35,832 bases of DNA from Escherichia phage vB_EcoM_APEC. Positions 1 through 35,832 of this stretch are shown one piece after another. Within the stretch, counting starts at the first letter, position 1. Every line of letters begins with the position of its first letter. The translations under genes were made by a program, and so were the position numbers. The notes beneath the pieces were generated by a model. That model made no database searches and had not been told where the DNA came from. It saw nothing but the letters and a program-made list of their open reading frames with translations. The stretch lies in sequence record MT664721; one strand, written 5' to 3'.

Positions 1-1
1 A

Positions 2-448
2 CGAAAAGCGACGCTAGACGATGTGCCATTGCTGATGTTATTTGCTGACTGGCTAGAGGATGAATCAGCACGATATAAGCGATTAGGCGTAAATAAAGAG
101 AAGGTGGTGAGTCATTTCACTGCCATTATCGAGAACGAGAACACAGGCGTAATTCTTCTTGCTGAACAGAATGGCATAGTTCTTGGTGGCTTTGCTGGTG
201 GTGTGTACTCTGACTGGATGACGGACAGCTTATTGACGTTTGACTATGTGAATTACGTGATGCCTGAATGTCGTGGCCTTAAGATTGGCGAGAAGCTTGT
301 GGCTGAATTTGTCAAGTGGTCAAAGCAAAGAGGTGCTAAACTTGTGCAATGTGGCACAGCGACAGGAATCACACCGGACAAAACCATAGAAATGTATAAA
401 CGGTGTGGCTTCAGAGAGCAAGGCCGATTCTTAGAAATGGAGATATAG
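2..448 (+). CDS. GNAT-family N-acetyltransferase-like protein, 3' portion; 5' end is off the window start (or wraps from 35825)
   Basis: Open frame with no stop back to position 2; motifs YVMPECRGLKIGEKL and MYKRCGF resemble GNAT acetyl-CoA binding motifs; sits after tail tubular B in T7-like order (gp13 slot). Track start is GTG at 23. Confidence 0.5.
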   Translation, partial: RKATLDDVPLLMLFADWLEDESARYKRLGVNKEKVVSHFTAIIENENTGVILLAEQNGIVLGGFAGGVYSDWMTDSLLTFDYVNYVMPECRGLKIGEKLVAEFVKWSKQRGAKLVQCGTATGITPDKTIEMYKRCGFREQGRFLEMEI

Positions 449-450
449 AC

Positions 451-906
451 ATGGGTTCTTCAGCAGCAGCAATTATGCAAGGCGCTCAGGGCATAGTACA
501 GGGGGTTGGTCTTTATCAGGAAGGACGAGCCGCAGATAAACAATCGAAAGTTGATGCGGAACTGTATCAATCAGCAGCACGAGTAGAGGCTAAAAAGATT
601 CGTGAAGCCGCAGCCAATCAAAAGTCATCTGCAATCGCACAGGCCGCAGAGAATGGACTGGATGTAAGCACAGGCACACCTGTTGTGGTGAATGACTACA
701 TCACACAGCAGTCAGAACAGGATGCATGGATGACCATATTGAATGGTCGCGAGGCTGCATCAGTAACAAGACAGCAGGGTAAGGCAGCACGGCGAGCAGG
801 AACATGGGGCTTTGTTTCTTCTGCTACAGGTGGCTTGCTTGCTGCCAAGCAGACTTTAGATACAGCTAAGTCACAAAAAAGACAGACAGCACTTTCAAAG
901 GGGTAA
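451..906 (+). CDS. hypothetical virion protein (gp14-like position)
   Basis: ATG at 451 preceded by GGAG at 439-442; Ala/Gln-rich 152 aa; assigned by position only. The track's upstream extension overlaps the previous gene. Confidence 0.45.
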   Translation: MGSSAAAIMQGAQGIVQGVGLYQEGRAADKQSKVDAELYQSAARVEAKKIREAAANQKSSAIAQAAENGLDVSTGTPVVVNDYITQQSEQDAWMTILNGREAASVTRQQGKAARRAGTWGFVSSATGGLLAAKQTLDTAKSQKRQTALSKG

Positions 907-909
907 GTT

Positions 910-2949
910 ATGGCGCGTATACCGTTGGGTAATTTTGGCAATGTTCGGCCACAGAATACAAATGCTCAGGCATCTGGTGCTGGTGCTCCTTATCAGGCTG
1001 CGGCTCAGGTCTTGAGTGCAGGTGCTAATCTTGTTGGAGCTAATTATACCAATCAGCTTCGAGAACAGAATATTGTAGACCAGATTCAAGAACGTGATGA
1101 ACGTCTTAAATTTGTTGGAATATCAAGTAAAACCGCTGCTGATATTTCCCTGCTTGATGATGACTTGACCACAAAGGTAAATGCTGGCGAGTTGAATCTT
1201 GAACAGTCTATTCAGCAACGACAGGACGGTGTTAAGGCAATTAAAGAGCGATATGCTGCTGATGTACCACAACGCTTTCAAAAGAATTTTGAGCAATGGG
1301 CTGATGTAACGGCTTATGAAAGTTCTTCAAAGCTTGCACCAGTTGTCCAGCAGATGAAGCAAAAGGAAAACCTTCTGGCGGTTGATGAAACCATTGATAA
1401 TGCACTCAAGGTAGGTGACAAGGCTCAATTCATGGCTTTGACCACTCAGGCATTAGAAGCATCGGGGCTACCTTCAAACATTAAACAACAGCGCTTACTT
1501 GAGGCTCAGACGCGTTGGGACAAGAATAGTGCATCAACTGAACTGATTGCCCTTTCAGATGCAGGGGACATAGAAGGCATTAACCAGAAATTCAGCAAAG
1601 AGGAGTTAATCAAGAACTATCCTAACCTTTCTGCTGAAAATATCTTGCAATTTCAGGAGTCAGCAGGACGAGAAGCTGATAGAATCGCGCGCGCAAAAGA
1701 AGTAGAAGAGGCCAAACGGATTAACCTTGCTGGACAGGTATTCAATGACTTTAAATCTGCCGTGCTTACTGGACGTGCTTTAACGCCAGAGCTTCAAGAG
1801 AACACACTAGCTGCGGTTCGCGGTACTGAGTATGAAGCAGAGTTTCAGTTTTATCAGCAGCAATCTAAAAACTTTGGCAAGTTCCAGAACATGAGTACAT
1901 CGGCTCAGCTTGCAGAGATCAATGCAATCAAGGCCAATCTGAAGAACAGTAAGTCAAGTGACCCTCAGACAGAAGAAAAGATACTCGGCGTTTATGAGAA
2001 CATCTATTCTGAGAAACTGAATACTATCCGCAATGACCCATCGCAAGCGGTTCGAGAGGCAGGGGTGAGAGTTCAACCTGTTACAGCAGTGCAAATTGTT
2101 GCCAATCCGCGAGCAGCAGCGGCAAGTATTGTTGAGAATGGTATCAGTCAAATGTCCCTGAAAGATGCCAATGTTTCATTAAAGCCGATTCCTGCTGAAA
2201 ACCTTCCTGAAGCTAAACAGGCATGGAATAAATTAGGCGTTGATGGAAAGCTGAATATGATTAGCGAAATGATTCGTGGTACCAGAAACGTGCCGAATGG
2301 GCCCAAAATTTGGGGTTCTGCACTTGGTCAATTGGCTGATGGCGATTTGTCCTATGTCATGGCTGGCGTTGCACGGATGAATGGCTATAGATCACAAAAG
2401 GGTGAGGATGTTGCAACAGCGATTGTGAGTGGTACCCAACTTCTGAAAAACAAGCAATTTGTCATGCCTAAAGAAGATGACATGCGAAAAGAGTTCAACA
2501 AGTATGTTGGTGGTGCTGTCACCGGAACGGATGCCAATACAATGTACTCGGCATTTAAATCATTGTATGCAAGTTCACTAAGCACTCAGGGGTTAACTCA
2601 TGAAGCCAAGGACGAGAAACCAATCTCAAGCGTACTGAATACGGCATTAAGTCTGGCAACTGGTGGCATGTATACTCAGGGTGACTTTAAAAATTATGTC
2701 GGTGGAAAGATTGAGGACTGGAAGGTATCAAAACCTTATGGCATGAGAGATGACCGTTTTGAGGCACACATTGAAGGTATGTATAAGGGACTGGCTAAGG
2801 CTAACAACGTCAGGGAGTCAGACCTTAAAACGCTAAGATTGCGACGCGCTGGCGTTAATCCGCGCAATGGTGCAATCGTGTATGATCTTATTGACGAGCG
2901 CGGTATTCCAAAGTACAGAGGAACAATGCCTAAAGGGGTTTATAAATGA
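910..2949 (+). CDS. internal virion (core) protein, 679 aa
   Basis: Large ORF in a tightly coupled run (start 4 nt after previous stop); position matches T7 gp15-like proteins. Confidence 0.55.
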   Translation: MARIPLGNFGNVRPQNTNAQASGAGAPYQAAAQVLSAGANLVGANYTNQLREQNIVDQIQERDERLKFVGISSKTAADISLLDDDLTTKVNAGELNLEQSIQQRQDGVKAIKERYAADVPQRFQKNFEQWADVTAYESSSKLAPVVQQMKQKENLLAVDETIDNALKVGDKAQFMALTTQALEASGLPSNIKQQRLLEAQTRWDKNSASTELIALSDAGDIEGINQKFSKEELIKNYPNLSAENILQFQESAGREADRIARAKEVEEAKRINLAGQVFNDFKSAVLTGRALTPELQENTLAAVRGTEYEAEFQFYQQQSKNFGKFQNMSTSAQLAEINAIKANLKNSKSSDPQTEEKILGVYENIYSEKLNTIRNDPSQAVREAGVRVQPVTAVQIVANPRAAAASIVENGISQMSLKDANVSLKPIPAENLPEAKQAWNKLGVDGKLNMISEMIRGTRNVPNGPKIWGSALGQLADGDLSYVMAGVARMNGYRSQKGEDVATAIVSGTQLLKNKQFVMPKEDDMRKEFNKYVGGAVTGTDANTMYSAFKSLYASSLSTQGLTHEAKDEKPISSVLNTALSLATGGMYTQGDFKNYVGGKIEDWKVSKPYGMRDDRFEAHIEGMYKGLAKANNVRESDLKTLRLRRAGVNPRNGAIVYDLIDERGIPKYRGTMPKGVYK

Positions 2950-5558
2950 GTATCTGGTTCTCAGAAGTAAGTGATGATGAGCAAAAGAAGGTCAATGAAG
3001 CAACCTCAAAAGGTTTGCCTTATGAACCTATAGTTAAACGTGAAGAGCCTAGCGCATTCTCAGGTTCTTTGAGTGCTCCGCTGCGTGGTGCTGCTGCTGG
3101 CTTTGCTAAGGTTGCCGATGTGGTTGCTGCACCATTTGATGCAGTGACAGACCGTTTAGCCTATACCGCAAAGGATTTAGGCTCTGAAGGTTTTATCGAG
3201 CCATATTCAGAGTTCAAGCAGACAAGGGAAGATAAACGCGACAGGCTAGTGCTGGGTGGTATTGAAGCACTGGAAGACAAGGAGAATACAGGTGCAGTGG
3301 GTCGGTTTGCCTATAGCATTTCTGACTATGTTACTCGGGGAGTAATCGGTAGTGCATTAGGTGGTATCGGTGGTGCTGCTGTTGTGACTGGTGGTTCTGA
3401 ATCAAACTATGTTTACAAGGACTTGACTAATCAGGGAATAGATGAAGACATTGCTCTGACCACTTCAATCATAGATGGCATGGTTGCTGGCGTATCTACT
3501 GCATTGCCATTGTCTTATGGATTTAAAGGAACTGGTGGTCTGGTGGCTGATGCTGCATTGTCAGTGGGTAGTGCCACAGGTATTTCAGCAGCAGGACAGG
3601 TAGCCAGTGGCGTAGTCCTTAAATCAGGTGGTTATGACAAACAGGCGCAAAAGTATGATGTAACTTGGGAGAGTCTTTCAACTGAACTTGTGCTAAATGG
3701 TCTATTGTTTGGTGCAGGAAGATACGCAAGTACACGCTTGAATAACGATATTGATGCAGAGATTGACAGCATAAGTGTTCAGGATATAGAAGCCAGAAAC
3801 ACGGAGGTACAGGCCGCATTAGCAGTTAATGAGTTACAGCTAGATAGTATCGCTCCTGTAACGCCAAAGGATGCTATTCAGGCGAACAATCACCTCAAGA
3901 ATGTTGACACGGCATTAGAACAAATTAAGTCAGGCCGCCCTGTCAATGTCCCATATAAAATACAAGGTGAAAAGAAAAAAGCGCCTATCAATTACGATAC
4001 TATGCCACTTGCCGGACAGGGTAGAACTATTGCCCGACGTGCCCAGCAGGAAGGTGTCGACCCATCTGTTGCATTGACCATTAGCCACTTGGAAACAGGC
4101 GGTCGGTTCAATCCTTCAGCAAAAAATAAATCATCTACTGCACACGGCGTATTTCAGGTTTTAGATAGGACTTGGCGTAATCTTGGTGGTGGTAATCGCA
4201 ACGATGTGAATGAGCAGATTCGCATTGGCTTAAAGCACATCAAGATGGCGAACAACTATATCAACAAGAATCTAGGCAGGCCTCCGGTAGCGCATGAACA
4301 ATATTTAGGTCACTTGCTTGGACCTGCTGGTGCAGTCAAGGTATTAAAGGCAGACCCTAAACGTCCTTTAATCGATGTGGTTCGTGAATATGACCCGAAG
4401 TATGCCAATGCTATTGTGAACAACAATGGTATGAAGGGATTAACCGTAGGTCAGGCGATTAGCAAATGGGAGAACAAATGGAATAACTTAAGTTCTCGTT
4501 ATGGTGGTGCAGAGGCTACACGTTCAACCGCAATTGCCGGGAATGGTATGCCGGTTGACGTTGCTTATGAAGTGCGTGATATACGTGACTTGCTTGTGGC
4601 ATTTGACAAGGAAGGACGTGCAAATCCTGATTCACCTATTCCTTATGACCGCACAGCAGAAACCACAATGGCTCGCATTGATGCTATGGCCAATGATCTT
4701 GATATAGGAAGGCTAGGCGATTCAATTCGCATGAGTGACGGCGCTCCTATTATTGGTATGGATAACTTTGTAGAAAGTGGCAGTGTAAGAACTGCTGCCA
4801 TTGGTCGTGCTTATGAGTCTGGCAATGCTGATGCTTATAGAAACTTTGTACAAGGTGAGGCTGATCGTCTAGGTCTTGATATTTCAGACATTGAACAGCC
4901 TGTACTCGTTCGTACCAGAACCTCAGACATTGACCGTACACAATTGGCAGGTTTGGTAAACAGTCCAGATGAACTACCGGCAATCCGCTTACCACAAGAG
5001 CAGAATAGTCGTATTGACTATGACTATGAAACCATGGCATCAGACATAACCATGGGTAAGCCTGTAGCAATTAAAGACACCATGGCTAACCTACCGCGAA
5101 CCATGGACACAGCCACAGGAATTGAAACTACTACGTTTGTCGATAATAACGGCACTCGTAATGTTTTAGCGGTACGTGATGGAAACATTGTAGGTCAGGC
5201 AAGGATTGAACCAAACACAGGCAAGATTGATTACACCTCTAGTCCTGATAGTCCAGATATTGAATCGGTGATTAGCTCAAAGGCCAATGAATACGCTACA
5301 ATCGAAACAGCTAAAACTACTGCGAGCGAGTCAGGCTTTGGTGCTTCACCGGAAGAACAGGCAGCATTGGACATTATCATGGCTAATCCTGATCAACCAA
5401 TTTCAGTCAGTCGCATAGACCCTGATGGGAATGTACAGGAAATCACCATAACCTTACGTGAACGGTTTAATGAGCTGAGAGCTGAAGCTGAAAAGGCACA
5501 GCAGGACGTTTTGGCTACACAAACTGCAATATCATGTGCGCTTAAATTTGGGGGTTGA
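2946..5558 (+). CDS. internal virion protein with lytic transglycosylase (SLT-like) domain, 870 aa
   Basis: Motif LTISHLETGGRFNPSA...AHGVFQV resembles SLT catalytic region; overlapping ATGA coupling with neighbours; Gly/Ala-rich N-terminal segment. Confidence 0.65.
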   Translation: MSIWFSEVSDDEQKKVNEATSKGLPYEPIVKREEPSAFSGSLSAPLRGAAAGFAKVADVVAAPFDAVTDRLAYTAKDLGSEGFIEPYSEFKQTREDKRDRLVLGGIEALEDKENTGAVGRFAYSISDYVTRGVIGSALGGIGGAAVVTGGSESNYVYKDLTNQGIDEDIALTTSIIDGMVAGVSTALPLSYGFKGTGGLVADAALSVGSATGISAAGQVASGVVLKSGGYDKQAQKYDVTWESLSTELVLNGLLFGAGRYASTRLNNDIDAEIDSISVQDIEARNTEVQAALAVNELQLDSIAPVTPKDAIQANNHLKNVDTALEQIKSGRPVNVPYKIQGEKKKAPINYDTMPLAGQGRTIARRAQQEGVDPSVALTISHLETGGRFNPSAKNKSSTAHGVFQVLDRTWRNLGGGNRNDVNEQIRIGLKHIKMANNYINKNLGRPPVAHEQYLGHLLGPAGAVKVLKADPKRPLIDVVREYDPKYANAIVNNNGMKGLTVGQAISKWENKWNNLSSRYGGAEATRSTAIAGNGMPVDVAYEVRDIRDLLVAFDKEGRANPDSPIPYDRTAETTMARIDAMANDLDIGRLGDSIRMSDGAPIIGMDNFVESGSVRTAAIGRAYESGNADAYRNFVQGEADRLGLDISDIEQPVLVRTRTSDIDRTQLAGLVNSPDELPAIRLPQEQNSRIDYDYETMASDITMGKPVAIKDTMANLPRTMDTATGIETTTFVDNNGTRNVLAVRDGNIVGQARIEPNTGKIDYTSSPDSPDIESVISSKANEYATIETAKTTASESGFGASPEEQAALDIIMANPDQPISVSRIDPDGNVQEITITLRERFNELRAEAEKAQQDVLATQTAISCALKFGG

Positions 5559-8089
5559 TCGTGAGAAAAGAATGTAAACAGGCAGTAGCACAGGCACTCG
5601 GCAAGGCAGAGCTTAGTACTCAGGAATCAATTGATATTGAGCAGCGCATTGCACAGGCTAAAACCAATCTGGCACGTCAAGATATACAAGCTTGGCGTAA
5701 CCTCTCACCTCTTGAACAACTCACCAAAGCAGGTGAACAGGTTGCAAAGGATATTACCGAACAGGCAAGACGCAAGAACATGATTGCGGCTCAGGATATT
5801 CTTATTCAATCACAAAACCTAGCCAAGCTTGACCATCCAACATTGTCATCCATGGAAGTAGTAGACCGACTCATTGCTGCCCATGGTGATATGTCTGGAA
5901 TTCAATCTATTGATTCTAAATCTCGTGCTATTGCTTCAACATATCGGGGCAGACTGGTGGACCTGTATTCAAATGTTAAAGGTGCAATAGGCGTATTTAC
6001 TGACAAGCAGTTGGTTCAGGACATTATCAGGGAGCGTTTTGGACAGAATACAGATAACGCCGTTGCCAAAAAAATATCAGATGAAATGGGCAAAGTCTTT
6101 GATGATATGCGAGAACGATTTAATCGCTCAGGTGGAGACATTGGTAAGCTGGACAATTGGGGATTACCTCAGACCCATGATGCAGCCAAGATGCTTAAAG
6201 CAGGAAAGGATGCATGGGTAAATGCTACAGAGAACATTGTCGATACCTCAAAATATATCCATGAAGACGGAACGTACTATACAGGCGACGAGATCAAGAA
6301 GCTGTTAGAGAATGCCTTCGATACAATCACCAGTGATGGTGCAAACAAGATTGAGATCGGCAGACAGGCAACAGGTGGTGGCACAAGTAAAGTCACTAAT
6401 CGCCACTCTGAGAGTCGTGTAATTCACTTTAAAGATGCAGATGCTTGGCTTGAGTATCAGGCAGACTTTGGTGGTATGCCATTTGTAGACCTTGTAGAAG
6501 CACATATTAATGGCCTGTCTAAGGATATTGCACTGGTTGAAAACCTAGGCAGCAATCCAAAAAACTCAATGAAAATCCTGATGGATGCCGCAGCCAAAAA
6601 AGACTTTGACAAGGGTATCGAAGCCAAAGACACACAGAAGACACGCAAACGCGCTCAAACCATGTTTGACGAACTAACAGGTGGTAATACACCAGAGTCG
6701 GAAGTATTGGCTAATCTTGGCATTGCATACCGTTCTATGAACGTTGCATCCATGCTGGGTGGTACAACATTATCATCTTTGACTGACCAAGCCATGATCA
6801 AAAAGACAGCAGATATTCACGGCATTGCTTTCCGTAAAACCTTTGGTGAACTGCTAACACAGCTTAACCCGAAGAACAAGGCAGATCGTGAACTTGCACA
6901 TAGCTTAGGCTTGGCAACAGAAGAAATGCTCGGCTCACTGGCTCGCTTTGCTGACGATGGTTTAACTTCTGTACACGGTAAAGCTGAGAAACTGGCAAGA
7001 GTTTCAAGTGGCGTGGCTACTCAGGTTATGCGCCTGTCCGGATTAAATGCATTAACTGCCGCATCCAAGGTTGGCTTTAGTAAAATGCTGATGAGCAAGT
7101 ATGGCGAACTTACACGTAACAAGGCTTGGAATGATTTGTCTGAAATGGACAGAGAACTACTAAGCAAAACCGGACTGTCAGAGCGAGCGTGGGAAGTGAT
7201 GCGTCTTGCTGAGCCTGTCATTGACCGCAAAGGCAATAAGCTCATGTCAAACCGTTCAATCTATGAAATACCAGACGATAAGCTTAAGGCGTTTGGCAAT
7301 CCTAAAAAGGTTCGTGATGAAGTGGCTACACAGTTTCAGGCACACTTACTTGACGAGCAAGGCATGGCGGTAGTAGAAGCTGGACTTCGAGAACGTACTT
7401 TCCTGACTGCTGGACTATCCAAAGGTTCAGTGATGGGAGAGATTGTTCGCTCAATGATGCAGTTTAAATCCTTCCCTGCTGCCTTCTTAATGCGTCACGG
7501 TAGCCGAGCAATGAGTAAGCCAACATTAGGCAGTAGGGTAGGCTATGCTGCATCCATTCTGGCAATGACGACAATACTTGGCGGTCTTGTAGTGCAGTTA
7601 AAAGAACTGGCAAATGGTAATGACCCTCAGACCATGTTTGACAGTGAAGACCCGAAAGTAACTGGCTCGTTCTTTGTTCGCTCAGTGGTACAGGGTGGTG
7701 GCCTATCTATTCTAGGTGACATTCTGGTTGCCGGTTCTGATACTTCGGGACGCGGTGTAGACTCATTCTTTGGTGGGCCATTCGCTCAAGATGTTAAATC
7801 TGTTGCTGGTGTTACGCTCGGCAATGCAACGCAGTATTATGAAGACAAAGATACTAATGCAGCTAACGAGCTGTATCGACTCGTAAAAGGCAAGATTCCC
7901 GCCCAAAATCTCTGGTACACTAAAGCAGCGGCGAACCGTTTAATGTTTGATGAAATTCAGGATATTGTCGCACCAGATTACCGTCAGAAGCTTTTAGACA
8001 AGGCGGAACGTGAGCAAAACCGTACAAGATTTTGGGGTGATGATCTTGGTGACATTCAAACACCAGACTTTGAGAAAGTTGTTCAGTAG
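5555..8089 (+). CDS. internal virion / ejection protein, 844 aa
   Basis: Large coupled ORF after the SLT protein; hydrophobic segment (ASILAMTTILGGLVVQL); assigned by position. Confidence 0.5.
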   Translation: MIVRKECKQAVAQALGKAELSTQESIDIEQRIAQAKTNLARQDIQAWRNLSPLEQLTKAGEQVAKDITEQARRKNMIAAQDILIQSQNLAKLDHPTLSSMEVVDRLIAAHGDMSGIQSIDSKSRAIASTYRGRLVDLYSNVKGAIGVFTDKQLVQDIIRERFGQNTDNAVAKKISDEMGKVFDDMRERFNRSGGDIGKLDNWGLPQTHDAAKMLKAGKDAWVNATENIVDTSKYIHEDGTYYTGDEIKKLLENAFDTITSDGANKIEIGRQATGGGTSKVTNRHSESRVIHFKDADAWLEYQADFGGMPFVDLVEAHINGLSKDIALVENLGSNPKNSMKILMDAAAKKDFDKGIEAKDTQKTRKRAQTMFDELTGGNTPESEVLANLGIAYRSMNVASMLGGTTLSSLTDQAMIKKTADIHGIAFRKTFGELLTQLNPKNKADRELAHSLGLATEEMLGSLARFADDGLTSVHGKAEKLARVSSGVATQVMRLSGLNALTAASKVGFSKMLMSKYGELTRNKAWNDLSEMDRELLSKTGLSERAWEVMRLAEPVIDRKGNKLMSNRSIYEIPDDKLKAFGNPKKVRDEVATQFQAHLLDEQGMAVVEAGLRERTFLTAGLSKGSVMGEIVRSMMQFKSFPAAFLMRHGSRAMSKPTLGSRVGYAASILAMTTILGGLVVQLKELANGNDPQTMFDSEDPKVTGSFFVRSVVQGGGLSILGDILVAGSDTSGRGVDSFFGGPFAQDVKSVAGVTLGNATQYYEDKDTNAANELYRLVKGKIPAQNLWYTKAAANRLMFDEIQDIVAPDYRQKLLDKAEREQNRTRFWGDDLGDIQTPDFEKVVQ

Positions 8090-8097
8090 AGGTGAAT

Positions 8098-8271
8098 ATG
8101 AGTATTTTAAAACACATGTGGAATAACCTTACGTGCAAACATGTATATAAAAAGGTTAGAACTATACACGGCGATGAAATAATTTTCTTGAATTACTCAA
8201 GAAGCGAGTGGGTTTGTAAAAAGTGTGGAAATATTTATTATTCAGAATACCTTGACCGCATAGCGAAGTAA
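8098..8271 (+). CDS. small Cys/His-rich (zinc-ribbon-like) protein, 57 aa
   Basis: ATG at 8098 with GAGGTGA upstream; CKH...CKKCG pattern; below the ORF-track size cutoff; fills the gap before the next gene. Confidence 0.35.
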   Translation: MSILKHMWNNLTCKHVYKKVRTIHGDEIIFLNYSRSEWVCKKCGNIYYSEYLDRIAK

Positions 8272-8280
8272 GGAGGCAGA

Positions 8281-8673
8281 ATGAAAGACATAGATATTTA
8301 TGACCTCGACCTGTCCGATTCAGATATTGATGAACTGGAACGGCGCAGAGAGTTAAGGATTAAAAAACGCATTAATGAACGACATGCTTTGCAGACTGCT
8401 TTAATGTGCGATGACCTGATTGACGAGTCAATGAAAATGGCAAACAGGGGATTAAAAGCAGTTGACCCTGAATCTAAAAACGAGTTCTTTGGATTGAGCA
8501 ATAAAGTTGCCACGCTTGCAGTAAAGATGCAGCAAATCCACTTGATGAAAGTCGGCTTGCTTCCTCCTGTTTCAGCGACAAAGGACACTCAGGAGAGCTA
8601 CGAGGCCAAAGTCATTAAAGAGTATGAAGAACGAGCACAGCGGCGCAAAGAACAAGTCACAAGAGTATCTTAA
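8281..8673 (+). CDS. putative terminase small subunit, 130 aa
   Basis: GGAGG at 8272-8276; sits immediately upstream of and overlapping the terminase large subunit; no motif recognised, positional call. Confidence 0.4.
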   Translation: MKDIDIYDLDLSDSDIDELERRRELRIKKRINERHALQTALMCDDLIDESMKMANRGLKAVDPESKNEFFGLSNKVATLAVKMQQIHLMKVGLLPPVSATKDTQESYEAKVIKEYEERAQRRKEQVTRVS

Positions 8674-10346
8674 TGAAGATTAGTTTCTCTGCTTTTTTTC
8701 TGATGTATGTTGAAGGTCGATTGGGGCTAGAAGCTCCCGACTTTCATTTAGATGCTTGTGACTTCCTGCAAGATTTTGCAATGGGTGGAGAGAATGACCC
8801 CGATGTGGCTGTACTAATGTTTCCGCGCGGCCACTCTAAATCTACCAATCTTGATATATTCAATGCTTGGCTAATTTATGAAGACCCTGAACATTGGATA
8901 TTACATCAGGGGACGGCAGACCGTGACGCTTACAAGTGTAGTCGCGGTACATTGGCCGTACTTAAAACCCATCCTCTAACTGAAAACAACGAGCTATTCA
9001 AGAAGCGAGAAGGAACTACATCTAAATGGTGGGTAAATGGCTCAACAGATGAGCGTTACGGTACGTTCTTTGCTGCTGGTATCTTATCCGGTGTGACTGG
9101 ACAACGTGCAACATTCATCGAAAATGATGACGTTGAAACACCAAAAACCACAAATAATCAAGAGAAGCGAGAGAAGCTTAAAACCACACTAGGCGAGCAA
9201 ACGCATATTGCTGTGCCGAACACCAAAACTTTATTTATTGGCACACCACACAGTCATGATTCACTGTATACGCACTTAATTGAAAAAGGTGCTAAGACGC
9301 TGATTCTAAAGATGTTTGAGAAGGAATATAGGATTGAAAAAGGACAGACTAAAGCGGTCATCCCTTTTGCACCAGTACATGCTTTTGCTGGAATCGGAAA
9401 AGGTGCTAAGTATCTCTATCCTGATAAAGATTATTCTGTTCATGAGATTGATGGTTTTTACCATATAGAAATCTTTGGCGAGCATAACCTTGTTGATTTC
9501 TACTCAAAAAGTATTTGGGAAAAGCGGTTTACTCCGAAGGAAATGGAGAAGCGCCGTGTTAAGTGCGAAACAATTAATGAGTGGGATTCACAGTATCAGA
9601 TGCACGCCCGACCTGTAGGCAATATGCGTCTTGACCCTGATTACCTGAAGCCATATTTAGAAGAGCCCCGACTTGTCACAGCCAATGGAGAAACACGGCT
9701 GTATATCGGTGAGAATAGAATTGTTTCCGTATCGGCCCACCTAGACCCATCATCAGGCAAGAAGAACCGCGATGTGTCAAGCTTTACCATTCTTTTCCAA
9801 GATGATATAGGTCGCTTATATTGGCATCGTTCTGTTGGTCTAACAGGAAAGATTATTAACGTTGATGAGGAAGGTAATATCTGTACAGGTGGTCAAGCGT
9901 GGACTGTCGCCGATTTGGTCAAAGAGTTTAACCTTCCTGCCGTGACGGTAGAAACAAACGGTATTGGGGGCCACGTTCCTGATAACCTTCTTGCAGTATT
10001 TAAAAAACGCAAGATTCGCTGCGCCGTTCAGGGCATACATGAAAGCAAGAACAAGAACATTCGTATCTTAGGGGCTATAGAAGGACCTTTATTGTCTGGC
10101 TATCTATATGCACATGAAAGCATTCTGAAAGATGAGAACGGCAACGATTCGGATATTGTTAAAAAAATGCGTGTATTTAACCCTGAAACACAAGATAATC
10201 CTGATGATGAGATTGATTCACTTGCGAAGGCAATCAGTAATGAGCCTGTTCGCATGGGCCGTAATCTTGAACATTTTAGCGATACCAGACCAGACTGGCG
10301 CGGTATCCAGACCAACACCAAAGCCAAGTCAGCACACAGATATTAA
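8673..10346 (+). CDS. terminase large subunit (T7 gp19-like DNA maturase B)
   Basis: N-terminal ATPase region LMFPRGHSKST resembles T7 gp19 FRGIGKS Walker A region; 557 aa. Confidence 0.85.
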   Translation: MKISFSAFFLMYVEGRLGLEAPDFHLDACDFLQDFAMGGENDPDVAVLMFPRGHSKSTNLDIFNAWLIYEDPEHWILHQGTADRDAYKCSRGTLAVLKTHPLTENNELFKKREGTTSKWWVNGSTDERYGTFFAAGILSGVTGQRATFIENDDVETPKTTNNQEKREKLKTTLGEQTHIAVPNTKTLFIGTPHSHDSLYTHLIEKGAKTLILKMFEKEYRIEKGQTKAVIPFAPVHAFAGIGKGAKYLYPDKDYSVHEIDGFYHIEIFGEHNLVDFYSKSIWEKRFTPKEMEKRRVKCETINEWDSQYQMHARPVGNMRLDPDYLKPYLEEPRLVTANGETRLYIGENRIVSVSAHLDPSSGKKNRDVSSFTILFQDDIGRLYWHRSVGLTGKIINVDEEGNICTGGQAWTVADLVKEFNLPAVTVETNGIGGHVPDNLLAVFKKRKIRCAVQGIHESKNKNIRILGAIEGPLLSGYLYAHESILKDENGNDSDIVKKMRVFNPETQDNPDDEIDSLAKAISNEPVRMGRNLEHFSDTRPDWRGIQTNTKAKSAHRY

Positions 10347-10357
10347 GGGGATTTTTA

Positions 10358-12787
10358 ATGTCAGTACCAAATCAGATACCTGAAAGTAATTATGTAGGTA
10401 ACGGCACGACAACAACATTTGCTGCTAATTTTGAATATGCAAGTGATTCAGATGTGTTTGTTACTGTAAATGGAGTTGCACCAGAAATCGGACAGGCCGT
10501 CTTTGCTAATGGTGTATTTACTTTTATTACAGCCCCAGCAAACGGTACAGCAGTTCGCGTATATCGCAGCACACCAATTGAACGAGACACGGAATACGAT
10601 AACCACGACAATGTATTTCGTCCAAGAGTGGTTAATATTGACTTTGATCGTGTCTGGTTTGTGCTTCAAGAGTACCTATTATCGCTGGGCATTACCAACG
10701 CTAGGATTACACAGGAAATAGCAGACCGCATTCAAGCCGATGCAGAAATGATGAACTACATTCTGAATGAGGATAATGAACTAAAGGCCGACTATATCCT
10801 TCGTGATGAAAACCTTAAAACGGATTATATATACAGGGATGAGAACCTGAAAAAATATGTTGATCAAACATTGGGCGCTCTACTTAATCTTCCAGACTTT
10901 CAGGGAATTGAGGCACAATTTGTTAAAGATGTAAGCGGAAAGAACCAGCAAGAGATTAATAACGCTCTTGCTGGTGTTGGTGAAAAAGTCAAAAGAGAGT
11001 TTGTTTCAGTGTGGGATTTCTTTACAACCTCTGAGTATGCAACGTACAAAGCATCCCCAACAGCATTTGACGCAAGCAGACCCGTTCAAGAATTTTTCAA
11101 TTATATTGTTGCAAACGATACTCGTGTTGCCTACTGTTCAGGTGATTTTGTAACAAGTCAAGACCTTTTGCTTGGTTCTGGCTCAGCAAAAACAAAGCTG
11201 TTGTTCGGGAATGCTTCATTCAAAGCACTTAATGCTATTGATACGGTACTCAATATTAATGCCGGCTCTGATTTTGAGTGGGTTGGAATGATTACAACAA
11301 CAGGAACAGGAAGCACTGGGTCTAATTCTTATAATTCCCGAACTTGTCGAGTTGGCGTGCAAATAAGCTCACCTGGCAAAGCCTCACCACGGAACAAGTA
11401 CACAGCAATCACAGCAAACAATTTCAAAGAATTTGGGGTTTTTGCTAATGGCGTTGCTTCTCTTTCTTCCCTTGGATTCATCAGATCAAGTAATTGCGGT
11501 TCTGGCAAAAAAACAGCAGGCTACAGCCTTACTTCAAATTTCTCTAATGCAACAAATAGCGGCAGTTCTGGCTCAGTAAGTCAATTAACAACACTTGATG
11601 TTGATACTCTACCATCATCAGATTTAGCATCAGCTAACACAAACACACTACCCCTGCAAGCTATTATCAACGGCACGCCGTACTACATTCAGTCTATAGA
11701 TCGAGTTAATAACAAGATCACCATATTCCCGTGGATTGAGCCATCAATAACATCGGGAACCTTAACTTACATGTTCGGGGGTGCTGTTTGTGTTAATGGC
11801 AGGGATTCCTCTGTACTCGGAATTGAAATGATTGATGCGGTTAACTGCGGTGCTGCTTTAGTCTCCGGTGCATTATACCCCCCTGTTGTTGAGCGTATTG
11901 TTTCTCAAGTAAACGGTGCTGCGTTAGTGTTAGGTCAAAACCCTGCCTCTGCAATGATCGGTGGTTCTGTTGGTACTCTATATTGTGAAAACAATGACTT
12001 TGATTTAATTCGTGTTACTCGTTCAAAATTAAGTTTCAACATTCTTAACACTGTTGCATTTAACATGAACAAAGTCGGCTTTGCTTGTGCGACACGCTCA
12101 ACATCCGGCTCATACAGTGCTTTTGCGCATTTAAAAGGAATTAATATTTTTGAAAACGGTGTTCCTGTTCAATACCAGAGAAGCTCTGCTAGTCTTCCCT
12201 CACAAGCAACATGTGATGTGACCGACCCAAACAATAGTGATTTTATTTTCAATGGTGGTGCAACGGCTTCAACAATTACTTTAGGCACTCCAAACGATAA
12301 CTATGCAAACCTATTTGGTATTTATAAAAAGCGCGTTATTGTCTACGGAACAGGTCCGAACAACAGGCCTTCAACTGTAAACTTCACCGTTGCTGACACT
12401 GCAAACTACACGATCAATGCAGCAGGTACAACAACCACATCATATAGCGGATTTGATGGTTTTGCTGTATTCGATATTATTTATCGAAGTGACACAAAAC
12501 GCTTTTTAATATCACAAGTCAGCAATCGAGATAGGGCGGCGTCTGTAACATATAATCCGCCATCACTAACAGCATCAGGCACAGCAGGGGATTTTGTTTC
12601 AACGACAGTGAACTTAACTGGTGCAACTGTTGGAACGCCAGTTCACGCCGCTTTCACTCAATACAATGCTGATATTGAAATTAGTGCGCAAGTAAGTGCA
12701 GAAAATACTGTCACAGTTAAGTTCAAAAATACTTCTGCTGCTGCTGTTGATTTATCAAGTGGAACACTAACAGTAAAACTAATTTAA
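10358..12787 (+). CDS. tail fiber / tailspike protein, possible depolymerase
   Basis: N-terminus resembles the T7 gp17-type virion-attachment domain; Gly/Ser/Thr/Asn-rich C-terminal part typical of beta-helical tailspikes; followed by an intrinsic terminator. Confidence 0.8.
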   Translation: MSVPNQIPESNYVGNGTTTTFAANFEYASDSDVFVTVNGVAPEIGQAVFANGVFTFITAPANGTAVRVYRSTPIERDTEYDNHDNVFRPRVVNIDFDRVWFVLQEYLLSLGITNARITQEIADRIQADAEMMNYILNEDNELKADYILRDENLKTDYIYRDENLKKYVDQTLGALLNLPDFQGIEAQFVKDVSGKNQQEINNALAGVGEKVKREFVSVWDFFTTSEYATYKASPTAFDASRPVQEFFNYIVANDTRVAYCSGDFVTSQDLLLGSGSAKTKLLFGNASFKALNAIDTVLNINAGSDFEWVGMITTTGTGSTGSNSYNSRTCRVGVQISSPGKASPRNKYTAITANNFKEFGVFANGVASLSSLGFIRSSNCGSGKKTAGYSLTSNFSNATNSGSSGSVSQLTTLDVDTLPSSDLASANTNTLPLQAIINGTPYYIQSIDRVNNKITIFPWIEPSITSGTLTYMFGGAVCVNGRDSSVLGIEMIDAVNCGAALVSGALYPPVVERIVSQVNGAALVLGQNPASAMIGGSVGTLYCENNDFDLIRVTRSKLSFNILNTVAFNMNKVGFACATRSTSGSYSAFAHLKGINIFENGVPVQYQRSSASLPSQATCDVTDPNNSDFIFNGGATASTITLGTPNDNYANLFGIYKKRVIVYGTGPNNRPSTVNFTVADTANYTINAAGTTTTSYSGFDGFAVFDIIYRSDTKRFLISQVSNRDRAASVTYNPPSLTASGTAGDFVSTTVNLTGATVGTPVHAAFTQYNADIEISAQVSAENTVTVKFKNTSAAAVDLSSGTLTVKLI

Positions 12788-12792
12788 AGATT

Positions 12793-12818
12793 AAAGCCCT
12801 TCGGGGCTTTTCTTTTAC
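12793..12818 (+). terminator. rho-independent terminator after tail fiber gene
   Basis: Hairpin AAAGCCC-TTCG-GGGCTTT followed by TCTTTT. Confidence 0.6.
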
Positions 12819-12867
12819 TTACCAAATATGTTTGCTACTATAAGCGAAATTGATATAGGACTAACCG

Positions 12868-13206
12868 ATGGAAGATTTTGCAAAAGCTGTAGCGGATTAC
12901 TTCCGAAGCAATATAGGCTTGCTATCTGGCGTAGTGATAGGAATGCTTATTTATATTCTGACTGCGAAAAAAAAGACATGGCGAGAGAGGATTGTTAATG
13001 CTTCAGGTGGTGGCCTGCTGGCAATAGTTTTTGCTCCACACATTGCTACATTCTTTGACAAGCCGAATTACGCTGTGCCTATTGCGGTTCTTATTGTGTA
13101 TTTCAACGAGTGGTTACCAGAACTTATACAAACCTTTGCACCGAAATACATTAAAGTCCTCATTAAGCGTTTTACCGGAGTTGACCTAGATGACTCAAAT
13201 AAGTAA
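12868..13206 (+). CDS. holin-like membrane protein, 112 aa
   Basis: Two to three predicted hydrophobic helices; directly upstream of the endolysin. Confidence 0.5.
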   Translation: MEDFAKAVADYFRSNIGLLSGVVIGMLIYILTAKKKTWRERIVNASGGGLLAIVFAPHIATFFDKPNYAVPIAVLIVYFNEWLPELIQTFAPKYIKVLIKRFTGVDLDDSNK

Positions 13207-13474
13207 CTTCACATGGGGAGTGTTGCTAGAGAATCTAGCACTCTTTATTGTATTCCTGTGTATTGCAAGCGTGGTTATACAGCACATGCGAAAGCAAATT
13301 GTATTGGGCGTATTCTGGCATATATCTTTTGTTATTGGTCTAGTGATTACTTTTACACTAATACTTGACCCATATCCTAGAATATTTGATGAAGCACAAA
13401 CAGCATATAAGTTATTTATTGCTGTAATTGCCGTTGGACTCTGCAATAAAATAAGCAAAGAAGGTGGGTTCTAA
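13190..13474 (+). CDS. membrane protein, 94 aa (second holin / antiholin candidate)
   Basis: Multiple hydrophobic segments; overlaps previous gene; precedes the endolysin. Confidence 0.45.
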   Translation: MTQISNFTWGVLLENLALFIVFLCIASVVIQHMRKQIVLGVFWHISFVIGLVITFTLILDPYPRIFDEAQTAYKLFIAVIAVGLCNKISKEGGF

Positions 13475-13475
13475 T

Positions 13476-14084
13476 ATGATCATGACAGAGAAAGGCTTTG
13501 CTGTTTTAAGGTCACATTTTGGTAGCTTGAAGCAATCGCAAGTTGACGGAATTAATACCATTGTTGAGCAGTTCAATGCTCAGGGTGTGACCAACTACAA
13601 CCATGCAGCCTACATGCTCGCTACAACTTGGCATGAAACTGCAAAAACCATGCAGCCAATTGAAGAATATGGAAAGGGTAAAGGCCGTCCTTATGGAACA
13701 TGGTACAAGAACAGCAAGGGTCTGCTTTACAGCTTTATAAACGGATTTAAAAAGGTTGCCTATCTGTTCAATGACCATCCCCATCTCTATTATGGTCGTG
13801 GCTACGTGCAACTTACATGGTTTGAAAACTACCAGAGAGCATCCAAGAAACTCGGCGTAGACTTTATAAATAATCCAGGGCTTGCACTAGACCCTAAACC
13901 TGCTGCTGATATTATGATTGTCGGAATGCGTGAAGGTTGGTTTACCGGAAAGAAACTGGATGATTACATTTCAGGAAATAAAAAAGATTACGTGGGCGCA
14001 AGGAAGATTATCAACGGACTAGATAAAGCTAAACTCATTGCTGATTACTCTGCAATATTTGAAAAGGCTTTGCGCCAGCCATAA
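13476..14084 (+). CDS. endolysin, glycoside hydrolase family 19 (chitinase-like) type
   Basis: Motifs HETAK...YYGRGYVQLTW resemble GH19 catalytic region; ATG at 13476 with AAGGTGGG upstream (track starts at GTG 13464). Confidence 0.75.
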   Translation: MIMTEKGFAVLRSHFGSLKQSQVDGINTIVEQFNAQGVTNYNHAAYMLATTWHETAKTMQPIEEYGKGKGRPYGTWYKNSKGLLYSFINGFKKVAYLFNDHPHLYYGRGYVQLTWFENYQRASKKLGVDFINNPGLALDPKPAADIMIVGMREGWFTGKKLDDYISGNKKDYVGARKIINGLDKAKLIADYSAIFEKALRQP

Positions 14085-14087
14085 GAA

Positions 14088-14107
14088 AAGCCCCATTATA
14101 GGGGCTT
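14088..14107 (-). terminator. intrinsic terminator between convergent transcription units (U-tract on minus strand)
   Basis: Hairpin AAGCCCC-ATTATA-GGGGCTT; the T-run follows only in the minus orientation; overlaps the last codons of the minus-strand gene 14096..14293. Confidence 0.55.
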
Positions 14108-14293
14108 GATATACATAGACTGGGTTATTTTGCCCATACATGATCTTGACCATTCTCCAAAACAATAGCCATAGAGAACACCATCAACATATTTGTAATA
14201 TAAGAACCCTCTTTCATTATCTATTCCAGCTCTCTCTGGTCTGTAATGCGTAGCGCCGTTAGGTGCATTTTCCTTTATTTCTTGCTCTGTCAT
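14096..14293 (-). CDS. hypothetical protein, 65 aa (paralog of 20887..21078)
   Basis: Shares MT.EEI...AP.GATHY N-terminus and IKPL C-terminus with the plus-strand 63 aa protein; terminal gene of the minus-strand operon. Confidence 0.5.
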   Translation of the reverse strand: MTEQEIKENAPNGATHYRPERAGIDNERGFLYYKYVDGVLYGYCFGEWSRSCMGKITQSMYIKPL

Positions 14294-14463
14294 TTTACTT
14301 CCTCACTTAACTTCTGTATCCCAAACTCATCATGAAACATCTGATACGATAATACCGCCTTCCATTGCTGACAGCTATCCAGCCATATATACCACTCATT
14401 CTCTGCAACTTTCATCCAATAATCCAGTCCATCCCAATGAGTAGCGCCTAGAGGTTTAGTCAT
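14290..14463 (-). CDS. hypothetical protein, 57 aa
   Basis: ATG (rc of 14461-14463) with GAGGTGA upstream, 2 nt after the stop of the upstream gene; the track's longer version overlaps the neighbour out of frame. Confidence 0.4.
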   Translation of the reverse strand: MTKPLGATHWDGLDYWMKVAENEWYIWLDSCQQWKAVLSYQMFHDEFGIQKLSEEVK

Positions 14464-14839
14464 GCTCACCTCGCAGGGCTTTATGTTCATGATCACCAAA
14501 GTATTCTTTATTTTCGTATCTATTGTTATTGCAGTTAAAACAATGCAATAGACTAAAACCTTCACGGTCACTAACAATTCCCTGCCAAGGTTCACCACAT
14601 GAACAAGTTCCGTGAATCATGGCTGACATAGATTGGCTCTTCCAGGCTTTAAGCTGAGCATTTAAATCATTAATTACTTTCTGCTGCTCTTGGAATGCGT
14701 ACCATGCGCCGTTTATCCAGCAAACAAGCTTTTGAAAGTTGATTAAGTCCGAGTGATACAAATTGTCATCACCAAAATAAATATGCTGGCTAAGACTATT
14801 TGCAATCTCAGGCAACTTCTCAAACTGTTCTCTCATCAC
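14456..14839 (-). CDS. hypothetical Cys-rich protein, 127 aa
   Basis: CSCGEPW...HCFNCN pattern suggests metal binding; tightly coupled in the minus-strand operon. Confidence 0.5.
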   Translation of the reverse strand: MMREQFEKLPEIANSLSQHIYFGDDNLYHSDLINFQKLVCWINGAWYAFQEQQKVINDLNAQLKAWKSQSMSAMIHGTCSCGEPWQGIVSDREGFSLLHCFNCNNNRYENKEYFGDHEHKALRGEHD

Positions 14840-15189
14840 CCTTCCTCCACGTCAAGTATGGCTTGTTTTACTCTTGCGGTGTTTATATACCCTATGCCAC
14901 AGTCCAGCTTGACCAGTAGGTCCGCATGTCCTGCATACTCACAAGCTGCAACATCAGCCTTGGCCTGATCTAAAGATTTGAATAGCCCGAGAATCTCATG
15001 ACTTTCGACAAGTCGCTTTAGGTCGCAAAGACTGACAAATGGGCAATTTTCGGTTGGAGCAATCGCTATAAATGTATATTCCATCATATCGGGCAGATAG
15101 ACATCGGTTTCTGGATAATCACACCAGCAATCAACAATAAGCTTTGCGGTTTTATATCCTTTCTTCTTCACAAACTCAGTCGCTTTCAT
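14836..15189 (-). CDS. hypothetical protein, 117 aa
   Basis: Coupled ORF in the minus-strand operon; no motif recognised. Confidence 0.5.
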   Translation of the reverse strand: MKATEFVKKKGYKTAKLIVDCWCDYPETDVYLPDMMEYTFIAIAPTENCPFVSLCDLKRLVESHEILGLFKSLDQAKADVAACEYAGHADLLVKLDCGIGYINTARVKQAILDVEEG

Positions 15190-15497
15190 CCTGCAATCTC
15201 CAAAAAATTAATAAACTGTTGTTTTAAATGTTTTAATCCACTTGCATTGATTGGCAAAACACCTGTTTCTTCATTGTTTACTGTTGCGTAATCATGCATC
15301 AGCTTAATCTTAATTCCATCAACTTCCACATCATTCCAAGACTGAAACCCATTGCCATCTTTAAAGCGTCTTATGTCACAGTCAACTTGAGCCATGACAT
15401 AAGCTTCGTCCTCACCTTGCTTAAATTCAACTTCAAATAAATCATCTTTCCAATTTGAAATCTTAACTTCAGCTTGTTCTGTAATGTTCATAATCAC
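15186..15497 (-). CDS. hypothetical mildly acidic protein, 103 aa
   Basis: Coupled ORF; net-acidic composition; no motif recognised. Confidence 0.5.
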   Translation of the reverse strand: MIMNITEQAEVKISNWKDDLFEVEFKQGEDEAYVMAQVDCDIRRFKDGNGFQSWNDVEVDGIKIKLMHDYATVNNEETGVLPINASGLKHLKQQFINFLEIAG

Positions 15498-15533
15498 CTC
15501 ACTTATTATGAGGCAATTATATATGCTTTAATA

Positions 15534-15710
15534 TTATTTAGCAACTGGTGAGCAGTAGTAAAACTTGCTTTCATTTGCTTCGTATCTTTCATTTAACTGG
15601 TGCGCCACATATTCGCATTCCTGCTTATCCGAAAAGCGCGAATGGCTCACAAGTTCATTGTAGTAGTCGCCATTAGTTAGAGCGACAAATAAAACGATTA
15701 CATAGCTCAT
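15534..15710 (-). CDS. small protein with N-terminal hydrophobic segment, 58 aa
   Basis: ATG at rc 15708-15710 with AGGTG upstream, just after the exonuclease stop; MSYVIVLFVALT looks like a signal peptide or membrane anchor. Confidence 0.45.
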   Translation of the reverse strand: MSYVIVLFVALTNGDYYNELVSHSRFSDKQECEYVAHQLNERYEANESKFYYCSPVAK

Positions 15711-15718
15711 TTTACACC

Positions 15719-16330
15719 TCAATACATTTCCAAAATTTTGTCTTTAATTGCTTGGGTCTGTTCATTGTAGAGCTTGACCAAGGCTTCTATGTTTTCAATC
15801 TTATCTCTTACATCATTCGCATAAACACGTTTAACAAATAACGGAAGATTCGGGCAGTAGCTTACAAAGTCCATCCATTGAAGTTCTGCACAGGAAATAC
15901 CGCCTATCAGTTGATCTATATGCTCCTTCGGTATTTCACCTGAACGCAAGATAGCAATCTGAGTCTTTGGTGTTTTAACCTTAATCTCTATGCCTCCAAT
16001 AGGGATTTTATCAGGAATGATCAATCCATCTGGTGAATAACCAAATCCCTTATTCTTCACAAAAGAAACCATAGAAACCGTATAGCCTGTCTTTTCCTCA
16101 TACCGCTGACGTGCTTTAGATTCTAGCTGCTGACCTCTTTTAGTCCATTCATTACCCTGAAAAACCTCTGCCGGTTCATGATTAATTAACTCATAAGCCA
16201 GACCATTAATATAGCTCTGAGCGCCTACTCCATTTGCCCGAATGGTTGAAATCTCCGAACAGGTGATTAGACCTAAGCGCAAGTCCAACCACTCAGGAGA
16301 ACCCTGTTCTATTCCGGTGATGATTTGCAT
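15719..16330 (-). CDS. YqaJ-like (lambda-exonuclease-type) recombination exonuclease
   Basis: N-terminal QGSPEWLDLRLGLITCSE resembles the YqaJ family; PD-(D/E)xK-like SPDG...EIK; paired with the ERF gene. Confidence 0.75.
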   Translation of the reverse strand: MQIITGIEQGSPEWLDLRLGLITCSEISTIRANGVGAQSYINGLAYELINHEPAEVFQGNEWTKRGQQLESKARQRYEEKTGYTVSMVSFVKNKGFGYSPDGLIIPDKIPIGGIEIKVKTPKTQIAILRSGEIPKEHIDQLIGGISCAELQWMDFVSYCPNLPLFVKRVYANDVRDKIENIEALVKLYNEQTQAIKDKILEMY

Positions 16331-17028
16331 TATTCACCCTTTTCCAGCTTGGCTAATTTGGTATTTAAAACCCCGACCCAATAATCGAAATCATTTTTAG
16401 GTATCTCGTGCAACTCACAGCCAATATGAGCCTCCATTAATCCTCTTGCTTCTGCACCAAACTGAGATAACTTTTTCTCTATAACAGAAACTTGCTGCGG
16501 TGAAATCGTAATAGCCACCTGCCCATCGTTATCTTCAGCAATAACCAGACCTAGCAATGCTCGCATAGTGTAACGCTGTGCATAACTAATTGCTGAGCCA
16601 TAAGACTGTATATCTGACTTGCTGCCTCCCTTATCCGGCGCAACCTCCATTGAAGACTCTTCGCTGTGCCCACCAACGTGCGAGCAGATGCACGTAACGC
16701 GAGATTTACCATCAGCACATGCTTGGGTAGCCCATCGAATAAACAAGCCATGCTTACGCAATACAGGGTCAATACGGCTTTGTATATACTCAAGCTTTGC
16801 ATACTTAGAGTTATGACCACGACTAGACTTTTCCAAAACTGGTTTTTCCATTTGAAATGCCAGCATTGCCTGATCAAATTGCTGCTTGGCCTGATTGCGC
16901 TGTACACGTTCATGAAGCTCAAGCATCTTTTCAAGTTTCCCCACGTCTGCATCTGGACTGGTTGCAACACGTTCAATAATGCTAATCATCGGGTCAACAT
17001 TATTATTTCTTTCGATTAACTCACTCAT
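16330..17028 (-). CDS. ERF-family single-strand annealing protein
   Basis: SKYAKLEYIQSRIDPVLRKHGL and SYAQRYTMRALLGL resemble conserved ERF regions (P22 Erf type); first gene of the minus-strand operon. Confidence 0.8.
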   Translation of the reverse strand: MSELIERNNNVDPMISIIERVATSPDADVGKLEKMLELHERVQRNQAKQQFDQAMLAFQMEKPVLEKSSRGHNSKYAKLEYIQSRIDPVLRKHGLFIRWATQACADGKSRVTCICSHVGGHSEESSMEVAPDKGGSKSDIQSYGSAISYAQRYTMRALLGLVIAEDNDGQVAITISPQQVSVIEKKLSQFGAEARGLMEAHIGCELHEIPKNDFDYWVGVLNTKLAKLEKGE

Positions 17029-17043
17029 TTTTAACCACCTCTC

Positions 17044-17089
17044 TTGTTGTAATGGATTTAATAATATAATATAGTACGTACTGTTGCAA
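17044..17089. promoter_or_regulatory. divergent sigma70-like promoter region with central 10 bp palindrome AGTACGTACT
   Basis: Plus strand: TTGTAA (17047-17052), 17 nt, TATAGT (17070-17075); also TATAAT at 17065-17070. Minus strand: TTGCAA (17084-17089), about 17 nt, TATTAT-like. Palindrome at 17073-17082 overlaps both. Confidence 0.45.
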
Positions 17090-17101
17090 GAGGAAATTTA
17101 T

Positions 17102-17260
17102 ATGGACAAACAAAACCGTACAAGATTGCAAGTCTCAATTCACAATGAAAAGGAAAAAGACCTTCTCGATAAACTTAAAAAACGAGAGAATTTTTCTGGT
17201 GAAACTAAAGAACTATGGCTGGCTAAGTTAAAAAGTGAGGAGAGTAAAAATGGAAATTGA
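17102..17260 (+). CDS. small ribbon-helix-helix-like protein, 52 aa (tentative)
   Basis: ATG at 17102 with AGAGGA upstream; RTRLQVSIHNEKEKDLLDKLKK resembles an Arc/CopG-type RHH; below track cutoff; overlaps next gene start by 11 nt. Confidence 0.3.
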   Translation: MDKQNRTRLQVSIHNEKEKDLLDKLKKRENFSGETKELWLAKLKSEESKNGN

Positions 17261-17609
17261 TATTCAAATTGACTTAAGACGTGGCGGTTTTGAAGCAATG
17301 CACCCAAATGCAAGGCTATTTAACTTTGATTCTGAAAAAATGGTTTATTTTGGCGAAGGATCGGAAGGCATTAATAGTCAATGGACTACTTGGTGCGCGT
17401 GCATTGGAATGTTGCACTTAGAGACTGGGGAAGCCAAAGCCCAAGCAGTGCCGGAATGCAAATGGTCTAAAAATCAAGGTGGGTTTTACGACACATCATG
17501 CATCAATGCTTTTGTGTTCCCAGAGTCTGATGACACTCCAGAATATCATGAATTTACGCATTGCCCTTTTTGTGGTGGAAAGTTAAGCGAACCTCAGGAG
17601 GCCAAATGA
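17250..17609 (+). CDS. hypothetical protein with C-terminal zinc-ribbon-like motif, 119 aa
   Basis: ATG at 17250 with GAGGAG upstream; C-terminal HCPFCGGKL. Confidence 0.5.
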   Translation: MEIDIQIDLRRGGFEAMHPNARLFNFDSEKMVYFGEGSEGINSQWTTWCACIGMLHLETGEAKAQAVPECKWSKNQGGFYDTSCINAFVFPESDDTPEYHEFTHCPFCGGKLSEPQEAK

Positions 17610-17968
17610 ACAAATTAAAAATAGCACATGACTATTTCATGAAACATGGAAGTCCTGAAAATTTCAGTACAGACATTGCAGAGGCATGGGAATATGCAGA
17701 CCGGATGATTGAGCAAGAACAGCGTCGAGAAGACAAAACCAGACCAGAGGTTTTACGCGACAAAGAATGGCAGCCGGACTGGTCGCAAGCTCCGGTTTGG
17801 GCGTATTACTGGGCTAGAGATAGCAACGGTTTGTGCCATTGGTATAGTGGGGAGGTATGTATAAATGAAAATGAATTCTACCCAAGTGAATTTGGACAAT
17901 TATGGGATGATGCACCACTTTTCGGCTACTCAGGCGACTGGCGCGAGTCACTAAGAAAGCGGCCATGA
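17606..17968 (+). CDS. hypothetical protein, 120 aa (shares a Trp-rich domain with 24706..24918)
   Basis: ATG at 17606 overlapping the previous stop, AGGAGG upstream; C-terminal pattern DWS.AP...W.A.DS.G...GDWRESL..RP. Confidence 0.5.
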   Translation: MNKLKIAHDYFMKHGSPENFSTDIAEAWEYADRMIEQEQRREDKTRPEVLRDKEWQPDWSQAPVWAYYWARDSNGLCHWYSGEVCINENEFYPSEFGQLWDDAPLFGYSGDWRESLRKRP

Positions 17969-18351
17969 ATTTATTTGATGCTGCGGAATATGCAGAAAGT
18001 TTAAGCAATTGCAAGAAACGTCCAGTCGGGTGCAGTCTTGCAATAAATGGTGAAGTGGTTGCCATTGGATTTAATCATGCAGACAGTAAATGTAAATGCA
18101 AAATGCATGAAGAAAATTCAAAGGTTGAACATGCTGAAATATGTTGTCTGAAGCATTACGAGTTTCTAAAACAGGACTGTTCAGAATTGGCAGTGACTTA
18201 CATCTGTTGCCTGAATTGCTCTAAAGAAATCGTAAAGCGTGGCATTAAGAAGGTGTACTACCGCGACCATAGACCCGAAACAGACAAACAGTTAGGCATT
18301 AACTATTTAAAATCACACAATGTAGAGGTATCGAACCAATGGAACAGTTAA
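17965..18351 (+). CDS. cytidine/deoxycytidylate deaminase-like zinc-binding protein
   Basis: HAE motif followed by CCLNC (PC..C-like) at the spacing typical of CMP/dCMP deaminases. Confidence 0.55.
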   Translation: MNLFDAAEYAESLSNCKKRPVGCSLAINGEVVAIGFNHADSKCKCKMHEENSKVEHAEICCLKHYEFLKQDCSELAVTYICCLNCSKEIVKRGIKKVYYRDHRPETDKQLGINYLKSHNVEVSNQWNS

Positions 18352-18866
18352 TTAAACAGATTGAACAATGGGCAGAAGATCGGAATATTATTAATGGGAG
18401 CAAACCAATTGACCAAGCTATGAAACTGTTTTCAGAATTTGGCGAACTCGCAGACAATGTAGGGAAGGGTCGTGATTGCCGCGATGATATTGGCGATGTT
18501 TTTGTTGTGCTGACTATTATGGCGAAGCAATTAAATCTTAACATCAAAGGTATCGAAATTGTTAAATCTGAATCTAAGCCAATATTTAACTTAAAAAATA
18601 TGGTTGTTGACCTAGGGATGTCTTTAAATTATTTTTCTCGTTCAGAAAACCAATTAAACTTAAAAAATGCGGTTAATGAGTTACAAACAATTTCTGCAAT
18701 TTATGGTTATGATTTAAAAGAATGCGTCCAAATCGCCTACAACGACATTAAGGACAGAAAAGGTATTTTATGGAATGGGGTATTTGTAAAAGAAAGTGAT
18801 TTGAGTTATAATGCTTGTGTTGAAGCTTATAGAGAATCGCTAAGTGAGAAAAACACAGAAAATTAA
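18339..18866 (+). CDS. MazG-like nucleoside triphosphate pyrophosphohydrolase
   Basis: FSEFGELADNV...DDIGDVFVVL matches the MazG E..GE...D..GD pattern. Confidence 0.55.
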   Translation: MEQLIKQIEQWAEDRNIINGSKPIDQAMKLFSEFGELADNVGKGRDCRDDIGDVFVVLTIMAKQLNLNIKGIEIVKSESKPIFNLKNMVVDLGMSLNYFSRSENQLNLKNAVNELQTISAIYGYDLKECVQIAYNDIKDRKGILWNGVFVKESDLSYNACVEAYRESLSEKNTEN

Positions 18867-19497
18867 TATTATTGGTAGTAGGTTTGGCAACCTCGTAGTG
18901 CTAAGCGAGGTTGCTGAAAGAAACAAGAATGGTCATATTTTATATACTTGTGAGTGTGATTGTGGAAACAAAAAAAACATACTAGGGTCTTCATTAAGGC
19001 AGAAGCTTACGACTTCTTGCGGCTGTGTTCATAAAAAAAAGATAACAAAACACGGAATGGATGGAACTAAGGTTTATAGAACTTGGGTTGGAATGAGGAA
19101 TAGATGCAACAACCCAAATAATAGAAGATTTCACGATTATGGTGGCAGAGGTATTTCTGTTTGCAATGAGTGGAATAACTCTTTTGATGCGTTTTATTCG
19201 GATATGGGAGAACCAAAGCCAAATCAATCTATAGAACGGATAGACAACTCAAAACCATATTGCAAAGAAAATTGTGTATGGGCAACTAACAAACAACAGT
19301 GTAATAACAGGAGAAGCTCAGTGGTTGTTTATTTTGATGGTATTGAGATGACAGTAGAGGAATACTCAAAAAAAGTAGGCTTGTCAGTATCAGGGGCAAG
19401 AAAAAAAGTGATTCGAGAATTTACTAGATTTGGGAACGTATTCATCAAAGAATCTGACCCAGCCTATGCGGATGCTTGCAAGGAGCTGGGCAAATGA
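18844..19497 (+). CDS. HNH-family-like nuclease motif protein, 217 aa
   Basis: Cys-rich; YRTWVGMRNRCNNP...YGGRGISVCNEW...IERIDNSKPY..NCVWAT..QQCNNRR recalls phage HNH-like proteins; family assignment uncertain, start codon uncertain. Confidence 0.4.
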   Translation: MRKTQKINIIGSRFGNLVVLSEVAERNKNGHILYTCECDCGNKKNILGSSLRQKLTTSCGCVHKKKITKHGMDGTKVYRTWVGMRNRCNNPNNRRFHDYGGRGISVCNEWNNSFDAFYSDMGEPKPNQSIERIDNSKPYCKENCVWATNKQQCNNRRSSVVVYFDGIEMTVEEYSKKVGLSVSGARKKVIREFTRFGNVFIKESDPAYADACKELGK

Positions 19498-19754
19498 ACG
19501 AATCACAAAAAGCACTGGTGAATAACTTTGCTCAGTTCTTGGGTATATTGAATCTACCAGCCAATGACATATCTCCAAAAATAGATGCAGAAGGTAAAAT
19601 CTATTTTGAAGATCAGGAAACAATGAAAGCCTTCTCTGCATTCCGATATGCCTATGCAACAGGTTTTACTTCTGGTCGCAATGTCATGTATAAAAAACTG
19701 ACAGAACTGTCGGGAAAATACATGGCTGACCTTATGGCCGCAGCACCGAAATAG
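19494..19754 (+). CDS. hypothetical protein, 86 aa
   Basis: ATG overlapping the previous stop (ATGA) with AGGAG upstream. Confidence 0.45.
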   Translation: MNESQKALVNNFAQFLGILNLPANDISPKIDAEGKIYFEDQETMKAFSAFRYAYATGFTSGRNVMYKKLTELSGKYMADLMAAAPK

Positions 19755-19762
19755 GAGCTTAT

Positions 19763-19942
19763 ATGAAAAGCAAAATGACAGCAGCCATGTGGCTTGCTAA
19801 GATTCAATCTGAATGTAAGCACTTTTGGGTTCACGATAGTATGGGCTATCAAAAGAAGTGCAGCAGATGTGGAAAAGTGGAGCAACTTAAATTAACTACG
19901 CAATATTCAAAAACTTTTAAAGAAAGCTGGAATATTTATTAA
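19763..19942 (+). CDS. small Cys/His-rich protein, 59 aa
   Basis: ATG at 19763 with AGGAG upstream; ECKH...CSRCG pattern; below track cutoff; followed by a terminator. Confidence 0.35.
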   Translation: MKSKMTAAMWLAKIQSECKHFWVHDSMGYQKKCSRCGKVEQLKLTTQYSKTFKESWNIY

Positions 19943-19982
19943 AGTTTAGTTATATTGCAATAACTCACTTAAACCCTTTCCA

Positions 19983-20013
19983 AGCCCGGTGCCCTCACAC
20001 TGGGTTCTTTTTT
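19983..20013 (+). terminator. rho-independent terminator
   Basis: Imperfect 9 bp stem (AGCCCGGTG / CACTGGGTT with G-U pairs) followed by CTTTTTTG. Confidence 0.5.
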
Positions 20014-20015
20014 GC

Positions 20016-20043
20016 TTGCAAATAATATTAAAGCAATTATAAT
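20016..20043 (+). promoter_or_regulatory. sigma70-like promoter (TTGCAA, 16 nt, TATAAT)
   Basis: -35 TTGCAA at 20016-20021 and consensus -10 TATAAT at 20038-20043; GAGG at 20064-20067 and ATG at 20073 downstream. Confidence 0.5.
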
Positions 20044-20072
20044 AATAAAGCATACTAACAAGTGAGGTTAAA

Positions 20073-20258
20073 ATGTCTGCAAAAGAAAAAGCAAAACTGG
20101 CTTATAAAAAGCACTGTGCTGCGAAACTAAAAATTATCAATATCCGGTTTAACGTAGTTGATCATGAAGACGAAGCGCAAGCCTTTGAACATATCAAGTC
20201 GCAACCAAACCAGAAAAAATACATTCTTAAATTAGTAAAAGAGGACATGATTAAATGA
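20073..20258 (+). CDS. hypothetical basic protein, 61 aa
   Basis: First ORF downstream of the promoter at 20016-20043; GAGG RBS. Confidence 0.45.
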   Translation: MSAKEKAKLAYKKHCAAKLKIINIRFNVVDHEDEAQAFEHIKSQPNQKKYILKLVKEDMIK

Positions 20259-20890
20259 CTTTTCAAATCGGACAGGAAGTGGAAATTATAGGATTAGCAC
20301 CATTTGATGATAGATTCAATGTAGCTATAGGTGATAGAGGTATTATTATTAATATCAACACCAATTCTCATATAAAGATATCCAATCCAAAATTTACGGG
20401 AAGTGCTGCCGGAGAAGGTTTCTTTTATGCCCACAAGTCAAACGTAAGAATTGTTGAATCAAAACCTTTATACGAAGACTCAGGCAGAAACAAACTTAGA
20501 CTCTGGCTTAAGACTGTATGTAAAGAGTATGACTTTACCCTTGAGCAGCTATCATTAAATCTAGGATTCAACGAAAGCTATCTAAGCAATGTAGGCAGCA
20601 AGTCACGTTTTGAAAAACGCGGTGATATTAATTCAGAAGAATATAGAAAACTGGTTAATAATTTCCTTGTGCATGATTACAAAGAATGTAGACATACCAT
20701 GGCTCAGCTTGTTGAACAGATTGATAGCCTTGACGATGATCTGAGAGAGTGCAGGGGAGAAAACTACAAGTGCAATAGATACCTAGAACAAGCAAACAGG
20801 AATACCGAGTACTGGATGAGAAAGTTACCTAAAACCAGATTTCAGGCGTTTAAACTATTTATTAAAATGATGTTTGGAGGCCAGCCATGA
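20255..20890 (+). CDS. hypothetical protein with putative helix-turn-helix segment, 211 aa
   Basis: Central segment FTLEQLSLNLGFNESYLSNV resembles an XRE-type HTH; overlapping-stop coupling. Confidence 0.45.
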   Translation: MTFQIGQEVEIIGLAPFDDRFNVAIGDRGIIININTNSHIKISNPKFTGSAAGEGFFYAHKSNVRIVESKPLYEDSGRNKLRLWLKTVCKEYDFTLEQLSLNLGFNESYLSNVGSKSRFEKRGDINSEEYRKLVNNFLVHDYKECRHTMAQLVEQIDSLDDDLRECRGENYKCNRYLEQANRNTEYWMRKLPKTRFQAFKLFIKMMFGGQP

Positions 20891-21078
20891 CACCTGAAGA
20901 AATCAGAAAGAAAGCGCCAGAGGGAGCGACGCATTATATGAAGTCAATCATATTTTTGGATAGCGTTGACCTAATAACATATTTCAAGTGCGAAAATGGT
21001 AAATTCTTTGAATACTTCGCTCATCATTTCGCTAGGTACGAAACTGGTGTTCACCCAACCTTGATTAAGCCCCTCTAG
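20887..21078 (+). CDS. hypothetical protein, 63 aa (paralog of 14096..14293)
   Basis: Shared N- and C-terminal motifs with the minus-strand 65 aa protein; stop codon lies in the loop of the terminator hairpin. Confidence 0.5.
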   Translation: MTPEEIRKKAPEGATHYMKSIIFLDSVDLITYFKCENGKFFEYFAHHFARYETGVHPTLIKPL

Positions 21079-21090
21079 GGGCTTTTTATT
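21067..21090 (+). terminator. rho-independent terminator
   Basis: Hairpin AAGCCCC-TCTA-GGGGCTT followed by TTTTTATTTG. Confidence 0.65.
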
Positions 21091-21206
21091 TGCCCTTTAT
21101 ATTAGTTTTTCTTATTAATTTTAATTTAATTAATAAAAATTATTTATTTTACTTGTCACAATAAGATTAATAAAATAACCATATTGTTACTACCATCGAG
21201 GATAAG

Positions 21207-21437
21207 ATGATTTTACAAAAGCCTTTATTTTGGCACTGGTGCAAACAAGAAACTGGAAATATAGCATATTTGGCTAGAGAGTTAGGCGTAAGCCGAACAT
21301 TTGTTTCATTTCTTGTTAGTGGTAAAAAGCCCATACCTCTTGAACATATACCGAAGATTAAACAAGTAACTGGTCTAAAAGCCAAAGAATTGCGACCTGA
21401 TGTTTATGAAATTTTTAAGGATGATTTAGATGACTGA
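21207..21437 (+). CDS. Cro/YdaS-like helix-turn-helix DNA-binding protein
   Basis: GNIAYLARELGVSRTFVSFLVSGKKPIP resembles Cro/YdaS-type HTH regulators; first gene after the AT-rich intergenic region, upstream of the replication genes. Confidence 0.55.
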   Translation: MILQKPLFWHWCKQETGNIAYLARELGVSRTFVSFLVSGKKPIPLEHIPKIKQVTGLKAKELRPDVYEIFKDDLDD

Positions 21438-21642
21438 AATGCCAAAAGATGCCTTGTTCTTTATGAACTGGTTTGAAAAAGAATATCCAGAATTTGTAAA
21501 TCAGTATGGTCAGGTCAAAGGATTTTATGATCAATCCTCTGATGAGTTCCAGATTGAGGAAATACAGGATGCATATATCGAAAGAAAGAAAGGCAATGAG
21601 CCGTTACCCATGTATTTTGGCGACAGTGGTCAGTTTAGATAA
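21430..21642 (+). CDS. hypothetical protein, 70 aa
   Basis: Coupled ORF between the HTH gene and the replication initiator. Confidence 0.45.
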   Translation: MTEMPKDALFFMNWFEKEYPEFVNQYGQVKGFYDQSSDEFQIEEIQDAYIERKKGNEPLPMYFGDSGQFR

Positions 21643-21651
21643 GGAAAGGTT

Positions 21652-22389
21652 ATGAGTAATTGGATTCCAAATTCTTTTCAGCTTCCAAATTCATTGGTTG
21701 ATGAGAAGTACCTAGTAGAGCTAAAAGGTTCTCCATTAGCTATGTACATCTTCATTGTGAGGAAAACTAGAGGCTGGCAGAAAGAATGCGACAATATCAG
21801 CTTGTCTCAATTTGAGGAGTTTACCGGATATGGTAAAGATGCAGTTTTAACAGGAGTGAATAAGCTTGTTGAGCTTGGTTTAGTTAAGCGCGTTTCTTAT
21901 GAAAACAAGACTTCTTTTTACGAGTTAAATGATCAGCCATTACCTCCTGAAAAGATGCTGTCGGAAAATCCGCTAGCGGAAAATCCGACAAGTGCTGTCG
22001 GAAAATCCGACAAGTTGCTGTCGGAAAATCCGACACACAATAACAAAGAAAACAACTTTAAAAAAACAAATATAAATAACCATCCTAAAAAATTTGAGTT
22101 CAAGAAGGAATTACTAAAACTTGGGGCTAGTGAAGACTTAGTAAATGATTGGTTGATTGTTAGAGGGAATAAGAAGGCATCAAACACCCAAACTGCTTTC
22201 AATGGGTTTTTAAAACAAGTGAATGATTCTGGACTTGATGCTGAAACCGTTCTGAAAATCTGTGTTGATAAATCTTGGAGTGGCTTTAAGAAATCATGGT
22301 TATCGAATATTGATCTATCTGAATACCAGACAGAACCCAAGGAACCGAAGCAAGACAGTACATACGAAATTGAACTGGTGGAATATTAA
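21652..22389 (+). CDS. replication initiator, lambda O-like N-terminal domain
   Basis: LAMYIFIVRKTRGWQKECDNISLSQFEEFTG parallels the lambda O N-terminal domain (RKTYGW...SQ); iterons and an AT-rich tract lie inside the gene. Confidence 0.8.
   Translation: MSNWIPNSFQLPNSLVDEKYLVELKGSPLAMYIFIVRKTRGWQKECDNISLSQFEEFTGYGKDAVLTGVNKLVELGLVKRVSYENKTSFYELNDQPLPPEKMLSENPLAENPTSAVGKSDKLLSENPTHNNKENNFKKTNINNHPKKFEFKKELLKLGASEDLVNDWLIVRGNKKASNTQTAFNGFLKQVNDSGLDAETVLKICVDKSWSGFKKSWLSNIDLSEYQTEPKEPKQDSTYEIELVEY
21959..22035. repeat. four iterons (17 bp palindromic unit TGTCGGAAAATCCGACA), putative origin-binding sites
   Basis: Copies at about 21959, 21975, 21996 and 22019 (two perfect, two variant), followed by an AT-rich tract (22036-22100), all inside the O-like gene. 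Confidence 0.7.
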
Positions 22390-23693
22390 TGACTACATCA
22401 CTACATGCCATAAACTTTGAACAATACGTTCTATGTTTTCTAATGGACAATGAAAACGGATTAAGCTTTTTGAAAGTTAAACCCAAGGTTGAGCATTTCT
22501 ATGCTGACCGACACAAGGAGATATTCAAGGTAATTGAATCACTGGCATTTCAGGGAAAGCCTTATGATTATGAAATCGTCCTTGATCAACTAAAAACACT
22601 AGGTCTTGATTACAAGGTCGGGGGTGAGGAATATTTCAAGGAAATGATGAGTAACTTTGCAGCTCCTAGTGCTGTGAACGGATTTCATGAAAAACTGATA
22701 AAGCTGGAAGAATGCAGAAGGGTTGAGGAGGTAGGAAACAAGATTTTAGAACTATCACGAAACACTATGATTGATGATATGCCTAGAATCGCACAGGAGC
22801 TTGCTAGCGGCTTAGAAACTGTTTTTGTGAGTGACAGTACCATCAGCCTAACAGAAAGCGCTGCTGAAGCTCTGAGCGTCATTCACGATAAGTTGACTCA
22901 CAAGAAAGAAAACAGGGGAACAGCTTATGGCGTGAACACTGGTTTACGTGATCTTGATGCGACTCTAGGAGACATTGAGCCATCACATTTGTGTGTTATT
23001 GCTGCTGCCCCGGGTGGGGGTAAGACTACACTGGCACAAATGATTGCTTTGAATGCAGTGAAAAAGAATAATGCCCCTACAATTTTCTTTTCATGCGAAA
23101 TGGCACACTACGAGATAACCAACCGGATTATTAGTGCTGAGTGCAGAATCCCAATAGAGCGGATCCAGAACGGTACAATGGACAGTGATGATTACGAGCG
23201 CTGGGTTCAGACTACTGCAACGGTTTTCCCAAACTATAAGCTGGATATTGTAGACAAGGCAGCAATAAGCATTGGTGAAATCAGATCTGAAATACAGAGA
23301 ACAATTAAGCGACATGGGAAAGTTGGCTGTGTGATTGTTGATTACCTTCAGCTTGTTGAAGATAAAAATGCAAAGGATAACTTTGAAAAAATATCAAATG
23401 TTTCTACTGGTTTAAAACGAATAGCCAAAGACTTCAAGGTTCCGGTTATTGCTCTGTCGCAGCTAACGAAAGAGGCTCAAGGCAGAAGAATTACCATGTC
23501 GGATTTACGTGGTTCAGGCCAGATTTCACAAGATGCAGACAAGATCATTCTTTTGCATCCAGATGAAAAAACTCTAGGTCTGATTGTTGCGAATGTGGCA
23601 AAGAATCGGCAAGGACCTAAAGGTGAATCTCGGTTAATTTCCGCTTTTGATATATGTCAGTTTGGAAACATCAGACGGCAAGATGACTTTTAA
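22389..23693 (+). CDS. DnaB-family replicative DNA helicase
   Basis: DnaB-like N-terminal domain; Walker A AAPGGGKTTLAQ; RecA-like C-terminal region (DYLQLV, SQL). Confidence 0.85.
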   Translation: MTTSLHAINFEQYVLCFLMDNENGLSFLKVKPKVEHFYADRHKEIFKVIESLAFQGKPYDYEIVLDQLKTLGLDYKVGGEEYFKEMMSNFAAPSAVNGFHEKLIKLEECRRVEEVGNKILELSRNTMIDDMPRIAQELASGLETVFVSDSTISLTESAAEALSVIHDKLTHKKENRGTAYGVNTGLRDLDATLGDIEPSHLCVIAAAPGGGKTTLAQMIALNAVKKNNAPTIFFSCEMAHYEITNRIISAECRIPIERIQNGTMDSDDYERWVQTTATVFPNYKLDIVDKAAISIGEIRSEIQRTIKRHGKVGCVIVDYLQLVEDKNAKDNFEKISNVSTGLKRIAKDFKVPVIALSQLTKEAQGRRITMSDLRGSGQISQDADKIILLHPDEKTLGLIVANVAKNRQGPKGESRLISAFDICQFGNIRRQDDF

Positions 23694-23822
23694 TTTTAAA
23701 AACCAATGAGTAATGAGAGGAATATAAAATGTCAATTAAAGAAATCTGTCAGCACGAATATCAATATTCTTGGATTTATGATTCTTGGATGTGCATTCAT
23801 TGCGATAAATTAAAAAACAGTA

Positions 23823-23851
23823 TTGACTGAATTAATATTAAAGCATATAGT
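23823..23851 (+). promoter_or_regulatory. sigma70-like promoter (TTGACT, 17 nt, TATAGT)
   Basis: -35 TTGACT at 23823-23828 and -10 TATAGT at 23846-23851; GTGAGGA RBS and ATG at 23878 downstream. Confidence 0.5.
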
Positions 23852-23877
23852 TTGTATAAATTAGTGAGGACTAGATT

Positions 23878-24066
23878 ATGTTTAAAAAGTTACAAATTCA
23901 ATTAAATGACGCTATCCGTAAACAAGACGAGCTGGCTGTTAAACTGGCTGAAGCTCAAGACGATTTCCTTATTGCCAAGCTTGACGAATTGTATAAATCG
24001 GCTTCTGAATGGGTAGATTTATTGCAACGTCAAGTTAATCGCGAACAAAGAAGGGCCGCTAAATAA
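23878..24066 (+). CDS. hypothetical coiled-coil-like protein, 62 aa
   Basis: First ORF after the promoter; GTGAGGA RBS. Confidence 0.45.
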   Translation: MFKKLQIQLNDAIRKQDELAVKLAEAQDDFLIAKLDELYKSASEWVDLLQRQVNREQRRAAK

Positions 24067-24109
24067 GCGGCTTCACTTACTAACAAGCAGGAGTTGGAAA
24101 CTATATAAA

Positions 24110-24280
24110 ATGAAAACCCAGCAACAGATTGAAGAAATGAAAAAGAACATTCAGGAAAGAATTGATGAGTGTCATCGTATGGCTATGATGCAGCCAAGCA
24201 GAAGTGAAGCTGATAAATGGTTTGATTCAAAGCGTCAATTTATGGCCCAATACAACATTTTACTGGAGGTTTTGAAATGA
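24110..24280 (+). CDS. hypothetical protein, 56 aa
   Basis: ATG at 24110 with GGAG upstream; below track cutoff; stop overlaps the next start (ATGA). Confidence 0.4.
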   Translation: MKTQQQIEEMKKNIQERIDECHRMAMMQPSRSEADKWFDSKRQFMAQYNILLEVLK

Positions 24281-24450
24281 TTACATGGGTAACAGTGTGG
24301 GTTTTAACGGTATTTCCTTTTGATGGAGGCTCTTCAAGATACTCATATCAATTGCAATACTCCAGTCAGAAAATATGCGAAAATCAGAGGGAGAATAGGA
24401 AAGGTATCTCCCGTTGTGACTTCCAACAAATACCAGTGGTGATGAAATGA
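24277..24450 (+). CDS. small protein with N-terminal hydrophobic segment, 57 aa
   Basis: ATG overlapping the previous stop; MITWVTVWVLTVFPF hydrophobic; stop overlaps the next start at 24447. Confidence 0.4.
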   Translation: MITWVTVWVLTVFPFDGGSSRYSYQLQYSSQKICENQRENRKGISRCDFQQIPVVMK

Positions 24451-24713
24451 GCAGATTACAAGTAGGTGGGTTGGCTTTACACTTAAAAAGTGGTTTAACT
24501 TGCAAGCTCCTAGCATTCTATGGTGATGGTTATACTAGAAGCGGTTACTTAAAAAAAGAAAATTGGAGATGTGATTTTGGAGAAAAAGTTCAATGTGAAA
24601 ATACGGGTGTATGGGGTCAGGTTATGTTTGAGGAAGCTAAATACCTCTTACCCCTAGGCGACAAACAAACCCAAGATGAACTAGCAAAAGAGAAGGAATT
24701 AGAGGATGCCTAA
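24447..24713 (+). CDS. hypothetical protein, 88 aa
   Basis: Coupled ORF (overlapping stops and starts). Confidence 0.5.
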   Translation: MSRLQVGGLALHLKSGLTCKLLAFYGDGYTRSGYLKKENWRCDFGEKVQCENTGVWGQVMFEEAKYLLPLGDKQTQDELAKEKELEDA

Positions 24714-24918
24714 ATATGATTGGTCAAATGTGCCAGATGAAGTTAAGTGGATTGCTACCGACTCAGATGGATGGATTTCAATGCACACAATAAAACCTGA
24801 GCCTGTCTTAAATATTAATTGGATAGACAGCTCAGAAGAAGGGTATTTAGTTTTAATCAAAGGCAGCCCATTCAATGGTGATTGGAAAGAAAGCCTAGAG
24901 GAGCGACCAGGTGTTTAA
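24706..24918 (+). CDS. hypothetical protein, 70 aa (shares a Trp-rich domain with 17606..17968)
   Basis: Pattern DWSNVP...W.ATDSDG...GDWKESLEERP parallels the C-terminal half of the 17606 gene product. Confidence 0.5.
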   Translation: MPKYDWSNVPDEVKWIATDSDGWISMHTIKPEPVLNINWIDSSEEGYLVLIKGSPFNGDWKESLEERPGV

Positions 24919-25162
24919 AAATTTAAAAATCGCAATAATAGACGAGCAGCATTTAACTGCTGTTTGCGAGGTGCTGGAAAGTATGGGGTATCATCCATAC
25001 CAACCAAGTAAAAGACTACAATTTATTTATACTCAGACAGATGGGCTTTATTCATTTGGTGATGATTGTGTTTCTAGTATTTCTTATGAAACTGTAACCC
25101 TTCGCGACCTTCTGCAAATGCGTGATGAAATGGTAAAGGAGAAGATTAATGGACTTAATTGA
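24911..25162 (+). CDS. hypothetical protein, 83 aa
   Basis: Coupled ORF. Confidence 0.5.
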   Translation: MFKNLKIAIIDEQHLTAVCEVLESMGYHPYQPSKRLQFIYTQTDGLYSFGDDCVSSISYETVTLRDLLQMRDEMVKEKINGLN

Positions 25163-25550
25163 AAAGCTGTGTGGGTATGAGAACTCGAAGCGATTATTTC
25201 ATGTATACGATCACGCACTAATGTTTAGATATTATCCAAACTATTCTGAGAACTCAGATAATTTCGTTAATGTTTTTGTGCTTGATTTAAAAACAGCCCT
25301 TCTCGAATACCGCCGAGCAAATAATATTTTTGAGGTTGGGGATAAGGTTGTAGAGATAACAGATTATCCTAGCAATGATGTACTAACAGTTAAATCTATA
25401 TCGGATAATCTATTAGTGTGTGAAAGTGATGATCTTAGCGCAAGTTATATTTTGTCTAATAAATATAAGCCTTATTCTTATGTTAGTCACGCTACCGATG
25501 CAGAAATCGAAGCAGACCATCGCCTACCAGAGAAGGATAAAGATGTTTAG
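25149..25550 (+). CDS. hypothetical protein, 133 aa
   Basis: Coupled ORF. Confidence 0.5.
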   Translation: MDLIEKLCGYENSKRLFHVYDHALMFRYYPNYSENSDNFVNVFVLDLKTALLEYRRANNIFEVGDKVVEITDYPSNDVLTVKSISDNLLVCESDDLSASYILSNKYKPYSYVSHATDAEIEADHRLPEKDKDV

Positions 25551-25752
25551 CTATGAGGGTTTATTCGCTGCATCTTTGATAATTTCAATATTTATTATGC
25601 TGTTTATGTTGTTTTATCTAAGTGAACTGAACAGGGCTAAAAAATATATAAAACCCTGTTCTGTTTTAGTCTTTGTCTATGCGGTAATTACGGTTTTTAT
25701 CGTTCTGCCGATTTTTCTTTACGATGTAATTATTTGGTTTTTAAGTGTGTGA
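25543..25752 (+). CDS. small membrane protein, 69 aa, two predicted TM helices
   Basis: ATG at 25543 with AAGGA upstream; two long hydrophobic stretches. Confidence 0.45.
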   Translation: MFSYEGLFAASLIISIFIMLFMLFYLSELNRAKKYIKPCSVLVFVYAVITVFIVLPIFLYDVIIWFLSV

Positions 25753-25760
25753 GGTGAACC

Positions 25761-26726
25761 ATGATTAGTATGAATAGCAGTTTAATTAACCATGCATTGA
25801 GTGATCAGTTAGCCAGAGAAGTTGAGGAATTTCTGGCGCGTGGTGGAAAAGTAAAGTCTGAAGGTATTCAGCGCCGTGATATTGAGGAATTAACGCCGGA
25901 CTTTAAGCGCGACTTTGTAATATCAGGAAGAAAACCTGAAATGGTCAAGGCTGAGAAAAAGGAAGAAAAAGAACCTAAACCAAAGAAAGAGAAGGTTAAG
26001 GTGATTATACCAAAGCCAGAACCTAAACCGAAACGCGAACCTAAGCCCAAGAAGCAGGTAGTCAAAGTAGTTAAGGCCAAACCATTGCCGAAACCAAAGC
26101 CAGAACCTAAACCAAAGAAAGAGAAAAAAGAAAAGGTATTTACTAAAGAGACCTTAAGGGTTAGAGCTAACCAGAAATCGCGTGAAGATGCTTTGAAAAA
26201 GGGTATGGATACTTTTGAAGGTGAGTGTAAAAAGCATGGCATGACTGTATTTAAGATTCACAGTGATGCATTTAGATGCCGTGAATGTGCAGAGCTTGAC
26301 AAGCAGCGCAGAACTGAAGCCAAGAGAGCTAAACGTGATCAGCGAGAAGTTAGAAATGAGGATAGAAAGAAAGCGGCTATTGCAAATGGTTATACTAAAT
26401 TTGATGCTGAATGCCTGCATCATGGCTTAACCGAGCATCATCTTACGAGGAATAGCCGTAATCACACAATTATGGTGTGCACCTTATGCAAGAAAGAAAC
26501 TAACAAGCGAACTGTAGAGAGAAGGAAGAAAGTCCAGTACAGGGATTATGAGCGTAACGCTTTTATTAGAAATCAACTGGCCAATAGAAGAATAAGCTGT
26601 GTTGCGCTGGCAGATGCGATTAATGCTAGTCCATCAACCATGAATAAGATTAAACGTGGTGAACAGCTTTGCAGCGATAGACTATGGCAAGCCATTAATC
26701 AGTTCTTTGAAAAACTTGATAAATAA
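25761..26726 (+). CDS. DNA-binding protein with Lys/Pro-rich repeats, duplicated Cys-containing motif and C-terminal helix-turn-helix, 321 aa
   Basis: GAGGTGA RBS; EPKPK repeat tract (about residues 67-122); two copies of a (F/K)(E/D)..EC..HG.T....CxxC motif; C-terminal RRISCVALADAINASPSTMNKIKRGEQ resembles an HTH. Confidence 0.55.
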   Translation: MISMNSSLINHALSDQLAREVEEFLARGGKVKSEGIQRRDIEELTPDFKRDFVISGRKPEMVKAEKKEEKEPKPKKEKVKVIIPKPEPKPKREPKPKKQVVKVVKAKPLPKPKPEPKPKKEKKEKVFTKETLRVRANQKSREDALKKGMDTFEGECKKHGMTVFKIHSDAFRCRECAELDKQRRTEAKRAKRDQREVRNEDRKKAAIANGYTKFDAECLHHGLTEHHLTRNSRNHTIMVCTLCKKETNKRTVERRKKVQYRDYERNAFIRNQLANRRISCVALADAINASPSTMNKIKRGEQLCSDRLWQAINQFFEKLDK

Positions 26727-26785
26727 GTATTGTAAAGCATATCTATGAATGGTATGCTTTATTACATTAAAGTGAGGGAAATGAA

Positions 26786-27058
26786 ATGGACACTGGCATT
26801 TTAGATGCAATTCACAAGTTGACTGATTTGTGTATTGAAAAAAGCTTAGAGAGTAATATTTGCTTTAAGGTTGAGGTTACCCGAATCGCTGACGGTATGC
26901 ACGTTATGGTAATAAGAAACGATAAAGTTGTGTCATGGGTGAATGGTTCAACAGGGTTTAGATTCTATGATTTTGAACGGAAGGAGTGGAACATCAATGC
27001 CGAGAATCATATTTACTGGTGCATGTCTGAAGTAAGGAGAATTTCAAATGAGAGATAA
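26786..27058 (+). CDS. hypothetical protein, 90 aa
   Basis: GAGGGAA RBS; follows a weak hairpin. Confidence 0.45.
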   Translation: MDTGILDAIHKLTDLCIEKSLESNICFKVEVTRIADGMHVMVIRNDKVVSWVNGSTGFRFYDFERKEWNINAENHIYWCMSEVRRISNER

Positions 27059-27147
27059 AGAAAGCTGCCCTTTATGGTTTGGTTCGATTCTTTTTATGGT
27101 GGTCTTTGTTCTGTTTTTATTATTGGCTTATAAGGTGGCAGGTTGAT

Positions 27148-27780
27148 ATGGAAGATTTTAAAATTTTTGTAAAAGATGAAGCGGCAAGCAAGGAAGCCCA
27201 GGAGTTGTTTTTTGGGGTTGGTTTTAGGGGTGGTAAATATAAAGGTTATGATGGGAATAAGCAAAAAACAGAATATAGGTTGTGGGCAAATATGCTTAAG
27301 AGGTGTTACTCGAGATCATCTCAATTAGCTAGACCATCCTATATTGGTTGTGAGGTCTCTGATAACTTTAAAGAATACGATTACTTTTACGAGTGGTGTC
27401 AAAATCAAACCGGATTCAATGAAAAAGGATTTCAACTTGATAAGGACCTATTAAAAAAAGGGAATAGGATTTACTCTGAGGATTTATGCTTGTTTTTGCC
27501 AAGTGAAATCAATACCGCACTAATACTCAGAAAATCAAAAAGAGGTAAATATCCAATAGGTGTTACTTACTCAGAAAGAGATAGATTATTTGCATCAACA
27601 TTAACTATGTATGGGAAAAACACTCATGTTGGATATTTTAAAGATGAGATGTCGGCATTTTTGAAATACAAGGAGGTTAAAGAGGCCTATCTAAAAGAAC
27701 TCGCCAATCTATACAAGGAACAAATTAACCCTCTTGCGTATCTTGCTTTGTTGAACTACGAGGTATCCATTAATGACTAA
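27148..27780 (+). CDS. hypothetical protein with HNH-like motif, 210 aa
   Basis: ATG at 27148 with AAGGTGG upstream (the track's longer version begins in a hydrophobic out-of-context stretch); YRLWANMLKRC motif similar to the 18844 gene product. Confidence 0.45.
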   Translation: MEDFKIFVKDEAASKEAQELFFGVGFRGGKYKGYDGNKQKTEYRLWANMLKRCYSRSSQLARPSYIGCEVSDNFKEYDYFYEWCQNQTGFNEKGFQLDKDLLKKGNRIYSEDLCLFLPSEINTALILRKSKRGKYPIGVTYSERDRLFASTLTMYGKNTHVGYFKDEMSAFLKYKEVKEAYLKELANLYKEQINPLAYLALLNYEVSIND

Positions 27781-28354
27781 TCTATCAGAAATCGACATAG
27801 TTGTTTTGAAGAGGAATGAAACGATGAAAATGAAAGAATATCTAAACGAGAAATATGAACTGATTAATGCGCCTGAGTCAGAAGCTAAAGAACCACATGC
27901 TAAGGGGTGGATTGAAGTACCAGAGGGGGCAGAGATATTAACTGTTGGTATTGATCAGCGTGTATTCTGGAAAGGTGATTTGAGCTGGAATATTGATGGT
28001 TACGAAACTAAAGAGTGGAGATCAACTGATAGTTTCCCGATTTACATGAAGAATTACGAGAAAACGGTTAAGGTATTATGGCAACGCAACGCACCTACCC
28101 TGACAGAAGAACTGCCGTTTATTGATGATGAGCCACATGGACACTACAAGAAAGATGTTAGCAATTTAAATAGCATTGATGTTTATCGTGTATTAAAACT
28201 TTTTGATGTTAAAGACCCTGCATTGCAACACGCAGTAAAGAAAATATTATGTGCTGGTGATCGTGGCACAAAAGATAAGGTTCAGGATATTCAAGAGGCT
28301 ATCGCTTCACTTAATCGCTCCCTAGAGATGATTAAAGAGGATGGCTGTATGTGA
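27773..28354 (+). CDS. hypothetical protein, 193 aa
   Basis: Coupled ORF (ATGA overlap). Confidence 0.5.
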   Translation: MTNLSEIDIVVLKRNETMKMKEYLNEKYELINAPESEAKEPHAKGWIEVPEGAEILTVGIDQRVFWKGDLSWNIDGYETKEWRSTDSFPIYMKNYEKTVKVLWQRNAPTLTEELPFIDDEPHGHYKKDVSNLNSIDVYRVLKLFDVKDPALQHAVKKILCAGDRGTKDKVQDIQEAIASLNRSLEMIKEDGCM

Positions 28355-28361
28355 GGTGAAC

Positions 28362-28718
28362 ATGATTAAACCTAAATGGGGTGGTTATAAAATCCCTGCA
28401 TTAAAAGAGAAGTGTAATTGTATGAGACGAGCAGCAAAGATAGACGAGAATCAACCAGAGATTGTAGATGCATTGCGAGCTATGGGGTGTAGTGTGACAA
28501 ACCTTTCAGCGGTTGGAAATGGATGTCCTGATATTTTGGTTGGTTTTCGTGGAATCAATCTGCTATTTGAAATTAAAGACGGTAAGAAGCCGAAGTCTAA
28601 GCGCCAATTAACATCAGATCAAGTGAAGTGGCATACCGCATGGAATGGTAAGGTTTATATCGTGGAAAGTGTTGAACAGGCTATTACTATTATTAATGAC
28701 CCGAATACTTATATATAA
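28362..28718 (+). CDS. VRR-NUC-like (PD-(D/E)xK) nuclease domain protein
   Basis: GCPDILVGF...LLFEIKDGK...QVKWH resembles the VRR-NUC motif arrangement; ATG at 28362 with GAGGTG upstream. Confidence 0.5.
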   Translation: MIKPKWGGYKIPALKEKCNCMRRAAKIDENQPEIVDALRAMGCSVTNLSAVGNGCPDILVGFRGINLLFEIKDGKKPKSKRQLTSDQVKWHTAWNGKVYIVESVEQAITIINDPNTYI

Positions 28719-28792
28719 ATATTTTTCATTAGTAATTTGCTGATTGTGTTAGTATATTTGTTTTAAGAATTAATCCTCACGGGTTAAGACTA

Positions 28793-28843
28793 AACCATCT
28801 TCCTTATCTATCCTCTACCAAAATTTGAGTAAGGAAGGTGGTT
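28793..28843. other. 14 bp inverted repeat (one mismatch) with 23 nt loop in a non-coding region
   Basis: AACCATCTTCCTTA (28793-28806) pairs with TAAGGAAGGTGGTT (28830-28843). Confidence 0.4.
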
Positions 28844-29013
28844 ACCTTAAAAGTAAGACTGGTGTGTAAGTGCCTTTGTTTATGGCGTTGCAATCGAAAC
28901 TTTACTCCAAGAAGCCCCTGTTGACGCAGGACAAGCAAAGAGTAAATTGCAAACATCATACCCTGCATTTCGGGGAAATAATAAACATGACTGAAGCGAA
29001 AGACCTTCATAGA

Positions 29014-29037
29014 AAGCCCCTTAATTGGGGTTTTTTA
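29014..29037 (+). terminator. rho-independent terminator inside the non-coding region
   Basis: GCCCC-TTAATT-GGGGT stem followed by TTTTTT. Confidence 0.55.
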
Positions 29038-29090
29038 TTGCCTGTTCATAAGTATTGGTTATGGGTTAATATATCTTATATAAATAATTT

Positions 29091-29099
29091 TGATATAAT
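29091..29099 (+). promoter_or_regulatory. extended -10 promoter (TGaTATAAT) upstream of the structural module
   Basis: TG at 29091-29092, one base, then TATAAT at 29094-29099; AT-rich upstream; GGAG at 29141-29144 and ATG at 29153 downstream. Confidence 0.45.
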
Positions 29100-29152
29100 C
29101 GCGCGCGTGAGATAATGTTATTATCAGGTTTGTTTATATAGGAGTGTCGAAA

Positions 29153-29383
29153 ATGACCGAGAAGAAAGAAACCACAGAAAACGTTCAGGAAAAGGCAACT
29201 GAAGCAACAGTATCTCAAAAGGAATTTGACAAGGTGAAGGCTGAGAATGCCGAGCTTCGTAAAAAGAACGTGGCCTTGCACAATGAGAACCAACGCCTGA
29301 AAGACAGTGTTGCACCTCAGAAGCCTAAAGGTGATTTCGTTTTTGACGAGAAGAAGGGCTATACATTCAAGGAGCGTAAGTAA
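29153..29383 (+). CDS. hypothetical charged/coiled-coil protein, 76 aa
   Basis: ATG at 29153 with GGAG RBS; first gene of the structural operon. Confidence 0.5.
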   Translation: MTEKKETTENVQEKATEATVSQKEFDKVKAENAELRKKNVALHNENQRLKDSVAPQKPKGDFVFDEKKGYTFKERK

Positions 29384-29574
29384 TGAGCGTACGTCCTAAA
29401 GTTGTTCAACAAAAGTCCGCTGAACAGATTGAGAAAGAGGCGAAGGACTTGGCCACGCTTGAAGCGAATAAGGAAGCTGCACAGCGGCGTGGTGGTCGTT
29501 CGACTGCACTCAGTCCAATTGGTCAGGGCACAATGAATGGTCTTAAAACTTTACTAGGTGGTGGCGGACAATGA
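29383..29574 (+). CDS. hypothetical protein, 63 aa
   Basis: Coupled ORF immediately upstream of the portal gene. Confidence 0.45.
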   Translation: MSVRPKVVQQKSAEQIEKEAKDLATLEANKEAAQRRGGRSTALSPIGQGTMNGLKTLLGGGGQ

Positions 29575-31187
29575 GCGAACTGGCAACGAGTAAGATTAAA
29601 ATGTTGGGCAATCTGAAAGTTGCCCGCTCCAAACATGAGCCAAAATGGATTGACTGTTATAAATATGGTGCTCCTGAGCGTGAGCCTGATTTTACTGATG
29701 TAAGTAGTGATGATCAGAAAAGTCGTGTGAATCTTTATGACGGTACTGCTGCTGATAGTGTCCAGTTGCTTGCGAGTTCTATTATATCAGGAACCGTGCC
29801 TCCTAACGTTCGTTGGTTTAAGGCTGTACCTAGTGGTCTTGAAGATGATGAAATGACAGAGGCAGATCAGTGGCTTGATGATGTATGCGAAATGATGTGG
29901 CGCAAGATTCATGCTGGCAATTTCAACGTAGAAGCGTATGACTGCATCCAAGACTATGTTGTGGGTGGCTGGGGTGTTCTGTATATCACACAGGAAGGTG
30001 ACGGTTATCGCTTTGAGAACTGGCCGTTAGGTAATTGCTGGTTTTCAACAACTAAGCAAGGTGGTCTGGTTGACATTATCTATCATGTTGTTTCCATGTC
30101 TGCAAAACAGATGGTAGAAGAATATGGTGAGAATGAGGTTCATGAGTCAGTTAGACGCGCTGCGAAGGATGATGTAGAGCGAAACTACACTGTTCTTCAT
30201 GTAATTGAACCGCGCAAAGATGGCAGTGAGAATGCAGACTTACCAGAGAAAATGCCGTTTGCTTCATACCATATTGATATTGATAACAAGCATCTGCTTA
30301 AAGAGGGTGGTTATCGTAGTTTTCCTTGCGCTGTGCCACGTGCTCACAAGATTGCCAATTCAGTCTATGCGGTTGGGCAGATGTTTAAGGCTTTACCAGA
30401 TGCCAAGTCGTTAAATGAAATGCAACGCATGTTGTTAAACAGCATGGATGTAAATGTAAATGGCTTTTGGGCTGCTGCTGATGACGGTGTAATCAATCCT
30501 GCAACGTTCCGTATTGGACCAATGGAAATGGTCATGGTTCGCAGCATGGAGCAACGTCCACAGAACCTGATGCCAAATACAAACGTAAACTTGGCTGACT
30601 GGATGGTCTCTGGTAAACAGCAAGCAATCCGCAAGGTGTTAATGTCTGATCAGCTACAGGCGCAGGATGGGCCACAAATGACAGCAACCGAGGTTTATGT
30701 TCGTGTAGACCTGATTCGTCAGTTGTTAGGCCCAATGTTCGGACGTTTGCAAGATGAATTCATGATGCAGATATTAGACCGATGCTTCTCTATTGGTTAC
30801 TCTGCTGGATGGTTTGGTGAAGCGCCAGAAGAATTGCTTGGTGAAGAACTGAAGTTTAGATTCGAGAATCCATTTGCACGTTCACAGCGTTTAGAGGAAG
30901 TTACAGCGATTGAGCGCTTGATGGGTAGTGTTGGATTAATGGCTGAAGCATTCCCTGAAGTTCTGGATAACATCAATGCAGATGCAGCATATAACGTTTT
31001 ACAGGCTGGTTATGGAGTTCCTGCATCAGTAAGCAGAACAGCAGATCAGGTGATTAAATTACGTGAGCAGCAGCAGCAGCAGAAACAGCAAATGGAACAA
31101 CAGCAAAGACAGCAAGGCGCTGAGGATGCAATGGCAGGAGCAGCTTTAGACGTAATGACACAGCAAGGGGCTAACAATGATTTATAA
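29571..31187 (+). CDS. portal (head-tail connector) protein
   Basis: 538 aa, close to T7 gp8 size; Gln-rich C-terminus; upstream of scaffold and capsid genes. Confidence 0.75.
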   Translation: MSELATSKIKMLGNLKVARSKHEPKWIDCYKYGAPEREPDFTDVSSDDQKSRVNLYDGTAADSVQLLASSIISGTVPPNVRWFKAVPSGLEDDEMTEADQWLDDVCEMMWRKIHAGNFNVEAYDCIQDYVVGGWGVLYITQEGDGYRFENWPLGNCWFSTTKQGGLVDIIYHVVSMSAKQMVEEYGENEVHESVRRAAKDDVERNYTVLHVIEPRKDGSENADLPEKMPFASYHIDIDNKHLLKEGGYRSFPCAVPRAHKIANSVYAVGQMFKALPDAKSLNEMQRMLLNSMDVNVNGFWAAADDGVINPATFRIGPMEMVMVRSMEQRPQNLMPNTNVNLADWMVSGKQQAIRKVLMSDQLQAQDGPQMTATEVYVRVDLIRQLLGPMFGRLQDEFMMQILDRCFSIGYSAGWFGEAPEELLGEELKFRFENPFARSQRLEEVTAIERLMGSVGLMAEAFPEVLDNINADAAYNVLQAGYGVPASVSRTADQVIKLREQQQQQKQQMEQQQRQQGAEDAMAGAALDVMTQQGANNDL

Positions 31188-31530
31188 AATGTTTCAGTAT
31201 TCATTAATTTTAGTTATACTTGCGCTAACAGTTATTGGCATTATCACTATCGTCTACACGGTTCGAGAGTATCGCAATCAGCGCAATGTGCTTAAATCCA
31301 CAAAAGAACTGATTCATACTTGGGCCAATCCTGATATGAGAGCAACGCCACAGGATTACCAAAGAGTGTTTGAAATTGATGCAAGCGGACGGCGTGTTCT
31401 GATGCAGTTGGTCAAGAAGTACATGCAAGAACCGTTTGATGTAGATGATAGAAAGACAGCATACAGATGCGGCGCAAGAGAACCAGTCGCATTTATTATT
31501 GAACAGATACAAAGAGGACGTAATCAATGA
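31177..31530 (+). CDS. small protein with N-terminal transmembrane helix, 117 aa
   Basis: Hydrophobic N-terminus YSLILVILALTVIGIITIVY; lies between the portal and scaffold genes. Confidence 0.45.
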   Translation: MIYKMFQYSLILVILALTVIGIITIVYTVREYRNQRNVLKSTKELIHTWANPDMRATPQDYQRVFEIDASGRRVLMQLVKKYMQEPFDVDDRKTAYRCGAREPVAFIIEQIQRGRNQ

Positions 31531-32180
31531 GTGAATCTGAAGCAGCGGTAGAGACTACAGAGCAAACCGATTCATCTGCTCAACAGGAAAGTCAGGCAAC
31601 TACTGAAACCACACAGGATGATAGTCAACAGGCTCAAGAACAGAATCAGCAGCAAGGAGGTGATTTAACTGCTGACTCATACAATATTGAGCTTGAAGGT
31701 TTTGACTTTAACGAGTTTAAAGGTCTTGAAGAAAACAAGGCATTCTTGGGCAAGGCTGCTGAACTCGGCATTACCAATGATCAGCTACAGTATTTAATTG
31801 GTGAATACAATAGCCGCGCTGCCGGATTGCTCGGTGCAAGTGCAGAGCTAGACACAGAAGCCACAATAGGTAGCCTTAAGGAAGTTTGGGGTGACAACTT
31901 TGATACCAATGTGGTTAATGCTCAAAAGGCATTACGTGCTGCTGGATTTACAGATGAAGATTTAAATAAGCCAGAGATCGGCAATAACGTTGCTTTGGCT
32001 AAACTCGCGGCGCATTTTGGCGCACAAATGAATGAAGACGCGACACCGCAAGGTGCTCCGGCTTCTAATGCAATTAATATTCAGGACTTACTAAGCAATC
32101 CTGCGTATGACGATGTTTCTCATCCTGACCACAATGATGTTGTGAAACAGGTTGAGGCATACTACTCTAAAAACCGCTGA
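31527..32180 (+). CDS. scaffolding protein
   Basis: Very acidic, Gln/Glu/Thr-rich N-terminus; between portal and capsid genes. Confidence 0.6.
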   Translation: MSESEAAVETTEQTDSSAQQESQATTETTQDDSQQAQEQNQQQGGDLTADSYNIELEGFDFNEFKGLEENKAFLGKAAELGITNDQLQYLIGEYNSRAAGLLGASAELDTEATIGSLKEVWGDNFDTNVVNAQKALRAAGFTDEDLNKPEIGNNVALAKLAAHFGAQMNEDATPQGAPASNAINIQDLLSNPAYDDVSHPDHNDVVKQVEAYYSKNR

Positions 32181-32194
32181 TCAGGAGCTAACAC

Positions 32195-33085
32195 ATGACA
32201 GCAGATACTATTAAAGCGAATTATGTGCGCGAGTTTAGTGATAAGTTTGCGCTTGACGTTCAACAAAAGCAGTCACGTTTAGAGCGTGGGGTAACCAATC
32301 ATGGTCGTATCGTTGGTGCTGACTTCACGATTAACAAGTTTGGCACTGTTGAAATGCAGGACAAGACAGTTCGATTAAAAGAAACTGATCTTACACTCAT
32401 TCCAACCTCTGCACGTATCGTGACGATGCGAGATAAGATTCTTGCAACGGCGATTGATGCGACAGATGAAACCAAGATGAAGGCCGACTTGCGTGGCCCA
32501 ATCCGTAATACATTCTTCGGTGCTGTAAACCGTACCAAAGATGACATTATCTACAATGCCTTGCTGGGTGATATTGCATCTAAAACCACTTACTCGGATT
32601 CTGGTATCGCTCAGGTATCTCTGCCGGCTTCTCAGAAGATTACGCTAACCACTGGTGTGACTTCTGGCATGTTTACCCAAATCCTTTCAATGTTTATGGG
32701 TAACGAAGTGGGCGTAGAAGATGGTGAAGAAATCTATATCACCTATAACGCTGCCATGATGAAAGCCATTCTGGACAATGAAACTCTGACCAATGCAGAC
32801 TATGCAGCAGTTAAGATGCTTTGGGAGGGTAACATTTCTGGTAAATGGTTGGGCATGAACTGGATTCCTTATAACCGTATGAAAGTCGGTTCTACTGAAG
32901 GTACTCGTGTTGGTGTGGCTTGGGCTAAGTCTGGTATTGAATACGGCTGGAACGTTCCGCAAGACTTCCGTATCGATGTTCGTCCAGACCTTGAATACGC
33001 TACTCAGTTCGGTGGTATCTACTCGTTCGGTGCTGGTCGTAATGACGAGAAGAAAGTTGTGGCGTTTGAGTTCTTGAGTGCTTAA
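32195..33085 (+). CDS. major capsid protein
   Basis: 296 aa ORF after the scaffold gene, followed by a strong intrinsic terminator; positional call. Confidence 0.65.
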   Translation: MTADTIKANYVREFSDKFALDVQQKQSRLERGVTNHGRIVGADFTINKFGTVEMQDKTVRLKETDLTLIPTSARIVTMRDKILATAIDATDETKMKADLRGPIRNTFFGAVNRTKDDIIYNALLGDIASKTTYSDSGIAQVSLPASQKITLTTGVTSGMFTQILSMFMGNEVGVEDGEEIYITYNAAMMKAILDNETLTNADYAAVKMLWEGNISGKWLGMNWIPYNRMKVGSTEGTRVGVAWAKSGIEYGWNVPQDFRIDVRPDLEYATQFGGIYSFGAGRNDEKKVVAFEFLSA

Positions 33086-33120
33086 TTGCTAACAAGCCTG
33101 AATAAAATACATTAAACTAA

Positions 33121-33146
33121 GGGTATCTTGAAGATGCCCTTTTTTA
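33121..33146 (+). terminator. rho-independent terminator after the capsid gene
   Basis: GGGTATC-TTGAA-GATGCCC (one G-U pair) followed by TTTTTT. Confidence 0.6.
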
Positions 33147-33157
33147 ATGGAGCAGAT

Positions 33158-33721
33158 ATGAATAATACAAAAGTGTCTATTGCGAATTATGCTTTGGCCT
33201 TGATTGGTTCAGAACCGATACAGGACTTTGAAAGCTCAGTCAAGAATGCAAAGTTAATCAGAAGTATGTATGACATAAAGCGACGTGCATTGCTTCGGGA
33301 CCACCCTTGGTCATTTGCCAGAAAGCGTATAAAGATTGCACCATCGGCAGAAAAGCCGGATTTCGGTTATAGCAATAAATTTGCATTGCCGCGTGATTTC
33401 ATTCGATTGCTTGACCCAAACCAGTTTGATTTCACTATTGAAGGTGCTTATGTCCTTGTCAATGCTGAAGAACTGCAACTGTCATACATCTATGATTGCG
33501 ACAATGAAGCAATATGGGATGATTCATTTGCTCTCTGCATGTCTTATGCGTTGGGCGCTGACTTGTGCAAGCCGATTACAGGCAGCGATTCCTCAAGGGA
33601 TACATTGCTAATCATGCTACGTGATGAACTGAGAGCAGCCAAGAGCATTAATGGTCAGCAGCTACCATCTGGCAAGTTTCAGAATAACTATGTTTCTCCA
33701 TACATTGCAGCGAGATACTGA
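33158..33721 (+). CDS. tail tubular protein A (gp11-like)
   Basis: ATG at 33158 with GGAG upstream; 187 aa, close to T7 gp11 size; the track's TTG start at 33128 lies inside the terminator hairpin. Confidence 0.6.
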   Translation: MNNTKVSIANYALALIGSEPIQDFESSVKNAKLIRSMYDIKRRALLRDHPWSFARKRIKIAPSAEKPDFGYSNKFALPRDFIRLLDPNQFDFTIEGAYVLVNAEELQLSYIYDCDNEAIWDDSFALCMSYALGADLCKPITGSDSSRDTLLIMLRDELRAAKSINGQQLPSGKFQNNYVSPYIAARY

Positions 33722-33722
33722 T

Positions 33723-35828
33723 ATGGCACTAAATATAATCAAGTCTAATTTCAGTTCCGGTGAGCTTGACCCGATACTCTCTACTCGCGGCGATGTGGCG
33801 CAATATCATAACGGTGCAAAAGAGCTGACCAACGTCATTGCACTGGTAGAAGGTGGAGTTAAGAAACGTGCAGGAACTCGCTATATTCGCAAAGGAACAA
33901 CATCTGACTATGTTCGGATGCTGCCATTTGCGCCTAGTGCTTCACAGCCGTTCTTTATCATCTTAGGGGTAGGTAAGGCAACCATTGTTAATGCAACCAC
34001 TCTAGCAGTCGTAACCACAGTGACCACGCCATACAACACAGTGCAACGCGTTAAAGATGTTCAGTACATTAACTCGCGTTACACCTTGTTCTTCACCCAC
34101 CCTGATTTTCCAGTTCAGCAACTTCGGACAAGTGCAGATTATGCGGATTGGAGTTGGACAAAATTAATTTTTGATATACCACCATTGGCAGAGAGTGGGC
34201 GCTCACCTAACAGTACATTGCAACCAGGTGCAAAAGAGGTTGGGGCGTCAATTCTGCTTAATTCAAGTCCATATTCCAATTGGTCAGCAACACAGCAGTA
34301 CTACATTGGAGATCGTGTTTATTACAATTCTTCCTATTGGGAAGCTGTAAGTGACAACTTGAACTCACCGCCTTCCGGTTCAAATCCAAATTGGGTGTAT
34401 GTCCCTGAAAGCCGGCCTAATATTTTTAGTCCATCTGATGTGGGTTCTATTATAAAAATTAACGGTGGTCTGGTAAGAGTCACAGAGTTTACTAATGGTT
34501 GGGCTGTGCGTGGAACTGTTCTGGTTAAGCTTAATTCTACGGTTCAGGCGCTCGGCAGATCATGGACAATTACAGGTGGCGCTTATAATGCAACTGATGG
34601 TTATCCGCGTTGCTGCACCTTCTTTAAGCAGCGACTTGTGCTGGGTGGTACTAGAAAATATCCAAACATGGTCTGGTTTAGCCGGATTGGTGACCCTCAA
34701 AACTTCCTTGAAACCACAAAGGATGCGGATGCATTTAGTGTTGCTCCTGCCTCAGATCGTTCTGATAATATCTTGCACCTAGTTCAGTCAAGAGGTGTTG
34801 TGGCTTTAACTGGCGGTTCTGAGTTTCTGATTGATTCAAATGAAGCATTGACCCCGACTACTGTACAGATTACAGAGCATACGGCGTATGGTGCTTATCC
34901 AGATGCTCGGCCTACTCGTGTTGCAAATGAATTGTTGTTTGTACAGCGTGGTGGCGAGCGATTAAGAGCATTATCCTATCGTTACGAAGTGGATGGTCTG
35001 GTCTCGCCAGACATTAGCATTCTGTCTGCACACATTACCCGAAACAATGGTGGGATTGCTGAGCTGTCCTATCAGCAAGAACCTAATAGTCTGGTATGGG
35101 TGGTTTTGGAAAACGGAAAGGTTGCAGGTGTGACATTAAACCGCGAGCAAGAGGTCATTGCTTGGGCATTGGAAGATTTTAATGCTGAGGTGCTCTCTAT
35201 TGTAAGTACACCCACATTGCTTGGTTCTGATAAAACCTTTGCACTCATCAAACGGCTAGATGGTCAGGTCTGGCTAGAACAGCTTACGCAGGATGCATTA
35301 ACTGACTGTGAAGTAGGTTATACGGTAAGCAATAACACCATTACAGCGACACATCTAAACGGATTTGCTGCATCAGGTATTGAGAATGTTCAAGCGTGGA
35401 TGATGGTTAATGGTGCTTATACTCAGGTCAAGATCAAGTCAAGATCAGGCAATGTTCTAACCCTTCAGGATGATGACTACACCGGAAAGACGGTTTATGT
35501 TGGTGCGCCAATCAAGTGTAGAATATCGCTACTGCCACCTGAATTTGCTCAATATCCCTCTTCTATGCGTACCTCAAAAATAACGATTCATTCAGTCTAT
35601 GCGACGATTTATAATACACTTGGCTTACGTGTAAATGGTGAAGATGTGGATGATATACGTTTTGATGATAATCCGCTGAACCCGCTTAAACCGTTTAGCC
35701 GTGTGGTCAATATTGGACAGTATGGGTGGACAACGGTTGAAGACTTGGACATGGTAATTGAACATGACAGACCATTGCCATTTCATTTGCAAGCAGTCAA
35801 TCTCGAATTAACGGTGAATAACAAATGA
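33723..35828 (+). CDS. tail tubular protein B (gp12-like)
   Basis: ATG at 33723, 1 nt after the gp11-like stop; about 701 aa; the track's upstream extension overlaps the previous gene. Confidence 0.65.
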   Translation: MALNIIKSNFSSGELDPILSTRGDVAQYHNGAKELTNVIALVEGGVKKRAGTRYIRKGTTSDYVRMLPFAPSASQPFFIILGVGKATIVNATTLAVVTTVTTPYNTVQRVKDVQYINSRYTLFFTHPDFPVQQLRTSADYADWSWTKLIFDIPPLAESGRSPNSTLQPGAKEVGASILLNSSPYSNWSATQQYYIGDRVYYNSSYWEAVSDNLNSPPSGSNPNWVYVPESRPNIFSPSDVGSIIKINGGLVRVTEFTNGWAVRGTVLVKLNSTVQALGRSWTITGGAYNATDGYPRCCTFFKQRLVLGGTRKYPNMVWFSRIGDPQNFLETTKDADAFSVAPASDRSDNILHLVQSRGVVALTGGSEFLIDSNEALTPTTVQITEHTAYGAYPDARPTRVANELLFVQRGGERLRALSYRYEVDGLVSPDISILSAHITRNNGGIAELSYQQEPNSLVWVVLENGKVAGVTLNREQEVIAWALEDFNAEVLSIVSTPTLLGSDKTFALIKRLDGQVWLEQLTQDALTDCEVGYTVSNNTITATHLNGFAASGIENVQAWMMVNGAYTQVKIKSRSGNVLTLQDDDYTGKTVYVGAPIKCRISLLPPEFAQYPSSMRTSKITIHSVYATIYNTLGLRVNGEDVDDIRFDDNPLNPLKPFSRVVNIGQYGWTTVEDLDMVIEHDRPLPFHLQAVNLELTVNNK

Positions 35829-35832
35829 TGAT
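35825..35832 (+). CDS. first 8 nt of a gene running off the window end (probably the GNAT gene that continues at position 2)
   Basis: ATGATGAT with GGTGA 7 nt upstream, overlapping the gp12-like stop; frame matches the open frame at the window start. Confidence 0.4.

What the first reader, a model, noticed from the sequence alone, without database searches (positions are those of the whole stretch)
25761..26726. Unusual multi-part DNA-binding protein just upstream of the late region
The 321 aa product combines a Lys/Pro-rich EPKPK repeat tract (DNA direct repeats about 25950-26135), two copies of a Cys-containing motif (ECKKHG...CRECA and ECLHHG...CTLCK) and a C-terminal HTH-like segment. Its position near the end of the early region fits a transcription regulator, possibly a late-gene activator. 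I do not recognise the combination as a known family.
Basis: partly seen in the sequence, partly recalled or inferred. Interest (0 to 1): 0.55.

Follow-up and report, generated by a model that had tools for sequence, protein, structure and literature searches.

The report
Phage regulator with SutA-like polymerase anchor
This phage gene encodes a modular protein that links a short peptide resembling the RNA-polymerase anchor of the Pseudomonas factor SutA, through a long Lys/Pro-rich spacer, to two zinc-finger-like repeats and a Cro-type DNA-binding domain, so it most likely ties host RNA polymerase to phage DNA rather than being the plain 'repressor' it is deposited as.

Summary
ORF 25761-26726 (+) encodes 321 aa with a Lys/Pro-rich tract, two homologous C-x2-H...C-x2-C units and a C-terminal Cro/XRE-type helix-turn-helix.

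Residues 7-34 match the RNA-polymerase-binding domain of P. aeruginosa SutA (Pfam PF20661, E=1.2e-6). Seven of the ten SutA residues whose mutation impairs binding to the RNAP beta protrusion are kept.

The window is Escherichia phage vB_EcoM_APEC (MT664721), where this gene is deposited as 'repressor' on the strength of its HTH alone.

An exhaustive HMMER search found about 57 uncharacterised relatives, from phage and prophage contigs where context was read. They share the plan: N-terminal anchor, long charged linker, 1-5 zinc units, often an HTH. The zinc unit (alpha-beta3-alpha, pLDDT 94) has no Pfam family and no significant structural neighbour.

In an Acinetobacter prophage a relative sits just after DnaB, and that prophage has its own CI (S24) and Cro. 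That argues against a lysogeny-repressor role.

Best reading: a DNA-bound factor that recruits or holds host RNAP at phage promoters. A late-gene target is plausible but untested. I rate it a new variant of a known kind, of moderate interest; everything functional is inferred.

The parts
25761..26726 (+). Complete ORF, 321 aa plus stop. Identical to QMP81497.1, 'repressor', of Escherichia phage vB_EcoM_APEC.
25779..25862 (+). Residues 7-34: SutA-like RNAP-binding module, an amphipathic helix 7-26 followed by R-G-G-K-V. L17, V21, F24, L25, G28, G29 and V31 correspond to SutA L67, M71, F74, L75, G78, G79 and V81.
   Evidence: Pfam PF20661, E=1.2e-6, 28.2 bits against a gathering score of 29.3. 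phmmer alignment to SutA chain 7F0R_G. Interface residues from PMC9300723. AF2 helix 4-26 with pLDDT 94.
25941..26135 (+). Residues 61-125: Lys/Pro/Glu-rich low-complexity spacer (EPKPK-type repeats), predicted disordered or extended. Contains the dispersed DNA direct repeats.
   Evidence: (pLDDT 42-58, no secondary structure)
26145..26306 (+). Residues 129-182: zinc unit 1 (helix, three strands, helix). Putative ligands C156, H159, C173, C176.
   Evidence: pLDDT 93-98; unit model pLDDT 94
26331..26507 (+). Residues 191-249: zinc unit 2. Putative ligands C218, H221, C240, C243.
26565..26714 (+). Residues 269-318: Cro/C1 (XRE)-type helix-turn-helix domain.

Best explanation
The protein is a phage transcription factor built as a tether.

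Anchor (inferred from homology). Its N-terminal helix plus G-G-K-V strand docks in the hydrophobic groove of the host RNA polymerase beta protrusion, the site used by P. aeruginosa SutA.

Spacer (shown as composition, inferred as function). A spacer of about 65 residues, rich in Lys, Pro and Glu, separates the anchor from the DNA-binding part.

DNA-binding part (inferred). The two basic zinc units and the Cro-type HTH bind phage DNA. A DNA-bound protein that also holds RNAP raises the local RNAP concentration at nearby promoters, which is activation by recruitment. The protein lacks SutA's acidic N-tail and wedge loop, so it would not open the beta lobe the way SutA does.

Likely targets (speculative). 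These are phage middle or late promoters with weak -35 elements. One example is the invariant extended -10 promoter TGATATAAT at 29091-29099, which has a GC-rich discriminator and lies just upstream of the structural genes.

I put about 0.65 on the umbrella claim that it binds both RNAP and DNA, about 0.4 on activation by recruitment, and about 0.2 on the late operon as the specific target.
For: 1. Pfam SutA-RBD matches residues 12-32 with E=1.2e-6. Of 59 family members, 13 match at E<=0.01, the best at 3.5e-11.
2. The direct alignment to solved SutA is SDQLAREVEEFLARGGKVKS against RDALAKAMEEFLSRGGKVQE. PMC9300723 shows that L67, M71, F74, L75, V81, I84, K60, R64, G78 and G79 are needed for binding the beta protrusion. 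Six of these are identical here, and M71 is replaced conservatively by Val.
3. AF2 predicts a confident helix 4-26 (pLDDT 94) that ends just before R-G-G, as in SutA, whose helix spans 57-76.
4. This segment is the most conserved part of the protein: 98% identity to the 66%-identical homologue P0002. An equivalent N-terminal module is present in most full-length family members.
5. The HTH is of Cro/XRE type.
6. The zinc units carry a net positive charge: 17 and 16 Lys/Arg against 11 and 9 Asp/Glu.
7. No phage RNA polymerase turned up among the ORFs scanned, which covers all those of at least 300 aa, so the phage presumably depends on host RNAP.
8. The gene sits in the delayed-early operon. The region upstream of the structural genes is nearly invariant across three phages and carries an extended -10 element with a poor -35.
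Against: - No experiment supports any step.
- The window protein's own SutA-RBD score (28.2 bits) is just under Pfam's gathering score (29.3).
- Three interface positions are not kept: K60 to N10, R64 to S14, I84 to E34.
- The published host is E. coli, which lies outside the Pseudomonadales-Oceanospirillales clade in which SutA homologues are reported. SutA overexpression had no rrn effect in E. coli. Conservation of the docking groove in the host was not checked.
- The zinc region is only 32-58% identical between two phages whose putative target region is about 100% identical. That fits poorly with zinc units reading a conserved late-promoter operator.
- Family members occupy varied genome positions.
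- No operator was identified. The AT-rich motif counts are only mildly above chance.
Confidence: 0.4

Rival explanations
1. It is an ordinary Cro/CI-type repressor that controls lysis versus lysogeny. This is the deposited annotation and the reading of the genome paper.
For: The C-terminal Cro/XRE HTH is real. GenBank names the protein 'repressor', and PMC8229158 assigns ORF40 that role on the basis of the HTH.
Against: - The window has no integrase or recombinase hit and no S24 peptidase or CI-type oligomerisation domain among the ORFs scanned.
- No copy was found in 5,426 complete E. coli genomes.
- The gene is not at an immunity locus. It lies downstream of the replication genes, in the same orientation.
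- In Acinetobacter prophage locus L012, a family member follows DnaB while a separate HTH+Peptidase_S24 repressor and a small Cro-position gene sit at the immunity region.
- This reading does not explain the RNAP-binding motif, the spacer or the zinc repeats.
Confidence: 0.12
2. It is a host-takeover factor. It occupies the beta-protrusion site to block host factors that dock there (SutA shown; Mfd RID and CarD from general knowledge), or it pins RNAP on DNA. The effect is to inhibit or redirect host transcription rather than to activate phage promoters.
For: It shares the RNAP-anchor evidence of the best explanation. It lacks SutA's activating acidic tail and wedge loop, since only about 6 residues precede the helix. 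Repeated basic zinc units (1-5 per protein) could give avid, low-specificity DNA binding. The zinc region diverges fast between close phages, as expected for low-specificity or arms-race surfaces.
Against: Sequence-specific XRE HTH domains are typical of gene-specific regulators. The protein is expressed from the delayed-early operon alongside replication genes, not as an immediate-early shut-off gene. There is no toxicity or inhibition data.
Confidence: 0.15
3. It is a replication accessory factor. It brings host RNAP to the phage origin or fork, either for transcriptional activation of the origin or for RNAP-made primers. The CHC2 units would act like primase zinc-binding domains on DNA.
For: - The weak PHROG hit is to phrog_3171, 'replication initiation protein' (E=4.6e-5).
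- Relatives lie immediately after DnaB (L012) or after O plus a DnaC-like loader (L010).
- The window has an O-like initiator with iterons and a DnaB helicase, but no primase was seen among the ORFs scanned.
- The C-x2-H...C-x2-C ligand pattern equals that of DnaG zinc ribbons. Two of 126 units give weak Zn_ribbon_DnaG hits (E=0.0034).
Confidence: 0.13
4. It is a Q-like late antiterminator. It binds DNA near a late promoter, loads onto RNAP, and lets it read through the terminator at 29015-29040 into the structural genes.
For: The gene order recalls lambdoid phages: O, helicase, nin-like small genes, resolvase, then a conserved noncoding stretch that ends in an intrinsic terminator just before the late genes. 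The protein combines DNA-binding and RNAP-binding parts, as Q proteins do (general knowledge).
Against: There is no similarity to any Q family in Pfam or PHROGs. Known Q proteins engage the beta flap and RNA exit region, not the beta protrusion (general knowledge). The gene is 2 kb and four genes away from the terminator region. A good extended -10 promoter lies downstream of the terminator, so read-through is not obviously required.
Confidence: 0.08

Closest known systems
SutA of Pseudomonas aeruginosa (PDB 7XL3, 7XL4, 7F0R; Pfam PF20661 SutA-RBD)
   Same: It has an amphipathic helix followed by R-G-G-K-V. Seven of ten mutationally defined interface positions are kept, and the helix boundaries are predicted to be the same.
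   Different: SutA is a 105-aa chromosomal protein with an acidic N-tail and a wedge loop that open the beta lobe, and it has no DNA-binding domain. This protein has no acidic tail or wedge loop. It carries the motif at its extreme N-terminus, fused to DNA-binding modules. It scores 14.6 bits against the NCBIfam SutA equivalog, whose cut-off is 145.
Phage Cro / XRE-family HTH regulators (for example PDB 8CO2 and 8C7K)
   Same: The C-terminal 50 residues are a Cro/C1-type HTH.
   Different: The HTH is C-terminal in a 321-aa multi-domain protein. There is no CI-type C-terminal dimerisation or S24 domain, and the gene is not at an immunity locus.
Recruitment-type phage activators that bridge DNA and RNAP (T4 MotA with sigma, P2 Ogr and Mu Mor/C with alpha/sigma; general knowledge)
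   Same: The proposed logic is the same: a phage DNA-binding protein that contacts host RNAP to switch on later gene classes. Ogr is also a zinc-finger protein.
   Different: There is no sequence similarity. The proposed contact point, the beta protrusion, is not one used by any of these.
Lambda-type Q antiterminators (general knowledge)
   Same: They are DNA-binding and RNAP-binding phage proteins encoded after the replication and nin genes. The lambda Q protein contains a zinc site.
   Different: There are no Pfam or PHROG matches to Q families. The RNAP surface is different, and the gene is not adjacent to the late promoter.
TonB Pro-rich spacer (the JGI label on a cluster member is 'TonB')
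   Same: Both have alternating Glu-Pro / Lys-Pro tracts, which in TonB form an extended spacer (general knowledge).
   Different: There is no TonB C-terminal domain and no membrane anchor. The label reflects composition only.
DnaG-type CHC2 zinc ribbon (Pfam PF01807)
   Same: The ligand order is the same, C-x2-H...C-x2-C.
   Different: Only 2 of 126 units give weak hits. The predicted fold places C-x2-C at a helix start, and there is no structural match.

Membership tests
SutA-RBD domain (Pfam PF20661) | Profile match at or above the gathering score | tested here: inconclusive
   The window protein scores 28.2 bits against a gathering score of 29.3, E=1.2e-6. Thirteen of 59 family members match at E<=0.01, the best at 3.5e-11. 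The precomputed Pfam tables list PF20661 for P0001, P0002 and P0049.
SutA-RBD domain (Pfam PF20661) | Interface residues shown by mutation to be needed for binding the beta protrusion (L67, M71, F74, L75, V81, I84, K60, R64, G78, G79) | tested here: met
   L17, F24, L25, G28, G29 and V31 are identical, and V21 replaces M71. N10, S14 and E34 differ from K60, R64 and I84. That is 7 of 10 positions kept.
SutA-RBD domain (Pfam PF20661) | Physical binding to the RNAP beta protrusion | not testable with these tools
   This needs a two-hybrid, pull-down or complex-structure experiment. No multimer prediction was available.
SutA proper (NCBIfam NF041490 equivalog) | Full-length match; small protein with an acidic N-terminal tail and wedge loop | tested here: not met
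   It scores 14.6 bits against a cut-off of 145. Only about 6 non-acidic residues precede the helix. The protein is 321 aa and has other domains.
Cro/C1 (XRE) helix-turn-helix | Profile match and a helical HTH fold | tested here: met
   The protein's own segment scores HTH_26 E=0.0051, 17.5 bits, below the gathering score of 22. Five of nine family C-termini hit HTH_3, the best at 5.4e-7. The profile hits Cro structures at 5e-5 and 2.5e-4. AF2 gives helices 280-288, 291-298 and 306-318 with pLDDT 60-77.
CI-type lysogeny repressor | HTH plus an oligomerisation or S24 autocleavage domain, at an immunity locus of a temperate phage with an integrase | tested here: not met
   There is no S24 or CI C-terminal domain. 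No integrase was found in the window. The gene lies downstream of the replication genes. Prophage L012 has a separate S24 repressor.
Q antiterminators | Match to a Q family profile; gene adjacent to the late promoter | tested here: not met
   There is no Pfam, PHROG or NCBIfam Q hit. Four genes separate it from the late region.
DnaG CHC2 zinc ribbon (PF01807) | Profile match and a zinc-ribbon fold | tested here: not met
Treble-clef zinc fingers (structural class) | Zinc knuckle on a beta-hairpin, with the last two ligands at the N-terminus of a helix | tested here: inconclusive
TonB | TonB C-terminal domain and an N-terminal membrane anchor | tested here: not met
   There is no Pfam TonB hit. 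Only the Pro-rich tract resembles TonB.

The most novel reading that the evidence does not exclude
This gene represents an undescribed family of phage transcription factors. The family has captured the RNAP-anchoring peptide of the bacterial dormancy factor SutA and fused it, through a long spacer, to arrays of a new CHCC zinc module and an HTH. That would make a single-polypeptide 'natural two-hybrid' activator that recruits host RNAP through the beta protrusion, a contact surface not known to be used by any phage regulator. A more radical variant is that it delivers RNAP to the phage origin for priming.
Probability: 0.3. Interest if true: 0.75.

Novelty: new variant of a known kind. Interest (0 to 1): 0.55.

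Why it matters
Phage regulators have repeatedly revealed new control surfaces on bacterial RNA polymerase. To my knowledge no phage factor has been shown to use the beta-protrusion groove, where SutA binds.

If this protein does dock there, it would show that the SutA anchor is a portable module that mobile elements exchange. It would define a family of roughly 57 sequence clusters; most of the contigs whose context was read look phage or prophage, two from Acinetobacter. It would also add a new small zinc domain to the catalogue.

Practically, it corrects a deposited 'repressor' annotation. That annotation was part of the argument that this candidate therapeutic phage is temperate.

Tried and rejected
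- Megablast of the region against the phage collection and against 5,426 E. coli genomes gave no match. The window's own GenBank record appears to be absent from the phage collection.
- tblastn against phages found one distant relative, Acinetobacter phage Acjo_20, annotated hypothetical. A second family member found none in phages or plasmids.
- Word-indexed protein searches returned only two close homologues and one distant one.
With the single protein it found only near-identical phages in IMG/VR and nothing in GTDB genomes.
- A profile of the zinc unit against PDB sequences had a best E of 0.16. A Pfam scan of 126 units gave only scattered weak hits.
- PADLOC showed no link to defence systems.
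- Operator hunting was weak. TATATAAATAWTTTTSAT occurs twice exactly, at 28712 and 29077. CTTATATAAA-like sites number 12 against 4.2 expected. I treat neither as evidence of binding.
- Rfam and tRNA scans of the window and of the long noncoding stretch in L001 found nothing. RNA folding of 28850-29045 is not exceptional apart from the terminator hairpin, z=-1.3.
- The minus-strand ORF 25868-26242 is rejected as a by-product of the low-complexity tract.
- The 'TonB' label on a cluster member is rejected as a composition artefact.

Full report
**1. What is there**

ORF 25761-26726 on the + strand starts with ATG, has a GAGGTG ribosome-binding site, and encodes 321 aa. An exact-sequence look-up shows it is identical to QMP81497.1, 'repressor', of Escherichia phage vB_EcoM_APEC. 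That genome is 35,832 bp, the length of the window. The genome paper (PMC8229158) calls it ORF40 and infers a repressor only because it has a Cro/CI-type HTH. So the sequence is public, but its function has never been examined.

**2. Checking the observation**

- **Lys/Pro tract.** Residues 61-125 contain 14 Pro and 27 Lys/Arg in 65 residues. AlphaFold2 leaves them without secondary structure, at pLDDT 42-58.
- **DNA repeats.** The DNA beneath the tract carries dispersed direct repeats. Two 24-mers are 100% identical (25970-25993 and 26102-26125). A three-copy 24-mer family lies at 26009, 26027 and 26093. Tandem Repeats Finder reports no array.
- **Cys motifs.** They are C156-x2-H159-x13-C173-x2-C176 and C218-x2-H221-x18-C240-x2-C243. 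The two units align to each other (E=1e-5 for the pair).
- **The units are a real repeat family.** An exhaustive HMMER search of 1.84 billion representatives with residues 125-321 found 57 proteins at E<=0.001. They carry one to five copies of the unit. In the alignment of these 59 sequences all six Cys are invariant.
- **Caveat on the unit alignment.** I extracted 126 units with a pattern that required the ligands, so ligand invariance in that alignment (A2) is circular. The non-ligand positions were not required by the pattern and are conserved: R5 in 87/126, N9 in 69, A16 in 117, G20 in 101, F24 in 112, G32 in 118 and T34 in 86.
- **C-terminal HTH.** See section 5.

**3.

Pfam matches residues 12-32 to SutA-RBD (PF20661), the RNA-polymerase-binding domain of P. 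aeruginosa SutA. The E-value is 1.2e-6 and the score is 28.2 bits, just under the gathering score of 29.3.

A phmmer search of the first 65 residues against PDB sequences aligns SDQLAREVEEFLARGGKVKS (residues 14-33) with RDALAKAMEEFLSRGGKVQE of SutA chain 7F0R_G. On its own this is not significant (E=0.2). If the chain carries four extra N-terminal residues, the letters coincide with every residue named in the cryo-EM paper, so native SutA numbering is window numbering plus 50.

He et al. 2022 (PMC9300723) report three things:
- SutA residues 57-90 bind a hydrophobic groove on the beta protrusion.
- Alanine substitution of L67, M71, F74, L75, V81, I84, K60 or R64 substantially impairs binding.
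- Bulky substitution of G78 or G79 does the same.

In the phage protein L17, F24, L25, G28, G29 and V31 are identical to their SutA counterparts, and V21 replaces M71. N10, S14 and E34 differ from K60, R64 and I84. AlphaFold2 predicts a helix at 4-26 with pLDDT 94 that ends just before R-G-G. This mirrors the SutA helix 57-76.

The protein is not a SutA orthologue. It scores 14.6 bits against the NCBIfam equivalog, whose cut-off is 145. It also lacks the acidic N-tail and wedge loop that SutA needs to open the beta lobe.

**4. The anchor is a family trait, not a chance hit**

- Thirteen of the 59 family members hit SutA-RBD at E<=0.01, the best at 3.5e-11.
- An HMM built from the clear cases finds the module at E<1e-3 in 19 members.
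- By eye, many further full-length members show a variant, (V/I)E-x-(F/W)L...N(K/Q)...LP-x-G-(F/Y)-T-x-(F/Y)-P-D-G, in the printed N-termini. Several of the members without any such N-terminus are short sequences that may be truncated.
- Against the 66%-identical homologue P0002, identity is 98% for residues 1-45, 82% for the spacer, 32% for zinc unit 1, 58% for zinc unit 2 and 80% for the HTH.
- At the DNA level the pattern is mosaic. Positions 25501-26000 are at least 93% identical, 26101-26500 are 58-65%, and 26701-27100 are 95-98%. The zinc cassette has been exchanged or has diverged fast inside an otherwise conserved gene.

**5. The other modules**

- **HTH.** A profile of nine family C-termini hits solved phage Cro proteins (8CO2 at 5e-5, 8C7K at 2.5e-4), a designed HTH binder (2e-6) and a LexA-type HTH. 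Five of the nine hit Pfam HTH_3, the best at 5.4e-7. The window's own segment reaches only HTH_26 at E=0.0051.
- **Zinc unit fold.** Folded alone with the 126-unit alignment, the unit gives pLDDT 94 with helix 2-18, strands 23-28, 32-38 and 43-45, and helix 46-53. C-x2-H then lies at the turn between the first two strands, and C-x2-C at the start of the last helix. That is the ligand geometry of a treble-clef finger. I could not inspect coordinates, so this stays an inference.
- **The TonB label.** A cluster member is labelled 'TonB' by JGI. This reflects only the Pro-rich tract.

**6. Genomic setting**

The window is a small phage genome:
- a leftward Erf/exonuclease cluster;
- a rightward early operon with a YdaS/Cro-like HTH (21207-21437), a lambda-O-like initiator and a DnaB helicase, then small ORFs, the target gene, a 90-aa ORF, an HNH endonuclease, a 193-aa ORF and a resolvase-like nuclease;
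- after a 425-bp gap, the portal, scaffold/protease, capsid, tail and internal virion proteins, the terminase and the lysis genes.

No phage RNA polymerase, integrase or S24-type repressor was detected among the ORFs scanned. No copy exists in 5,426 complete E. coli genomes.

Relatives of the protein sit in varied places:
- immediately after DnaB in an Acinetobacter prophage that has its own HTH+Peptidase_S24 repressor and a small Cro-position gene (L012);
- immediately after O plus a DnaC-like loader (L010);
- three genes upstream of RusA (L007);
- between the lysis genes and the integrase in a P2-like contig (L013);
- near one end of Acinetobacter phage Acjo_20.

This argues against an immunity repressor. 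It does not fix a single alternative.

**7. The suggested target region**

An alignment of 28700-29150 with two related phages shows about 290 nt (roughly 28853-29143) that are almost invariant. This holds even in the phage whose protein is only 66% identical. The stretch contains:
- an intrinsic-terminator hairpin at 29015-29040, whose stem is kept in L008 despite differences in its outer pair and loop;
- an extended -10 element TGATATAAT at 29091-29099 with no recognisable -35;
- a CGCGCGCG discriminator.

An 18-nt motif, TATATAAATAWTTTTSAT, occurs at 28712 and 29077. CTTATATAAA-like sites are mildly enriched, 12 against 4.2 +/- 2.0 expected. A promoter with a weak -35 is the kind that needs an activator. 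That fits the late-activator idea but is no evidence that this protein is the activator. The invariance of the region contrasts with the divergence of the zinc cassette. If the protein acts there, the conserved HTH is the more likely reader.

**8. Mechanism and rivals**

- **Best reading (0.40).** The protein binds DNA through the HTH and zinc units. Through a long spacer it holds RNAP by the beta protrusion, which activates nearby phage promoters by recruitment. I put about 0.65 on the umbrella claim that it binds both RNAP and DNA, and about 0.2 on the late operon as the specific target.
- **Host-takeover or blocking factor at the SutA site (0.15).**
- **Replication accessory that brings RNAP to the origin (0.13).** This is prompted by adjacency to DnaB, the weak hit to a PHROG named 'replication initiation protein' and the CHC2 ligand pattern.
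- **The deposited 'repressor' (0.12).**
- **Q-like antiterminator (0.08).**

Main weaknesses:
- No step has been tested experimentally.
- The domain score is borderline.
- Three interface positions are not kept.
- The published host is E. coli, which lies outside the clade reported to carry SutA.

**9. Novelty and score**

The parts are of known kinds: an RNAP anchor and an XRE HTH. The architecture, the proposed use of the beta protrusion by a phage factor, and the zinc repeat are not described. Full-text searches for 'SutA-like' and 'PF20661' returned no papers. I rate it a new variant of a known kind, with interest 0.55.

Noticed in passing
window 28853-29143: About 290 nt of noncoding DNA upstream of the structural genes are almost invariant in three related phages. 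The stretch contains an intrinsic-terminator hairpin (29015-29040) whose stem is kept in L008 despite differences in its outer pair and loop. After it come an extended -10 element TGATATAAT (29091-29099), a CGCGCGCG discriminator and no -35. It could be a small RNA or leader plus the late promoter, or a packaging site. There is no Rfam hit, and the folding z-score is only -1.3.
   Followed up: partly
window 21946-22035: Four copies of a 20-nt iteron, TGCTGTCGGAAAATCCGACA, spaced 15-23 nt apart, lie inside the lambda-O-like replication gene (21652-22389). This is probably the phage origin, arranged as in lambda.
   Followed up: no
window 26000-26600, and 27100-28400, compared with L001: There are sharp mosaic boundaries. 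DNA identity to the related soil-metagenome phage drops from at least 93% to about 60% inside the target gene, across the zinc-unit region only. It drops again across the HNH and 193-aa ORF region, where L001 has a single 400-aa DUF6378 protein instead.
   Followed up: partly
whole window: The window equals Escherichia phage vB_EcoM_APEC (MT664721), published as a myovirus of E. coli APEC O78 and as probably temperate. The gene content looks podovirus-like: a T7-type portal PF12236, a nozzle-like tail protein, large internal virion proteins, and no sheath or tube hit among the ORFs scanned. No integrase was found.
   Followed up: partly
whole window: The composition and relatives do not look like those of a coliphage. 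GC is 36-46% (41.3% overall in the paper). The nearest portal relatives are Alcaligenes, Acinetobacter and Yersinia phages at 41-46% identity. Family members of the target protein occur in Acinetobacter lwoffii and A. variabilis. There is no match in 5,426 complete E. coli genomes.
   Followed up: partly
L001 12958-13813: The related phage carries an insertion of about 440 nt in the same intergenic region, giving 856 nt with no called gene. There is no Rfam match at E<=1.
   Followed up: partly
window 25868-26242 (-): A 124-aa minus-strand ORF rich in Gly, Leu, Phe and Ser lies opposite the Lys/Pro tract. It is most likely a by-product of the low-complexity coding sequence, not a gene.
   Followed up: no
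window 25420-25752 (+): A 110-aa strongly hydrophobic ORF ends 8 nt before the target gene's start codon, and its stop codon overlaps the target's Shine-Dalgarno region. This suggests translational coupling. It overlaps the 133-aa ORF 25149-25550, so one of the two start assignments is doubtful.
   Followed up: no
L012 20190-21065: The Acinetobacter prophage that carries a family member also encodes a protein with two DUF723 domains. Two of the 126 zinc units gave weak DUF723 hits (E=0.03), so DUF723 may be a distant relative of the zinc unit.
   Followed up: no

What the first reader, a model, noticed from the sequence alone, without database searches (positions are those of the whole stretch)
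28719..29152. 435 bp non-coding island between early and structural modules with a hairpin, an internal terminator and an extended -10 promoter
This is the longest gap in an otherwise tightly packed genome. It holds a 14 bp-stem inverted repeat (28793-28843), a GC-stem/T-run terminator (29014-29037) that nothing coding precedes, a TGnTATAAT promoter (29091-29099) and an alternating GCGCGCG tract (29101-29107). It could encode a small RNA ending at the terminator, act as the early/late regulatory switch, or lie near the physical genome termini or packaging signal.
Basis: partly seen in the sequence, partly recalled or inferred. Interest (0 to 1): 0.6.

Follow-up and report, generated by a model that had tools for sequence, protein, structure and literature searches.

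The report
Phage early/late junction with RNA cassette
The longest gap in this small phage genome is an ordinary stop-and-restart point for transcription between early and late genes, and it also holds an optional, conserved piece of non-coding DNA that probably makes a small RNA.

Summary
The window matches Escherichia phage vB_EcoM_APEC, a T7-like podovirus without its own RNA polymerase. I compared the gap in 16 related contigs.

The gap has two layers. The first is ordinary punctuation. An intrinsic terminator (29009-29039) and an extended -10 promoter with its 5'UTR (29066-29152) occur in all 16 contigs. The same terminator-then-promoter layout sits in the other rightward-strand gaps of this genome.

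The second layer is an optional 271-nt non-coding cassette (28733-29003), which one relative lacks cleanly. The 14-bp hairpin lies inside it and occurs in both orientations among relatives. After the hairpin comes a 146-nt block under purifying selection. Its linkers vary in 7/93 columns and its stems in 9/58, against 206/538 for third codon positions. Its hairpin loops vary in 22/33.

The cassette ends in a UGACUG-stem-GAAAGA-stem hairpin. The same motif closes non-coding units in other Acinetobacter phages.

Best reading: a small non-coding RNA unit of about 275 nt that uses the early-operon terminator. No transcript data exist. Nothing points to genome ends or a packaging site here.

The parts
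28341..28718 (+). Last early gene, a Hjc/VRR-NUC-like endonuclease or Holliday-junction resolvase
   Evidence: Pfam Hjc hit below its cut-off and PHROG 93 'endonuclease'. About 69% nucleotide identity to Obolenskvirus 'endonuclease' genes.
28712..28726 (+). Left copy of the 15-nt direct repeat TATATAAATAWTTTT, overlapping the stop codon
   Evidence: The only exact matches in the window are this copy and 29077-29091. With up to 2 mismatches 0.47 matches are expected.
28733..29003 (+). Optional non-coding cassette, absent from relative L020
   Evidence: In L020, CATTAG joins directly to ACCCTCATAGAAAG. The gap measures 163-856 nt across the 15 of 16 contigs in which it could be measured.
28750..28758 (+). 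Candidate extended -10 box of the cassette. It reads TAGTATATT in the window and TGGTATATT in 11 relatives.
   Evidence: The homologous TGGTATTAT box precedes X units in Obolenskvirus.
28793..28843 (+). 14-bp-stem hairpin with a 23-nt loop, found in both orientations among relatives
   Evidence: z = -4.1. Orientation A in 7 contigs, B in 4, absent in 5.
28858..29003 (+). Conserved non-coding block. It contains hairpins H1 (28899-28912), H2 (28917-28930), H3 (28961-28975) and H5 (28993-29008), joined by invariant linkers.
   Evidence: Present in 15/16 contigs. Variable columns: linkers 7/93, stems 9/58, loops 22/33, against 206/538 at third codon positions. Two compensatory pairs in H1.
28988..29009 (+). 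3' motif TGACTG-GAAG-c-GAAAGA-c-CTTC-A, a hairpin with a GAAAGA loop
   Evidence: The same motif, with compensatory stem changes, closes the X units in relatives and in Obolenskvirus. It occurs once in the window, with 0.08 expected.
29009..29039 (+). Intrinsic terminator (core GCCCC-TTAATT-GGGGT at 29016-29031, followed by a T-run)
   Evidence: -15.9 kcal/mol, z = -3.7. Present in 16/16 contigs. The loop varies (TTAATT, ATTTAA, TTAAGT) and the base before the stem is G, A or T.
29077..29091 (+). Right copy of the 15-nt direct repeat, an AT-rich stretch directly upstream of the -10 element
29091..29099 (+). Extended -10 promoter TGATATAAT of the late (structural) operon
   Evidence: The 30-nt core TTTTGATATAATCGCGCGCGTGAGATAATG is identical in 16/16 contigs. 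The wider region 29066-29152 has 6/87 variable columns.
29100..29107 (+). CGCGCGCG, a GC-rich discriminator between the -10 element and the expected start site
   Evidence: Invariant in all relatives. Other promoters of this genome have AT-rich discriminators.
29108..29116 (+). Second -10-like element TGAGATAAT, either a tandem promoter or a sigma-dependent pause element
   Evidence: Read from the sequence. Invariant in relatives. Its function is inferred.
29117..29152 (+). Weakly structured 5'UTR with Shine-Dalgarno AGGAG (29140-29144)
   Evidence: The fold of 29100-29160 is weaker than shuffles, z = +1.6. 1/36 variable columns.
29153..29383 (+). First late gene (76 aa). A 63-aa gene follows, then the portal gene at 29571-31187.

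Best explanation
The gap is the junction between the rightward early (replication and recombination) genes and the late structural operon. It has two layers.

Backbone layer. An intrinsic terminator (29009-29039) ends rightward transcription. About 55 nt further on, an extended -10 sigma-70 promoter (TGATATAAT, 29091-29099) restarts it. The promoter has no -35 element, an AT-rich upstream stretch and a CGCGCGCG discriminator. The new transcript carries a weakly structured 5'UTR and a Shine-Dalgarno site for the first late gene.

Accessory layer. A 271-nt cassette (28733-29003) lies between the last early gene and the terminator. I read it as a small non-coding RNA unit. The RNA would run on the + strand from about 28765, or as a read-through 3'UTR of the early transcript, to the terminator, giving about 275 nt. 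It contains the 14-bp hairpin, four short hairpins separated by invariant single-stranded linkers, and a UGACUG-stem-GAAAGA-stem hairpin next to the terminator.

What is shown: the anatomy, presence or absence among relatives, purifying selection on linkers and stems, hypervariable loops, and the shared 3' motif.

What is inferred: that the cassette is transcribed, where its 5' end lies, and that it acts as RNA. Its target or role is unknown. The invariant linker 28976-28992 and the variable loops are the candidate interaction surfaces.
For: Layout: the gap is 434 nt and the longest in the genome.

Folding: the terminator and the hairpin both fold far better than shuffles, and the terminator does so only on the + strand.

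Ordinary punctuation: terminator-then-promoter pairs also occur at 19983-20043 and 21067-21176, and terminators at 12793-12810 and 33119-33141.

Conservation: in 16 related contigs the terminator and a 30-nt promoter core are always present. Region 29066-29152 has 6/87 variable columns, against 206/538 at portal third codon positions.

Optional cassette: L020 lacks exactly 28733-29003 and keeps the terminator and promoter.

Selection on the block: variable columns are 7/93 in linkers (p = 4e-10 against synonymous sites), 9/58 in stems and 22/33 in loops. There are two compensatory pairs in H1. G.U pairs in H2, H3 and the terminator fit a + strand RNA.

Not coding: non-triplet indels in relatives break the two long ORFs in the gap, the short one ends at a different stop codon in most relatives, and none has a family hit.

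Candidate promoter: the upstream box reads TGGTATATT in 11 relatives, and the homologous TGGTATTAT box precedes X units in Obolenskvirus.

Shared 3' motif: the GAAAGA-loop hairpin recurs with compensatory stem changes in relatives and in Obolenskvirus.

Sister units: X units occupy the same gap in relatives and show strong covariation. 11 of 25 pairs changed on both sides, and the score is 0.288 against 0.137 in shuffles, 0/500. In phage BS46 the X unit has a consensus-like TTGACA-17-AATAAT promoter.
Against: There is no transcript evidence of any kind.

In the window the upstream box has lost its TG (TAGTATATT), so an independent promoter may be weak or dead here.

The whole 196-nt fold is not better than shuffles (z = -1.3). 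Covariation within the window's own block is limited to one 4-bp stem. I placed that stem after seeing where the variation lay.

The relatives are close (about 93-97% nucleotide identity), so invariant pairs say nothing about structure.

The window's block has no detectable homologue outside this phage cluster and no Rfam match.

L020 shows the cassette is dispensable.

Conserved blocks could instead be protein-binding DNA.
Confidence: 0.55

Rival explanations
1. Leader or attenuator. The cassette plus the terminator form a cis-acting leader, comparable to lambda pR'-6S RNA-tR'. Passage of early or leader transcripts into the late operon would depend on whether the terminator forms. H3 (CCCUG/CGGGG) and the terminator (GCCCC/GGGGU) have interchangeable arms. 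Pairing of the H3 3' arm (28971-28975) with the terminator 5' arm (29017-20) would prevent termination.
For: The CCCC/GGGG arms of H3 and of the terminator are both conserved while their loops vary. A short ORF (28987-) runs through the terminator in every relative. There is a -10-like element, TGAGATAAT, just downstream of the late promoter. Distant relatives (Piluca, TPWB-05, MD-2021a) have a terminator-like hairpin abutting the first late gene with no obvious promoter after it.
Against: An invariant, near-consensus extended -10 promoter sits between the terminator and the late genes, so read-through is not needed. L020 does without the whole leader. No Q-like or other antiterminator family was found in the neighbouring genes. 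The short ORF's peptide and its length are not conserved. The arm swap rests on invariant bases, so it cannot be tested by covariation.
Confidence: 0.15
2. DNA-level element. The conserved blocks and the inverted repeat are protein-binding sites, for example for a phage regulator, a replication or recombination protein, or a packaging protein. They would not be RNA.
For: Invariant 30-45-nt blocks. The hairpin is symmetric and tolerated in both orientations, as a dimer-binding site would be. TTGCAA palindromes lie at 28888-28893 and 28948-28953. The neighbouring genes are DNA enzymes.
Against: G.U pairs that would be A.C mismatches on the other strand favour RNA. Conserved stems with hypervariable loops are typical of RNA hairpins. 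The unit lies between a promoter-like box and a terminator. An O-like replication initiator and DnaB lie 5-7 kb away, and the terminase 20 kb away. The motifs do not recur elsewhere in the genome. L020 lacks the element.
Confidence: 0.12
3. Recombination debris. The cassette is a functionless mosaic left by illegitimate or Erf-mediated recombination at a hot spot, and only the terminator and promoter matter.
For: The gap length ranges from 163 to 856 nt, with cassettes shuffled among relatives. A 15-nt direct repeat flanks the unit. The L020 junction shows only 2-nt microhomology. The phage encodes ERF and a YqaJ exonuclease. The cassette is dispensable in L020.
Against: Linkers and stems are far less variable than synonymous sites in the same genomes (7/93 and 9/58 against 206/538). 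Neutral debris would not show this.
Confidence: 0.1
4. Small protein gene. The gap encodes a short peptide, for example the 42-aa product of 28987-29115 or the 81-aa product of 28870-29115.
For: The ORFs exist. The ATG at 28987 lies 11 nt after GGGG. Its first codons (MTEAK) resemble the start of the first late gene and of a small Obolenskvirus gene.
Against: Indels of -1 and +2 in relatives shift the 81-aa and 68-aa frames. The 42-aa ORF stops at 25 codons in most relatives, and its residues change freely where the terminator loop changes. The first eight codons are invariant even at synonymous positions, which points to a constraint on the nucleotides. The string is part of the UGACUG-GAAAGA hairpin motif. 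No family hits.
Confidence: 0.03

Closest known systems
Operon punctuation by an intrinsic terminator followed by a sigma-70 extended -10 promoter, the general bacterial and phage class
   Same: A GC stem with a U-tract ends the upstream unit. TGnTATAAT without a -35 element starts the next unit. The pair sits between functional modules and recurs several times in this genome.
   Different: The terminator lies about 290 nt beyond the last stop codon because a cassette is inserted. The promoter carries an unusual invariant CGCGCGCG discriminator and a second -10-like element.
Phage morons: promoter-gene-terminator units inserted between conserved genes of lambdoid phages (established knowledge, not read here)
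   Same: A self-contained unit present or absent among close relatives, sitting between two conserved genes, with promoter-like and terminator elements.
   Different: It has no ORF, so the cargo appears to be non-coding RNA. It shares the backbone's terminator rather than bringing its own strong one.
Lambda late control region (pR'-qut-6S RNA-tR') with Q antitermination
   Same: It lies directly upstream of the late genes. A short non-coding transcript would end at an intrinsic terminator. A -10-like element follows a promoter.
   Different: The order is reversed: the terminator lies upstream of the strong promoter. No Q-like gene was found, and the 5'UTR between promoter and first gene has no terminator.
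Antisense RNA regulators with specificity loops, such as P1/P7 c4 RNA, ColE1 RNA I and R1 CopA (established knowledge)
   Same: Conserved stems and hypervariable loops in close relatives. This is the pattern expected when the loops set specificity.
   Different: No complementary, co-varying target was found in the DNA held. There is no Rfam C4 or other match.
'X' non-coding units of Acinetobacter phages
   Same: They occupy the same slot in relatives. They share the extended -10 box (TGGTAT...) and the 3' UGACUG-stem-GAAAGA-stem-CA hairpin.
   Different: The window lacks the X core, which consists of a closing stem TTATTGATYG/CRATCAATAA, a GGCGA-loop hairpin and a UAUUCGCAC-loop hairpin. The body of the window's unit is unrelated in sequence.
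Small hairpin-loop inversions, as described for chloroplast non-coding DNA (established knowledge)
   Same: A short inverted repeat whose loop is found flipped in related genomes. Flipped and unflipped forms sit in otherwise near-identical flanks.
   Different: It is seen here in a phage. The arm mismatch flips together with the loop. The terminator loop shows the same kind of change: ATTTAA is the reverse complement of TTAATT plus one substitution.

Membership tests
Intrinsic (Rho-independent) terminator | GC-rich stem-loop immediately followed by a U-tract on the transcribed strand | tested here: met
   GCCCC-TTAATT-GGGGT followed by TTTTTATT. The fold is -15.9 kcal/mol, z = -3.7, and strand-specific.
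Intrinsic (Rho-independent) terminator | Stem kept in relatives while the loop is free to vary | tested here: met
   CCCC/GGGG is present in 16/16 contigs. There are three loop variants. The G.U pair at the stem base becomes A-U in three contigs.
Intrinsic (Rho-independent) terminator | Transcripts actually end there | not testable with these tools
   Needs Term-seq, 3' RACE or in-vitro transcription.
Sigma-70 extended -10 promoter | TGn directly upstream of a TATAAT-like hexamer | tested here: met
   TGATATAAT at 29091-29099, the only + strand and only intergenic site of four in the window.
Sigma-70 extended -10 promoter | -35 hexamer at 16-18 nt (not required for this class) | tested here: not met
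   The scanner finds no -35/-10 pair here. ATATCT at 29071-29076 matches TTGACA at 2/6 positions.
Sigma-70 extended -10 promoter | Conserved, correctly oriented and placed upstream of a gene with an SD site | tested here: met
   The 30-nt core is identical in 16/16 contigs. Region 29066-29152 has 6/87 variable columns. AGGAG lies 8 nt before the ATG.
Sigma-70 extended -10 promoter | Mapped transcription start | not testable with these tools
   Needs 5' RACE or dRNA-seq.
Lambda-type Q / pR'-tR' late antitermination region | Terminator between the late promoter and the late genes | tested here: not met
   The terminator lies upstream of the promoter. The 5'UTR fold (29100-29160) is weaker than shuffles, z = +1.6.
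Lambda-type Q / pR'-tR' late antitermination region | Q-family antiterminator gene just upstream | tested here: not met
   Pfam and PHROGs scans of the genes in 25149-28718 give HNH-like, unknown and Hjc-like hits only. Remote homologues could be missed.
Lambda-type Q / pR'-tR' late antitermination region | -10-like pause element in the initially transcribed region | tested here: inconclusive
   TGAGATAAT at 29108-29116 fits by sequence. Pausing has not been tested.
Any Rfam 15 family | Covariance-model score at or above the gathering threshold | tested here: not met
   No hits in the window. The best sub-threshold hit is PK-repBA at 20.9 bits against a threshold of 45.
Small non-coding RNA gene (promoter, structured body, intrinsic terminator) | Own promoter | tested here: inconclusive
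   TGGTATATT in 11 relatives, but TAGTATATT in the window. Read-through from the early operon is an alternative source of the RNA.
Small non-coding RNA gene (promoter, structured body, intrinsic terminator) | Non-coding sequence under purifying selection | tested here: met
   Variable columns: linkers 7/93 and stems 9/58, against 206/538 at third codon positions. Non-triplet indels break the two long ORFs, and the short one ends at a different stop in most relatives.
Small non-coding RNA gene (promoter, structured body, intrinsic terminator) | Covariation supporting a fold | tested here: inconclusive
   Only 2 of 53 pairs changed on both sides, both in a 4-bp stem that I placed after seeing the variation. 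The fold z-score is -1.3.
Small non-coding RNA gene (promoter, structured body, intrinsic terminator) | Detected transcript | not testable with these tools
   No expression data are available.
Acinetobacter-phage 'X-type' non-coding units (defined here) | 3' hairpin UGACWG-stem-GAAAGA-stem-CA | tested here: met
   28988-29009. The stems co-vary: GAAG/CTTC, CTAG/CTAG, GCCT/AGGC. The motif occurs once in the window.
Acinetobacter-phage 'X-type' non-coding units (defined here) | X core: closing stem TTATTGATYG/CRATCAATAA plus the GGCGA-loop and UAUUCGCAC-loop hairpins | tested here: not met
   The core motifs are absent from the window. They are present in six relatives and in 90 phage records.
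Invertible DNA switch (inverton) | Inverted repeats flanking a segment found in both orientations | tested here: met
   Orientation A in 7 contigs and B in 4. The arm mismatch flips with the loop.
Invertible DNA switch (inverton) | Site-specific invertase encoded nearby | tested here: not met
   No resolvase or integrase family was found in the 40 proteins scanned. Not every small ORF was scanned.
Invertible DNA switch (inverton) | Invertible segment large enough to carry a promoter or coding end | tested here: not met
   The loop is 23 nt.
Genome terminus or packaging site | Next to the terminase genes, or terminal repeats or contig ends clustering there | tested here: not met
   The T7-type terminase gene is at 8673-10346. 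Long related contigs break at unrelated positions. Virion ends cannot be mapped here.

The most novel reading that the evidence does not exclude
The gap is a landing pad for a family of self-contained, exchangeable non-coding RNA units in Acinetobacter-type phages. Each unit would have an extended -10 promoter, a structured body with a hypervariable segment, and a GAAAGA-loop hairpin. The units move between unrelated phages: this podovirus cluster, Obolenskvirus myophages, Friunavirus and the roughly 95-kb BS46 and AM24 types. On this reading the hypervariable loops or middle segments are specificity determinants (antisense, decoy or guide) in phage-phage or phage-host conflict. The window's cassette would be one divergent member.
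Probability: 0.2. Interest if true: 0.75.

Novelty: new member of a known kind. Interest (0 to 1): 0.42.

Why it matters
The terminator and promoter pair is routine, and on its own it only refines the annotation of a published therapeutic-candidate phage.

The cassette has more value. It is a non-coding element under clear purifying selection and dispensable in one relative, with conserved stems and fast-changing loops. It shares end motifs with non-coding units that are spread across at least four unrelated groups of Acinetobacter phages and carry no annotation.

If these units are transcribed, they form an undescribed class of phage small RNAs exchanged horizontally like morons. They would also give a concrete entry point for asking what phage non-coding 'dark matter' does.

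The flipped hairpin shows that short inverted repeats in phage genomes invert in nature. This matters for alignment-based phylogeny and for interpreting hairpins.

Tried and rejected
- **Rfam:** gathering and permissive searches of the window and of related loci gave nothing credible. ARAGORN found no tRNA or tmRNA in the window.

- **The -35/-10 promoter at 28921-28948 from the scanner:** its TTGACG lies in the variable loop of H2 (TTTCAG, TTGCCG, TTGCAG, TTAACG in relatives). I rejected it as a conserved promoter.

- **Coding potential:** indels break the two long ORFs in the gap, the short one is not conserved, and none has a family hit.

- **Origin by tandem duplication of the late promoter, 5'UTR and gene start:** there are three colinear short matches (the 15-mer repeat, TTTGTTTAT, and ATGACTGAAGCGAAAGA against ATGACCGAGAAGAAAGA). 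A gapped local alignment is not better than shuffles, with 16/200 scoring as well. I left this as a weak idea.

- **Co-varying targets for the variable loops:** only chance-level 8-10-mers turned up in the DNA held.

- **Homologues of the window's cassette:** none in the phage, plasmid or E. coli genome collections or by profile search in Obolenskvirus loci.

- **More relatives:** the genome-contig scans found none.

- **MITE with a TAAGACT target duplication around the hairpin:** relatives with other right flanks lack the second copy, so I dropped it.

- **CRISPR-repeat mimic:** I dropped it. This rests on memory, not on a test.

- **Literature:** the phage's genome paper (PMC8229158) does not mention promoters, terminators or this region.
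Full report
**1. What the window is**

The proteins flanking the gap are exact matches to Escherichia phage vB_EcoM_APEC (QMP81501/2, a 35,832-bp record). That record is not in the local phage collection.

The genome has a T7-like structural module. It comprises a portal (PF12236), a capsid, tail tube A, a nozzle, a T7-type large terminase and a T7 tail-fibre N-terminus. I saw no phage RNA polymerase. A leftward ERF/YqaJ recombination module lies at 14096-17028. The rightward early genes include a dCMP deaminase, an O-like initiator and DnaB.

Portal relatives form one tight cluster at about 99% identity and then drop to 49% or less. The distant ones are mostly Acinetobacter prophages and phages.

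**2. Checking the observation**

All five listed features are present at the stated coordinates.

- The gap is 434 nt (28719-29152) and the longest in my gene map. The next longest is 184 nt.
- The inverted repeat has 14-nt arms at 28793-28806 and 28830-28843 with a 23-nt loop. It folds at -20.2 kcal/mol, z = -4.1, 0/200 shuffles.
- The terminator is GCCCC-TTAATT-GGGGT followed by a T-run. It folds at -15.9 kcal/mol on the + strand (z = -3.7, 0/200) and only -7.7 on the - strand.
- TGATATAAT at 29091-29099 is one of four TGNTATAAT sites in the window. It is the only one on the + strand and the only intergenic one.
- CGCGCGCG follows it directly. GCGCGCG occurs at only one other place in the window.
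- No tRNA and no Rfam family was found.

**3. Relatives**

Exact-protein look-ups and pattern scans gave 15 further contigs from metagenomes and SRA assemblies that carry this junction. I compared 16 contigs in all, of which about 13 are distinct across this region.

The gap could be measured in 15 of them and ranges from 163 to 856 nt. So this site is a hot spot for insertion and deletion.

**4. The backbone layer**

The terminator stem and T-run, and the 30-nt promoter core TTTTGATATAATCGCGCGCGTGAGATAATG, are present in all 16 contigs.

Region 29066-29152 has 6/87 variable columns, and the 5'UTR has 1/36. Third codon positions of the adjacent portal gene have 206/538.

The terminator loop changes (TTAATT, ATTTAA, TTAAGT) while CCCC/GGGG is kept. 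The G.U pair at the base of the stem becomes A-U in three contigs. ATTTAA is the reverse complement of TTAATT plus one substitution, whereas direct change would need five substitutions. A loop inversion is therefore the simpler explanation.

Contig L020 has almost nothing but this layer. It runs: stop codon, about 30 nt, terminator, promoter. This explains the 'terminator that nothing coding precedes'. It is the terminator of the early unit, and in the window a cassette lies between it and the last gene.

The same terminator-then-promoter layout occurs at 19983-20043 and 21067-21176. Further terminators follow the tail-fibre and capsid genes. The pair is therefore this genome's routine punctuation.

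Two things are particular to this promoter. It has an invariant GC-only discriminator, where the other promoters have AT-rich ones. It also has a second -10-like element, TGAGATAAT, 9 nt downstream. From established knowledge of rrn-type promoters and of sigma-dependent pausing, these could make the promoter sensitive to supercoiling or ppGpp, or cause promoter-proximal pausing. That is inference only.

**5. The accessory layer**

L020 lacks exactly 28733-29003, with only a 2-nt microhomology at the junction. The 15-mer TATATAAATAWTTTT occurs exactly twice in the window, at 28712-28726 and 29077-29091, bracketing the cassette plus terminator.

*5a. Candidate promoter box.* At 28750-58 the box reads TGGTATATT in 11 relatives, TGGTATTCT in one, and TAGTATATT in the window and two others.

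*5b. The hairpin.* It is present in 11 contigs, in orientation A in 7 and in orientation B in 4. In B the loop is reverse-complemented. In L024 the single arm mismatch has also changed arms, so the whole hairpin is flipped.

B-type hairpins sit in three different flank contexts, each shared with an A-type genome. For example, the window and L023 are identical at 138/140 positions in the left flank, and L022 and L023 share the same right flank. Either inversion recurred, or one inverted allele spread by recombination. The arms are 14 nt, which I expect is shorter than the k-mers these assemblers use, so an assembly artefact is unlikely.

No invertase was found among the 40 proteins scanned, and the loop is too short to carry a switchable promoter. 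I read this as a hairpin-loop inversion. Template switching or annealing between the arms could produce it, and the phage's ERF/YqaJ system may help. It does not look like a regulated switch.

*5c. The conserved block (28858-29003).* It is present in 15/16 contigs. It cannot be coding. Indels of -1 and +2 shift the two long frames, the short ORF is not conserved, and there are no family hits.

Even so, variable columns are only 7/93 in linkers and 9/58 in stems, against 206/538 at third codon positions (p = 4e-10 and 5e-4). In hairpin loops they are 22/33, above the synonymous rate (p = 0.0016).

Stems H2 (CCUGU/GCAGG), H3 (CCCUG/CGGGG) and H5 (GAAG/CUUC) came from single-sequence or consensus folding. 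I placed H1 by eye, and it carries the only two compensatory pairs, UA to CG and UA to AU. G.U pairs favour the + strand.

The global fold is not significant (z = -1.3), and the relatives are too close for real covariation statistics.

*5d. The 3' end.* TGACTG-GAAG-c-GAAAGA-c-CTTC-A (28988-29009) is the same motif that ends other non-coding units in this gap in relatives and in Obolenskvirus. Those read TGACTG-CTAG-GAAAGA-CTAG-CA and TGACAG-CCT-GAAAGA-AGG-CA, so the stems change in a compensatory way. The motif occurs once in the window, with 0.08 expected.

**6. Sister units in the same slot**

Six relatives carry another unit, which I call X, directly after the same TGGTATATT box. X is not in the window.

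X-like DNA occurs in 90 Acinetobacter phage records, nearly always unannotated. These include Obolenskvirus (inside non-coding regions of 0.8-1 kb), Friunavirus and the 94-97-kb BS46 and AM24 types. The Friunavirus P2 copy is 106 nt long and 100% identical to that of Abp95.

Its closing stem co-varies across these groups:

- TTATTGATTG/CAATCAATAA
- TTATTGATCG/CGATCAATAA
- TAGATTGATCG/CGATCAATCTA
- ACTTTAAGATATGATCG/CGATCATATCTTAAAGT

On an alignment of the conserved ends, 11 of 25 pairs changed on both sides. The covariation score is 0.288 against 0.137 in shuffles (0/500) and at most 0.12 in slid controls.

In BS46 the unit follows TTGACA-17-AATAAT. X has no Rfam match and is not a tRNA.

X is therefore very probably a transcribed, structured RNA. 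This makes it more plausible that the window's cassette is also an RNA unit, because it occupies the same slot, follows the same box and ends in the same 3' motif.

**7. Mechanism proposed**

*Shown:* a strand-specific terminator and an invariant extended -10 promoter separate the early and late modules. An optional, selectively constrained, non-coding cassette lies just upstream of the terminator.

*Inferred:*
- Rightward transcription ends at 29031-29039. It would come from the early operon and, in most relatives, also from the TGGTATATT box.
- The product carries, or is processed to, an RNA of about 180-280 nt containing the hairpin, H1-H3, the invariant linker 28976-28992, the GAAAGA hairpin and the terminator hairpin.
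- Late transcription starts afresh near 29106.

The role of the RNA is unknown. The conserved-stem and variable-loop pattern is what specificity-determining antisense RNAs show. I found no co-varying target.

**8. Rivals**

- *Attenuator reading (0.15).* H3 and the terminator have exchangeable arms, and a short ORF runs through the terminator. It is weakened by the invariant promoter downstream of the terminator and by L020.
- *DNA-binding-site reading (0.12).* It fits the symmetry and the invariant blocks, but not the G.U pairs or the loop pattern.
- *Debris (0.10).* Purifying selection contradicts it.
- *Coding (0.03).* Frame-breaking indels contradict it.
- *Genome termini or packaging.* There is no support. 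The terminase lies 20 kb away, contig breakpoints are scattered, and 271 nt are dispensable.

**9. Verdict**

The terminator and promoter pair is ordinary.

The cassette is a credible new phage non-coding RNA unit belonging to a loose, unannotated family of such units in Acinetobacter-type phages. It still needs transcript evidence.

Interest is moderate. The most interesting thread, the X family and the exchange of non-coding units, lies mostly outside the window.

Noticed in passing
L021 1830-1935, L022 1616-1762, L032 1761-1910, L035 1863-1973; L028 1522-1614, L029 1520-1632, L042 ~885-1016, L043 ~810-930: 'X' is a structured element of 85-150 nt with a co-varying closing stem, two conserved hairpins and a hypervariable middle. 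It occurs in 90 Acinetobacter phage records from at least four unrelated phage groups and is almost always unannotated. It has no Rfam match. One copy is 100% identical between an Obolenskvirus and a Friunavirus.
   Followed up: partly
window 27079-28354, and the equivalent slot in L016-L040: The one or two genes just upstream of the resolvase gene differ completely among otherwise near-identical relatives. The products range from 171 to 400 aa, some have weak DUF6378 hits, and the window's is like the C-terminal part of an HNH endonuclease. This makes a second hypervariable slot next to the gap.
   Followed up: partly
whole window: The record is named vB_EcoM (E. coli, myovirus). Its gene content is that of a T7-like podovirus, GC is about 41%, and every detectable relative is an Acinetobacter phage or prophage. 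None of 5,426 complete E. coli genomes matches the gap region.
   Followed up: partly
window 25761-26726: The 321-aa early protein has an N-terminal match to the SutA RNA-polymerase-binding domain, just below the Pfam cut-off (28.2 against 29.3 bits). It also has a weak PHROG 'replication initiation' match. It may be an RNAP-binding regulator, which would be relevant to a promoter with a GC-rich discriminator.
   Followed up: no
L001 3366-3445, L002 3350-3415, L003 3338-3414: Distant relatives (Piluca, TPWB-05, MD-2021a) share a near-identical leader of about 65 nt (ATCACCCAACAAACCC...). It ends in a terminator-like hairpin, GCCC..GGGGC followed by TTTTT, that abuts the start codon of the first late gene. 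No sigma-70 promoter follows it. This is a different design for the same junction.
   Followed up: no
window 19983-20043, 21067-21176, 12793-12810, 14088-14107, 33119-33141: Further intrinsic terminators of the same AAGCCCC...GGGGCTTTT type. Two of them are followed within about 10-65 nt by good -35/-10 promoters, which divide the rightward strand into several units.
   Followed up: partly
L028 1863-1935: A tRNA-like gene (Rfam tRNA, 45 bits; ARAGORN reports an odd anticodon) lies in the large non-coding region of Obolenskvirus IME-Ap7, just after its X unit. These 'empty' regions appear to be clusters of RNA genes.
   Followed up: no
window 29153-29169; L016-L036 at the start of the 76-aa gene: The start of the first late gene reads ATGACAGAGAAGAAAGA in most relatives and ATGACCGAG... 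in the window. It matches the same TGACWG-N-GAAAGA string as the 3' hairpin motif of the non-coding units. I have no explanation for this.
   Followed up: no
window, 8 sites including 28714-28721 and 29079-29086: TATAAATA, which I recall as the T4 late-promoter core, occurs 8 times against 1.9 expected (0/100 shuffles). Two copies lie in the direct repeats that flank the gap's unit. I did not look for a gp55-like sigma factor.
   Followed up: no
L017 ~1900-1980, L032 ~1680-1760, L044 ~800-880: Another shared non-coding module (ATATCATGTAGCATTGG...CCTTAGTTGGTTGTAAT...CGGATGTGTGAAG) precedes X in some relatives and in Obolenskvirus fThrA. A 13-nt stretch of it (AAGTGCCTTAGTT) resembles the start of the window's conserved block (AAGTGCCTTTGTT).
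   Followed up: no

What the first reader, a model, noticed from the sequence alone, without database searches (positions are those of the whole stretch)
31177..31530. Membrane-anchored small protein inserted between portal and scaffold genes
T7-like modules normally run portal then scaffold directly. Here a 117 aa ORF with an N-terminal TM helix overlaps the portal stop and is coupled to the scaffold gene. It may be a moron-like insertion, for example superinfection exclusion or an assembly factor.
Basis: partly seen in the sequence, partly recalled or inferred. Interest (0 to 1): 0.4.

Follow-up and report, generated by a model that had tools for sequence, protein, structure and literature searches.

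The report
Membrane-anchored Bbp19-family head-module protein
The small membrane-anchored gene between the portal and scaffold genes is real, but it is a conserved member of a widespread phage family of unknown function (Bbp19 / epsilon15 gp5) that always sits there, not a foreign insertion, and it most likely helps build the phage head.

Summary
The window is the complete genome of Escherichia phage vB_EcoM_APEC (MT664721). The ORF at 31177-31530 (+) exists as described. It encodes 117 aa with an N-terminal hydrophobic helix, overlaps the portal gene by 11 nt and overlaps the next gene by ATGA.

It is not a moron. Its C-terminal ~60 aa match Pfam PF25181 (Phage_Bbp19) above the curated cut-off. 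This family includes Bordetella phage BPP-1 Bbp19 and Salmonella phage epsilon15 gp5. Across 143 loci, the family gene lies directly after the portal gene in 134 and directly before the scaffold-like gene in 124. No promoter or terminator flanks it, and its composition matches its neighbours.

The family has two architectures. Short forms (66-90 aa) are the soluble core alone. Long forms add an N-terminal transmembrane helix and a linker of about 23-99 aa, and the APEC protein is a short-linker long form. Charge distribution places the core in the cytoplasm. AlphaFold2 gives a confident model (pLDDT 95.9) with no informative match to solved structures.

Function is untested. My best inference is a procapsid assembly accessory factor, absent from the mature virion, acting with portal and scaffold and tethered to the inner membrane in this lineage. 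The GenBank name 'sigma factor regulator' is unsupported.

The parts
31177..31530 (+). Complete ORF of 117 aa plus stop. It is a Bbp19-family protein, deposited in GenBank as 'sigma factor regulator' of phage vB_EcoM_APEC.
   Evidence: All substitutions relative to 10 relatives are synonymous.
31165..31170 (+). Shine-Dalgarno-like AAGGGG, 6 nt upstream of the ATG and inside the 3' end of the portal gene.
   Evidence: Read directly. This is a consensus resemblance only.
31177..31187 (+). 11-nt overlap between the ORF start and the portal stop, suggesting translational coupling.
   Evidence: Coordinates. Relatives show overlaps of -4, -8 or -11 nt.
31198..31263 (+). N-terminal transmembrane signal-anchor helix, about residues 8-29.
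   Evidence: The Kyte-Doolittle 19-mer mean is 2.8 at residues 11-29. AlphaFold2 models a helix over 2-50 with pLDDT above 90. The flanks carry 1 K/R on the N side and 5 on the C side.
31264..31341 (+). Basic helical linker, about residues 30-55. It is the short counterpart of the roughly 23-99-aa linker seen in other long forms, many of which look coiled-coil-like.
   Evidence: Coiled-coil families give weak Pfam hits on long forms.
31342..31524 (+). Bbp19 core domain, residues 56-116: three helices at 58-67, 69-82 and 91-116. The Pfam match covers residues 61-110.
   Evidence: PF25181 scores 38.9 bits against a cut-off of 25. tblastn to Piluca aligns residues 56-116. BFVD matches are to Bbp19-like models.
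31527..31530 (+). ATGA overlap of the ORF stop with the start of the scaffold-like gene.
29571..31187 (+). Portal gene (538 aa), the upstream partner in the conserved block.
   Evidence: PF12236, E 4.4e-102. phrog_332.
31527..32180 (+). Scaffold-like gene (217 aa, acidic/Q-rich N-terminus), the downstream partner in the conserved block.
   Evidence: phrog_3742 at E 1e-46 and phrog_458. It occupies the position equivalent to BPP-1 Bbp18 and epsilon15 gp6. The assignment is by position and composition, not by experiment.
32195..33085 (+). Major capsid protein gene (296 aa), the end of the conserved head block.
   Evidence: PF19821, E 1.3e-54.

Best explanation
The ORF is the vB_EcoM_APEC member of the Bbp19 family (Pfam PF25181; BPP-1 Bbp19, epsilon15 gp5). 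This family is a small, conserved late gene of the podovirus head-morphogenesis block: portal, Bbp19-like, scaffold-like, major capsid protein (PF19821).

Shown: family membership, conserved position, coupling to both neighbours, a confident helical model, and two family architectures (soluble core only, or TM helix + linker + core).

Inferred from the positive-inside rule: the N-terminal helix is an N-out/C-in signal anchor, so the three-helix core faces the cytoplasm and is tethered to the inner membrane.

Inferred mechanism: the protein is made together with portal and scaffold by coupled translation. It binds one of them during nucleation of the procapsid, acts as an assembly accessory factor or chaperone, and is not kept in the mature virion. 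In the APEC/Acinetobacter-prophage lineage the anchor would place head initiation at the inner membrane, the logic known for T4 portal assembly on the membrane with gp40.

The identity and conservation part is near certain. The assembly-factor role is the most likely of the candidates but is untested.
For: 1. Family membership. PF25181 scores 38.9 bits against a cut-off of 25. All 85 aligned family members hit PF25181 and no other family consistently. Epsilon15 gp5 scores 70 bits and Bbp19 63.8 bits.

2. Synteny. The gene lies between portal and scaffold-like genes, upstream of the MCP, in Piluca, TPWB-05, BPP-1 and epsilon15. The same holds in diverse metagenomic loci for both short and TM forms. 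In 143 loci the portal is adjacent upstream in 134 of the 137 where a portal was detected. The scaffold-like gene is adjacent downstream in 124 of 133, and the MCP is downstream in 127 of 127.

3. No autonomous expression signals and no compositional anomaly. The gene overlaps both neighbours.

4. Purifying selection. All 7-12 nucleotide differences in each of 10 relatives are synonymous.

5. Architecture. A profile search of 1.84 billion representative proteins found 94 relatives, all 193 aa or shorter, none fused to another domain. Long forms carry an N-terminal TM helix and short forms do not.

6. Topology. In 39 TM forms the N-side flanks hold 1 K/R in total and the C-side flanks hold 113. 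In 38 of 39 the C side carries more.

7. Structure. The AlphaFold2 model has pLDDT 95.9 and is all-helical, with no enzyme-like fold.

8. Indirect evidence for absence from virions. The epsilon15 virion components named in PMC12391199 are gp4, gp7, gp10, gp15, gp16/17 and gp20, and gp5 is not among them. LUZ24 gp64, a positional analogue, is not annotated as a particle protein. The Pa223 virion LC-MS list holds no protein from that slot.
Against: No experiment on any family member was found. Literature searches for Bbp19, PF25181 and 'Bbp19-like' returned nothing relevant.

Absence from virions is argued from incomplete or analogous data. No full proteome of a phage carrying a PF25181 gene was accessible.

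The T4 gp40 analogy is functional only. There is no homology (hhalign probability 0.06%), and gp40 has no classical TM helix.

Most family members lack the anchor, so membrane tethering cannot be essential to the core function.

Many of the 143 surveyed loci are near-duplicates: 60 encode 77-aa forms and 39 encode 161-aa forms.
Confidence: 0.45

Rival explanations
1. It is a DNA-packaging accessory factor. The core domain would bridge or regulate the portal-terminase interaction, in the way lambda gpFI stimulates prohead-terminase docking, rather than acting in procapsid nucleation.
For: The gene is adjacent to and coupled with the portal gene. The protein is small, helical and apparently non-structural. 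Portal adjacency is kept in 134 of 137 loci. The role of lambda gpFI is from my own knowledge.
Against: The terminase genes lie far from this block in this genome: TerL is at 8673-10346. In L021 the gene stays with scaffold and MCP although no PF12236 portal is adjacent. No similarity to any known packaging factor was found. A membrane anchor is hard to reconcile with packaging of free proheads.
Confidence: 0.15
2. It is a minor virion or internal protein that is bound at the portal inside the capsid and ejected into the host. In the long forms the hydrophobic helix would insert into the host membrane at infection.
For: Podovirus ejection proteins often carry hydrophobic helices, and some sit around the portal, for example Pa223 gp54 and DEV gp72. 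The gene is next to the portal gene. No complete virion proteome for a PF25181-carrying phage could be read.
Against: A full T7-like internal-virion set is encoded elsewhere in this genome: an acetyltransferase, a 167-aa phrog_418 internal virion protein, and proteins of 679, 870 and 844 aa. The epsilon15 components named in PMC12391199 do not include gp5. Most family members have no hydrophobic helix. A helix this hydrophobic at the extreme N-terminus would be inserted into the producer cell's membrane as it is translated.
Confidence: 0.15
3. It is a moron or accessory gene, for example a membrane protein that excludes superinfecting phages.
For: It is a small membrane-anchored protein in what appears to be a temperate phage lineage, since relatives are Acinetobacter prophages. 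T7 itself lacks a gene in this slot (my knowledge).
Against: The position is conserved across distant phages. There is no flanking promoter or terminator. The GC content matches the neighbours. The gene overlaps both neighbours, so it is expressed with the late head genes and not in lysogens. Soluble homologues without a TM helix sit in the same slot. PADLOC gave no hit.
Confidence: 0.04
4. It is a membrane-bound regulator of a sigma factor (the GenBank product name), or a lysis protein such as a holin or antiholin.
For: There is a weak Pfam hit to Sigma_reg_N over the TM region, E 0.0041. The protein has a single N-terminal TM helix.
Against: The Sigma_reg_N score of 17.8 bits is below the 26.3-bit cut-off, and only 1 of 85 family members gives that hit. 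The lysis cassette is elsewhere: a holin-like ORF at 12868 and a GH19 endolysin at 13464-14084. There are no holin-family hits. The conserved part of the protein is the soluble core, not the TM helix.
Confidence: 0.03

Closest known systems
Bordetella phage BPP-1 Bbp19 and Salmonella phage epsilon15 gp5 (Pfam PF25181 Phage_Bbp19; phrog_528)
   Same: They share a homologous ~60-aa helical core. They occupy the same slot, directly upstream of the scaffold-like gene and the PF19821 capsid gene and downstream of the PF12236 portal. All are small standalone proteins of unknown function.
   Different: Bbp19 (115 aa) and gp5 (98 aa) have no hydrophobic helix. Their N-terminal parts are charged. BPP-1 has an extra gene, bbp20 (Gp10-like), between portal and bbp19. 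The APEC core is a divergent member: 38.9 bits against 64-70 bits.
Acinetobacter prophage and Piluca/TPWB-05 'Bbp19 family protein' (157-161 aa)
   Same: They have the same architecture: an N-terminal TM helix starting MI.., then a linker, then the core. They occupy the same slot. Identity over the core is 39%.
   Different: They carry a helical linker about 45 aa longer, rich in E, K and Q, and an acidic C-terminal tail (..NDPNYSEVENDA). The APEC protein lacks both.
T4 gp40 (membrane-associated initiator of head vertex assembly)
   Same: This is a functional analogy only. Both are small proteins (114 aa against 117 aa), both are associated with the membrane, and gp40 is needed to start head assembly at the portal vertex (annotation, plus my knowledge of T4 head assembly).
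   Different: There is no sequence relationship (hhalign probability 0.06%). gp40 has no classical TM helix (best Kyte-Doolittle mean 0.83). Gene 40 is not linked to the T4 portal gene.
LUZ24 gp64 (71 aa) and its Pa223 counterpart
   Same: Each is a small gene that sits between the portal and scaffold genes and overlaps the scaffold start. gp64 is not annotated as a particle protein, and no protein from that slot is in the Pa223 virion LC-MS list.
   Different: No homology is detectable (HMM score -0.5; hhalign probability 0.25%). gp64 has no TM helix.

Membership tests
Pfam PF25181 Phage_Bbp19 (Bbp19-like phage protein) | The HMM score is above the curated gathering threshold. | tested here: met
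   38.9 bits against a cut-off of 25, E 7.8e-10, residues 61-110. The source database also lists PF25181 for this protein.
Pfam PF25181 Phage_Bbp19 (Bbp19-like phage protein) | The gene sits in the head block next to the portal and scaffold-like genes, as in the namesake BPP-1 and in epsilon15. | tested here: met
   In the 143-locus survey it is portal-adjacent in 134 of 137 and scaffold-adjacent in 124 of 133.
Pfam PF25181 Phage_Bbp19 (Bbp19-like phage protein) | The core is a small helical fold shared with other family members. | tested here: met
   The AlphaFold2 model has pLDDT 95.9. The best BFVD matches apart from the protein itself are Bbp19-like domain proteins, with probability 1.00 and TM-score 0.42-0.47 normalised to the query.
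Moron (autonomously expressed accessory insert in a late operon) | It has its own promoter and terminator flanking the gene. | tested here: not met
   No + strand promoter-like or terminator-like site lies between 30103 and 32194. The gene overlaps both neighbours.
Moron (autonomously expressed accessory insert in a late operon) | It is sporadically present among related genomes. | tested here: not met
   It is present at the same slot in every related locus examined.
Moron (autonomously expressed accessory insert in a late operon) | Its base composition differs from that of the flanking genes. | tested here: not met
   GC is 0.41-0.44 across the ORF and 0.43-0.47 in the neighbouring genes.
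Sigma factor regulator (PF13800 Sigma_reg_N; the GenBank product name) | The HMM score is above the curated threshold and the hit is shared by homologues. | tested here: not met
   17.8 bits against a cut-off of 26.3, over the TM region only. Only 1 of 85 family members gives this hit.
T4 gp40-type head vertex assembly chaperone | It shows sequence homology to gp40. | tested here: not met
   hhalign probability 0.06%.
T4 gp40-type head vertex assembly chaperone | It is required for portal-initiated head assembly at the inner membrane. | not testable with these tools
   This needs mutant analysis and localisation experiments. Only the membrane anchor and the cytoplasmic orientation are inferred here.
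Holin or lysis protein | It is located in the lysis cassette and matches a holin family. | tested here: not met
   The lysis cassette is at 12868-14084. There is no holin hit in Pfam or PHROGs.
Known anti-phage defence or exclusion proteins (PADLOC-DB) | It matches a defence-system protein model. | tested here: not met
   The APEC protein gave no family. Piluca gp38 gave only a weak hit (E 0.0069) to ZorB over residues 1-75, which include its TM helix.

The most novel reading that the evidence does not exclude
In one lineage of epsilon15/BPP-1-type podoviruses (APEC, Piluca, Acinetobacter prophages), procapsid assembly is nucleated on the cytoplasmic face of the inner membrane. A dedicated single-pass tether would do this, with its Bbp19 core capturing the portal or scaffold. 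The variable linker of about 23-99 aa would set the distance from the membrane. This would be an independently evolved counterpart of T4's membrane-initiated head assembly, and it would give the whole uncharacterised Bbp19 / epsilon15 gp5 family a function as a portal/scaffold nucleation factor.
Probability: 0.15. Interest if true: 0.6.

Novelty: new member of a known kind. Interest (0 to 1): 0.28.

Why it matters
Bbp19 / epsilon15 gp5 is a conserved gene of the head-assembly block in phages that serve as structural-biology models (epsilon15, BPP-1), and I found no functional description of it. The anchored variants give a testable handle. If the cytoplasmic core binds portal or scaffold, the anchor predicts membrane-associated procapsid initiation in a podovirus, something established so far mainly for T4.

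In practical terms, the result corrects a misleading database name ('sigma factor regulator'). It also shows that this gene should not be counted as a moron, cargo gene or exclusion gene when phage genomes are screened, for example for therapy candidates.

Tried and rejected
1. Single-sequence homologue search. It found only the protein's own cluster, so a profile of four syntenic homologues was needed.

2. AlphaFold2 on a 6-sequence alignment. The result was poor (pLDDT 56). The 85-sequence alignment gave pLDDT 95.9.

3. Fold searches.
- Foldseek against PDB gave nothing below E = 2.
- BFVD gave only uncharacterised Bbp19-like models.

4. PDB sequence-profile searches with A1 and A3 gave only chance-level hits.

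5. NCBIfam and PADLOC gave nothing meaningful.

6. Homology to T4 gp40 and LUZ24 gp64 was rejected.

7. Literature. There was no paper on Bbp19, PF25181 or epsilon15 gp5 function. The epsilon15 genome and proteome papers PMC2698709, PMC1559657 and PMC3832910 are not held. The BPP-1 capsid paper identified only the two major bands.

8. Scans for related loci failed for the very diverse alignments A3 and A5. Both scans of the species-representative genomes found nothing.

9. A neighbour-joining tree of the ~57-column core was too weakly resolved to say whether the TM anchor arose once or several times.

10. A motif shared by the 63-aa ORF upstream of the portal and epsilon15 gp3 is not significant by BLASTP (E = 90).
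Full report
**Identity of the window**

The 117-aa product is identical to a protein of Escherichia phage vB_EcoM_APEC, deposited as 'sigma factor regulator'. The published genome (MT664721) is 35,832 bp with 41.3% GC, exactly the window length (PMC8229158). The window is therefore that complete genome.

**The observation**

The ORF runs from 31177 to 31530 on the + strand and encodes 117 aa.
- Its ATG lies 11 nt inside the 3' end of the portal gene (29571-31187; PF12236, E 4e-102).
- Its stop overlaps the ATG of the next gene at 31527 as ATGA.
- An AAGGGG motif lies 6 nt upstream of the start.
- Residues 11-29 have a 19-residue Kyte-Doolittle mean of 2.8.
- The confident AlphaFold2 model has one long helix over residues 2-50.

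Ten metagenomic contigs carrying the same protein differ from the window at 7-12 nucleotides inside the ORF. All differences are synonymous. Their portal genes differ at 72-91 nucleotides and 4-8 amino acids. The loci were retrieved by exact protein identity, so this is a biased sample, but it is still what a coding frame under constraint looks like.

**What the gene is**

The C-terminal half matches Pfam PF25181 (Phage_Bbp19) at 38.9 bits against a cut-off of 25. It also matches two PHROGs of unknown function.

tblastn against annotated phages found homologues in Alcaligenes phage Piluca and in Acinetobacter phage records.
- In Piluca (gp38, 161 aa) the homologue lies between the portal and a ~207-aa gene that precedes the major capsid protein.
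- Acinetobacter phage TPWB-05, found through its portal gene, has a 157-aa homologue in the same slot.
- The family namesake, BPP-1 Bbp19, lies in the order portal (bbp21), bbp20, bbp19, bbp18 (scaffold-like, historically 'protease'), bbp17 (MCP).
- Epsilon15 gp5 is a strong PF25181 member (70 bits) and sits between portal gp4 and gp6/gp7.

Bbp19-type sequences occur in 64 annotated phage records infecting Pseudomonas, Escherichia, Salmonella, Caulobacter, Klebsiella and others, usually abutting the portal gene.

**How conserved the position is**

I collected 143 loci that encode a Bbp19-like ORF. They came from annotated phages, IMG/VR contigs and metagenomic contigs. I scored their ORFs with HMMs for portal, scaffold-like protein and MCP.

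| Neighbour | Result |
|---|---|
| Portal directly upstream (gap or overlap of 60 nt or less) | 134 of the 137 loci where a portal was detected |
| Scaffold-like gene directly downstream | 124 of 133 |
| MCP downstream | 127 of 127 |

Many loci are near-duplicates, but the pattern also holds in each of the diverse single look-ups. Exceptions show that either junction can be broken by an inserted gene: L073/L074 and L088, and L021. BPP-1 itself has bbp20 between portal and bbp19.

**Tests for a moron**

- No + strand promoter-like or terminator-like site flanks the ORF. The only + strand terminator-like hairpin in the region follows the capsid gene.
- GC content is indistinguishable from the neighbours.
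- The lysis cassette is elsewhere: a holin-like ORF at 12868 and a GH19 endolysin at 13464-14084.
- PADLOC gave nothing for the APEC protein.

The moron or exclusion reading is therefore rejected. The 'sigma factor regulator' label rests on a sub-threshold hit (17.8 bits against 26.3) over the TM segment, and none of the other 84 aligned relatives shares that hit.

**Family architecture**

A profile search of 1.84 billion representative proteins found 94 relatives, none longer than 193 aa and none fused to another domain. They fall into two classes.
- Short forms (66-90 aa) are just the core. Its consensus is ..TP..Y..VFE....G..VL.DL...F......GG....RET..R.GQ..V..FI..QIN.A.., often followed by an acidic tail.
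- Long forms (117-193 aa) begin with a very hydrophobic helix (MI..IAVLAILLLIA..) followed by a helical linker rich in E, K and Q.

In 39 anchored representatives the 15 residues after the helix hold 113 Lys/Arg in total, against 1 before it. The C side is richer in 38 of 39. By the positive-inside rule the core is cytoplasmic. This also fits the soluble relatives, which have no signal peptide.

Linker length ranges from about 23 to 99 residues. The APEC protein, at 26, is at the short end and lacks the acidic tail.

A crude tree of the core places anchored forms in several places and puts the APEC protein on a long branch. It is too weak to count gains and losses.

**Structure**

With 85 sequences, AlphaFold2 gives pLDDT 95.9 and pTM 0.64. 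The model has helix 2-50, then three helices at 58-67, 69-82 and 91-116.
- Foldseek against PDB gave no hit below E = 2.
- BFVD returned only uncharacterised Bbp19-like proteins.
- PDB sequence-profile searches gave nothing.

There is no sign of an enzyme fold and no match to a solved virion component.

**Mechanism**

Shown:
- The gene is a conserved small late gene, coupled to portal and scaffold.
- The protein is helical.
- It is either soluble or anchored with a cytoplasmic core.

Inferred:
- It acts in procapsid assembly as a factor that is not kept in the virion.

Support for absence from virions is indirect.
- The epsilon15 virion components named in a recent paper are gp4, gp7, gp10, gp15, gp16/17 and gp20, not gp5 (PMC12391199).
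- LUZ24 has an unrelated 71-aa gene (gp64) in the same slot that is not annotated as a particle protein.
- The LC-MS list of the related phage Pa223 holds no protein from that slot.
- Hardies et al. note small genes of unknown function that co-descend with portal, scaffold and MCP in podovirus core modules (PMC10386132).

The anchor suggests that in this lineage the partner, portal or scaffold, is held at the inner membrane. This resembles T4, where head assembly starts on the membrane with gp40. However, gp40 is not homologous and has no classical TM helix.

Rivals that remain open are a packaging accessory role and a minor virion or ejection protein. The latter is weakened because a complete T7-like internal-virion set is encoded elsewhere in the genome.

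**Novelty and score**

The protein is a divergent, anchored member of a family that is already defined (Pfam, PHROGs, NCBI 'Bbp19 family protein') but has no known function. I rate it 'new member of a known kind'.

It is of modest interest. The finding as written (an inserted moron) is wrong, and the gene is ordinary for its lineage. The family is nonetheless an unstudied conserved head gene in model phages, and the anchored variants give a concrete hypothesis to test.

Noticed in passing
window 31177-31530; GenBank MT664721: The deposited product name 'sigma factor regulator' appears to come from a sub-threshold Sigma_reg_N hit on the transmembrane segment (17.8 bits against a cut-off of 26.3). 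The supported name is Bbp19 family protein.
   Followed up: yes
whole window: The phage is named vB_EcoM (myovirus, E. coli host), but the genome encodes a podovirus-type apparatus: T7-type portal, tubular tail A and B, acetyltransferase and internal virion proteins. GC is 41.3%. Its DNA and protein relatives are Acinetobacter and Alcaligenes phages and prophages. The head block has no close match in 5,426 complete E. coli genomes. The morphotype and natural host assignment look questionable.
   Followed up: partly
window 33651-35828 and 23-8089: The tubular tail B ORF runs to within 4 nt of the end of the record. The genes that follow it in relatives (acetyltransferase, a small internal virion protein, then 679-, 870- and 844-aa proteins) are at the start of the window. 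The linear record is therefore opened in the middle of the structural operon.
   Followed up: partly
window 31527-32180 and loci L007, L008, L010: Among near-identical relatives the scaffold-like protein varies in length (217, 214 or 208 aa), presumably through indels in its acidic/Q-rich N-terminal low-complexity region. The adjacent 117-aa protein is invariant.
   Followed up: no
window 29383-29574 (63 aa) and 29144-29383 (79 aa): Two small ORFs directly upstream of the portal are conserved in all close relatives as 63- and 76-aa genes and match PHROGs of unknown function. The 63-aa product ends in a G-R-S-T-A-L...K-T-L-L-G motif reminiscent of epsilon15 gp3, but BLASTP does not support homology (E = 90).
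   Followed up: partly
L013 (BPP-1) 20751-21080 and 19715-20404: BPP-1 Bbp20, between portal and Bbp19, matches PF21628 'Gp10-like' (the epsilon15 staple protein family) at 72 bits. Bbp20 and the scaffold-like Bbp18 end in similar C-terminal peptides (..RLYGASSMSA and ..RRLYAASNMNP), possibly a shared capsid-binding or processing motif.
   Followed up: no
L148 (LUZ24) 39879-40094: LUZ24 gp64 (71 aa) occupies the same portal-to-scaffold slot and overlaps the scaffold start, but it shows no detectable homology to the Bbp19 family. Unrelated small genes in this slot may be a general feature of podovirus head modules.
   Followed up: partly
window 33119-33141: A + strand terminator-like hairpin with a T-run lies just after the capsid gene. 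It overlaps the longest-ORF TTG start (33128) of the tubular tail A gene. Most relatives call a shorter product (187 aa, one 195 aa), so the real start is probably downstream of the hairpin.
   Followed up: no

What the first reader, a model, noticed from the sequence alone, without database searches (positions are those of the whole stretch)
35825..35832. A gene starts in the last 8 nt and continues in frame at the window start, suggesting a complete circularly closed genome
ATG ATG AT at 35825-35832 joined to position 1 reads M M I R K A T L D D V P L L..., exactly the frame of the stop-free open frame at 2-448. The joined product is a 151 aa GNAT-like protein with an N-terminus typical of that fold. 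Gene order across the junction (tail tubular B, then a small gp13-slot gene, then internal virion proteins) is also coherent. This implies the window is a whole genome opened at an arbitrary point, and that the physical ends are elsewhere.
Basis: partly seen in the sequence, partly recalled or inferred. Interest (0 to 1): 0.5.

Follow-up and report, generated by a model that had tools for sequence, protein, structure and literature searches.

The report
Circular phage assembly opened mid-gene
The window is a complete phage genome assembled as a circle and cut open by chance inside a small acetyltransferase-like gene, so the gene's first 8 bases sit at the far end of the record; this is an ordinary record artefact that truncated one annotated protein.

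Summary
Observation confirmed, interpretation essentially right, and ordinary. Window 35825-35832 is ATGATGAT. Joined to base 1 it opens a 151-aa ORF ending at 448, a GNAT-family protein above the Pfam cut-offs.

Evidence that end and start are adjacent:
- Seven independent contigs from other samples (92-96% nt identity) run colinearly through the joint. Six hold the exact 40-mer and three the exact 60-mer spanning it.
- The exact joined protein exists as a called gene in public data.
- 67 of 67 related loci place a GNAT homologue 0-6 nt after tail tubular B.

The closure is reciprocal. The window reads through the ends of a 35,770-nt relative and of a 36,948-nt relative with a 30-nt terminal overlap. 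Relatives are opened at different points, mostly inside genes.

The window matches the published Escherichia phage vB_EcoM_APEC (MT664721; ONT/Flye) in length, GC, lysO78 primers and ORF1. ORF1 there is a 137-aa truncation of this gene.

Physical ends cannot be located from sequence. The nearest studied relative, Piluca (TerL 54% identical), packages by headful, so unique ends may not exist.

Side note: the paper reports an E. coli myovirus. The genome carries only podovirus tail genes and all relatives are from Acinetobacter.

The parts
35825..35832 (+). First 8 nt (ATG ATG AT) of the GNAT / IVP-A-slot gene, separated from the rest by the record's opening point
   Evidence: Seven contigs cross the joint colinearly; six hold the exact 40-mer and three the exact 60-mer.
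1..448 (+). Remainder of the same gene: third base of codon 3, codons 4-151 and the stop TAG at 446-448. The joined product is a 151-aa GNAT-family protein.
35..448 (+). The truncated 137-aa CDS as deposited (QMP81458.1, 'hypothetical protein', ORF1 of vB_EcoM_APEC). It starts at internal Met15 and lacks the conserved N-terminal strand.
   Evidence: P0004 equals residues 15-151 of the joined product and sits on a 35832-nt contig.
35813..35817 (+). GGTGA ribosome-binding-site-like motif, 7 nt upstream of the first ATG
   Evidence: Read directly from the sequence. Function is inferred.
33723..35828 (+). Tail tubular protein B / nozzle gene (701 aa). Its stop TGA at 35826-35828 overlaps the GNAT start (ATGA).
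   Evidence: phrog_376 tail protein, E = 6e-158. A 701-aa gene is called in relatives. It is 45% identical to Piluca gp43.
451..906 (+). Internal virion protein (IVP-B-like, 151 aa), immediately downstream of the GNAT gene
   Evidence: phrog_418 internal virion protein. An identical protein lies on Logan contig L087 just after a 151-aa GNAT gene.
910..8089 (+). Three large ejection / internal virion protein genes: 679 aa; 870 aa with transglycosylase and ddrB-ParB segments; 842 aa epsilon15 gp17-like
   Evidence: Piluca annotation as epsilon15 gp15/16/17-like.
8281..10346 (+). Small and large terminase genes, the packaging machinery. If packaging is headful, a pac site is expected in or near the small-terminase gene.
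   Evidence: terS: tblastn to Piluca terS, E = 2e-6. TerL: phrog_38, 54% identical to Piluca TerL, closest solved structures are T7-type. The pac location is inferred, not shown.

Best explanation
The window is one complete unit of a roughly 35.8-kb podophage genome that was assembled as a circle and written out from an arbitrary base. That base falls after the 8th nucleotide of a small gene.

The gene is real and contiguous in the biological genome. It encodes a 151-aa GNAT-fold protein in the slot between tail tubular protein B and the internal (ejection) virion proteins, the position of T7 gp13 / IVP-A. It is translationally coupled to the tail tubular B gene through an ATGA overlap.

Because the record was opened there, the deposited annotation starts the protein at Met15 (137 aa).

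Shown: the end-to-start continuity, the reciprocal circular permutation with relatives, GNAT family membership, and the conserved synteny.

Inferred:
- The phage most likely packages by a headful mechanism. Virion DNA would then be circularly permuted and terminally redundant with no unique ends, and packaging series would start at a pac site near the small-terminase gene.
- The GNAT-fold protein probably acts like IVP-A, as a mostly non-structural helper for loading the ejection proteins. Whether it is an active acetyltransferase is unknown.
For: Join:
- The exact 40-mer across the joint lies inside two IMG/VR contigs.
- Seven contigs from different samples (IMG/VR, ENA, Logan) are colinear across it at 92-96% identity, and three hold the exact 60-mer.
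- The exact joined protein is on record as a called gene.

Reciprocity:
- UViG_3300011883_000004 (35,770 nt) is a circular permutation of the window. Its ends carry a 12-nt imperfect overlap and map to window 15338-15349, where the window is continuous.
- Logan SRR25694545_174 (36,948 nt) has an exact 30-nt terminal overlap. It is colinear with the window all round and is opened at window ~26075-26098.
- Two 36,354-nt contigs from two samples are 100% identical over 15,941 nt but opened at different points. One ends inside the endolysin gene and the other reads through that point.

Single copy and completeness:
- There is no long internal repeat.
- One each of terS, TerL, portal, scaffold, capsid, tail tubular A and B, ejection proteins, fibre, holin, endolysin, Erf, exonuclease, O and DnaB is present.
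- The size matches relatives at 35.3-37.5 kb and Piluca at 35,451 bp.

Synteny: 67 of 67 loci have a GNAT homologue 0-6 nt after tail tubular B, aligned from query residue 1.

Source: the window has the same length and GC as MT664721, and both published primers match exactly. That genome was assembled with Flye from ONT reads.

Headful packaging: Piluca is headful by PhageTerm (PMC9022569) and its TerL is 54% identical.

IVP-A role: Hardies et al. 2016 (PMC4819975).
Against: - No reads are available, so circularity of the assembly and the nature of the virion ends are not directly observed for this isolate.
- The closest solved TerL structures are T7-type, and the T7 family uses fixed direct terminal repeats. 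A collapsed terminal repeat is therefore not excluded.
- Opening points of related contigs cluster somewhat in window 13.9-16.5 kb (and gene lists). This could reflect a real end or simply a hypervariable region that breaks assemblies.
- My shallow profile did not detect T7 gp13 (hhalign probability 0.1), so homology to IVP-A rests on position and on the literature.
- The canonical acetyl-CoA loop motif is only partly present (RGLKIG).
Confidence: 0.93

Rival explanations
1. The closure is right as an assembly result, but the virion DNA is linear with fixed ends (a short direct terminal repeat as in T7, or cos ends) located elsewhere in the circle. The assembler collapsed the repeat into one copy.
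For: - TerL's only solved relatives are T7-type terminases (4bij and 8dgc, E ~1e-8).
- There is a sub-threshold Pfam hit to the T7 terminase RNaseH-like domain (26.2 bits against a cut-off of 27).
- The structural module is T7/epsilon15-like.
- Several related contigs open within window ~13.9-16.5 kb.
Against: - Piluca, whose TerL is 54% identical over the full length, was called headful from reads.
- Openings of related contigs fall inside genes and at many places: window ~14.0, 15.3, 21.8, 24.5 and 26.1 kb, and 35832/1.
- No intergenic repeat or obvious terminal-repeat candidate was seen.
Confidence: 0.3
2. The window ends are true physical ends or contig breaks. The in-frame ATGATGAT is then a coincidence, and the first gene really starts inside the window (GTG at 23 or ATG at 35).
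For: - A random 8-mer gives an in-frame, stop-free ATG 3.4% of the time.
- The deposited record annotates a 137-aa protein from the ATG at 35.
Against: - Seven independent contigs are colinear through the joint, with exact 40-60-mers.
- The exact 151-aa protein is on record.
- Homologues conserve residues 2-14, including invariant R4, which the truncated forms lack.
- 67 of 67 loci show the synteny.
Confidence: 0.01
3. The circle is the biological form of interest: an episomal, plasmid-like prophage or replicative form rather than a packaged linear genome.
For: - No integrase, CI or Cro homologue was found in the window or its close relatives, although the wider family is temperate.
- Lambda-type O/DnaB replication with iterons is present.
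Against: - No partition, telomerase or plasmid maintenance genes were detected in the family scans.
- The DNA was extracted from plaque-purified phage particles (PMC8229158).
- A full packaging and lysis module is present.
Confidence: 0.04

Closest known systems
Escherichia phage vB_EcoM_APEC, GenBank MT664721 (Viruses 2021, PMC8229158)
   Same: - Same length (35,832 bp) and same GC (41.3% against 41.29%).
- Both published lysO78 primers match exactly at window 13476-13496 and 14064-14084.
- Its protein QMP81458.1 equals residues 15-151 of the joined product, and the ORF numbering fits.
- The window is almost certainly this record.
   Different: - The record and paper do not mention circular closure and annotate ORF1 as a 137-aa hypothetical protein.
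- The paper describes a myovirus infecting E. coli, which the gene content does not support.
Alcaligenes phage Piluca (MZ326864; PMC9022569)
   Same: - Same genome architecture and size (35,451 bp): terS, TerL, fibre, holin, endolysin, a leftward recombination operon, rightward replication genes, then portal, capsid, tail tubular A and B, N-acetyltransferase and epsilon15 gp15/16/17-like proteins.
- TerL is 54% identical, tail tubular B 45% and the GNAT 33%.
   Different: - Piluca has a tyrosine integrase, CI and Cro. The window has none.
- The Piluca record was re-opened at terS by convention, so no gene is split.
- Headful packaging was shown for Piluca only.
T7 gp13 / IVP-A family and its acetyltransferase-like counterparts in podoviruses (Hardies et al. 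2016, PMC4819975)
   Same: [quoted passage not shown] The literature reports that this slot holds an acetyltransferase-family gene in many podoviruses, and that T7 IVP-A itself matches acetyltransferases by HHpred.
   Different: - The window protein hits the GNAT Pfam families, not PF11090 Phage_T7_Gp13.
- My 8-sequence profile found no similarity to T7 gp13.
Circularly permuted contigs of headful or terminally redundant phages (a general assembly phenomenon)
   Same: - The contig closes on itself.
- Independent assemblies of the same or related genomes are opened at different arbitrary points, often mid-gene, sometimes with a k-mer overlap at the ends.
   Different: Nothing is unusual here. 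The window carries no residual terminal overlap, so the closure is visible only through the split gene.

Membership tests
Complete, circularly closed genome assembly | The end and the start of the record are adjacent in independent sequences | tested here: met
   Seven contigs from other samples are colinear across the joint. The exact 40-mer is in six and the exact 60-mer in three.
Complete, circularly closed genome assembly | Reciprocity: the record is continuous across the ends of related full-length contigs (circular permutation) | tested here: met
   The ends of the 35,770-nt relative map to window 15338-15349. The 36,948-nt relative with a 30-nt terminal overlap is opened at window ~26.1 kb. 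NODE_81 ends at window 14029.
Complete, circularly closed genome assembly | One full, non-duplicated gene complement at the size of relatives | tested here: met
   Relatives are 35.3-37.5 kb.
Complete, circularly closed genome assembly | Reads or an assembly graph of this isolate joining end to start | not testable with these tools
   No reads are available. The paper states an ONT + Flye 2.6 assembly with primer walking.
GNAT (GCN5-related N-acetyltransferase) superfamily | Match to a GNAT profile above the curated threshold | tested here: met
   PF13508 scores 38.3 bits (cut-off 27) and PF00583 scores 37.2 bits (cut-off 20.7). phrog_1249 gives E = 1.4e-30.
GNAT (GCN5-related N-acetyltransferase) superfamily | N-terminal strand and helix (beta1-alpha1) of the fold present, which is the part that crosses the joint | tested here: met
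   Residues 1-12 align with the N-termini of solved GNATs 4j3g (LLIRHATEADLP) and 4mbu (MIRCAKKEDL), and with the starts of seven homologues; R4 is invariant. This is a sequence-level test only. The single-sequence AlphaFold model was unusable (pLDDT 50).
GNAT (GCN5-related N-acetyltransferase) superfamily | Acetyl-CoA pyrophosphate-binding loop R/Q-x-x-G-x-G/A | tested here: inconclusive
   The window has R-G-L-K-I-G. Homologues have RKTRVA, RKSNIA and RGGTAG. The Arg and the last small residue are kept but the central Gly is not.
GNAT (GCN5-related N-acetyltransferase) superfamily | Acyl-transfer activity | not testable with these tools
   This needs a biochemical assay.
T7 gp13 / IVP-A (Pfam PF11090 Phage_T7_Gp13) | Position between tail tubular B and IVP-B | tested here: met
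   T7 gene order is shown.
T7 gp13 / IVP-A (Pfam PF11090 Phage_T7_Gp13) | Detectable sequence homology to T7 gp13 | tested here: not met
   There is no PF11090 hit for the window protein. hhalign of A1 against T7 gp13 gives probability 0.1. The literature reports a remote HHpred link with deeper profiles. I therefore call the gene an IVP-A-slot GNAT, not a gp13 family member.
Autographiviridae (T7-like phages proper) | Phage-encoded single-subunit RNA polymerase | tested here: not met
   All ORFs of 300 aa or more are accounted for as structural proteins, TerL, DnaB or a 321-aa unknown. No RNAP or DNAP family hit was found.
Piluca-like temperate Acinetobacter/Alcaligenes podophages | Shared structural and packaging module and gene order | tested here: met
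Piluca-like temperate Acinetobacter/Alcaligenes podophages | Lysogeny module (tyrosine integrase, CI/Cro) | tested here: not met
   tblastn with Piluca and TPWB-05 integrase, CI, Cro and Xis finds nothing in the window or in the closest relative. No integrase Pfam family appears in the relatives' gene lists.
Headful (pac) packaging phages | Terminase related to that of a phage shown to package by headful | tested here: met
   TerL is 54% identical over 546 aa to Piluca TerL. Piluca is headful by PhageTerm.
Headful (pac) packaging phages | Permuted, terminally redundant virion DNA shown by read termini or restriction analysis | not testable with these tools
   No reads are available.

The most novel reading that the evidence does not exclude
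The GNAT-fold gene fixed in the IVP-A slot (67 of 67 loci of this family, and Yersinia and Pelagibacter podophages too) may not be a mere assembly helper. It could be an active acetyltransferase that modifies the ejection proteins, or is delivered with them to acetylate a host target at the onset of infection. My evidence neither shows nor excludes catalytic activity or virion incorporation.
Probability: 0.12. Interest if true: 0.5.

Novelty: already known. Interest (0 to 1): 0.1.

Why it matters
The practical value is small but real.

- **Record correction.** The deposited record of a published phage is opened inside a gene. ORF1 is therefore annotated 14 residues short and as 'hypothetical', although it is the conserved GNAT / IVP-A-slot gene. 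The record could be re-opened at the small-terminase gene, as was done for Piluca.
- **Genome scans.** Split first and last ORFs are a cheap and reliable sign of a closed circle.
- **No new biology.** Nothing about the joint itself is new.
- **Side observations.** These may matter more to curators than the finding does. The genome is that of an integrase-less podophage from an Acinetobacter-associated clade, yet it was published as an E. coli myovirus.

Tried and rejected
- **Terminal overlap.** I looked for an overlap of 8 nt or more between the window's end and start and found none. The record was trimmed cleanly.
- **Phage collection searches.** blastn of the joint region and megablast of both halves against the phage collection found no close relative, and not the record itself. 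Only about 7% coverage to Acinetobacter myophage replication genes was seen.
- **The window's own contig.** A search for it in IMG/VR gave 0 hits. Exact-protein look-ups with the tail fibre and TerL were not on record.
- **Structure prediction.** The single-sequence AlphaFold model of residues 4-151 had pLDDT 50.5, which is unusable, so no fold search was run.
- **Bacterial genomes.** A scan with the single tail tubular B protein found nothing. An alignment query was needed.
- **T7 gp13.** hhalign of the GNAT alignment against T7 gp13 gave no signal.
- **Repeats.** Long direct repeats that could mark a collapsed terminal repeat or att sites were absent. Only replication iterons and short chance pairs were found.
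- **tRNAs.** None were found.
- **Taxonomy.** The look-up of the phage name failed.
- **Rejected idea.** I considered and rejected real window ends with a coincidental ATG (see rival explanations).
Full report
**1. The observation**

The last ten bases of the window are AAATGATGAT. ATG therefore occupies 35825-35827 and 35828-35830, and AT occupies 35831-35832. Joined to base 1 (A), the reading frame continues through the stop-free frame 2-445 to the TAG at 446-448. The product is MMIRKATLDDVPLLMLFADW...EMEI, 151 aa.

The preceding gene is tail tubular protein B. It spans 33723-35828 and matches phrog_376 at E = 6e-158. It ends with TGA at 35826-35828, overlapping the first ATG as ATGA. A GGTGA motif sits 7 nt upstream at 35813-35817.

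Within the window alone the mechanical ORF list offers only a 141-aa GTG-started fragment. The bare pattern is not rare. 3.4% of 8-mers taken from this window would supply an in-frame, stop-free ATG. The pattern alone is therefore suggestive, not decisive.

**2. Direct proof that the end abuts the start**

A 40-mer made of the last 20 and first 20 bases occurs inside two IMG/VR contigs from other metagenomes. Both are about 93% identical to the window and colinear straight through the joint.

Exact-protein look-ups with the window's internal virion protein, capsid protein, small terminase and Erf brought in a population of contigs from independent ENA, Logan and NCBI assemblies. Seven contigs from different samples cross the joint colinearly at 92-96% identity. 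Six carry the exact 40-mer and three the exact 60-mer. No base is missing or duplicated at the joint.

In every one of these contigs the gene caller called a 151-aa product with Acetyltransf_1 / Acetyltransf_7 hits directly after a 701-aa nozzle protein. The exact 151-aa joined sequence is itself on record in the public protein collection as a called gene (P0001).

**3. Reciprocal closure**

- I rebuilt UViG_3300011883_000004 (35,770 nt) from three loci. It is a circular permutation of the window. Its two ends share a 12-nt imperfect overlap and map to window 15338-15349, inside a leftward gene, where the window is continuous.
- Logan contig SRR25694545_174 (36,948 nt) has an exact 30-nt terminal overlap, which is circular closure in a k = 31 assembly graph. 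It is colinear with the window all the way round. It crosses the window's joint and is itself opened at window ~26075-26098.
- Two 36,354-nt SPAdes contigs from two samples are 100% identical over 15,941 nt but opened at different places. One ends inside the endolysin gene at window 14029 and the other reads on through that point.
- Other full-length relatives (35,292, 35,371, 35,977 and 37,504 nt) are opened at yet other points, mostly inside genes.

This is the signature of circular assemblies written out from arbitrary bases.

**4. Completeness**

The window has no long internal repeat. It holds one copy each of the following:

- small and large terminase;
- portal, scaffold and major capsid protein;
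- tail tubular A and B;
- the GNAT gene and four internal or ejection proteins;
- tail fibre, holin and endolysin;
- Erf and a YqaJ exonuclease;
- an O-like initiator with iterons, and DnaB;
- nucleotide-metabolism genes.

The gene order and size match Alcaligenes phage Piluca (35,451 bp).

**5. The split gene**

The joined product passes the Pfam gathering thresholds for two GNAT families. It matches phrog_1249 (acetyltransferase) over residues 1-150.

The residues that depend on the join are corroborated:

- Homologues from contiguous genes start M-[MKQ]-[ILV]-R-x-A-[TN]-L-x-D. These are Piluca, Acinetobacter phages TPWB-05 and MD-2021a, and Yersinia phage YeP5. R4 is invariant.
- Solved GNATs 4j3g and 4mbu align from residue 1-2 onto their own first strand.
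- In 67 of 67 related loci that hold tail tubular B, a GNAT homologue begins 0-6 nt after it, with the alignment starting at query residue 1. These loci are IMG/VR contigs and 19 Acinetobacter chromosomal prophages.
- Cultured phages as distant as Yersinia YeP5 and Pelagibacter HTVC204P show the same order.

The slot is that of T7 gene 13. Hardies et al. (PMC4819975) already reported two things. Many podoviruses carry an acetyltransferase-family, apparently non-structural gene there. T7 IVP-A itself matches acetyltransferases by HHpred.

I could not reproduce that remote link with an 8-sequence profile, and the window protein does not hit PF11090. I therefore call it an IVP-A-slot GNAT rather than a gp13 family member.

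Its role is inferred: helping the ejection proteins into the particle. Catalytic activity is open, because the acetyl-CoA loop motif is only partly canonical (RGLKIG).

**6. What the window is**

A cluster-mate of the joined protein is QMP81458.1, 'hypothetical protein [Escherichia phage vB_EcoM_APEC]'. It is 137 aa long, sits on a 35,832-nt contig, and equals residues 15-151 of the joined product.

The paper (PMC8229158) reports 35,832 bp, 41.3% GC, ONT reads assembled with Flye 2.6, and an endolysin at orf11. The window has 41.29% GC. Both published lysO78 primers match it exactly at 13476-13496 and 14064-14084.

The window is therefore MT664721. The arbitrary opening caused its ORF1 to be annotated from internal Met15. 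The paper says nothing on circularity or termini.

**7. Where the physical ends are**

This cannot be settled from sequence.

- For headful packaging: the only read-based evidence in the family is for Piluca, called headful by PhageTerm (PMC9022569). Its TerL is 54% identical to the window's over the full length.
- Against: the closest solved terminases are T7-type, and T7 uses direct terminal repeats.

I put headful packaging (no unique ends, pac near terS at about 8.1-8.7 kb) at roughly 0.6, and fixed ends elsewhere at roughly 0.3. In either case the window ends are not the physical ends.

**8. Comparison and verdict**

The finding is correct and well reasoned, but it describes a routine property of a deposited record, not new biology. 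It is already known as a kind of thing, and the genome is published. I score interest at 0.1.

**9. Passing observations**

The full list is given in the separate field. The main one is a conflict between the paper and the genome.

- The paper describes a myovirus with a 146-nm contractile tail, plated on E. coli APEC O78 from an induced Chitinimonas supernatant.
- The genome encodes only a T7/epsilon15-type short-tail apparatus, with no sheath, tube, tape-measure or baseplate gene.
- All 19 chromosomal relatives are in Acinetobacter, and the only nucleotide similarities are to Acinetobacter phages.
- The GC content is 41%, and none of 5,426 complete E. coli genomes gives a megablast hit to the first 25 kb of the window.

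Noticed in passing
whole window: The window matches the published Escherichia phage vB_EcoM_APEC (MT664721), described as a myovirus with a 146-nm contractile tail infecting E. coli APEC O78. The genome encodes only a podovirus-type tail: tail tubular A and B, a T7-type fibre N-terminus, and epsilon15/T7-like ejection proteins. No sheath, tube, tape-measure or baseplate gene is present. All 19 chromosomal relatives are in Acinetobacter, GC is 41.3%, and the first 25 kb of the window (the part searched) gives no megablast hit in 5,426 complete E. coli genomes. The imaged or plated phage and the sequenced genome may not be the same entity.
   Followed up: partly
window 14084-17235 and whole window: No integrase, CI, Cro or excisionase homologue is present, although the wider family is temperate (Piluca, TPWB-05, Acinetobacter prophages). 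The close relatives of 35-37.5 kb lack them too. This clade looks like an integrase-less, possibly virulent, offshoot. In Piluca the integrase sits just after the endolysin, and here that spot holds only a terminator hairpin at 14088-14107.
   Followed up: partly
window 21946-22035: Four copies of a roughly 20-nt iteron (TGCTGTCGGAAAATCCGACA) lie inside the O-like replication initiator gene (21652-22389). This looks like a lambda-type origin within the initiator gene.
   Followed up: no
window 2946-5558: The 870-aa ejection protein combines a muralytic (transglycosylase / glucosaminidase) segment at about aa 355-525 with a ddrB-like ParB superfamily domain. The latter is PF18763, 93.3 bits against a cut-off of 27.6, at aa 533-658. 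This is an unusual pairing for an internal virion protein.
   Followed up: partly
window 10733-13602: The tail fibre gene (10358-12787) keeps a conserved N-terminal ~125 aa. The rest, together with the downstream holin region, is replaced or strongly diverged in the closest relatives (fibre lengths 818-893 aa). This is a receptor-binding module swap.
   Followed up: no
window 18844-19497 and 27079-27780: Two HNH endonuclease ORFs lie in segments absent from the closest full-length relative (alignment gaps at 18344-19489 and 27214-28349). This is consistent with mobile homing endonuclease insertions and with the mosaic early region.
   Followed up: no
window 25761-26726: A 321-aa ORF is conserved in all relatives. 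It has a near-threshold hit to the SutA RNA-polymerase-binding domain (28.2 bits against a cut-off of 29.3, aa 12-32). It also has internal Pro/Lys/Glu-rich repeats encoded at 25970-26125. It may be a host RNA-polymerase-binding protein.
   Followed up: no
window 14096-14293 (-) and 20887-21078 (+): Two small paralogous ORFs (65 and 63 aa, both phrog_6698) lie on opposite strands, in the leftward and rightward early operons.
   Followed up: no
window 13.9-16.5 kb: Four or five of nine full-length related contigs are opened within this stretch (endolysin end and leftward operon). It is also the most variable region between relatives. This is more likely assembly breakage at strain variation than a real terminus, but I did not resolve it.
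   Followed up: partly
L094 and L095 (Acinetobacter corruptisaponis NZ_CP125669.1, 1000354-1022420 and 1078737-1100803): One Acinetobacter chromosome carries two prophages of this podophage family about 78 kb apart.
   Followed up: no
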